From Pseudomonadota bacterium (GTDB taxonomy: Bacteria; Pseudomonadota; Alphaproteobacteria; Dongiales; Dongiaceae), in assembly GCA_046724215.1 (NCBI GenBank), contig JBKOWC010000176.1, forward strand, positions 1 to 29,522: 29,522 bases of DNA, given 5' to 3'. Made by a program: the position numbers and the translations under genes. Each line of letters opens with the position of its first letter. Position 1 is the stretch's first letter. The notes beneath the pieces are model-generated. The model had not been told where the DNA came from. It worked only from the letters and a program-made list of their open reading frames with translations, and searched no databases. Positions 1-29,522 of this stretch are shown here, piece after piece.

Positions 1-1
1 C

Positions 2-604
2 CCTTACACCGCGGCGGACCGCCTCAGAACCATCCTCGCCGCAACGGAAACGGGCATCCCTGGCTTCCAATTCGGGATCGGCTTCGGAGACAGCGGCTTT
101 CGGAAAGAGTTCCAGGATCCGTGGCCGGATAGCGCCAATCAGGTGTCCCACTTTCTCACAGCAGTCGGGCTGAGCTTTGACCCCGGCACGGTCAGTCAGA
201 CTTTTTTCGGGATACAAGTCCGCGATTGGATCGGTGCGCCCCCGGCGCTGAGCGATGCGGATGTGGCAATCCGGCTTTGCATCGGGCACGAAAAGGCGTC
301 GGATGCGGCAAGCTTAGTTACAGCGCTTATTCGCGTTCGCGCCCAGTATGCGGCGGCCACCGCCGCCGACGTCCAAAATTTTCGGCAAGCGGAAGCGATC
401 CTTGGGTCGGGGACTCCGCTGCAGCTTACGGCAGCGCTTGTCGCGCTCCGATCGATTCAAGTGAACCCGTCGGTCTATGGCAACAGCTACCAGGATCTCC
501 TGCTGACACTGTGCGGTTGGCGTCTCGGCAAGATGATCAAGAATGGCATAATGCAAACCGGCGCAGGCGTCGCCGCTTGGATCCGGCAGAATATCAGCGC
601 GTGA
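2..604 (+). CDS. Hypothetical protein, 5'-partial (frame open from window start)
   Basis: Manual translation shows the 143..604 ORF frame is open back to base 2 (PYTAADRLRTILAATETGIPGFQFGIGFGDSGFRKEFQDPWPDSANQVSHF...). Stop TGA at 602-604. No family recognised. Confidence 0.7.
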   Translation, partial: PYTAADRLRTILAATETGIPGFQFGIGFGDSGFRKEFQDPWPDSANQVSHFLTAVGLSFDPGTVSQTFFGIQVRDWIGAPPALSDADVAIRLCIGHEKASDAASLVTALIRVRAQYAAATAADVQNFRQAEAILGSGTPLQLTAALVALRSIQVNPSVYGNSYQDLLLTLCGWRLGKMIKNGIMQTGAGVAAWIRQNISA

Positions 605-1078
605 GCGCGCGTCCTTGTCATTCCTTGCGAGATCCGCGCGGCAGTCGGCGCGGCCAATCCCAGGTCGTCAGCCGGAACGGTCAGCTCTCGTGCAGCGCCA
701 TGAGCCAACGTCGGCGCCGGCGGCAGATCCCGGTTCGCTATTGGCGGAGTTAGCTCCAACGCTCCAGCGTGCCACAGCTACCTGCAAAGAAAGATCCCAG
801 GCGGCTCTTTCGGCCAGATAGTTTCGACTAAGGGCAGGGATACGCGCCAGCGTTAACCATAAAACGAAAGACATCTTTCTATCAATGGCAAGCAGTGTGT
901 CTGTTAACACTTGAAGGTTCGCAAGCTTTGACTTGATGACATCACACGGGGATCACGATACTATGCGCGACATTCTGATCCGACTGGTCGGGATGCTCCG
1001 CGGCGGGGCATCGACCCGCCGAATCCATCGTCGATAAGAGGCCGCCGAGTTCGTGGCAGTCCGTCAGGGAGAGGAAGA

Positions 1079-1330
1079 ATGAAACGGAAAGTCAGAAGCG
1101 CCTTGCTGCTGGTCGCTTTCGCCCTCGCATTGAGCATCGGCGAGGCTTCGTCGGTCATCGCGCAGGAAGCCGTGCTGTCGGACACTCTACGACACTACAT
1201 CCTCAGCGGCTGGGTCATCGTATCCTTCTCGAGCTCCGGAACCGGCTACGCCTTCCTCCTGCAAAAGGGCCCACGCCTCAAGCTCTGCAACGTCGGCGCG
1301 ACGACGGAGTGCTACACGCTCAACTTCTGA
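1079..1330 (+). CDS. Small predicted exported protein (83 aa)
   Basis: Purine-rich RBS (gggagaggaagaATG). Basic N-terminus plus hydrophobic stretch ending in an AxA-like site (VIA|QEA). Two C-terminal Cys (LKLCNVGATTECYTLNF). Confidence 0.75.
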   Translation: MKRKVRSALLLVAFALALSIGEASSVIAQEAVLSDTLRHYILSGWVIVSFSSSGTGYAFLLQKGPRLKLCNVGATTECYTLNF

Positions 1331-1393
1331 GCTTGCGACGCTGGCGGACCGATCGCCCCAGCGGAGGGTCGGCCACTCCAGGATGACTCTGGC

Positions 1394-2467
1394 CTACCCG
1401 CGTATTGCTCGTCCGGATTCGACGTCGAAGAGATGCACACGCTCAAGCGCCGGGCTTAGCCACAGATCCATGCCCGGGTCCAGGGCCAGACGCTCTGCTG
1501 TGATCGCACAAACCTCGACGCCGCAGAGCTCCGCATAGATATGTATCTCCGGGCCGGTTGGCTCGACGGTGGCGACCTTGACGGCGAGGTCACCGCGGTC
1601 CTTCGCCGGCCGCAAGTGTTCGGGCCGCACACCATAGGCTACCTTCTGACCCGGTCGCACCGCGGAGCCCGGCGGAAGCGGCAATGCGGTCGCGCCGACT
1701 CTCAGTGCGGGTTTGCCGCCCTCCGTTGAAACTTCGCCGCGAAGTATGTTCATGGTGGGCGAGCCGATGAATTCGGCGACGAACAGGTTCGCGGGATGGT
1801 CATAGACCTCGAGCGGACCGCCGACCTGCTCGATATGCCCGTCGCGCAGGATGACGATGACGTCAGCCATGGTCATGGCCTCGAATTGATCATGGGTGAC
1901 GTACACGGTCGTGGTGGAAAGCCGTTGATGCAGCTCCTTGATCTCAGTGCGCATCTGCGAGCGCAGCTTGGCGTCGAGGTTCGAGAGCGGCTCGTCGAAC
2001 AGGAAGACGGCGGGGTCGCGCACGATCGCGCGGCCCATGGCGACCCGCTGGCGCTGCCCGCCCGAGAGCTGGCGCGGCAGGCGCCTGAGATAGGGCGTGA
2101 GATTGAGGATCGAGGCCGCCCACTCGACCTTCTTCGCGATCTCGTCCTTCGGCGCCTTCTTCAGCTGCATGGAAAAGGCCATGTTGTCGAACACCGTCAT
2201 GTGGGCGTAGAGAGCATAGTTCTGGAACACCATGGCGATGTTCCGATCCTTCGGCGGCAGGTCGTTGACGACGCTGCCGCCGATGGTGACCTCACCGGAG
2301 GTGATGGGCTCGAGCCCGGCGATCATGCGCAGCAGGGTTGACTTGCCGCAGCCGGACGGCCCAAGGAGCACGAGGAAGGCGCCGTCATCGATCTCGAGAT
2401 CGAGGCCGTGAATCACCTCGAGATCGCCGTAGTTCTTCCTTATGTTTCTGAGCGTAACGGCAGCCAT
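1394..2467 (-). CDS. CUT1 sugar ABC transporter ATP-binding protein (MalK/UgpC family)
   Basis: Walker [10 protein letters not shown]-loop VFQNY, signature LSGGQRQR, Walker B FLFDEP, D-loop LSNLD, H-loop VTHDQ, C-terminal GVRPEH. ATG at 2467 overlaps the upstream kinase stop. Confidence 0.95.
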
Positions 2468-3999
2468 CAACCTGCCTCCGTGAATGCGGCCAGTCGCGCG
2501 TTCCAGGCCGACAGGGTCGGCCAGAGATCAGCGTAGATCGCGCGGAGCTCCCCGTAGCGTGCGTGGCGCTTCGGGTCAGGCTCAAAGTCGCGGACCGGGC
2601 GGCCCGCCATCGCTGCTGCGGCCTGCGCGATCGTCCCGTACCAGCCAGCACCCTTCGCGGCGGCAATGGCGGCACCGAGCGCCGAGGCTTCCACAGTCGT
2701 GGAGCGCTGTACCAGCCGGCCGGTGGCGTCAGCGAGGATCTGTGCCCAAAGATCTGAGGCGCCGCCGCCGCCGATGACGACGTAGCGGTCGATGCCCACG
2801 CCTGTCGCCGCGACGACACCGTCGGTGGACAGGGCTTGCTCCAGCGCGATCCCTTCCAGCAGAGCCCGATAAACGTCGCCGCGCTTCGTCGAACCGGACA
2901 GCCCGGCGATGACGCCGCGCGCATTGCAGTCCCAGTAGGGAGTCATGCAGCCTTGCCAATAGGGAACCAAGACCACGCCGCCCGCCCCGATCGGGCTGGC
3001 GGCGGCCTCCGCTTCCAAGGTTGCGAGGATCGTGCGCTGCTGCGCCGGCTCGACCAGCAGCATCTCACGCGCCAGCCAATCGACCAGGAAAGTGCCAGCG
3101 CGCACACAGGTCTCGAAAATGTAGCCGGCATCGGCGATCGCAATCTCGGTGCGAAAGGCGCGGTCGTGAGCATAGTCCGCGCCGAAGCTGCCGGAGACCG
3201 CGGCCGTCCCCAGATTGATATACGCCTGACCGGGAACGCCGGCACCGACTCCCGCGCCGGCACCCGCGCACTGGCCGTCGCCGCCGGCGGCAATCACGGG
3301 TGTACCCGGGACCAACCCGGTTTCCAAAGCCGCCTTGGCGGTCACCTCGCCCATCGACGCACCCGGCGGAACGAGCCGCGGCATCCGCGCCGGGTCGACG
3401 CCAGCGGCATTCAGGACCTCGTCGGACCAGACGCGACGGCGCATGTCGAGCGCCCCCGTGGGATCCGCAGAGGCCGTCGAGGTGACCCAATCTCCCGTCA
3501 GGCGAAAAGAGAGGTAGCCGTGCACCTCGGCGATCCGCTCGGCGCGTGCGAAGATCTCCGGTTCGTTCTCCGACAGCCAGATCATGCGATAGAGGCAGGG
3601 GATGACGTCGAGCGGCTTGCCGGTGATGGCGTGAACACGCTCGGCGCCGAAACTCTCGCCAAATCGCCTTTGCTGTGGCCGCGCTCGCTCGTCGAGCCAA
3701 ACCATGCCCGGCCGCAGCGCCCTGCCGTCTTGCGCAAAGACGCCGAAGGTCTCGCGCTGGTTGGAAACGCCGATCGCCGCGACGCGCGCCGCGTCCAGCT
3801 GTCCGGTCAACTGCCTAAGCGCCTGCGCCGTCGAGTTCCACCAGTCGGCGGGATCCTGTTCGAAATGGCCAGGCAACGGATTCGCCATGGCGATCGGCGC
3901 CCGGCCTTCGCCGACCGCCCGGCCCTCGCTGTCCCAGGCGATTGCCTTGGTGGCGGTTGTCGAGGAATCGATGCCGATGACGAGGTCTGCCATCATCAC
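2467..3999 (-). CDS. FGGY-family carbohydrate kinase (xylulokinase-like, substrate unknown)
   Basis: [12 protein letters not shown] phosphate-1 motif, NQRETF, WLDER, GGGDGQ, RALLEG, IGGG. Start could be 3999 (GTG), 3996 or 3993 (ATG). Confidence 0.9.
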
Positions 4000-4009
4000 T
4001 GTTTATCAG

Positions 4010-4041
4010 AAAAACAAACGGAGGCGGCCGGTGCCGCCTCC
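4010..4041 (-). terminator. Intrinsic terminator-like hairpin after the solute-binding protein gene
   Basis: 9-bp stem GGAGGCGGC (4020-4028) / GCCGCCTCC (4033-4041), 4-nt loop, followed on the minus strand by GTTTGTTTTT. Confidence 0.7.
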
Positions 4042-4062
4042 GCGTCTGTTGCTGCCGTTGGC

Positions 4063-5583
4063 TCAGAGCAAGCCGGCTTCCTTGACCTTGGCGTCAACCA
4101 GGCCGGCCACGGTATCCATGCATTTCTTCGCACTGCCGCCGTAGTCCTGACCGGTCAGAAGCTTGCCGAGCTCGGTCGGGATCTCGTTGGTGGAAAGCCC
4201 GGCCCAGACCGGCATGTCCGGTTCGGACGCCATGACGTTGTCGATTGTCCACTTGACGATCTCGAGATGGCGCGTCGTGCCGGCGCCGACCTTCGCCTTC
4301 GCCTTGACGCGCGGGTCGGCAAAAGAGGATTCGCGCATCGGCGCGAAGCCGCCCGCCAGCGTGCACTGGGTCATGATCTCCTTCGAGCAGGCCCACTGCA
4401 TGAAGATCCAGGCCGCTTCCTGATTCTTCGAATAGGCGGATAGGCTCATCACCGAACCGCCCTGGTGTCCGAGATTGGGGAGTTCGCCGAAGCCGGCATC
4501 GGCGGACGCCCGCAATGCCCCCTGCAACGGCTTGGACGGCTCCCACAGGCCGCGGACCTTGGAATCATCGGCGTCGAGGCCGGGAAAGAACTCGTCCCAG
4601 CTCTGCACGAGCGCCACCTGTCCCGAATGCATCATCTCGAATTGGCCGTCCCAGGTGGAGGCAGTCGAGTTCGGCGGCGCGACGGTCAGGAGCTCCTGGT
4701 ACCATTCAAGGCCCTTGATGCCCTGCTCGTCGTTGCCGGCGAACTTCTTGTCCTTGCCGAAGATCGACCCGCCATGACCCCACACCGCCTGCGTCCAGTC
4801 GCATTCCAGCGAATAGTGGCCGGACTTGGCCTGCAAACCGGTGCCGAAGACGCCGTTGCCCTTCTCGGCCGCGGCGATCGCCTTGGCGGCGGCGGCGAAT
4901 TCCGGATAGGTCGTGGGCACCTTGATGCCGTGCTTGTCCAGCAGGTCCTTGCGGTACATCAGGATGAAGATCGGGATGTCGAACGGAATGCCGACCATCT
5001 TGCCGTCGTAGAGCGCGAGGCCCTCGACCAGCGGCTTCGAGAAATCGTCCCAGTCGAAGCCCGGCATCGCCAGGTCGGCCTTGGTCTTGTAGTAGTCGAC
5101 GGGGTCGATGCAGTCCTGCGCGAAGGTCGCCACCCAGGACTGGTCGAGATAGTAGAGGTCGTAGGTGCCGAGCTGACCCTGGACGTCCTGGGTCGCCTTG
5201 GCGAGCACCTGCTCGAGCGGGACGATCTCGACCTCCACCTCGATACCCGTGAGGTCGGTGAATTCCTTCTTGATCTGGTTCAGGACGACGCTCGGCGGCG
5301 TCGCCTCGCTGGTGTAGCGGATCTTGGTGCCCTTGTACTTGCCGCCGACCTCTTTCAGGAACTTGACGACGTCGTCGGGCATGTCCGCGCGCGCCGCATC
5401 GCCGATCAGTCCGGGGCCGCGGAACGGCCGACGGCCGCCGAGCATCGCCAGGGAGAAGGCGGAAAAGCCCACTCCGGCCAGCCCCATCCGGCGCAGGAAC
5501 TCGCGCTTCGAAATACGCCGTTTGGCAAAGTCTCCCGCCGCGTCGACGATGAAAGTCTGTTTATCGTGTTTCTTGAAACTCAT
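4063..5583 (-). CDS. CUT1 ABC transporter solute-binding protein, probable Tat substrate
   Basis: RBS ggaggagcacgATG. N-terminal RRISKREFLRR followed by a hydrophobic stretch. GIPFDIPIFILMYRKDLL and GG..MSLSAYSKNQEAAWIFMQW segments typical of SBP_bac_1/8. Confidence 0.9.
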   Translation of the reverse strand: MSFKKHDKQTFIVDAAGDFAKRRISKREFLRRMGLAGVGFSAFSLAMLGGRRPFRGPGLIGDAARADMPDDVVKFLKEVGGKYKGTKIRYTSEATPPSVVLNQIKKEFTDLTGIEVEVEIVPLEQVLAKATQDVQGQLGTYDLYYLDQSWVATFAQDCIDPVDYYKTKADLAMPGFDWDDFSKPLVEGLALYDGKMVGIPFDIPIFILMYRKDLLDKHGIKVPTTYPEFAAAAKAIAAAEKGNGVFGTGLQAKSGHYSLECDWTQAVWGHGGSIFGKDKKFAGNDEQGIKGLEWYQELLTVAPPNSTASTWDGQFEMMHSGQVALVQSWDEFFPGLDADDSKVRGLWEPSKPLQGALRASADAGFGELPNLGHQGGSVMSLSAYSKNQEAAWIFMQWACSKEIMTQCTLAGGFAPMRESSFADPRVKAKAKVGAGTTRHLEIVKWTIDNVMASEPDMPVWAGLSTNEIPTELGKLLTGQDYGGSAKKCMDTVAGLVDAKVKEAGLL

Positions 5584-5629
5584 CGTGCTCCTCCGTTTGT
5601 TTGTCGCGTTTCAGGCTCGTCCACGCGTC

Positions 5630-6517
5630 CTATTCCTTGAGCGATCCCAGGGTCAGGCCGCGAACCAGTTGCTTTTGCACCAGCAGGATGAAGATGAAGC
5701 TCGGCACTACGGCGGACGTCCCGAGTGCGGAGATGAAACCCCATTCCGACCCGGTCGACGTCACAAAGGTCGAGATCTTGACCGGCAGCGTGCGGATCGA
5801 ATTGGTCAGGAACAGCGAGAGCAGGAATTCGGTCCATGAGAAGATGAAGCAGAGCACTGCCGTCGCAGCCGCCCCGCCGGTCACCAAGGGCAGCACGACT
5901 TTGCGGAAGGTCTGGAACCGGGTCGCGCCGTCGATCATGGCAGCCTCGTCGACTTCGACCGGTACGTCGTCGAAGAAGGATTTCATCAGCAACACCGCGA
6001 CCGGCAGGTTGATGAGCGTATCGACGAAGATCAGGCCGAGACGCGTATCGCGCAGGCCCAGATAGTGGAACATGAAGACCACCGGCACGATGATGGCGAT
6101 CGGCGGCATGAAGCGCTGCGACAGGATCCAGTTCAGGTAGCCTTGCCGCCCGCGGAAGCGGAGCCGCGACAGCGCATAGGCGGAACCGACGCTGATCGCG
6201 ATCGTCAGCGCCGTCGCGCCGACGGCGACGATGATGGAATCGATGATGGTCTGGCGCGAGTCGTAGGAACTGACGCCGCCGACGCCGAAGGTGTCGCCGC
6301 TGTCGATCGCAAGCTCGGCGCGCGACTTGCCGAGCAGGGTCACGGCATAGTTGATCAGTGTCGGCACGAAATCGAAGAACACGACCCTGTCCTTGTCGAA
6401 GATCGCCGAGGTCGGCTTGAACGAGGTGAGCGCCCACCAGAAGAGCGGGAACATGAAGAGCGCCACCACGGCGACCGCGGCGACATCACGTAAGATGCGC
6501 TTCGCCCGCGGCGGCAT
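5630..6517 (-). CDS. CUT1 ABC permease (MalG type)
   Basis: True start MPPRAKRILRD at 6517 overlaps the previous stop (TGATG). EAA motif EVDEAAMIDGATRFQTF, FIFSWTEF. The ORF-track extension to 7462 is an alternative frame of the upstream gene. Confidence 0.92.
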   Translation of the reverse strand: MPPRAKRILRDVAAVAVVALFMFPLFWWALTSFKPTSAIFDKDRVVFFDFVPTLINYAVTLLGKSRAELAIDSGDTFGVGGVSSYDSRQTIIDSIIVAVGATALTIAISVGSAYALSRLRFRGRQGYLNWILSQRFMPPIAIIVPVVFMFHYLGLRDTRLGLIFVDTLINLPVAVLLMKSFFDDVPVEVDEAAMIDGATRFQTFRKVVLPLVTGGAAATAVLCFIFSWTEFLLSLFLTNSIRTLPVKISTFVTSTGSEWGFISALGTSAVVPSFIFILLVQKQLVRGLTLGSLKE

Positions 6518-7431
6518 CAGAACCTCACCTTGAAGATCTTGATGAAGAGACTGGAGGTCACGATCACCAGGATCAGCGTCAGCAGCGCGATCGTCGACGC
6601 GTACGGGAAGTCGGCGTTCTTGAAGTAGATCGTGCCGGCATAGGCGGTGAGCGTCTCGGTCGCGGTGCCGGGCCCGCCCTCGGTCATGACCTTGATGTAG
6701 TCGTAGGTGCGGAACAGGTCGACGCCCCGGATCAGTACGGCGATGGCGATGATCTTCGACAGCATCGGCAGCGTCAGCTTGAAGAACATCTGGACGGCGG
6801 TCGCCCCGTCGATGGCGGCGGCCTCGTAGGGCTCCTTGGGCAACGCCCGCAGGCCGGCCATCATGATCAGCACCATGAAGGGGGTCCATTGCCAGATGTC
6901 GGCAAGCAGGATGCCGAACAAGGCCGAGCTCGCGGTGGCCAGAATCGGGTGGCCGGGCGACCACAGGCCGGCGGCGTAGAGCGTGCGGCTCAGGACGCCA
7001 AAGGAACCGTCCAGCATCAAAAGGAACATCATGCCCGTGACCGCCGGCGGTACCACGAGGGGCAGCGTCATCAGCGCGCGCAGGAGTCCATAGCCCCGAC
7101 GATCCGAATCCAGCAGCAGCGCGATCAAAAGGCCAAGCACCAGTTCGATCACGAGGGCCACGGCCGTGTAGAGGAACGTATGACCGATGGCGCCCCAGAC
7201 CCGCTCGTCGACAAAAACCTTCGTCCAGTTCCAGGCCGGATCGAAGATGCTGAGCCGCGTCGCCGGGTTGCGCTTGTGCAGCGACAGCCACAGGGCATAG
7301 AGCAGCGGGTAGATGCCGAACACGAGCAACACCGCCGTGATCGGGAACAGCCACGGAAACGGATGTTCCGAGCGCAAAAACCGCGGCAGGACGAAGCTGC
7401 GCGGCGCCCCCAATACGGCGGCCTGGCTCAT
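6517..7431 (-). CDS. CUT1 ABC permease (MalF type)
   Basis: DIWQWTPFMVLIMMAGLRALPKEPYEAAAIDGA EAA motif, TEGGPG, multiple hydrophobic helices. Confidence 0.93.
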   Translation of the reverse strand: MSQAAVLGAPRSFVLPRFLRSEHPFPWLFPITAVLLVFGIYPLLYALWLSLHKRNPATRLSIFDPAWNWTKVFVDERVWGAIGHTFLYTAVALVIELVLGLLIALLLDSDRRGYGLLRALMTLPLVVPPAVTGMMFLLMLDGSFGVLSRTLYAAGLWSPGHPILATASSALFGILLADIWQWTPFMVLIMMAGLRALPKEPYEAAAIDGATAVQMFFKLTLPMLSKIIAIAVLIRGVDLFRTYDYIKVMTEGGPGTATETLTAYAGTIYFKNADFPYASTIALLTLILVIVTSSLFIKIFKVRF

Positions 7432-7484
7432 GCTGCCGTCGCCCGTCCAGGTGGGTTGACAATGGCGACCAGCGCCCGGATCAT
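7428..7484 (-). CDS. 18-aa mini-ORF (MIRALVAIVNPPGRATAA) coupled to the permease start
   Basis: GGAGG 9 nt upstream of ATG 7484. TGA at 7430-7428 overlaps the permease ATG (ATGA). The permease ATG has no obvious SD of its own. Confidence 0.45.
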   Translation of the reverse strand: MIRALVAIVNPPGRATAA

Positions 7485-7573
7485 ATCGATCTACCTCCCA
7501 TCATCTCGTTCTCGCACGGGGCTCTGCGGCCCCTTCAAGTCCTTGGTTGCCGCCCGTGCGGCAAATCGACGGC

Positions 7574-8575
7574 TCAGGCCGTAGCGACCAGCGCCTCCGC
7601 CGTCGCCTCGTCGGTAACGAGGATCGTGGCGTAGCCGCCACGCAGCATCGCCTGGATCGCCTGGATCTTTCCCGGTCCGCCGGCGACGCAGATGCGCTCG
7701 GGAATTCGGGCTATCTCGCGAAGCGTCAGGCCGATCATCTGATCATCGAGCGGACCCAGTACCGGCCTGCCGTCGCCGTCGAGGAAGCGCCCGGCCATCA
7801 CGCCCACGGCGCCACCATCCTTGTACGGACGCATCTTCTCGGCCGTCATGTAGCCGCTGCGCAGGGCCATGCTGGCGCTGCCGAGGCCGGCCACACCGAA
7901 GAGGATCTTGGTGCAGGAGCGGATGAGCTTGAACTGCTCGACCAGCGTCGGCTCCTGCATGAACAGCGTCTTGATTTCCGGCCGCGACACGATGCCCGGC
8001 GCATGCAGGTTGACGCAGCGCGCTCCGATCCGATAGGCGATGTTGGACGTGCAAAGCTCGGGGGAAAATTCCGCCGTGCCGATCGCGCTCCCGGCGATCT
8101 GCACCACCGATACGCCCGGAAGCTGTACCTCGGGCAGAGCGGCCGAGAGGGCCAGCACCGTCCGGCCCCAGGATACGCCGAGCACGTCGTTCGGCCGCAG
8201 GATGTCCAGCAGGAGACGGGCCCCTGCCCGACCGATCCGCTCGTAGTCGGGGAGTCGCCCGCCGTCATCGGGAATGACGACGCAGCTCGTCAGGTCGAAG
8301 CGCTCGCGTATGTCGTGGGAGATTCGCACCGACTGGAGAGAATTCGAGGCGACCGCGATAGTCACGATGTTCCGGTCCCGCGCCTCCTGCAGGAAGTTCA
8401 CGACAGAGGGCCGGGAAACACCGAGCCGGTCCGCTACTTCCTCCTGGGTCATGCGCTCCTCGTAGTAGAGCCAAGCAGCCCACGCGATGGGATCGCCGAC
8501 GAACTCGGGCGGCGTGGACAACGCACTCCGCTTGACGCGCGACGGGGCCGATTTCCGATCCTGGCTTCGAACCAT
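7574..8575 (-). CDS. SorC/DeoR(B. subtilis)-family sugar-binding transcriptional regulator
   Basis: AAWLYYEERMTQEEVADRLGVSRPSV HTH, GVSWGRT, VAGGPGKIQAI, LVTDEATA. RBS ggaggctcggagaATG. Confidence 0.93.
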   Translation of the reverse strand: MVRSQDRKSAPSRVKRSALSTPPEFVGDPIAWAAWLYYEERMTQEEVADRLGVSRPSVVNFLQEARDRNIVTIAVASNSLQSVRISHDIRERFDLTSCVVIPDDGGRLPDYERIGRAGARLLLDILRPNDVLGVSWGRTVLALSAALPEVQLPGVSVVQIAGSAIGTAEFSPELCTSNIAYRIGARCVNLHAPGIVSRPEIKTLFMQEPTLVEQFKLIRSCTKILFGVAGLGSASMALRSGYMTAEKMRPYKDGGAVGVMAGRFLDGDGRPVLGPLDDQMIGLTLREIARIPERICVAGGPGKIQAIQAMLRGGYATILVTDEATAEALVATA

Positions 8576-8602
8576 TCTCCGAGCCTCCAGCGCGCGTAAG
8601 AA

Positions 8603-8632
8603 AAAATGTCACTACGTATTGACATTTGTCAA
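8603..8632 (-). promoter_or_regulatory. Candidate sigma70 promoter for the regulator/ABC operon
   Basis: TTGACA (8632-8627), 18-nt spacer, CATTTT. Weak -10. Confidence 0.35.
8604..8632. promoter_or_regulatory. Nested inverted repeats, candidate operator in divergent promoter region
   Basis: AAATGTCA(8604-8611)-N8-TGACATTT(8620-8627) overlapping TTGACA(8619-8624)-TT-TGTCAA(8627-8632). Confidence 0.6.
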
Positions 8633-8647
8633 GAGCGCTGGAAATCT
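8619..8647 (+). promoter_or_regulatory. Candidate sigma70 promoter for the G1PDH-like gene
   Basis: TTGACA, 17-nt spacer, AAATCT (keeps the conserved A and T positions). Confidence 0.45.
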
Positions 8648-8766
8648 CCTGCTCAGGCGTCAGTTCTGTTGCCCGAAGCGCTCCTTGGTAGGTCAAGGCA
8701 GCGCGAGCGATTTTTAGTTCGTCGCAAAGTCCGAGCTCGGTCTTTGTACTGTTGGTGCCTGCACAG

Positions 8767-10080
8767 ATGGGACGCTGGACATCGCTGATCGACGACATGG
8801 TTGCGGGCCGCTGGATCAATCCGGAAACCGGGCAGCCCGGCAAGGTCCCCTATGAAGCTGTCGTGATCGAGGAGCGGCTGGACGGCAGCGAGGCGGATCT
8901 GGTGGGAAGGCTCGGATTCCGTGGGCGGCTTGCCGTCGTATCCGACCAGGACACCCATGACGTGATGGGCGCCCGAGTCGCGACCGCGCTGCAGGCGGTG
9001 GCAACCGTCGAGAGCATCGTGCTCGAGCATCCGCATGCCGACGAAGCGAATGTCGCCGCGCTGCGCGAGCGCGTGCGTCATGCTGACGCCCTTGTCGCGG
9101 TCGGGTCGGGTACGATCAACGATCTCTGCAAATACGTGACGGCCACGGACGGCCGCGCCTACTGCGTCTTCGCCACGGCGCCGTCCATGAACGGCTACAC
9201 CTCCACGACCGCGTCGATCACGCTGGCGAACGGCCTCAAGGTCTCGAAGCGGGCGCACGCGCCCAAGGGCGTCTTCATCGACCTTGCCGTCAACGCGGCC
9301 GCGCCGACCTACCTCCTGGCCGCCGGCTTCGGCGACTGCCTGGTGCGGTCCGTGGCCCAGGTCGACTGGTGGCTGTCGAAGCGCCTGCTCGACACGTTCT
9401 ATACCGACCTGCCGTTTCGCATCGAACTGGCGGACGAGGCGGAGCTGATGGCGCGCGCCGGCGATCTCGCACGCGGCGATATCGAGGCCGTCGGCTATCT
9501 CCACCGCGTGCTCACCCTGTGCGGCTTCGGCGTCAGTTTCACCGGCGCGACCAACCACGGATCCATGGGGGAGCATCAGATCTCGCATTACATCGATTGC
9601 TTTGCTGGCGACCGACATCCGGGCACACTGCATGGCCAGCAGGTCGGCGTCGCCGCCCTGACGATGGCCCGGTTGCAGGCGAAGATCCTCGACACGGACG
9701 CCCCTCCGGTCGTCGCCGCAACGAGCGTGGACGAGACCGACATGCGCCGGCGCTACGGCGACGAGGTTTTCGCGATCTGCCGTGCCGAACTCGATCAGAA
9801 GGCGCTCGACGCCGCGGGCGCCGACAGACTCAATGCGAAACTCGAATCGATCTGGCCGCAACTCCGCTCGGAACTGCAGGCATTCAGGGTGCCGGTCGAG
9901 AGGATGCGCAGCGCGCTCGCCAGTGCCGGCGGGCCGACCACGGCAGCCGCACTCGGCCTCGACGTGGGCTTCTACCGAGAGGCGGTGCGTCACGCCCGTG
10001 AAATCCGCAAGCGCTATTCGGCGCTCGATCTGGCCGCCGACGCCCGTCGCCTGGACGAGTTCGCCGCCGGGGAAGGCTGA
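8767..10080 (+). CDS. sn-glycerol-1-phosphate dehydrogenase-like protein (EgsA/AraM, DHQS-like fold)
   Basis: VGSGTINDLCK, TAPSMNGYTS, AGFGD, GEHQISH and HGQQVG motifs match the NAD- and metal-binding motifs of EgsA/AraM. Start ATG 8767 or GTG 8752, no clear SD. Confidence 0.8.
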   Translation: MGRWTSLIDDMVAGRWINPETGQPGKVPYEAVVIEERLDGSEADLVGRLGFRGRLAVVSDQDTHDVMGARVATALQAVATVESIVLEHPHADEANVAALRERVRHADALVAVGSGTINDLCKYVTATDGRAYCVFATAPSMNGYTSTTASITLANGLKVSKRAHAPKGVFIDLAVNAAAPTYLLAAGFGDCLVRSVAQVDWWLSKRLLDTFYTDLPFRIELADEAELMARAGDLARGDIEAVGYLHRVLTLCGFGVSFTGATNHGSMGEHQISHYIDCFAGDRHPGTLHGQQVGVAALTMARLQAKILDTDAPPVVAATSVDETDMRRRYGDEVFAICRAELDQKALDAAGADRLNAKLESIWPQLRSELQAFRVPVERMRSALASAGGPTTAAALGLDVGFYREAVRHAREIRKRYSALDLAADARRLDEFAAGEG

Positions 10081-10094
10081 GAGCCGCCGGCCCG

Positions 10095-10943
10095 TTACCA
10101 TCGCAATTCCTTCAAGATCCAGTCTGGCGTATCGCCCGCGGCCCCGTCGCGCGCCATGAGCGCTGCCACGCTGAGATCGGCGGACACCCCGGAGCGGACA
10201 AGTGCCGTCGCGGCGGAGATGGTCGCTGCCCCGGCTATGTCGTGATCAATGCTGTCGCCGATCGCCAGAACGCACGCCGGTGGCGGATGGCCAGCCAGCT
10301 CGAGGGCAGATTGATAGATCTCTCGAAACGGCTTGCCGATCCATCGCACCGGCCCACCCAGGGAGGAATATAGATCGGCAATGGCGCCGGGTGCCGCAAC
10401 CGGACCACGGGCGGTTAGCATGAGGCGATCGGGATTGCAGCATAGCGCCGGCAATCCTGCTTCCGCCGCAGGCCGCAGCAACCTGGCGTAGTCATCCAGG
10501 CTCGTCGCCGGGGCATTGGATCCCAGGAACAGGACGAATTCGGACTGCTCCGGTAAGTCGACTGAGACGAGGCCCAGATCGTCGAACCCATAATCGTCAC
10601 CGGCCCGCCCGACGATGCAGACTCGTCGGCAGGTACGGAATGGATCCCCGAATGCGCCGTCGCGAATGCCCCGCCACGCCACTTCGCCGGAGCTGACGAC
10701 ATCCAGGAACAGCGAGCGATCCAGACCGAGCCGTAGGAGGCGATCCCGATTGGCTGCTGCGCGCTTGCCGGAGTTTGTCACGACGATGGAGCGCGCCCCA
10801 CGTCGAGCAAGCTGCAAGAGAACGGGAAGGACTTGATCATAGAGGCGCTGCCCATCATGGAGCACGCCGTATTGATCGAAGAGAAACACATCGTAGCGGT
10901 CGGCAATCTCGCCGAGCCCCGCGATTTCCTGTGGGCGCGTCAT
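10095..10943 (-). CDS. HAD-superfamily subfamily IIA hydrolase (TIGR01459-like; synteny equivalent of S. meliloti rbtC)
   Basis: FLFDQYGVLHDG motif I, VTNSGKR, CCNPD, IGKP, AIGDSIDHDIAGA. ATG 10943 overlaps the upstream stop. Confidence 0.88.
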   Translation of the reverse strand: MTRPQEIAGLGEIADRYDVFLFDQYGVLHDGQRLYDQVLPVLLQLARRGARSIVVTNSGKRAAANRDRLLRLGLDRSLFLDVVSSGEVAWRGIRDGAFGDPFRTCRRVCIVGRAGDDYGFDDLGLVSVDLPEQSEFVLFLGSNAPATSLDDYARLLRPAAEAGLPALCCNPDRLMLTARGPVAAPGAIADLYSSLGGPVRWIGKPFREIYQSALELAGHPPPACVLAIGDSIDHDIAGAATISAATALVRSGVSADLSVAALMARDGAAGDTPDWILKELRW

Positions 10944-12223
10944 GTGCTGACGCTGAGCCCGATGCCCTGCCAAGCCAGGCGCGCCGCTCCGACCGCCGCT
11001 TCTTGGGAGCGGACCGGCAGAAAGGGCACGCCGAGCCGGGCCTCTCGAATCCTGCTCCAGGCCCGATTGAGCGCCCCGCCACCGACGCTCCGCATGCTCC
11101 GGAGCGGCGTTGCGCCCAGTTCCGCCAGCCGCCGATAAGCGGTCGCCTCGATCGCTGCGATGCCTTCAAGGAGGCCCTGGAGGAAGACGCGGTCGTCTGC
11201 CGGCCGCGGCGTGATCCGCGGCTGGAGCGACGCGTCGTTGAAGGGAAATCGCTCGCCTGGTGTCGTCAGCGGATAGTAGTCGAGGCCGGTCGGCCGCGTG
11301 GGATCGAGGCTCGGCTCAAGCTCCCGGAGACGCTGCGCAGAGAAGAATGATGCCAGGACCGCGCCGCCGGTATTGGACGCACCGCCCGCCAGCCAGGCGT
11401 CCCCGATGCGGTGACTATAGATGCCGAACTGCGGTGCGAAGATCGGCGCCTCGGTCAGCAGTTTCAGAGTCAATGTCGAGCCAAGTGATGTGACACCGTC
11501 GCCCGGCCGGTCCGCGCCGGTAGCCAGAAACGCGGCGCATCCGTCGGTCGTGCCAGCGACCACGGAGACGTCGTCAGGCAAGCCGAAATGTTGCGCGACA
11601 GCCGGCAGCAGTTGGCCGATGCGCGAACCGGCCGGCACGACAAGAGGAAGCAGGTCGGGCTGCATCCCAGCGAGTCCGATCCAATCAGGCCATTGCCGCA
11701 GAACGGGATCGTAGCCCGTCTTCAGCGCGTTGTTTTCGTCGGTGACATCGAAACGCCCAGACAGCTGCCCGGCGATCCAATCAGCCTGATGTAGGATGCG
11801 CGCAACGCCTGGCGTCCCTTGCAACTGGAGTGCCCGGCCGAGAGCGGAGCTAGCGCCATGGGCCGCCGTTGTCGGTGGCGCCACCGCGGCAATCACCTTT
11901 GCCTGATCGGCTGCCGAAGCGTCGTTGTATAGACGGGCCGGAGCCAGCGGCCGCCCGGCGGCATCGACTGCCAACACCGTGCCCGAGGTGCCATCGACGG
12001 CGAGCGCCCGTACGGCCTTGGCGTCGATCTGGCCGAGAAGCTCTGTCAGTGCACGGCCAGCGGCCGACCACCAGATGTGCACGTCCTGTTCGATGACCGG
12101 CCCATGCCGCAACGCCGGCGGCAGCGCCTGCGAAGAAGCAGCGACCAATTGCCCGGTTCGATCGACAGCGCAGATGCGGATTCCGGACGTCCCGACGTCG
12201 ATGCCGAGCGCAAGTCCCGTCAA
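10940..12223 (-). CDS. Short FGGY-family carbohydrate kinase (synteny equivalent of rbtB)
   Basis: LGIDVGTSGIR, VDGTSGT, AGTTDG, SLGSTLTLK, GGASNTGGAVL, LLEGIA. Likely TTG start at 12223 with GGAGG RBS, overlapping the previous stop. Confidence 0.88.
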   Translation of the reverse strand: MTGLALGIDVGTSGIRICAVDRTGQLVAASSQALPPALRHGPVIEQDVHIWWSAAGRALTELLGQIDAKAVRALAVDGTSGTVLAVDAAGRPLAPARLYNDASAADQAKVIAAVAPPTTAAHGASSALGRALQLQGTPGVARILHQADWIAGQLSGRFDVTDENNALKTGYDPVLRQWPDWIGLAGMQPDLLPLVVPAGSRIGQLLPAVAQHFGLPDDVSVVAGTTDGCAAFLATGADRPGDGVTSLGSTLTLKLLTEAPIFAPQFGIYSHRIGDAWLAGGASNTGGAVLASFFSAQRLRELEPSLDPTRPTGLDYYPLTTPGERFPFNDASLQPRITPRPADDRVFLQGLLEGIAAIEATAYRRLAELGATPLRSMRSVGGGALNRAWSRIREARLGVPFLPVRSQEAAVGAARLAWQGIGLSVST

Positions 12224-13290
12224 CCGGGCCTCCGCGCCAACGTCTTGCGATACCGCTCCGCGTCCCAATTGAGGAGGGCCGCCTCGTCCTCCGGCGATAG
12301 CACGCGGATCGGTTCATCATCGGAGAGTCGCGACAACACATCACTGAGACAGCCCACCATCGCTTCCACCGCCGGTGGTGCGGTCGCCCGGATGAGCACG
12401 CCCTTGCCCGGCGCCAGAATAAGCGGCGGCTCGCCTCGCCCCTCCTGGTTCGCGCGCCGCAGGCCGGCATCCACGGTCTCGTTCTGCCGCAACACGAAGA
12501 CGCCCGGGCCCAGGAATACGACATGATCCGGATACAGCGAGCCGCGCTGCGCGATCGCCAGACTTTGTGGATCCGTTGCGACGCCGTGCGCGCTGGTCAT
12601 CCTTGGTAATCGGTAGATCGATCCGCCGGCAAGCATCGCCAAGCCGGCAATGTCTGGGTCGGGCGCGGAGTGCGTCGGTCGCCGCAGTCTTGTAGAAACC
12701 TCTGTCAGCATCGCTGCCGCCGCCGCGACGGTCTGACCGGCGACCACAAGCCCGTGGTTCGCCAGTACGACGACCACCGTCTCGACCTGTCGTCGTCGGT
12801 TGATCAATTGCGTCAACGGCAGCCCTGGCCGCACATAAGGGACGAAGCACCAGTTCAACCCCCGCAGTCGATGCGCCAGCTGGACTTCGGCATCGGCGCG
12901 CACCGCCCAGGCGATGGTCTCGACGCAATGCACATGCAGCACCACGGGCTGCGGCAGCGCCGCGTGCATGGTCGTTTCGATCGACGGCCGCAGTCCCGTC
13001 GAATCCTGTCCGGCAACCACGAACTCGACGCCGCTTTCGCAGGCGGGATCGCCCCGGTCGATGGCCGCACGCAGCGGCGCGAGGTCGACCGCGACCATGA
13101 TCGGGCGTTCGCGGGCCTGCGAGAGCCAGGTGCCGGAGGCCTTGATCCACATGACGCCATTGCGCTTCAGCGAGGTGTTCCCGCCCGGACCCTGGACAAG
13201 CGCAGGATCGCTCCCGAGTTTCGCCGAGAGGTCGCGCAGGGCCGCGAATTCCGGATCGGCCAAGGCGGATTCATGCGGCGTCGTCATCAT
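12220..13290 (-). CDS. Class II aldolase/adducin-family protein, RhaD-like N-domain without SDR domain (synteny equivalent of lalA)
   Basis: VQGPGGNTSLK, WIKASG, LRPSIETTMHA, VLHVH, LANHG, GSLYPDHVVFLG. ATG 13290 overlaps the eryB stop. Confidence 0.85.
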   Translation of the reverse strand: MMTTPHESALADPEFAALRDLSAKLGSDPALVQGPGGNTSLKRNGVMWIKASGTWLSQARERPIMVAVDLAPLRAAIDRGDPACESGVEFVVAGQDSTGLRPSIETTMHAALPQPVVLHVHCVETIAWAVRADAEVQLAHRLRGLNWCFVPYVRPGLPLTQLINRRRQVETVVVVLANHGLVVAGQTVAAAAAMLTEVSTRLRRPTHSAPDPDIAGLAMLAGGSIYRLPRMTSAHGVATDPQSLAIAQRGSLYPDHVVFLGPGVFVLRQNETVDAGLRRANQEGRGEPPLILAPGKGVLIRATAPPAVEAMVGCLSDVLSRLSDDEPIRVLSPEDEAALLNWDAERYRKTLARRPG

Positions 13291-14777
13291 GCCACCTGCA
13301 GCCAGTTTGCGAAGGCTTCTCGCGACGCCTGATCGAGATGCAGGCCGTGCTTGGTCCGTCGGAGCAGCATGTCCTCGGCGGTCTCCGCCCACTCCGTCTC
13401 GCGCAGATAGTGGGCCTCGCGCTCGTATAGCAGGCCGCCGAAATGCCGCCCGAGGTCAGCCAGCGAACGCGCCGCGCCGATGATGGCATCGGCGCGCGTG
13501 CCGTAGAGCCGCGCATAGTGTTGCGCCAGTGGCACCGGAAGCCACGCATGACGCTGCCGCAGGGTGGTGAGAAAGGCGTCGAAGTCGCTGCGCGGCAGAT
13601 CGCCGCCGGGCAGCGGCGCGGTTGCGGTCCATGCGCTGCCCATCCGTGGAAATACGCTCGCGAGTTCGGCCATGGCGTGCTCGGCCAGCTTCCGGTAGGT
13701 CGTGATCTTGCCGCCGAATACCGACAGGATCGGCGCGCCGCCGCCACTGTCCGTGTCGAAGACATAGTCGCGCGTCACCGCGGAGGGATTGGCCGCATTG
13801 TCGTCGTAGAGCGGGCGCACGCCGGAATAGGCATGCCGAATGTCGGCACGGTGCAGTTCGTGGGTGACATAGCGGTTGACGGCCGCAAGCAGATAGTCGA
13901 TCTCCGCATCGTCGATGGCGACGTCCTCGGCGGCCCCGGCATAGGGCACATCGGTCGTGCCGATGAGACAAAGGTCGTCTTCGTACGGATTGACGAAGAT
14001 CACGCGCCGATCGTGATTCTGGAACAGATAGGCCTGCGGACCCTCCCAGAACTTCCGCACGACGATATGGCTGCCCTTGACGAGCCGCACGCGGCGCCGC
14101 GAATTCAGGCGCGCGACCTGGCCGATGACGCCCTCGACCCAGGGCCCGGCGGCATTGACGATCGCCCTCGCCCGCACCTGGGACGCCGAGCCGTTACGCA
14201 GCAGGTCTACCTCCCAGACGCCGTCGATGCGCCGCGCCGAGCGCGCCGCCGTTCGCGTCAGCACCGTGGCCCCGAGCCGACTGGCGTCCAGCGCGTTCAA
14301 GACCACCAGACGGGCATCGTCGACCCAGCAGTCCGAATACTCGAAGGCCAGCCGGAATTCATCGCGGATGATGCGGCCTTCCGGCGCGGCGCGCAGGTTG
14401 ATGCGACGACAACCCGGCAATCGCTTGCGACCGCCGAGATGGTCGTAGAAAAACAATCCCAGGCGGACGAGCCAGGCAGGCCTCTGCTCGGGCGAATGCG
14501 GCAGCACGAACCGCATCGGCCAGATGATATGCGGTGCCGCCGCCATAAGAACTTCGCGCTCGATCAGTGCCTCGCGCACAAGCCGGAACTCGTAGTACTC
14601 GAGATACCGCAGGCCGCCATGAACGAGCTTGCCGGATCGAGAACTCGTTCCTTCTGCAAGGTCGCCTTTTTCGCAGAGGAGGACCGACAATCCCCGTCCG
14701 GCCGCGTCGCGGGCAATCCCCGCCCCGTTGACGCCGCCGCCGATCACCAGGAGATCGACCGTCCCGTTGTTCGCCAT
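13287..14777 (-). CDS. eryB: Erythritol-phosphate dehydrogenase (FAD-dependent GlpD family)
   Basis: GGGVNGAG, GTSSRSGKLVHGGLRYLEYYEFRLVREAL, QNHDRRVIF and NPSAVTRDYVFD closely match EryB as I recall it. Located in an eryA/eryD locus. Confidence 0.9.
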   Translation of the reverse strand: MANNGTVDLLVIGGGVNGAGIARDAAGRGLSVLLCEKGDLAEGTSSRSGKLVHGGLRYLEYYEFRLVREALIEREVLMAAAPHIIWPMRFVLPHSPEQRPAWLVRLGLFFYDHLGGRKRLPGCRRINLRAAPEGRIIRDEFRLAFEYSDCWVDDARLVVLNALDASRLGATVLTRTAARSARRIDGVWEVDLLRNGSASQVRARAIVNAAGPWVEGVIGQVARLNSRRRVRLVKGSHIVVRKFWEGPQAYLFQNHDRRVIFVNPYEDDLCLIGTTDVPYAGAAEDVAIDDAEIDYLLAAVNRYVTHELHRADIRHAYSGVRPLYDDNAANPSAVTRDYVFDTDSGGGAPILSVFGGKITTYRKLAEHAMAELASVFPRMGSAWTATAPLPGGDLPRSDFDAFLTTLRQRHAWLPVPLAQHYARLYGTRADAIIGAARSLADLGRHFGGLLYEREAHYLRETEWAETAEDMLLRRTKHGLHLDQASREAFANWLQVA

Positions 14778-14804
14778 GTGCGACCGCTTCGCCTGGCGAA
14801 CCCG

Positions 14805-15488
14805 TCACGCGCGTTTGCGCTTGAGCTTCGCGGGTGCGTCCTGCAAGCCGTAGGTGGCAAACCCCTTTCGCGTGTCCTCGATGAGCGCGTCGGAGAGGAT
14901 GTGAGGTCGGCCCAGCGTGAGCGCGTGGTAGTACTGCTTGGCGATCGTCTCCAATTCCACCGCCAGCCACATGGCCTTGTCGAGATTGGCGCCCGTGGCG
15001 ATCACGCCGTGATTGGCGAGCAGGCAACCGGCGCGGCCTTCAAGTGCCTTCAGGGCATTCACCGACAGTTGCTTGGTGCCGTACGTGGCATAGTCGGCGC
15101 AGCGGATATCGTTGCCGCCGAAGGCGGCGATCATGTAGTGGCAGGCGGGAATCGTCTTGCGCGCGATCGCCAGCACTGTCGCAAAGGTGGAATGCGTGTG
15201 CACGATGCCGCCGACTTCCGGACGCGATCTCATGATGTCGTAGTGAAAGCGCCATTCCGTCGACGGCTTCAGCGGCCCCTCCCAGGCGCCGTACTCGCCG
15301 GTCAGCGGCATGGTCGCTATCATTTCGGGCTCCATGGCGTCGTAGGGCGTGGCGCTCGGCGTCACCAGCATGACGTCCCGGTAGCGCGCGGAGATGTTGC
15401 CCGACGTTCCCTGGTTCAGCCCGGAGTCATTCATCCAACGGCACTTGGCGATGATTGCCTCGCGCAACTTGCGTTCGTCTCTCGTCAT
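14805..15488 (-). CDS. fucA: L-fuculose-1-phosphate aldolase-like class II aldolase
   Basis: GTSGNIS, VTPS, KPSTEWRFH (catalytic Glu), IVHTHS and LANHG Zn ligands. RBS CAGGAG best fits ATG 15488; 15494 is the alternative. Confidence 0.8.
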   Translation of the reverse strand: MTRDERKLREAIIAKCRWMNDSGLNQGTSGNISARYRDVMLVTPSATPYDAMEPEMIATMPLTGEYGAWEGPLKPSTEWRFHYDIMRSRPEVGGIVHTHSTFATVLAIARKTIPACHYMIAAFGGNDIRCADYATYGTKQLSVNALKALEGRAGCLLANHGVIATGANLDKAMWLAVELETIAKQYYHALTLGRPHILSDALIEDTRKGFATYGLQDAPAKLKRKRA

Positions 15489-15524
15489 GGACATCTCCTG
15501 GAATTCGCTTGCCGCATAGGTGTC

Positions 15525-16565
15525 TCAACACGGATTCATGGGCGGCTCGGCAGCGATGAAGCGGCGCACCTCCTCGGCGGCTTGCGCCGCCGCGATCCGG
15601 ACAGTCTTCAGCGAGGCGCCGGCGATGTGCGGCGTCAGCGTCACATTCTCAAGCTGGAGCAGCGGCGAGTCCGCCGGGGTCGGCTCGACGGCGAAGGTCT
15701 CCAGCATTGCCCCGCGCAGGTGGCCGCTGCTCAGAGCCTCGTGCAGGGCGCCGTAATCGACCATCGGCCCGCGCGCGGTGTTTATGAAGTAGGCGCCTTT
15801 CTTCATGCGCGCGAAGGCCTCGTGGTTCAGCATCCGGGTCGTCTCCGCCGTGACGCGGGCGTGCAGCGTGACGACGTCGGATTCGACCAGCAGGCGATCG
15901 AGCGGGACGTGCTGCACCGCGTCGGCACGGTCTTCCGGACTCAGCTGGACGTAGGGATCGCAAACCAGAACGCGGCAGCCGAATGCCTTCAGCAGCTTGA
16001 CGACTCGCGTGCCGATGGCACCGTAACCGATGACGCCGACCGTCATGTCCGAAAGCTCGTCGCCGGCCGTGTCGGCACGGTAGAGGTCGCCGCGCCAGTT
16101 TCCCGCGCGCAGCGCATCGTGCCCGCGCGTGATGTTCCGCGTCTGCGCCAGGATGGCGCCGATGGCGAATTCGGCGACGGCGCTGGCGTTCCGCCCGGGC
16201 GTATTGACCACGCAGATCTTGCGCGCCCGCGCCGCCGGCATGTCGATGTTCACCGGGCCGCCGCGCGACACCGCGACGAGCCGCAAATTCGGCAGCCGAT
16301 CCATCATCGAGGCGGATAGCGGCGCCAGATGCGTGACGAAGATGTCCGCATCGCCGACGAACGCGATCACGTCGTCGGGTTCGCCGAGATACTCCTTCAG
16401 GCCATCGAGCCCGGCCTTGGCATAGCCATGCTCCATGGCGACATCCGGCCATGGCAGGTCCTGCTTGCGGATCGCCAGTTCTTCGGTCCGGCAACGCGCG
16501 CGGATCGCCGTCTCGAAGACATCCGACAGCATGAACCGGTCGCCCATGATGGCGATCCTCGGCAT
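15525..16565 (-). CDS. D-isomer-specific 2-hydroxyacid dehydrogenase family protein (synteny equivalent of rbtA)
   Basis: NTPGRNASAVAE, GVIGYGAIG, DPY, INTARG, TFAVEP, TPHIAG. ATG 16565 overlaps the eryA stop. Confidence 0.9.
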   Translation of the reverse strand: MPRIAIMGDRFMLSDVFETAIRARCRTEELAIRKQDLPWPDVAMEHGYAKAGLDGLKEYLGEPDDVIAFVGDADIFVTHLAPLSASMMDRLPNLRLVAVSRGGPVNIDMPAARARKICVVNTPGRNASAVAEFAIGAILAQTRNITRGHDALRAGNWRGDLYRADTAGDELSDMTVGVIGYGAIGTRVVKLLKAFGCRVLVCDPYVQLSPEDRADAVQHVPLDRLLVESDVVTLHARVTAETTRMLNHEAFARMKKGAYFINTARGPMVDYGALHEALSSGHLRGAMLETFAVEPTPADSPLLQLENVTLTPHIAGASLKTVRIAAAQAAEEVRRFIAAEPPMNPC

Positions 16566-18130
16566 CAGGCGACCGCTCCATCCCGCACGTGCCGGAGCGA
16601 CCGCCACACCGGGCGCATCGCCTTGCGGGTCTCGAGATAGACCGGAAACAAAGCGTCGTAGGTCGCGGCCAGCCCTTCATCCGGGCTCTCGGCATCGTTC
16701 AGCAGGGGATCGACCCAGGCGCCGACGCAATCGCGCATGGTCGGAAACAGCCGTTGCTGCACGGCGGCGATCATCGCGGCGCCCGACGCCCCGGCTTCCT
16801 CACGCGAGACCGAGCGAACGCGCGACCGCAGCACCGACGCGAGGATGCTGCGCAGCGCTTGTGATCGCGCGGCGCCGCCGGCGACCCTCACCTCCGCAGG
16901 CGGCGCGCCCATGGCGGCATAACAATCGCGCGCCGCGAAACACAGCCCCTCATAGACCGCCCGCACGAGGGCGAAGTACCCCGTGCCGGCCTCGAGACCG
17001 GTGAACTGCGCGCGCGCCGACGGCTCAAGGAAGGGACCGCGTTCACCGGCCTGTGAAATATAGGGGTGAAAGATGGCTTTGCCGGCCGGAGCCGCCATGA
17101 CGCTCTCGTCCAGGCTGGCCAGCAGCTCCTGGCGTGAACGCGCCACGCCGGCGCCGGCCAGGATCTCGCGCGCGATGTCCAGCAGCCAATCGATGTTCAG
17201 CGTCGCCGCCATGTTGGATTGCATCTGCGCGCATGTGCCGGGTACCGGAAACGCCACTGTGTAGCCGCTGCGCTCGGAATTGAGACGCACGCGGTCCGGC
17301 GTCATGGCGAGGCGGATGTGCATGCCGGTCGATCCGAAGATCGAACAGCCGACAGCGCCACCATTGTCGAAGAGGCCGCCGCCGAGCCCCGTGCAGATGA
17401 CGTCGAGAAATGCCAGGGCGATCGGCGTCCCTTCGGGCAGGCCCGTTTCGCGGGCGGCCGCCGCCTGCAGCCGATCCGACTCGCAGGTGCCGTCGACGAT
17501 GGGCGGCAGCAGTCTCTCGCATTCGGCAGCGTCGAGCGCACGCAGAATCCCCGCTTTGTATTGGCGCGTGCGGAAATCCCCGAACGTGAAGTTTGCTTCC
17601 GACGGATCCGTTGCGCGGCGGCCGGTCATCCGGAAGTAGAGCCAATCCTTGCAGTGAAATGCGGTCGCCGCTCGGGCCACGACCTCCGGCCTGTTTCGCT
17701 TGAGCCACACGAGCTGCAGGCTTTGCTGGCAGGCATTGATGCCTGTCCCCGTGGCCTCGTAGTGCGCCGGATATGCGGGATCGGCGATGAAGGCCTCGGC
17801 GATCGAGGCGGCCCGCGAGTCGAGCCACAGCCAGCCGGGAGCGACCGGCTCGCCTTCGCGATCGATCAGCCATGTCCCGTCGCCCTGACCCGTGACTCCG
17901 ACGGCGAGAACGCGTTGCGACAGGTTCGGCACGCGCTCGCCGAGTTGTCGCAGCGTTGCCGCCGTGTCCGTCCAGGTACGCCGCATATCCTGCTCGACGC
18001 CGCCGCCGGGGACGGTTTCGTACCGGTTCGGCAGCGCCGCCACGGCGATCTGCTCACCCGCCGTCGTGAAGGCGACCGACTTGATGACGGAGGTTCCGGC
18101 ATCGACGCCGATGAGGACGTCGCCGCTCAT
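16565..18130 (-). CDS. eryA: Erythritol kinase (FGGY family)
   Basis: IGVDAGTSVIK, TGQGDGTWL, HCKDWLY, ATDPSEANFTFG, NMAATLNIDW, HPYISQAGERGPF and RDCYAAMG match EryA as I recall it. ATG 18130 overlaps the ATPase stop. Confidence 0.92.
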   Translation of the reverse strand: MSGDVLIGVDAGTSVIKSVAFTTAGEQIAVAALPNRYETVPGGGVEQDMRRTWTDTAATLRQLGERVPNLSQRVLAVGVTGQGDGTWLIDREGEPVAPGWLWLDSRAASIAEAFIADPAYPAHYEATGTGINACQQSLQLVWLKRNRPEVVARAATAFHCKDWLYFRMTGRRATDPSEANFTFGDFRTRQYKAGILRALDAAECERLLPPIVDGTCESDRLQAAAARETGLPEGTPIALAFLDVICTGLGGGLFDNGGAVGCSIFGSTGMHIRLAMTPDRVRLNSERSGYTVAFPVPGTCAQMQSNMAATLNIDWLLDIAREILAGAGVARSRQELLASLDESVMAAPAGKAIFHPYISQAGERGPFLEPSARAQFTGLEAGTGYFALVRAVYEGLCFAARDCYAAMGAPPAEVRVAGGAARSQALRSILASVLRSRVRSVSREEAGASGAAMIAAVQQRLFPTMRDCVGAWVDPLLNDAESPDEGLAATYDALFPVYLETRKAMRPVWRSLRHVRDGAVA

Positions 18131-19263
18131 GCGAGGCCCCGGCCATGCGCGATGACCCGCCCGCCGTCCGCATCGAACAGGTGCAGGTCCTCCGCCATCA
18201 CATTGAATGGGATGTCCTGGCCGACGCGGACGTCGACGCGCTGGTGTGCGACCACCACCATGAGGCTTCCCGCGACATCGGCCGCGATGTGGCTCTGGTC
18301 TCCCAGCCATTGGTTCGAGAGCACCGTCGCTTTGAGCTTGGACTCCTGGAGCCGGACCGCATGCGGCCGGATGCCGAGGGCGACCGAGCCGCGTGATGCC
18401 AGAGCATCGCGCACGGGGGTGCCGATATCGGACTCGGCGTAGTCGAACGCCATCCCTTGGCTGCCCGCGATCACGAAACGCACGCGCCCGCCCGACATCT
18501 CCGGTCGCGTCGCAAACACATTCATCGGGGGCTCGCCGATGAATGTACCGACGAAGAGATTGGCCGGCCGGTCCTTCAGTTCACGCGGTGTCGCGACCTG
18601 TTGCAGAACGCCGCCTTCCATCACCGCGATGCGGTCGGCGAGCGCGTTGGCCTCGGTCTGGTCGTGCGTCACGAGCACGGAAGTCATGCGGCGCTCGCGC
18701 AGATAGTGCTTGAGCCGGCCGCGCAGGATCGCCCGCAGCTGCGGTTCCAGCTGTCCCATCGGCTCATCGAGCAGATAGAGGTCGGCCTGGCGCACGAGGG
18801 CGCGGGCCAGGCTGGCGCGCTGCTGCTGGCCGCCCGAGATCGATGAGGGATAGCGATCGAGAATGTCCGTGATCTCCAGCAGCGCCGCGATGTCCTGGAC
18901 GCGCCTGTTCTCTTCGGCTTTCGCCAGCCGCGATGATTTGAGCGCGAAGGCGATGTTGTCGCGGACGGTCAGCGGTGGATAGAGCGAGTAACCCTCGAAC
19001 GCCATCGCCACATGGCGTTTCGCCGGCGGCAGCAGATGGATCGGCTGGCCGTTGATGGCGATGGCGCCCTCTGTCACGGCTTCGAATCCGGCGATCATCC
19101 GGAGCGTCGACGTCTTGCCGCAACCCGACGATCCCAAGAGCGCCACGGTCTCGCCGGGCCGCACGGCCATCGTCAGCGCCTTCACCGCGTGCACCGGTAC
19201 GCGCCGGCGTGGCCGGTAGATCTTGTCGACAGCGTCGAGGCTGAGGACGTCGGACGCGCTCAT
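18127..19263 (-). CDS. CUT1 ABC ATP-binding protein 2 (MptE-like)
   Basis: GSSGCGKT, AFEGY, ISGGQQQR, YLLDEP, VTHDQ. ATG 19263 overlaps the upstream stop. Confidence 0.93.
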   Translation of the reverse strand: MSASDVLSLDAVDKIYRPRRRVPVHAVKALTMAVRPGETVALLGSSGCGKTSTLRMIAGFEAVTEGAIAINGQPIHLLPPAKRHVAMAFEGYSLYPPLTVRDNIAFALKSSRLAKAEENRRVQDIAALLEITDILDRYPSSISGGQQQRASLARALVRQADLYLLDEPMGQLEPQLRAILRGRLKHYLRERRMTSVLVTHDQTEANALADRIAVMEGGVLQQVATPRELKDRPANLFVGTFIGEPPMNVFATRPEMSGGRVRFVIAGSQGMAFDYAESDIGTPVRDALASRGSVALGIRPHAVRLQESKLKATVLSNQWLGDQSHIAADVAGSLMVVVAHQRVDVRVGQDIPFNVMAEDLHLFDADGGRVIAHGRGLA

Positions 19264-20363
19264 GGCCGCCCTGTCCCGCATGCGGCTTTCAGCCGCTGGC
19301 CGGTGGTCTTATCGAACAGGAGGATGTCGTCGAGGGCGAATTGCAGGCCCACCTTGGTGTCGGCCTCGGCGGGTCGTTCGCCCGACGGTTGCGACGCCAG
19401 AATCTCCCGGCCGTCGCTGGTATTCAGAAGCGTGACGAGGCGCTCGTTGAGCGGTGTCACGGCGACGACAGCGGCGGGGATCGCATTCGGCGCGGGGGCT
19501 CCTATCTTTACGGCTTCCGGACGGACGCCGAGGAGCGCAGCGCCGCCGACGGCGGTGCGATACTGCTCGCCGATCGGTATTGACGTGCCACCGATCGTCG
19601 CGCTGACACCGCTCTCAGCGCCCTGCGGCGTCACGTCGATCAGGTTGATCGTGGGGTCACCGAACAGGCGCGCCACCTGAATCGTCTCCGGCAGCCGATA
19701 GATCTCGTCGGGCGACGCCACCTGCACGAAATGGCCGCCGATGAGGACGGCGATGCGGTCGGCAAGTGCCATCGCCTCCTTGTAGTCCTGGGTCACGTAG
19801 AGCACGGTCGCGCCGGACTGCCTCAGGAGCGGGGGCAACTCCAGCCGCATCTCGAAGCGCAGCTTGGCGTCGACGTTGCGCAAGGGGTCATCGAGCAGCA
19901 GCAGCTTCGGCGATCCCGCCAGTGCGCGTGCCAGAGCCGTGCGCTGCTTCTGGCCGTTCGAAAGCTCGCGCGGCGCGTGGGAGAGCACGTGGTCGATCTT
20001 CAGCATCTTGGCGACGCGCTCGACGCCTTCGCGGATCGGCCCCGCCGACATGTGCCGCGCGGCGAGCGGGCTGGCGATGTTGTCGAAGGCGGACATGTGC
20101 GGGAAGAGCGCGAAATTCTGGAAGGCCATGCCGATGTCGCGGTGATCGGGCGCGACGTCCGTCATGTCCTCGCCGTCGACGTAGATGGCACCGGCGTCCG
20201 GATCATGCACGCCGGCAATGAGCCGCAGCAGCACCGTCTTGCCGCCGCCCGAGGGGCCAAAGATGACGACAATCTCGCCCTTGTCGGCAGCGAGCGAGAC
20301 GCCGTCGAGCACGGCTCCGTTCTTGAACGACTTGGTGAGACCCTTCAGCTCGAGACGCGCCAT
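19260..20363 (-). CDS. CUT1 ABC ATP-binding protein 1 (MptD-like), non-consensus catalytic motifs
   Basis: GPSGGGKT, AFQNF, LSNGQKQR, LLLLDDP, YVTQD. Confidence 0.92.
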   Translation of the reverse strand: MARLELKGLTKSFKNGAVLDGVSLAADKGEIVVIFGPSGGGKTVLLRLIAGVHDPDAGAIYVDGEDMTDVAPDHRDIGMAFQNFALFPHMSAFDNIASPLAARHMSAGPIREGVERVAKMLKIDHVLSHAPRELSNGQKQRTALARALAGSPKLLLLDDPLRNVDAKLRFEMRLELPPLLRQSGATVLYVTQDYKEAMALADRIAVLIGGHFVQVASPDEIYRLPETIQVARLFGDPTINLIDVTPQGAESGVSATIGGTSIPIGEQYRTAVGGAALLGVRPEAVKIGAPAPNAIPAAVVAVTPLNERLVTLLNTSDGREILASQPSGERPAEADTKVGLQFALDDILLFDKTTGQRLKAACGTGRP

Positions 20364-20366
20364 CCC

Positions 20367-21224
20367 CTACCCCTTGACGGCGCCGAGCGACAGGCCCTCG
20401 ACCAGATAGCGCTGGGCATAGAGCGCCAAAAGCAAAGTCGGGGTCACCGAAAGCACGATGGCGGCCGCGATCTGGCCATATTGAATGCCGGACGCCGTGA
20501 CGAAGGCGAGGGCGCCAACCGTCACCGGCTGCTTGCTGGCGGAGGCCAGGATCAGCGCGAACACGAAGTTGTTCCACGCGAAGATGAAAGCGAGCAGGCC
20601 GGCGGCGGCGATGCCCGGCCGCGCCAGCGGAATGGCGATGCGGGTGAAGGTCTGCAGCCAGGAATGGCCGGCGATGCGGTAGGCGTGCTCGATGTCCGGG
20701 CTGATGTCCTCGAAGTAGCCGCGCACGATCCACAGGATCAGCGGCAGGCAGATGAGCTGGTACACCCAGATCAGGCCGACGTAGGAATCCGTCAGGTGCA
20801 TCTGCTTGAAGTAGAGGCTGAGCGGCAGCAGCACCAGCAGCGGCGGCGCGAAGCGGAAGGACAGCAAGGTGAAGGCGATGTTCTCGCCGAGCCGGAAACG
20901 GAAGCGGGCGAAGGCATAGGCGGCGGGCACCCCCAACAACAAGGACAAGAGCACGGCGCAGGTCGACAGCAGCACGCTGTTGCCGAGGTTGCGCATGAAC
21001 AGGATGTCGAGATTGCCGGCGGTGGTCTTGAGCTGTCCCGTCAGCAGCGCGGTGTAGTTGGCGAGCGTCGGCTCGAAGAACAGGCTCGGCGGGATGCGCA
21101 GAATGGTCTCGTTCGTCTGGAACGACATCAGGAGTATCCAGAAGATCGGGAACAGGAAGAAGACCAGCACGAGGGTGATCAGAACCCCTCGCACGATCCG
21201 TTCGGTGGTCGAGACATGATCCAC
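20367..21224 (-). CDS. CUT1 ABC permease (MptC-like)
   Basis: GTG start with gaggg RBS, GYFEDISPDIEHAYRIAG EAA-like loop, FIFAWNNF. Confidence 0.92.
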   Translation of the reverse strand: MDHVSTTERIVRGVLITLVLVFFLFPIFWILLMSFQTNETILRIPPSLFFEPTLANYTALLTGQLKTTAGNLDILFMRNLGNSVLLSTCAVLLSLLLGVPAAYAFARFRFRLGENIAFTLLSFRFAPPLLVLLPLSLYFKQMHLTDSYVGLIWVYQLICLPLILWIVRGYFEDISPDIEHAYRIAGHSWLQTFTRIAIPLARPGIAAAGLLAFIFAWNNFVFALILASASKQPVTVGALAFVTASGIQYGQIAAAIVLSVTPTLLLALYAQRYLVEGLSLGAVKG

Positions 21225-21234
21225 GGACGGTCCC

Positions 21235-22170
21235 TCAGGCGTGCCCGCGCGTGCGCTCGCGCAGCTTCAGCCACTGCTTGATGAAGATGTTCGACAGGAA
21301 ATAGGTGATCGCCCACAGCACCATCAGGATCGCCGCCGACCGCCCGACGTTCGTGTATTGGAAGAACTCGAGATAGGAGCGCACCTGGAAGACCAGCAGG
21401 GTGTCGCCGGGGCCGCCCTGGGTCATGGAATAGATGATGTCGAACTGCTGGATCGAATCGAGCAGCCGGAACAGGGTCGCCGTGATGATGTAGGGCATCA
21501 GCATCGGCAGGGTGATGCGGAAGAAGACGAAGCTGCGGGGCACGCCGTCGAGAGCGGCGGCCTCGAAGGGCTGCTTCGGCAGCGAGCGCAGGCCGGCCAG
21601 CAGCAGGATCATCATGAAGGGCGTGTAGACCCAGATGTCCACCAGCGTGACCGTGAAGAGCGCCGTGCTCGGGTCCGACGCCCATTTGAAATCGGTGACG
21701 CCGAGCAGACTCACGAGATAGCTGAGGATGCCGAAGTTCGGGTTCGTCATCAGCTTCCACATGAGGGCGGCCAGGGCCGGCGCCGTCATCAGCGGCAGCA
21801 GCAGGAGGATCGAGGCGGCGTTGTGGAAGCGCGTCGGCTTCTGCAGCAGCAGCGCGATGCCGAGGCCAAGCACGAGCTCGAGGCCGACCGTGAGGCCGGC
21901 ATAGATCAGCGAGATCGCGACCGTGTGCCAAAAGGTCGCGTCGCTGAGGAACGCGATGTAGTTGTCGAACCAGATGAAGCCCTTCAGCATCGGCAGGTTC
22001 AGCCGATAGCGCATCATCGAGTAGTAGGCGGCCGTAAAGAACGGGACGAGGATGCCGATGCAGATCAGGAGCGCCGGCAGGCTCAGCACGTAGGGCAGCG
22101 CCCGCCGCATGATCCGCGACCGGACGGGTCGTGCAACCGAGGCGTCAGCCACGCTGCTCATCGCTCGCAT
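21235..22170 (-). CDS. CUT1 ABC permease (MptB-like)
   Basis: DIWVYTPFMMILLLAGLRSLPKQPFEAAALDG, TQGGPG. Start 22170 or 22161. Confidence 0.92.
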   Translation of the reverse strand: MRAMSSVADASVARPVRSRIMRRALPYVLSLPALLICIGILVPFFTAAYYSMMRYRLNLPMLKGFIWFDNYIAFLSDATFWHTVAISLIYAGLTVGLELVLGLGIALLLQKPTRFHNAASILLLLPLMTAPALAALMWKLMTNPNFGILSYLVSLLGVTDFKWASDPSTALFTVTLVDIWVYTPFMMILLLAGLRSLPKQPFEAAALDGVPRSFVFFRITLPMLMPYIITATLFRLLDSIQQFDIIYSMTQGGPGDTLLVFQVRSYLEFFQYTNVGRSAAILMVLWAITYFLSNIFIKQWLKLRERTRGHA

Positions 22171-22205
22171 AACTCCAGGCGATCAGTTTGTCGGCCGAGG
22201 AAGCC

Positions 22206-22239
22206 GGGCGCAACCCGCTGCGCACGGCGGGTTGCGCCC
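22206..22239. repeat. 13-bp perfect inverted repeat between SBP and first permease
   Basis: GGGCGCAACCCGC (22206-22218), 8-nt loop, GCGGGTTGCGCCC (22227-22239). No U-tract. Confidence 0.75.
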
Positions 22240-22258
22240 AGCGCGGCTCAGGAGCAGC

Positions 22259-23698
22259 TCAGCCGAGGCCGGCGTCCTTGAGCTGCTTGTCGATGTTCGC
22301 GGCCAACTGGTCGAGGCCTTCATCGACCGGCACCTGCTTCGCCACCATCTTCTGCAGCGTCTCCGCCCACTGCGTCGTGAGGTCGAAGAACAGCGGCTGG
22401 GCGGTGAAGTAGATCTTGGCACCCGGCGCCGAGATGTCGTGCTGCTCAAGATAGCCGGGATAGGACTTGGCGATGCGGTCGCGGAACTCCTGGTCCTTCC
22501 ACACGGACTGCCGCACCGGATTGACGAAGTCCATCTTGCGCGCGCCGAACATGTCGTGCTCGGTCGAGGTCGCCCACTGGATGAAGTACCAGGCGGCGTC
22601 CTTCTGGGCCGAGAAACTCGACAGCGCCAGCGACCAGATCCAAACGTTCGGCGTCGGCGCCTTGGCCGCCGGGTTGGCGGCAAAGGGCGCGTAGCCGATA
22701 TGGCCCTTCTCCTTGTTGTCGCCGCCGTTCATGAAGTAGCCGAGGATATCGGCGTCGAAGATCATGGCGGAGGCGCCGGCGCCGAGATCGGTGCCGACCT
22801 GATACCAGGTGTAGGTGGCCCAGTTCTTTGGCCCGGAGTCCTGGATCATCTGCACCCACAGCTTGTGGTAGGCCTTCGACTCCGCCGTGTTCATCGCCGC
22901 CTTCAGCTTGCCGTCGGTCACCGTGAAGTCGCGCTGCCCGAAGTTCGAGTAGCCGGAGAGGAAGCCCGGATGGATCGTGGCCCAGGAGCGCGAGCCGCGC
23001 ACGCCGACACCGTATGGTCCGCCGGCATCCTTCGTGAGCTTGGCGGCGACGCCGACCATGTCTTCGAGGTTCTTCGGCGGCTGCACGCCGACTTTGTCGA
23101 ACAGGCCGCGGTTGTACGAGATGTTGTTCAGCTCGTAGCCCCAGGGCACGCACCACTGCTTGGCGTCGGCCGAGCCGAGCTCGGCACCGGGTACGCCGTT
23201 CCAGGCTGTCGAGGCCCGCAGGCCCGGCAGCACGTCATCCCAATTGTGGTTGGGGTTCGTCTTGCTCGCGTCCTTGAGGTATGCGTTGAGGTCCTCGATC
23301 CAGCCGGCCGGGCCGTAGGTCCAGGTCATGTAGGCGCCGGTCATGAAGGCATCGTACTCGGAGGACGAGGACGACAGCGCCGCTGTCACCTTGTCGAAAT
23401 AGACGTCCTCCGGGAAGATGTCGTAGCTGACGTCCATGCCGGTCAGCGTCTTGAAGTTCTCGAGGTCAGCGATCATCGCATCCGCGTAGGGATGCTTGTT
23501 GAGCAGCAGCTTCAGCTTCGTGCCCTTGAACTTCTGCCAGTCGAAATCGGCGGCCAGCGCCTGCGTGGCGGCGGCGTTGAGCAGAACGGCGGCCGCGCCG
23601 ATCGACAGGCCGAGGCGCCCGGCCCGGTCCAGCATCTCCCGCCGGCTCATCTTCTTTGCCGCGAAGGCGGCAAAGAGGTCCTTCTCCTTGTTGTACAT
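22259..23698 (-). CDS. CUT1 ABC solute-binding protein (MptA-like polyol-binding), Tat signal
   Basis: RBS aagggagatcaacgaATG at 23698. MSRREML twin-arginine motif, h-region and AQALA-type cleavage site (TQALA|AD). Confidence 0.92.
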   Translation of the reverse strand: MYNKEKDLFAAFAAKKMSRREMLDRAGRLGLSIGAAAVLLNAAATQALAADFDWQKFKGTKLKLLLNKHPYADAMIADLENFKTLTGMDVSYDIFPEDVYFDKVTAALSSSSSEYDAFMTGAYMTWTYGPAGWIEDLNAYLKDASKTNPNHNWDDVLPGLRASTAWNGVPGAELGSADAKQWCVPWGYELNNISYNRGLFDKVGVQPPKNLEDMVGVAAKLTKDAGGPYGVGVRGSRSWATIHPGFLSGYSNFGQRDFTVTDGKLKAAMNTAESKAYHKLWVQMIQDSGPKNWATYTWYQVGTDLGAGASAMIFDADILGYFMNGGDNKEKGHIGYAPFAANPAAKAPTPNVWIWSLALSSFSAQKDAAWYFIQWATSTEHDMFGARKMDFVNPVRQSVWKDQEFRDRIAKSYPGYLEQHDISAPGAKIYFTAQPLFFDLTTQWAETLQKMVAKQVPVDEGLDQLAANIDKQLKDAGLG

Positions 23699-23729
23699 TC
23701 GTTGATCTCCCTTTCGCTTGTAGGACGAT

Positions 23730-24743
23730 TTAACCCCGGCGTTTGTTGCCGTTCTTGTTGCCGGGCGCTTGTCCCGGATGTTCACGGGCGAGGCCGCGAG
23801 CCGTGGTCTCGTCGGTGATGAGCCCGTAAAGGAGTCCGCTGTTCAGGATGGCGCGAATGGGTCGGACCTTGCTGCGGCCGCCGGCGATGGCGAGCAGCTG
23901 CCGGCCGCGCAGATCCTCGACGCTCAGCGACAACGCCCGGGCCGACAAATCGGTTTCGATCTGCTGACCGTCGACGCCGAAGAAGTGACCGAGAACCTCG
24001 CCGTAGCCGCCGGCCTGCTTCAGTTCGGCGAGTTCGTTCGGCCGAATCATGCCGCTGGCCGCCAGGAAGCCCGTCGTCTCGACCTCGCCGATGCCGACGA
24101 TGAGAAGCGACGCCCGCCGCGCCAGTTGAACCACATCGGCGATGCCGACCTGGGACATGAGGACATTCTTGTCCTCGACCGAATTGGCGAAGGCAGGCAC
24201 CGGCATGAGGTAGGCTTCCGCCGCGGTCCGTTCGGCCAGCTTGTGGATGACGTCGAAAGGATTGGCGGCAAACTTTCGCGTGAGCCCACCGAGCAAGGAG
24301 ACGAATTGCACGCCGGGTGCCGGCGTGCGCGGCAGATGTTCGATCGCCGCCGCCAGCGTGCGCCCGTGACCGATGCCGATGATCTTGTGTTCGCTGTGTT
24401 CGAGAACGCCGCGCAGACAGCGCGCCGCGGCAATACCCAGGGCGCGAAACGGCAACGCCCCCTCGTCGAGATCCGGCGCCACCTCGCAGTAGCGAAGTCC
24501 GTAGCTCGACTTCAGCGCTTCTTCGAGCGCCACGCACTCGGCCACCGCGCCATCGACGAAGACGCGGATGAGCCCCTCGCGATTCGCGCGCGCGATCAGC
24601 CGATGCGCCTTCGTGCTCGGCACGTTCAGTCTGTCCGCGACTTCCCTCTGGGTCTTGCCGCCGGCGAAGTACAGCCATGCTGCCCGCGCAGCCAAGCTCG
24701 ACTCCGCGTCGAACTTCGAACCGAACCCGTCCGGGTGGCTCAT
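23730..24743 (-). CDS. eryD: Erythritol operon regulator (SorC family)
   Basis: LAARAAWLYF...TKAHRLIARA, YCEVAPD, GIGHGRTL, FVSLLGGLTRKFAANPF and LYGLITDE match EryD as I recall it. Start ATG 24743 with GGAG RBS. Confidence 0.88.
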   Translation of the reverse strand: MSHPDGFGSKFDAESSLAARAAWLYFAGGKTQREVADRLNVPSTKAHRLIARANREGLIRVFVDGAVAECVALEEALKSSYGLRYCEVAPDLDEGALPFRALGIAAARCLRGVLEHSEHKIIGIGHGRTLAAAIEHLPRTPAPGVQFVSLLGGLTRKFAANPFDVIHKLAERTAAEAYLMPVPAFANSVEDKNVLMSQVGIADVVQLARRASLLIVGIGEVETTGFLAASGMIRPNELAELKQAGGYGEVLGHFFGVDGQQIETDLSARALSLSVEDLRGRQLLAIAGGRSKVRPIRAILNSGLLYGLITDETTARGLAREHPGQAPGNKNGNKRRG

Positions 24744-24786
24744 GGGTCCACGTCTCCGTCCGTTTGCAATTTTTTTTGTCATCTGC

Positions 24787-24815
24787 AATATTTTGCATCT
24801 CGTGGAAGGTGTCAA
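24787..24815 (-). promoter_or_regulatory. Candidate sigma70 promoter of the eryD-ABC-ery operon with overlapping operator-like palindrome
   Basis: TTGACA (24815-24810), 17-nt spacer, AATATT (24792-24787). TGCAA-TATT-TTGCA inverted repeat (24784-24797) covers the -10. Confidence 0.6.
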
Positions 24816-24842
24816 TACGCAATCGATTCCGCACCGCAGCAC

Positions 24843-24916
24843 GACGAGTACGCTGGGTGCGATAACTGATCCTGCCGTACTCGTCTTCGCCGATCCCGGC
24901 GCCTTGGGCCGGATCG
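24843..24916. repeat. Two tandem hairpins downstream of the tRNA
   Basis: GACGAGTACG (24843-24852) / CGTACTCGTC (24876-24885) perfect 10-bp stem. CGATC-C-CGGC / GCCG-GATCG bulged stem (24891-24916). Confidence 0.6.
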
Positions 24917-24935
24917 AACCGGCCGGTGTTCGAGT

Positions 24936-25234
24936 TGGTACGGACGGGGGGACTCGAACCCCCAACCCCTTACGGGGAGCAGATTTTCGTACCACTTCGA
25001 CTTTCGCCGCCGCCGCATGGGCGTTTGTGGTCTGGACTATCCCTTCGCCATGGCCTTTTTTGGCCGCAGGCGCCACCCGTCTAGTCTCCACACCTTCCCC
25101 CAAGAGGGGGCTTGGCTCGGGATTGGCCTAGGTCGCCCCTTAGCTTTCCCCGAGTTTGGGCGGTTCTACGCCGCGAGTTTCCTCGCGGGCACTCCAATGA
25201 AGTCTGCTGCGTTTACCGATTTCGCCACGTCCGC
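24936..25234 (-). tRNA. trnL: tRNA-Leu(UAA), intron-interrupted: exon 1 25234-25200 (35 nt), exon 2 24987-24936 (52 nt)
   Basis: Joined exons give GCGGACGTGGCGAAATCGGTAAACGCAGCAGACTT|AAAATCTGCTCCCCGTAAGGGGTTGGGGGTTCGAGTCCCCCCGTCCGTACCA (87 nt). Acceptor stem GCGGACG/CGTCCGT, anticodon stem GCAGA/TCTGC, loop CUUAAAA, long variable arm CCCC-GTAA-GGGG, GTTCGA T-loop, encoded CCA. Confidence 0.95.
24988..25199 (-). ncRNA. Group I intron (IC3-type), 212 nt, inserted after U34 of the anticodon
   Basis: P1 ACUU|/GAGU with U.G at the splice site. P2 CCGCGAG-GAAA-CUCGCGG. P3 CCGCCC/GGGUGG. P4 CUCGGG/CCCGAG. P6a CCCCC-UCUU-GGGGG. P7 G(A)GACUA/UAGUCC. P8 CGCC..GGCC-A6-GGCC..GGCG. ACCAC/GUGGU pairing near the 3' end. 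Terminal G before the 3' exon. Confidence 0.93.
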
Positions 25235-25289
25235 GTCGGCTCTGCATCGCCGTGCCATAGCGCATCCTCTTATGCAAAGCACGACGTTC

Positions 25290-26028
25290 GACGCGCTCTG
25301 GGAATCGGGACCTTCGTCGGGCTCGTCGATTGCATCGTCGCCGGCATGCTGAACGACCAACCCGCGCTTGCCTTGGTTATGTTGATCGCATGCCCGATGG
25401 CCTATGGCCTGATGGGGGCACTGATCCATTGGCGCCAGCTCCCCTCGATCGTCGTGACCCTGGGAGCCTCGTTCGTGTGGCTTGGCCTGGCTCTGATGGT
25501 GCTTCCTCTGCCGGGCGGCAGGGTGCCAGCGGTGCTGACAGGGTTCGTCCGTCTGCATCCGCCGTTTGCGCCGATGCCGATCGTGCTCGCCGTTATTCCG
25601 ATGGTGATCGCGCACCTCATTCTCAACAAGATGTCTTACGGCGTCGTGCTGCGCGCGGTAGCCTGGCTGCGGTCGAGCGCGCCGGTCGTTCCACCCTGAA
25701 GGCGCGGATGATCCTCTATGTCATGGCCGGAGTCTGCGGGCTGTGCGCAGGGCTCTGCCTCGCGGCGACGACGACAACGGGCGATGCCAATGTCGGGCGC
25801 GGCCTCACGCTGGTGTCGATCGGCGCTGTCATCATCGGCGGCGGCGAGTTCGTCGGCGGCATCGTGTCGCCCATCGGCACGGTGTTCGGCGCACTGATCA
25901 TGCAGCTGTCGGGGTCGCTGCTGAGCTTCGCCTCGGTGCCGCCCGCCTGGCAGTACAGCATCCAAGGCGCCATACTTCTGATGATCCTGGCGCTGCGGGT
26001 CGTCACCGGAAGGCGGAGACCGGCATGA
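25290..26028 (+). pseudogene. CUT2 (RbsC-like) ABC permease, 5'-truncated and frameshifted
   Basis: Frame A reads LGIGTFVGLV...LPSIVVTLG...YGVVLRA. Frame B continues GSLAAVERAG...SIGAVIIGGGEFVGG...QGAILLMILALR. The shift is near 25655-25660. No in-frame start or RBS for the N-terminal part. Confidence 0.8.
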
Positions 26029-26981
26029 ACAAGTTCGAACCCGGCCGGCTGCTCGCGCAGCCCTGGTTCTACGCAACGGCGGGCGCCGTCCTCGTATGGC
26101 TGGTGATCCTGGCTTATTCGGGCGGCGCCGGCGGTGGCGCCGTGATCTCCGCAGCCCTAAACTATTCCGTCTTCTTCGCCGTGGTCGGGCTGGGACAGAT
26201 GATCGTCATGGCGAGCGGCGCCGGCAATATCGACCTCTCAGTCCCTGCCAACATCACCCTCGCCGCCTACCTTTCCACCGGACAGATGGAGGGGGCGAAT
26301 GCCGGCCTCGTGACCGGTGTCGCCGCCGGTCTCGGCAGCGGCCTCGCCATCGGCGCCGCGAACGCCTTCCTGATCATCGTCTTCCGTATTCCACCGATGG
26401 TGGCGACGCTCGCCTCCGGGCTGGTGCTGGAATCCCTCACCTTCGTCTATTCCCGCATCTCGGTCGCCAAGCCGGCGCCGCTGCTGGCAGAGTTCACCAC
26501 CGGCCAGTTCTTCGGTCTTCCCTATGTGACCCTGGCGGCATTGCTCGCCTCGATCGCCCTGGTCTACGTCTTGCGCCGCTCGATCTTCGGGCGGTCGCTG
26601 TTCGCCTGCGGCCAGAACAGCACGGCAGCCTGGCTCTCCGGGGTCGAAGTCGTGCGGACGCGGATCGCAGCCTACGTTCTCTGCGGCATGGTCACGGCGC
26701 TCGCCGGCGTGCTGTTCGCGGGCTTCGTCGGCGGCCCTTCGCTCAACATGGGAAGCGAGTTCCTGCTCAGTTCCATCGCCGTCGTGGTAATCGGCGGCAC
26801 CAATGTCGCCGGCGGCCAGGCGAGCGTAGTCGGCACCTGGAGCGCCTCGCTCTTCCTGTTCCTGCTGCTCTCCATGCTCAACGTCTTCCAGGTCGGTCCT
26901 GGCCTGCGCAACGTCATCACGGGCATCCTGATCATCGCGGTCCTGGCCTTGAACAAGACCAATCGCATGCAGCAGGTCTAG
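26025..26981 (+). CDS. CUT2 (RbsC-like) ABC permease
   Basis: ATG 26025 overlaps the previous stop (ATGA). GNIDLSVP, IPPMVATLA, SIAVVVIGGTNVAGGQASVVGT. Confidence 0.92.
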   Translation: MNKFEPGRLLAQPWFYATAGAVLVWLVILAYSGGAGGGAVISAALNYSVFFAVVGLGQMIVMASGAGNIDLSVPANITLAAYLSTGQMEGANAGLVTGVAAGLGSGLAIGAANAFLIIVFRIPPMVATLASGLVLESLTFVYSRISVAKPAPLLAEFTTGQFFGLPYVTLAALLASIALVYVLRRSIFGRSLFACGQNSTAAWLSGVEVVRTRIAAYVLCGMVTALAGVLFAGFVGGPSLNMGSEFLLSSIAVVVIGGTNVAGGQASVVGTWSASLFLFLLLSMLNVFQVGPGLRNVITGILIIAVLALNKTNRMQQV

Positions 26982-26990
26982 GTGGCCGGG

Positions 26991-27866
26991 ATGCGAAAAG
27001 CTGTCACGGTCCTGGCCGAAGGCATCGGGCAGCCGGAAGGTCCCTGCATCCTGCCGGACGACCGCGTGGTCTTAACGAACACCTATCGCAGCGAGATCGT
27101 CTCCTGGGATCCGAAGCATGGTATCCGGCAATACGCCTACACCGGCGGCGCACCCAACGCCTGCCTGCTCGGCAGCGACGGCCATGTCTATATTGCCAAT
27201 TGCCCGACCGCCGGAGGCTGGGTCGCGCCGGACCGGCGGCCCGCCTGCATCCAGCGCGCGACGCCGGCGGGAAGGGTCGAGATCATCGCGACGTCGGCCG
27301 ATGGCGTGCCGCTCGACGGCGCCAACGATCTCTGTTTCGGCCCCGACGGACGAATCTACTTCACCGACTCCGGAGACTACGCGCCGAAGACTCGACATCA
27401 TCCGGGGCGAGTCTGCGTGCTCGAGCGTGACGGAACCGCGCACATCCTGGAGGAGCTCGATCACACCTATCCTAACGGCATCGTCGCCGAAGCGGATGGC
27501 GCTATCGTCTGGGTCGAGTCCTATACGCGCCGAATGATCCGGCGCCGACCCGACGGGACCAAGAGCATTATCCATACCTTCGATGACGGGCACATCCCCG
27601 ACGGTTTCAAGATCGATGCGCGCGGGAACTTCTGGGTCACGACGGTGACCTCCGGCGGGATCAACATCGTGTCGCGCGACGGCGCGGCGATGGATTTCCT
27701 GGCGCTCGATGCCGTGCCGCTGAACTGCATCTTCGACGGTACCTCGCTCTATGTCGCCGATTTCGGCAAGGCGGATCCGGCGGAAGCCGCACCGATGGTC
27801 GGCCGCCTGCTGCGCGTCGACGTCGGCATTCGCGGCATGCCGCTGTTTGCCGGCGCGATTTCATAG
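26991..27866 (+). CDS. SMP-30/gluconolactonase/LRE family protein
   Basis: QPEGP, GANDLCFGPDG, YPNGI, IPDGFKID metal-ligand motifs. ATG 26991 (aggtgg RBS) or GTG 26982. Confidence 0.88.
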   Translation: MRKAVTVLAEGIGQPEGPCILPDDRVVLTNTYRSEIVSWDPKHGIRQYAYTGGAPNACLLGSDGHVYIANCPTAGGWVAPDRRPACIQRATPAGRVEIIATSADGVPLDGANDLCFGPDGRIYFTDSGDYAPKTRHHPGRVCVLERDGTAHILEELDHTYPNGIVAEADGAIVWVESYTRRMIRRRPDGTKSIIHTFDDGHIPDGFKIDARGNFWVTTVTSGGINIVSRDGAAMDFLALDAVPLNCIFDGTSLYVADFGKADPAEAAPMVGRLLRVDVGIRGMPLFAGAIS

Positions 27867-27874
27867 GAGAATCC

Positions 27875-28807
27875 ATGGAAGTCCGTTGCATCTACGAAGC
27901 CCGGAGCGCGCTCGGGGAAAGCGCCCTGTGGTCGCCGAAGGAGCAGGTCCTCTATTGGCTCGACCAGATGCGGCCGGAGATCCATCGCCTGGATCCTGCC
28001 ACTGGAAAGGACGTGAAGTTCGACTTCGATCTTCCACCCCAGCTCGGCGGCCTCGTACCCTGCAAGAACGGCGGCATGGCGCTGGCGGCGGCGGATGGGA
28101 TCACCATCCTCGCGCCGGACATGAAAAGCCGCACGACGCTGGTCAATCCGATCGCGGGCCTTCCGAACATCAGCTTCAACGATGCGAAATGCGACCGGCG
28201 GGGCCGCCTCTGGGCGGGAACTACGGACCGCATGGAGACCGAGCCTCTCGGCCGGCTCTATCGCATCGACCCTGACGGCACGGCGACCTCGGTCGCCGAG
28301 GGGTTCATCTGCTCCAACGGCCCGTCATTCAGCCCCGACGGGCGCATCATGTACCACACCTGCTCGCATGAGCGGGTGATCAACGCCTACGACCTCGATC
28401 CAAAGAGCGGGCATGCATCAAACCGGCACCTCTTCGCCAGGATCGATCCGACGGCAGGCGTGCCCGACGGCTCCACGGTGGACGCCGAGGGCTATCTCTG
28501 GACCACGCATTGGGGCGGCTGGCGCGTTACTCGGTATGCGCCGGACGGAAGCATCGACCGCGAGATTCCGATGCCAGTGAAAAACGTGACCAGCTGCGCG
28601 TTCGGCGGCGCCAACATGGACACGCTGTTTGTCACCGCGGCGTCGATCGAGTTCGACAACGGCCGCTCGGTCTATATGGACGAGGCCGGCTTCGCAGCGG
28701 CGCCGATGACCGGTGGCATCTTTGCCATCGATGTCGCGATCAAAGGCCTGCCGGAACCAGTTTTTGGCGCTTCCGCAGAACCTGCAGGCCGGGCGGGGAA
28801 ACGATAA
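27875..28807 (+). CDS. SMP-30/regucalcin-like sugar lactonase
   Basis: LGESALW, FNDAKCDRRGRLWAGT, SNGPSFSPDG, PDGSTVDAEG, TSCAFGG. RBS aggaga. Confidence 0.92.
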   Translation: MEVRCIYEARSALGESALWSPKEQVLYWLDQMRPEIHRLDPATGKDVKFDFDLPPQLGGLVPCKNGGMALAAADGITILAPDMKSRTTLVNPIAGLPNISFNDAKCDRRGRLWAGTTDRMETEPLGRLYRIDPDGTATSVAEGFICSNGPSFSPDGRIMYHTCSHERVINAYDLDPKSGHASNRHLFARIDPTAGVPDGSTVDAEGYLWTTHWGGWRVTRYAPDGSIDREIPMPVKNVTSCAFGGANMDTLFVTAASIEFDNGRSVYMDEAGFAAAPMTGGIFAIDVAIKGLPEPVFGASAEPAGRAGKR

Positions 28808-29293
28808 ACTGCGGGGGAAGTCCTCGTTTCAGGTTGTACTCGGCATCGCCGCGTCCACAGACGCTGGAGGTCGGGCTTGTCGAGCACCTCGCTGCGAGAT
28901 GTGACACTGTGCCACGAGCACGGCGCCGGCTTGTGGCTGACGGCTATGCTGCCAGCCGAATTCGAATCCGGCCGCCCCAGGCACTCGATGCTAGCGGCGC
29001 GTTGATCTAAAGTTGCCGAAGCTGAGGCTGAACTCCTCAGTCGACTTCCACGTGCTGTCCTCTTGTTGGACCAGCCGGCCGCCAAATCTCGGGCCTGCGC
29101 AAAGATAGTGGGCCGAAACCGTCCTCAGCACGGGCACCGGTCCACGCTCGCAGTACACGGGCGGATTTTGCGGGCGCGCGGCGGAAAAGGCCTGTGAGAA
29201 AATCGAAACAAAAAGACCCCTGCGGTCGGAGCTTCGGGAATACGGAGCATCGTACCAAGATTGAAAAACGCGGGGGATGGGAGCCCGACCGTG

Positions 29294-29522
29294 ATGACCT
29301 GGAACTTGATTCGATACGGCATCTTCTATGTCGGGCTGACGCTGACCATTGTAGCGACCGGTGTCCTCTCCCCTAACGACTTCCCCACGTTGACCTTGGC
29401 GGCACGAGGCCAACCCCCGACTTCAATAACGGCCGCTCTGGAGTTGGGATTGGAGTGTTTCGCGCTGGCACTGGTATTGCTGACCGCCGGTGCCGTGGTC
29501 TCTGTCGCACTCGGTATGTATC
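29294..29522 (+). CDS. Predicted membrane protein, 3'-partial
   Basis: Manual translation MTWNLIRYGIFYVGLTLTIVATGVLSPNDF...LECFALALVLLTAGAVVSVALGMY runs off the window without a stop. Two hydrophobic stretches, gggag upstream. Not in the ORF track. Confidence 0.55.
   Translation, partial: MTWNLIRYGIFYVGLTLTIVATGVLSPNDFPTLTLAARGQPPTSITAALELGLECFALALVLLTAGAVVSVALGMY

Follow-up and report, generated by a model that had tools for sequence, protein, structure and literature searches.

Analysis of a 29,522-bp stretch of Pseudomonadota DNA (GCA_046724215.1, JBKOWC010000176.1; hereafter the window) revealed at 1394-10080 a self-regulated gene set that would import and phosphorylate a small sugar alcohol, the product of which is probably oxidized by a relative of archaeal sn-glycerol-1-phosphate dehydrogenase (G1PDH). 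Searches with Pfam and NCBIfam identified a SorC regulator, a CUT1 ABC importer consisting of one binding protein, two permeases, and one ATPase, an XylB-like FGGY kinase, and a divergent AraM/G1PDH-like dehydrogenase (Table 1). An initial annotation had described a self-contained unit in which importer, kinase, and dehydrogenase genes come with a regulator of their own, and every gene of this unit was thereby recovered. The dehydrogenase gene (Fe-ADH_2) is divergent from the regulator gene, and only 14 nt separate its stop codon from that of the convergent HAD-IIA gene, which bears out the tail-to-tail junction with a Bradyrhizobium-type polyol locus claimed in the same annotation. The arrangement is far beyond chance, with the same set surrounding the orthologous dehydrogenase gene in 80 loci of other genomes, and hundreds of alphaproteobacteria, Sinorhizobium meliloti among them, have the module.

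Table 1. Features of the module and of the adjoining polyol locus, with positions counted in the window.
Feature	Position	Strand	Basis
ABC ATPase (UgpC/MalK type, CUT1)	1394-2467	(-)	Pfam, NCBIfam
FGGY-family carbohydrate/polyol kinase, XylB-like, not equivalog	2467-3999	(-)	Pfam, NCBIfam
Terminator-like hairpin between binding-protein and kinase genes	4018-4043	(-)	consensus match
CUT1 periplasmic solute-binding protein, long twin-arginine-type leader	4063-5583	(-)	SBP_bac_8 + SBP_bac_1
ABC permease 2 (corrected coordinates)	5630-6517	(-)	tblastn, open frame
ABC permease 1	6517-7431	(-)	PF00528, UgpA-like NCBIfam match
SorC-family transcriptional regulator (HTH + sugar-phosphate-binding domain)	7574-8575	(-)	PF04198
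Candidate SorC operator, divergent promoter region	8604-8627	no strand	palindrome
Long-form Fe-ADH_2, AraM-like (G1PDH-like) NAD(P)- and metal-dependent dehydrogenase	8767-10080	(+)	PF13685
HAD-IIA gene, last gene of the neighbouring polyol locus	10095-10973	convergent with Fe-ADH_2	
FucA-like class II aldolase, neighbouring locus	14805-15494	(-)	PF00596

The regulator revealed PF04198 (203 bits) and HTH matches in Pfam and resembles B. subtilis DeoR and LsrR, with scores under both cut-offs; it is 45% identical to the regulator of the S. meliloti cluster and 27% to EryD of the neighbouring locus. SorC regulators usually sense sugar phosphates. As in the SorC/DeoR(Bs) type, an N-terminal HTH is combined with PF04198, and a predicted palindromic operator, AAATGTCACTAC/GTATTGACATTT, lies at its own divergent promoter, being the single exact occurrence of TGTCA-N8-TGACA in the window. 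The position of this candidate operator is conserved in related loci: TGTCA-N6-8-TGACA precedes the orthologous dehydrogenase gene by 56-117 bp, exactly in 12 of 75 loci and with one mismatch in further ones.

The importer has the composition of a CUT1 system, namely an SBP_bac_1/8 binding protein, two BPD_transp_1 permeases, and one MalK/UgpC-type ATPase with TOBE. The ATPase displayed the domains PF00005, OB_MalK, and TOBE_2, scored 494.9 bits against the NCBIfam UgpC subfamily (cut-off 432), and is 52% identical to its counterpart in the S. meliloti cluster; its ATG (2467-2465) overlaps the kinase stop codon as TGATG. The ATG of permease 2 (6517) overlaps the stop codon of permease 1 in the same way. 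While permease 1, with PF00528 and a UgpA-like NCBIfam match, is 54.5% identical to permease 1 of the S. meliloti cluster, permease 2 shares the frame of a long ORF (5630..7462), is open over 295 aa with an EAA-type loop, and showed 49% identity over 290 aa to permease 2 of that cluster in tblastn. ORF 5580-6437, considered as a candidate for the second permease, gave no matches and was rejected. For the binding protein, the coordinates agree exactly with those of the initial annotation; its orthologs are all about 500 aa long, with an RRxFL motif near residue 25. Its AF2 model (pLDDT 83.5) best matched PDB entry 5IAI (TM 0.87 by target, 27% identity), which holds ribitol (PMC8468352). Next came maltose/trehalose binders and 4RYA, a binder of sorbitol/mannitol, with disaccharide binders scoring almost as high as 5IAI. 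Downstream of its gene, a hairpin with 11 stem pairs, 9 of them G-C, and a subsequent T run, which is a consensus match only, may attenuate transcription or stabilize the upstream transcript.

The kinase (FGGY_N and FGGY_C in Pfam) scored 298.9 bits against TIGR01312 (XylB), under the equivalog cut-off of 380.25, and 201.8 bits against the GlpK model (cut-off 590), and its best PDB match was E. coli XylB (2itm, 168 bits). It is 44% identical to the kinase of the S. meliloti cluster and only 29% to EryA of the window. XylB-type kinases would be expected to yield D-configured omega-phosphates.

The dehydrogenase, 437 aa long and most likely starting at ATG 8767, matched PF13685 with 116 bits, the NCBIfam G1PDH equivalog NF002022 with 150.7 bits, under the cut-off of 413, and the model of a haloarchaeal glycolaldehyde reductase weakly with 29.6 bits. 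Its AF2 model (pLDDT 94.8) showed a DHQS-like two-domain fold, with B. subtilis AraM as the best PDB match (9H4X, TM 0.84 by target, 24% identity), followed by M. jannaschii G1PDH (TM 0.81-0.83 by target). Residues D190, H270, and H289, which we take to be the metal ligands, are invariant across 34 homologs and common to AraM, as are the motifs GSGT (nucleotide-binding, G113-S114-G115-T116), TAPS, GFGD, GEHxISH, and LHG; in AraM the residues aligned with the last three are GFGD, GEHHISH, and LHG. The long-form branch of the enzyme comprises about 614 clusters at 50% identity (E <= 1e-30); more than 150 clusters at 50% identity are closer to the enzyme than AraM. In its own MAG, which is 68% complete, a search for PcrB/GGGPS resulted in a best PF01884 score of 20.9 bits, under the cut-off of 23.9. 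AraM is a proven G1PDH (PMC5059525). In haloarchaea, however, a protein bearing the G1PDH annotation turned out to reduce glycolaldehyde (PMC9700705), and the annotation by itself therefore cannot support an argument.

The 80 related loci share the dehydrogenase, a SorC regulator, and an FGGY kinase, usually together with an HAD-IIB phosphatase, an SDR, and a class II aldolase. Frequencies were determined for 54 fully flanked loci within 10 kb around the dehydrogenase. SorC was found in 81%, an ABC system in 72-74%, an SDR in 67%, a class II aldolase of any kind in 63%, frequently right behind the dehydrogenase, and a GlpD-like enzyme in 37%, in the same operon after dehydrogenase-HAD-IIB; the tightest partner across genomes is the HAD-IIB phosphatase (93%). 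An FGGY ortholog (at least 40% identity) was present in 43 of the 54 loci (80%), and the co-occurrence of kinase and dehydrogenase, the lack of which the initial annotation had named as a refutation of its proposed route, was thus confirmed; most loci lacking the ortholog have more distant FGGY kinases (e.g., L055, L066, L067, L070, L080-L085). No aldolase was detected within 10 kb in 20 of the 54 loci, nor near the two nearest relatives, and a GlpD-like gene is absent from most loci and from the closest relatives, whereas in a CUT2-type clade it follows dehydrogenase-HAD-IIB alongside only one main kinase. The initial annotation correctly listed the regulator, the importer, the kinase, and the dehydrogenase, but at the level of the family the module also includes HAD-IIB, SDR, aldolase, and often a GlpD-like enzyme. 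The copy in the window is trimmed, its own HAD-IIB, SDR, and aldolase being absent. We regard it as autonomous, because its closest relatives possess the same minimal unit beside unrelated genes. The same genome harbors a second kinase-dehydrogenase pair in a paralogous operon (TIM barrel-FGGY-Fe-ADH_2), whose dehydrogenase scored 176.4 bits against NF002022, and overlapping or adjacent pairs were also seen in Hypericibacter (DeoR-TIM-FGGY-Fe-ADH_2) and in a 38%-identical clade; overlaps of the two genes occur in two clades other than that of the window. Some members of the dehydrogenase family are solitary among housekeeping genes.

The FucA-like aldolase of the neighbouring locus (177 bits), which resembles L-fuculose-phosphate and ribulose-1-phosphate aldolases, is the only copy in the MAG. 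Many other genomes carry an ortholog of it (52-74% identity) as part of the dehydrogenase module, frequently right behind dehydrogenase-HAD-IIB, and such orthologs alternate by genome between the module and the Mpt/Ery-type locus, the two being adjacent in 13 of 80 cases. In most other genomes, a FucA or a RhaD-like aldolase-SDR fusion belongs to the module itself. It is likely that the neighbouring enzyme serves the module in the window as a shared downstream aldolase.

Based on these features, we tentatively propose, with somewhat less than even confidence, an uptake-and-activation module that is inducible by its substrate, a small acyclic sugar alcohol, with kinase, dehydrogenase, and aldolase acting in this order. 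A SorC repressor would occupy the palindrome between the divergent promoters and be released by a phosphorylated intermediate. The polyol would enter through the CUT1 system, the XylB-like kinase would phosphorylate a terminal hydroxyl to give a D-configured end resembling sn-glycerol-1-phosphate (G1P), and the metal- and NAD(P)-dependent dehydrogenase would oxidize the adjacent carbon to a ketose-1-phosphate, which a class II aldolase, in the window presumably the neighbouring FucA-like enzyme, would cleave into DHAP and a short aldehyde. Gene content and its conservation, the linkage of kinase and dehydrogenase, and the retained fold and motifs are direct observations. We infer in this scheme the step order, the substrate and its phosphorylated form, the stereochemistry and regiochemistry, the product, the effector, and what the phosphatase found in most loci does. 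Gene families, synteny, the kinase-dehydrogenase pairs elsewhere, and the autonomy of the minimal unit argue for a kinase-first route, as does the confident dehydrogenase model on AraM/G1PDH with its invariant motifs kept. The ribitol-bound 5IAI as nearest structure of the binding protein, with a sorbitol/mannitol binder among the matches, points to a polyol, the FucA orthologs provide a further link, and the PcrB/GGGPS result speaks against a lipid route. Against the proposal stand the aldolase-less loci, the solitary family members, the low identity of the binding protein to the ribitol binder with disaccharide binders near, and the activities established for AraM and for the haloarchaeal enzyme (PMC9700705). 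The phosphorylate-then-oxidize route of the initial annotation is coherent and agrees with the co-occurrence result, but has no place for the HAD phosphatase; since kinase, dehydrogenase, and aldolase do not need HAD-IIB, it leaves the conserved core partly unexplained.

Loci without an aldolase, the minimal unit of the window and its nearest relatives included, would also be consistent with a dehydrogenase that oxidizes the distal C2 of the polyol phosphate. The kinase would again act first, and a pentulose-5-phosphate or hexulose-6-phosphate would pass straight into the pentose phosphate pathway or glycolysis with no aldolase needed, e.g., xylulose-5-phosphate or ribulose-5-phosphate from xylitol-5-phosphate or ribitol-5-phosphate, which would suit a kinase nearest to xylulokinase. 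However, the active-site motifs are of the G1PDH/AraM type, which oxidizes the phosphate-adjacent carbon, and the frequency of class II aldolases, often placed directly after the dehydrogenase, makes this route improbable.

The minimal unit would also fit a genuine sn-glycerol-1-phosphate/DHAP dehydrogenase, since kinase and dehydrogenase alone would reach DHAP. The module would then catabolize glycerol via G1P, or compounds from which G1P is released, e.g., fragments of head groups or teichoic acids, or it would interconvert DHAP, G1P, and glycerol together with the HAD partner. AraM as closest solved relative favors this, and the HAD and the frequent GlpD-like partner would suit glycerol-phosphate chemistry on both enantiomers. 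We nevertheless consider it a poor candidate: the equivalog score and the identity to AraM are low, the conserved aldolases and SDR would have no role in a C3 route, the module has no phosphodiesterase, the kinase is XylB-like and not GlpK-like, and we know of no glycerol 1-kinase.

The recurrent combination of an Fe-ADH-superfamily enzyme with an HAD and a FucA-like aldolase draws on the same enzyme families as a haloarchaeal pathway (PMC9700705), so that the dehydrogenase might instead reduce the unphosphorylated aldehyde from the aldolase (glycolaldehyde or lactaldehyde), like FucO with FucA, in line with its weak match to the reductase model. This is very unlikely, as the G1PDH match is five times stronger, the dehydrogenase is kept without an aldolase nearby and is translationally coupled to kinases, and aldehyde oxidation is expected in aerobic alphaproteobacteria, a step already supplied by the aldolase-SDR fusion. 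Scarcely credible is a redox epimerization in place of EryC, in which a GlpD/EryB-type FAD enzyme would oxidize the G3P-like carbon and the G1PDH-like enzyme would reduce the ketone to the opposite configuration, inverting the polyol phosphate; the GlpD-like genes of some loci, their occurrence with a single main kinase in the CUT2-type clade, and a neighbouring locus without EryC (Geddes 2013) would fit, but such a GlpD-like gene is lacking in most loci and in the closest relatives.

Returning to the kinase-dehydrogenase-aldolase order, a bolder version, possible though doubtful, takes the XylB-like kinase and the G1PDH-like dehydrogenase as a stereochemical mirror of EryA/EryB, widespread and undescribed, in which a D-configured, G1P-like end would lead to ketose-1-phosphates for class II aldolases, with HAD-IIB as a safety valve or extra step. 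It would be the first catabolic role of the G1PDH family, whose known task is synthesis of the lipid backbone in archaea; to our knowledge, its bacterial members are poorly explained, as is the presence of AraM in the ara operon. In alphaproteobacteria from soil and plants, the long-form branch is found time and again with FGGY kinases, HAD phosphatases, and class II aldolases at loci for sugar alcohols. A substrate assignment would close a gap in what is understood of polyol catabolism in genetically tractable organisms such as S. meliloti, Bradyrhizobium, Mesorhizobium, and Agrobacterium, and could correct the widespread annotation as sn-glycerol-1-phosphate dehydrogenase and explain the fucA-type aldolases in erythritol/adonitol loci.

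A literature search revealed no paper describing the module, in agreement with the initial annotation, which had not recognized a described pathway. The Brucella/Rhizobium erythritol pathway and the S. meliloti/Bradyrhizobium-type polyol locus comprise the SorC regulator EryD, an ABC importer, the FGGY kinase EryA, and the GlpD-type dehydrogenase EryB (Geddes and Oresnik 2013, PMC3599248). The module resembles such loci in its SorC-family regulator, its ABC importer, a kinase preceding polyol-phosphate oxidation, and a shared FucA-type aldolase, in addition to the adjacency mentioned above. In contrast, its dehydrogenase has the NAD(P)/metal G1PDH fold and EryB the FAD GlpD fold, kinase and regulator are distant from EryA and EryD, the binding protein is 22% identical to MptA, EryC, EryH, and EryI are missing, and the usual extra partners are HAD-IIB and SDR. 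Neither a DAO-family gene nor an isomerase gene was found in 1394-10080, EryB lying in the neighbouring locus. Classification as an erythritol (Ery) operon was rejected, as the module contains no EryA-type kinase and none of these Ery enzymes.

The B. subtilis ara operon combines an FGGY kinase, a class II aldolase-family enzyme, an HAD phosphatase (AraL), and a CUT1 ABC system. Among solved proteins, its Ni2+-dependent AraM (araABDLMNPQ) comes closest to the dehydrogenase in both structure and sequence and shares the long form, the C-terminal helical extension, and the motifs; differences are the many clusters closer to the module enzyme, the HAD, which is type IIA there and type IIB in the module family, and the AraM product, which feeds PcrB. 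Archaeal EgsA of ether-lipid synthesis has PF13685, the fold, and the Asp/His/His metal-site motifs in common with the dehydrogenase, which is about 90 residues longer, far below the equivalog cut-off, and placed in a catabolic operon context without lipid genes. [quoted passage not shown]

Six-frame ORF analysis and family scans of window positions 1394-10080 recovered every gene that the initial annotation had listed for this module. The second permease was located by tblastn. ORF 5580-6437 had been considered for it and was rejected: this ORF has no family match, and the real gene lies in a different frame. Permease 1 and permease 2 as well as kinase and ATPase genes are joined by TGATG overlaps, and a strong terminator-like hairpin (11 pairs followed by a T run) lies within the operon between the genes for binding protein and kinase, possibly serving as attenuator or to stabilise the mRNA. 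The ATPase gene lies downstream of this hairpin, and transport still requires its product. On the other side, the stop codon of the divergent dehydrogenase gene is separated by 14 nt from that of a convergent HAD-IIA gene, which we considered as a module member and rejected, as the neighbouring polyol locus has it as part of a conserved RbtB-RbtC-HAD unit.

Features of the module and of the adjoining polyol locus (window coordinates)
Feature	Position	Strand	Basis or remark
ATPase, UgpC/MalK-type	1394-2467	-	family scan
FGGY kinase	2467-3999	-	family scan
Terminator-like hairpin	4018-4043	-	
CUT1 binding protein	4063-5583	-	family scan
Permease 2	5630-6517	-	tblastn with S. meliloti ortholog; clean translation, EAA-type loop
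Permease 1	6517-7431	-	family scan
SorC regulator	7574-8575	-	family scan
Palindrome, candidate operator	8604-8627		24 bp
Fe-ADH_2 (G1PDH-like) dehydrogenase, divergent	8767-10080	+	family scan
Polyol locus, Ery/Mpt-type	10095-25103		
HAD-IIA	10095-10973		convergent with dehydrogenase
FucA-like aldolase	14805-15494		in polyol locus
MptA	22259-23785		in polyol locus

The module is a real, conserved feature. Homologs of the dehydrogenase number in the thousands, carry the automatic names "sn-glycerol-1-phosphate dehydrogenase" or "iron-containing alcohol dehydrogenase", include an S. meliloti protein of 64% identity, and formed 614 clusters at 50% identity (E <= 1e-30) in an exhaustive search. 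We took 80 loci from species-representative genomes and mapped the proteins of the window and of the orthologous S. meliloti cluster onto them. We then restricted the count to the 54 loci whose flanks extend 8 kb or more in both directions, and to orthologs of at least 40% identity within 10 kb. The most frequent partner was a HAD-IIB phosphatase of 270 aa (93%), followed by the SorC regulator (81%), the FGGY kinase (80%), the CUT1 ABC system (72-74%), a 241-aa SDR (67%), and a GlpD-like dehydrogenase (37%). Some class II aldolase was found in 63%, with a FucA-like one in 39% and a RhaD-like aldolase-SDR fusion in 30%. Most loci without a close FGGY ortholog harbored FGGY kinases of about 30% identity (e.g., L055, L066, L067, L070, and L080-L085 of the fetched loci). 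A distinct, well-supported clade combined SorC, dehydrogenase, HAD-IIB, GlpD-like enzyme, and FGGY kinase with a CUT2 (ribose-type) transporter in place of CUT1; here a second FGGY kinase was present and an aldolase absent (L080:9965-19857; also L055, L066, L067, L070, and L081-L085). The tree was at odds with species relationships, with Thiothrix and Vulcanimicrobiota placed among alphaproteobacteria, which indicates horizontal transfer.

That kinase and dehydrogenase travel together, on which the initial annotation had staked its reading, is borne out by the FGGY share of these loci and by three further pairs. A dehydrogenase paralog of 48% identity on another contig of the MAG (C192, locus L006:8021-11591, minus strand) is encoded by a gene overlapping an upstream XylB-like FGGY gene. 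This operon consists of an uncharacterised HisA/HisF-related TIM barrel of 253 aa, FGGY, and Fe-ADH_2, and is preceded by an ABC permease; in Hypericibacter adhaerens (L097), these three genes recur with a DeoR regulator. For the TIM barrel, the best PDB matches, though weak (E 3e-4), were G1P-binding geranylgeranylglyceryl phosphate synthases. In a metagenome family member of 38% identity, the dehydrogenase gene again overlaps an FGGY gene. Since a member of 34% identity stands alone among housekeeping genes, the link is strong, though not universal.

The dehydrogenase model (pLDDT 94.8) matched best B. subtilis AraM (9H4X; 24% identity, TM 0.84 normalised by target). M. jannaschii G1PDH ranked second, ahead of glycerol dehydrogenases. 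Motifs GSGT, TAPS, GFGD, GEHxISH, and LHG were invariant across 34 homologs and common to AraM, while the score stayed below the curated G1PDH equivalog cut-off (150.7 vs 413 bits). The kinase was nearest to xylulokinase, also under the cut-off (298.9 vs 380), and distant from GlpK and from the EryA of the window. Though a SorC regulator and an FGGY kinase might suggest an Lsr/AI-2 system, this identity was rejected: the transporter is of CUT1 type, LsrR and LsrK scores were far under their cut-offs, and LsrF and LsrG are absent. The binding protein, of about 500 aa in all orthologs, shares with MptA a length of about 505 aa, 80-100 residues more at the N-terminus than typical family members, and displays a twin-arginine-type RRxFL signal after a predicted helix that is conserved in 31 orthologs. 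Its best solved relative was 5IAI (TM 0.87, 27% identity), which contains ribitol (PMC8468352); the next matches were proteins that bind disaccharides and 4RYA, which binds sorbitol/mannitol. The candidate operator lies in the promoter region of the regulator gene itself. Its core, TGTCA-N6-8-TGACA, recurs at a distance of 56-117 bp before the dehydrogenase gene. Exact matches were detected for 12 of 75 loci, and further loci matched if one mismatch was allowed, at an estimated chance expectation of a few thousandths per locus. The window has a single occurrence of the core, as would suit a regulon confined to the module.

The most economical reading of these data, coherent but inferred, comprises five steps: the importer would bring in a polyol, the XylB-like kinase would phosphorylate it, the G1PDH-like enzyme would oxidise the polyol phosphate, the oxidised product would undergo aldol cleavage, and a phosphorylated intermediate would derepress SorC. 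Judged by family knowledge, XylB-type kinases would yield a D-configured terminal phosphate, the configuration of sn-G1P, whereas EryA and GlpK yield the L-configured, G3P-like end on which EryB and GlpD act. In principle, xylitol 5-phosphate would lead to L-xylulose-1-phosphate, a RhaD-type substrate, and D-arabinitol 1-phosphate to D-ribulose-1-phosphate, a FucA-type substrate, so that the products would match both aldolase types of the module. A weakness of this reading is that D-arabitol use in S. meliloti is unlikely to depend on the module, since growth on it requires smo/mtlK (PMC10433430). The initial annotation's interpretation is supported in part, namely as regards an autonomous unit and the pairing of kinase and dehydrogenase; it left the near-universal HAD-IIB partner unexplained, which the five-step reading does not account for either.

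A further weak point of this reading is that many loci have no aldolase. Distal oxidation would make the aldolase unnecessary, the product being a pentulose-5-phosphate, and we regard it as unlikely. Equally unlikely is a true G1P/DHAP enzyme in a glycerol-type route, which agrees with the minimal unit, the AraM homology, and the presence of HAD and GlpD, yet gives no place to the aldolases and SDR or to a kinase of XylB-like type; as no PcrB/GGGPS above cut-off was found in the MAG (68% complete), a lipid-type use of G1P is improbable as well. For an aldehyde reductase acting after the aldolase, haloarchaea offer a precedent, in which a HAD RuBP phosphatase and a FucA-like aldolase go together with a glycolaldehyde reductase that is annotated as G1PDH (PMC9700705). 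Here, however, the dehydrogenase sequence resembles G1PDH much more than it does the haloarchaeal reductase, and its coupling to a kinase speaks against such a role, which leaves this alternative little chance. Redox epimerisation together with a GlpD-type enzyme appears very improbable.

HAD-IIB, SDR, and an aldolase of its own are all missing from the module of the window, and no HAD-IIB or SDR orthologs were found anywhere in the 3.2-Mb MAG, which is 68% complete and has its best hits in Dongia/Dongiaceae. A 91%-identical copy comprises SorC, two permeases, binding protein, kinase, and dehydrogenase, and an 80%-identical copy the same genes plus SDR and ATPase, both beside unrelated genes and with no HAD-IIB, aldolase, or ery-type locus nearby. 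Thus, "self-contained unit", as the module had been termed, is accurate for this lineage, and adjacency to a polyol locus is not ancestral in it. Mpt/EryA/RbtC genes adjoin the module in 13 of the 80 loci, as in the window.

The only FucA-type aldolase of the window resides in the neighbouring locus. In many other genomes its orthologs (52-74% identity) are part of the dehydrogenase module itself, and frequently follow dehydrogenase-HAD-IIB immediately; this lends some support to an aldolase step common to both loci. In the S. meliloti erythritol/adonitol locus, this aldolase was reported as dispensable (Geddes 2013, PMC3599248); its regular membership in the G1PDH-like module elsewhere (loci L033, L035, L039, L050, and L071-L079) might account for its appearing as an "orphan" in ery loci. 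In relatives, a FucA gene occupies the position of window 1-1393. In the window, these approximately 1.4 kb beyond the ATPase gene, on its downstream side, contained no recognisable gene: neither ORF 2-604 nor ORF 226-753 matched a Pfam or NCBIfam family, or resembled an ORF of the 80 related loci.

With regard to known systems, the module would work like Ery-type polyol systems, kinase first, but is not a member of the Ery/Mpt group: identity to the counterparts there is only 22-29% for kinase, regulator, and binding protein, and the dehydrogenase has a different fold. In family make-up it resembles the B. subtilis ara operon (FGGY, class II aldolase family, HAD, AraM, CUT1), whose AraL and AraM likewise lack a clear role. 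Full-text literature searches yielded no description of the alphaproteobacterial module, in line with the initial annotation, which did not recognise it as a described pathway; its function, though inferred, is testable in model rhizobia.

The neighbouring locus encodes, in order, EryD, MptABCDE, EryA, LalA, FucA, EryB, RbtB, RbtC, and HAD; EryC, TpiB, and RpiB are absent from it. It is of the same type as that described by Geddes and Oresnik for Bradyrhizobium, Acidiphilium, and Verminephrobacter (PMC3599248). An Rfam scan of the whole window gave no hit at gathering score, and base composition was even throughout. At the right end (25743-27866), another ABC system begins with BPD_transp_2 permeases of CUT2 or branched-chain type.

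Follow-up and report, generated by a model that had tools for sequence, protein, structure and literature searches.

The window, by which we mean the whole 29,522-nt stretch of DNA analysed, most probably carries an accessory second tRNA-Leu(UAA) gene that is split by a compact, ORF-less, IC3-like group I intron and lies in a horizontally moved cassette at a synteny breakpoint. The split gene itself, a tRNA-Leu(UAA) interrupted by a group I intron, is confirmed far beyond chance. The intron is one more member of a catalogued, widespread class and has low novelty; what is specific to the window is the second copy, the breakpoint against a broken permease gene and one unusual substitution in the intron core.

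The split tRNA-Leu(UAA) gene

The gene spans exactly positions 24936-25234 on the minus strand. Its parts, together with the gene downstream of it, are:

25234-25200, minus strand: tRNA-Leu(UAA) 5′ exon, 35 nt, comprising the acceptor 5′ strand, the D arm, the anticodon stem 5′ strand and C32 U33 U34; its last base, U25200, is U-1 of the 5′ splice site
25199-24988, minus strand: ORF-less group I intron, 212 nt, identified by Rfam Intron_gpI, covariation and the MFE fold
24987-24936, minus strand: tRNA-Leu(UAA) 3′ exon, 52 nt, comprising A35 A36 A37 A38, the anticodon stem 3′ strand, the long variable arm, the T arm, the acceptor 3′ strand, the discriminator A and an encoded CCA (24938-24936)
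23730-24743, minus strand: SorC/EryD-type regulator gene, downstream of the tRNA, whose open frame continues upstream to 25103

According to ARAGORN, the joined exons form an 87-nt tRNA-Leu(taa) with a complete cloverleaf, a 3-bp D stem, a long variable arm, the anticodon UAA and an A73 discriminator, and the 3′ terminus reads ...CGUCCGU-A-CCA. The intron lies between U34 and A35, such that the rejoined 7-nt anticodon loop is CUUAAAA. Its 3′ terminal base, directly before the 3′ exon, is G24988, the omega G. These data agree with the first-pass annotation, which had described exons that rejoin into an 87-nt tRNA-Leu(UAA) around an intron between U34 and A35.

Standard tools did not detect this gene. 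Default ARAGORN called no tRNA in the window, and Rfam at the gathering score yielded no match anywhere in it. With introns allowed, ARAGORN reported a split gene at c[24936,25234] with an intron of 212 nt, labelled Phe(gaa). We rejected this label because the boundary was off by one base. The boundary CUU|...ACG|AAAA was chosen instead as it is the only one that provides U-1, omega G and a class II (long-arm) Leu tRNA. The intron option, which the first-pass annotation had proposed as a check, therefore returned the correct interval and intron size with the wrong boundary and isotype. The outcome of the other proposed check, the Rfam group I model, was similarly divided: under permissive filters, the intron matched the full length of Intron_gpI (positions 1-253 of the model) with 25.3 bits and a local E of 3e-4, but this score falls short of the RF00028 gathering threshold of 50. 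The gene was likewise missed in 16 of 16 relatives, both by ARAGORN in its default mode and by Rfam at the gathering score. Since the Intron_gpI model recovered none of these 16 clear homologues at the gathering score, its threshold is insensitive for this intron family, and the blanks obtained on the window reflect tool settings, not absence of the gene.

The practical point for this genome is thus an annotation gap, in which a tRNA-Leu(UAA) is invisible to default tools and open frames run over the gene. Both aspects had been anticipated in the first-pass annotation, which warned of a missed tRNA and of spurious ORFs. More specifically, the 457-aa frame of the regulator contains an HTH at residues 138-180 and a Sugar-bind domain at residues 187-438. 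As this frame stays open through the 3′ exon and into the intron, gene callers could over-extend the regulator. Because all 16 tested relatives were missed, the tRNA counts for many Proteobacteria, Acidobacteriota and Bacteroidota are probably too low.

Fold and conservation of the intron

We drew a P1-P9 structure on the window intron and tested it against 91 aligned, distinct homologues in tRNA-Leu(UAA), the drawn structure being derived from one member of that alignment. The search pattern preset the columns of the first exon bases, the P9 5′ strand and the P9b loop, which carry no weight. The structural elements are:

25203-25191, minus strand: P1, in which exon ACUU (25203-25200) pairs with the guide GAGU (25194-25191), with a U25200·G25194 wobble
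25188-25171, minus strand: P2, 7 bp, with a GAAA tetraloop; double (compensatory) changes in 7/7 pairs
25163-25158 with 25078-25073, minus strand: P3, spanning the P4-P6 domain; 99.6% paired, 5/6 pairs covarying
25154-25148 with 25122-25116, minus strand: P4; 95% paired
25144-25126, minus strand: P5/P5a
25115-25093, minus strand: P6/P6a; P6a 94.5% paired, 4/4 pairs covarying
25089, minus strand: J6/7 base directly 5′ of P7; G in the window, A in 90/90 other introns
25088-25082 with 25039-25034, minus strand: P7, the guanosine-binding helix, comprising G25088, bulged A25087 and GACUA (25086-25082) with UAGUCC (25039-25034); 99.8% paired
25072-25046, minus strand: P3′ and P8, inside P7; P8 99% paired, 3/4 pairs covarying
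25031-25027 with 24995-24991, minus strand: P9, ACCAC with GUGGU; the preset 5′ strand is uninformative
25023-25011, minus strand: P9a hairpin, inside P9; 4/4 pairs covarying
25009-24998, minus strand: P9b hairpin with a GAAA loop, inside P9; 100% paired, 2 pairs covarying

Across the 91 introns, 92.1% of cells held standard pairs, versus 29-46% when the 3′ partners were slid by 1-3 columns. Both sides had changed in 40 of the 64 pairs, and none of 500 shuffles matched any of the observed pairing measures. Covariation extended over P2, P3, P6a, P7, P8, P9a and P9b. In a clade of beta- and gammaproteobacterial introns, two to three P7 pairs were switched from CU/AG to GC/GC. The single-sequence MFE fold (z = -2.9) independently recovered P3, P4, P5, P6a, P8 and P9.

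The features that define a group I intron were also present. The 5′ splice site U forms a U·G wobble with the internal guide, accompanied by three further pairs; the U·G pair and the C-G pair of P1 were each conserved in 91/91 homologues. The intron ends in an omega G, and T/G boundaries occurred in 101 of 113 related loci among the matches listed. Finally, the P3-P8 core contains the P3/P7 pseudoknot and the P7 bulged A, and its helices carry compensatory changes. The predicted P1-P9 fold of the window intron is strongly supported by these comparisons, with which the first-pass description of a complete catalytic core is consistent. The data support a bacterial-tRNA (IC3-like) group I intron between U34 and A35 of tRNA-Leu(UAA), and self-splicing is predicted.

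A splicing scheme can be proposed from the homologous pre-tRNA introns of Azoarcus and Anabaena. The precursor would be transcribed from a short promoter directly upstream, and the exon end ACUU would pair with the intron guide GAGU to form P1, whose splice-site pair is a U·G wobble. P7 would bind a free guanosine, which would attack after U34. The terminal G24988 would take the same pocket, and the freed U34 3′ OH would attack after G24988, joining the exons within the anticodon loop CUUAAAA. The excised intron would be left with no known further role.

At 108 of the 110 columns conserved at ≥90%, the window intron retains the consensus base. One deviating column corresponds to a change from U·G to C-G in P3, which is harmless. 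In the Tetrahymena and Azoarcus structures, the adenosine that is replaced by G25089 reportedly takes part in base triples stacked about the guanosine-binding pocket; contigs of relatives from RNA libraries have the consensus A at this place. G25089 is the one reason to doubt full activity of the intron. Within the tRNA, one D-loop position is A in the window versus G in 95% of homologues, and the 1-72 pair is G·U. The bin uses UUA at only ~0.17 per 1000 codons. Given this rarity and the resident copy described below, selection on the window's tRNA copy may be weak.

Relation to known introns and distribution

Introns of the Leu.3Ug type, one of four classical types, have been catalogued across bacteria (Williams 2020, bioRxiv 10.1101/2020.01.27.920355), at a time when the Rfam group I seed was without bacterial sequences. 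Like this class, which is classical in cyanobacteria and plastids, the window intron is small and lacks an ORF, inserts at CUU|AAAA with U-1/omega-G boundaries and has a P1-P9 core and GAAA loops. Its P9 architecture is that of the seed Ncf2.Leu.3Ug in the Williams 2020 alignment, which also includes Azoarcus and alphaproteobacterial Arg intron seeds. It differs from the cyanobacterial branch in belonging to a proteobacterial subclade with an ACCAC/GUGGU P9, and from the class in that the gene is an accessory second copy with a unique G at the J6/7-P7 junction.

The Azoarcus Ile and Agrobacterium Arg introns have a compact core of ~200 nt, GAAA tetraloops in L2 and L9 and an anticodon-loop location, as does the window intron, whose GAAA loops cap P2 and P9b. 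Their J6/7-P7, J8/7 and P9b sequences are nearly identical to those of the window. These introns, reportedly of subgroup IC3 and residing in tRNA-Ile(CAU) and tRNA-Arg(CCU), respectively, differ in the tRNA they interrupt and in their loop position, 36/37 as opposed to after nucleotide 34. A tRNA-Leu(UAA) group I intron has reportedly been found in a subsurface Pseudomonas-like gammaproteobacterium, so that the site is said to be known in Proteobacteria already; that intron is said to possess a receptor-like motif in P8, like the window's, in a host of a different class.

The first-pass annotation had implied that such an intron would be rare in this setting. However, a pattern scan of species-representative genomes returned at least 120 loci, 113 of which were parsed, and at least 99 species had a tRNA-Leu(UAA) intron with U-1/omega-G boundaries. 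Among the matches listed, hosts included Alpha-, Beta- and Gammaproteobacteria, Acidobacteriota, Bacteroidota and Bdellovibrionota, with single Planctomycetota, Chloroflexia and Chlorobi-type MAGs. Many of these hosts were Alphaproteobacteria, among them Bradyrhizobium, Rhodovulum, Reyranella, Sphingomonas and Caulobacter, all with cultured representatives, as well as Brevundimonas, Azospirillum, Paracoccus and Enterovirga. Cultured strains with the intron include Rhodovulum steppense DSM 21153, Reyranella soli NBRC 108950 and Sphingomonas canadensis FWC47. The suggested novelty, which presupposed a lineage in which the intron was not yet documented, likewise does not survive, given that Leu.3Ug is treated as classical (Williams 2020). 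As the class is already catalogued, a further member adds little biologically.

Within an even sample of the window's class, 38 of 401 genomes (~9%; 34 of 308 genera) had a BLAST-detectable relative of the intron. Among 41 relatives, a full split gene was found in G008, which is of the same family (identity 90%), and in G033, which is of a different one (78%). A further relative, G005, has an intronless version of the gene. Variants of the arrangement were also observed. Genome G035, of the same class, has a related 223-nt group I intron in a tRNA-Lys(UUU) gene (L004:1486-1784, on G035:C38). At least six loci among the matches listed have C-1 instead of U-1, giving the anticodon CAA after joining; this is the 'Leu.3Cg' class, whose splicing needs testing (Williams 2020). 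In 13 of the 113 parsed loci, among the matches listed, introns at the same site measured 336-847 nt, leaving room for an insertion or ORF.

According to an intron tree from a quick search with modest supports, the window intron pairs with that of G008 (SH-aLRT 93) inside a mixed alphaproteobacterial subclade, in which the next neighbours come from MAGs of Stellaceae and Aliidongia and from an uncultured alphaproteobacterium. On the tree, taxon labels were clustered, yet required 22 changes versus a minimum of 10, and one clade mixed Beta- and Gammaproteobacteria with near-identical introns on very short branches. This pattern fits a mix of descent and transfer. The assignment of the DNA to an alphaproteobacterium in the first-pass annotation receives indirect support: the intron nests among alphaproteobacterial introns, while the clusters of look-alikes of one protein of the window in a protein atlas lead to the Pseudomonadota only.

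Genomic setting and integrase islands

The host MAG comprises 363 contigs, with a completeness of 68% and 2.3% contamination, and the window contig is C300; both the exact junction and the co-occurrence of the two copies in one cell depend on how the MAG was binned and assembled. A search for 16S rRNA in the MAG found none. The GC content of the window contig is 65.2%, versus 67.5 ± 1.5% for the bin. The second tRNA-Leu(taa), at C327:6956-7044, is intact and intronless and has a different acceptor stem. The flank upstream of this second gene shows synteny with a G008 locus in which an island resides. Two further features adjoin the split gene:

25235-25277, minus strand: short upstream region with the motif GCGCUAUGGCACG at ~25264-25252 and TTGCAT at ~25277-25272, aligned by eye
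25277-26025, plus strand: 5′-truncated, frameshifted ABC (BPD_transp_2) permease gene abutting the cassette, delimited by comparison with the orthologue in G002

A cassette of ~330 bp (24932-25263), comprising the gene and ~30 nt upstream, is shared with G008 at 88-90% identity in an unrelated context. Beyond 24932-25263, the window and the G008 locus resembled each other in neither DNA nor protein, and the window showed no synteny with any of the 120 named loci among the matches listed. The left flank, an erythritol-type (ery) locus, is conserved in five genomes of the same family, with similarity stopping at ~24700-24710; none of these five has a tRNA at the left- or right-flank site. On the other side, the permease gene matches only residues 81-325 of its G002 orthologue, the first 80 codons being gone, and homology starts at ~25277-25298. 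The permease reading frame changes near 25645-25663, and the gene is either a pseudogene or the product of a MAG consensus error. The cassette lies ~40 nt from the breakpoint that truncates the permease, and in G002 the counterparts of the two flanks are on different contigs.

By these comparisons, the gene and its ~30 nt of upstream sequence appear to behave as a small, horizontally moved cassette at a synteny breakpoint. In this MAG it occupies the point at which two conserved segments, otherwise unlinked, come together, and the resident intronless tRNA-Leu(UAA) is intact elsewhere. Of the two inferences in the first-pass annotation, a less-studied trnL intron lineage or horizontal acquisition, the latter best fits the second copy, the breakpoint and the sharing of the cassette with G008 in an unrelated context.

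Many members of the window's intron subclade have an upstream motif, GCGCU-N-UGGCACG, ~15-25 nt 5′ of the tRNA. Counterparts occur in loci L002, L140, L106, L131, L069 and L003, with TTGCAT about ten bases further up. Together, the motif and TTGCAT are a possible alphaproteobacterial-type promoter, in which the motif may be a -10 element that travels with the cassette. A sigma-70 consensus scan yielded no promoter for the split tRNA gene. Soil metagenomes carry the locus as DNA; of the words sampled from 24700-25500, as many as 44% occurred in several of them. Four soil metatranscriptome runs contained contigs of relatives at 90-95% with exon and intron still joined, in RNA libraries that can contain DNA. 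The ligated exon junction was absent from these metatranscriptome contigs, which drop short RNAs and mature tRNAs.

The island pattern in related loci is the more interesting lead, of which the window is itself no clean example. In G008 (C19:44515-65911; L142:1516-3170 and L143:7372-7873), a 21.3-kb island splits a tRNA-Leu(UAA) of the resident type at CTTAAAA. The displaced 5′ half, ending in CTTAAAA, lies 206 nt upstream of the intron-bearing tRNA-Leu, and the displaced 3′ part, starting with CTTAAAA, lies 21.3 kb downstream and adjoins a P4-type tyrosine integrase. The cargo of this island includes DndB/TGT (Dpd-like) and Fpg-like genes. Enterovirga aerilata DB1703, a cultured strain, has a like layout of ~58 kb (G045:C4:487731-546115; L112, L145), with an integrase 64% identical to that of G008 and a displaced 3′ half whose acceptor strand matches the displaced 5′ half. 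Among the matches listed, a displaced 5′ half occurred upstream of the intron-bearing gene in ~22 of 102 loci, some of which had a weak integrase match between the half and that gene. A tblastn search of the named 8-kb loci with the G008 integrase gave no matches, the expected outcome for an integrase encoded at the island's opposite end. It is precisely the 7-nt core, CTTAAAA, that the intron interrupts. In these relatives, the cassette seen in the window supplies the tRNA that takes the place of the resident gene, which the integrase island destroys.

These layouts resemble tRNA-dependent lysogeny of actinobacteriophages (Guerrero-Bustamante and Hatfull 2024, PMC10865867). The likeness in G008, Enterovirga aerilata and other related loci is that an integrase element severs the resident tRNA at a short core, leaves it unrepaired and brings a replacement tRNA of the same isotype. 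By contrast, the phage tRNAs are not known from that account to be intron-bearing, whereas the replacement gene of the relatives is split by its intron exactly within the 7-nt core. In the literature searched, we found no publication that connects group I tRNA introns with integrative islands. The window departs from the lysogeny system in having neither a split resident gene nor an integrase. More specifically, the window contig contains no CTTAAAA and no Phage_integrase match, no spare tRNA-Leu halves were found for the window, and the best match to the G008 integrase in the 68%-complete MAG, at 25% identity, is no orthologue. A resident tRNA that was split and left unrebuilt occurs in G008 but not in the window, where the resident copy on C327 is intact.

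A tentative extension, on balance doubtful for the window, is that its cassette is a stranded island module, the remnant of a landing outside a tRNA gene or of decay, which truncated the permease gene, and that ORF-less introns spread by island carriage, not by homing. Such islands would recombine at the anticodon loop of tRNA-Leu(UAA), and the island's own tRNA would be no target, because the DNA copy of the core in it is split by the intron. If true, the carriage of intron-split replacement genes on islands that break the resident gene just where the intron sits would account for the uneven scatter of ORF-less tRNA introns across phyla.

Three other accounts have to be weighed against a horizontally moved accessory copy. 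It is unlikely, but not negligibly so, that the gene is a decaying redundant copy, a group I intron-tRNA by descent whose splicing is no longer efficient and which the resident tRNA makes dispensable. G25089, the D-loop substitution, the G·U pair at 1-72, the intact second gene, the very rare UUA codons and the damage to the adjoining permease gene are all consistent with decay. However, every helix and all other conserved core positions are intact, the 1-72 G·U pair is common to 9 of 102 homologues among the matches listed, and the same D-loop position deviates in the apparently sole working tRNA-Leu(UAA) copy of G008; single-base differences in a MAG may moreover be consensus errors. We consider it still less probable that the context alone is an artefact, through a metagenomic misjoin or two co-binned related populations, around a real intron-tRNA. 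The fragmentation, completeness and contamination of the MAG and the GC content of the contig leave room for such an error, the cassette is conserved at ~90% among relatives and could seed chimeric joins, and the ery locus and the permease gene are unlinked in G002. Nevertheless, both flanks resemble same-family genomes at 70-85%, the region spanning the gene is represented in several soil metagenomes, and a repeat-mediated misjoin would not create the permease truncation at ~25277, as this point is outside the conserved cassette, which ends at 25263.

Least probable of all, and very unlikely, is an ancient vertical trnL intron of the cyanobacterial/plastid lineage that was kept in this alphaproteobacterial family and lost in most relatives. 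The insertion site and architecture do match the cyanobacterial seed of the Williams alignment, taxon labels cluster on the intron tree, and the split gene is apparently the sole tRNA-Leu(UAA) in G033 and in the closest named relatives (the genomes of L082, L023 and L140). However, only 3 of the 41 relatives have the intron in tRNA-Leu, and members of the family have different, intronless types of tRNA-Leu(UAA). Within this MAG, the gene lies at a breakpoint as a second copy, and in G008 it is island cargo; the near-identity of beta- and gammaproteobacterial introns across classes also argues against descent alone. We saw neither congruence of the intron tree with the family species tree nor conserved synteny of the intron locus. 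The horizontally moved accessory copy remains the reading that we prefer.

A second layout occurs among the named loci, in which L044:928-2199, L090:733-2004 and L128:2353-3558 each have a frame of ~420 aa with weak tyrosine-integrase matches below the Pfam cut-offs. This frame sits between a tRNA-Leu sequence of the resident type and the intron-bearing tRNA-Leu. The resident-type sequence is a truncated 5′ half in L044 and L090, whereas ARAGORN calls it complete in L128. The arrangement in L044 is followed by an AAA_21/SMC-like ATPase.
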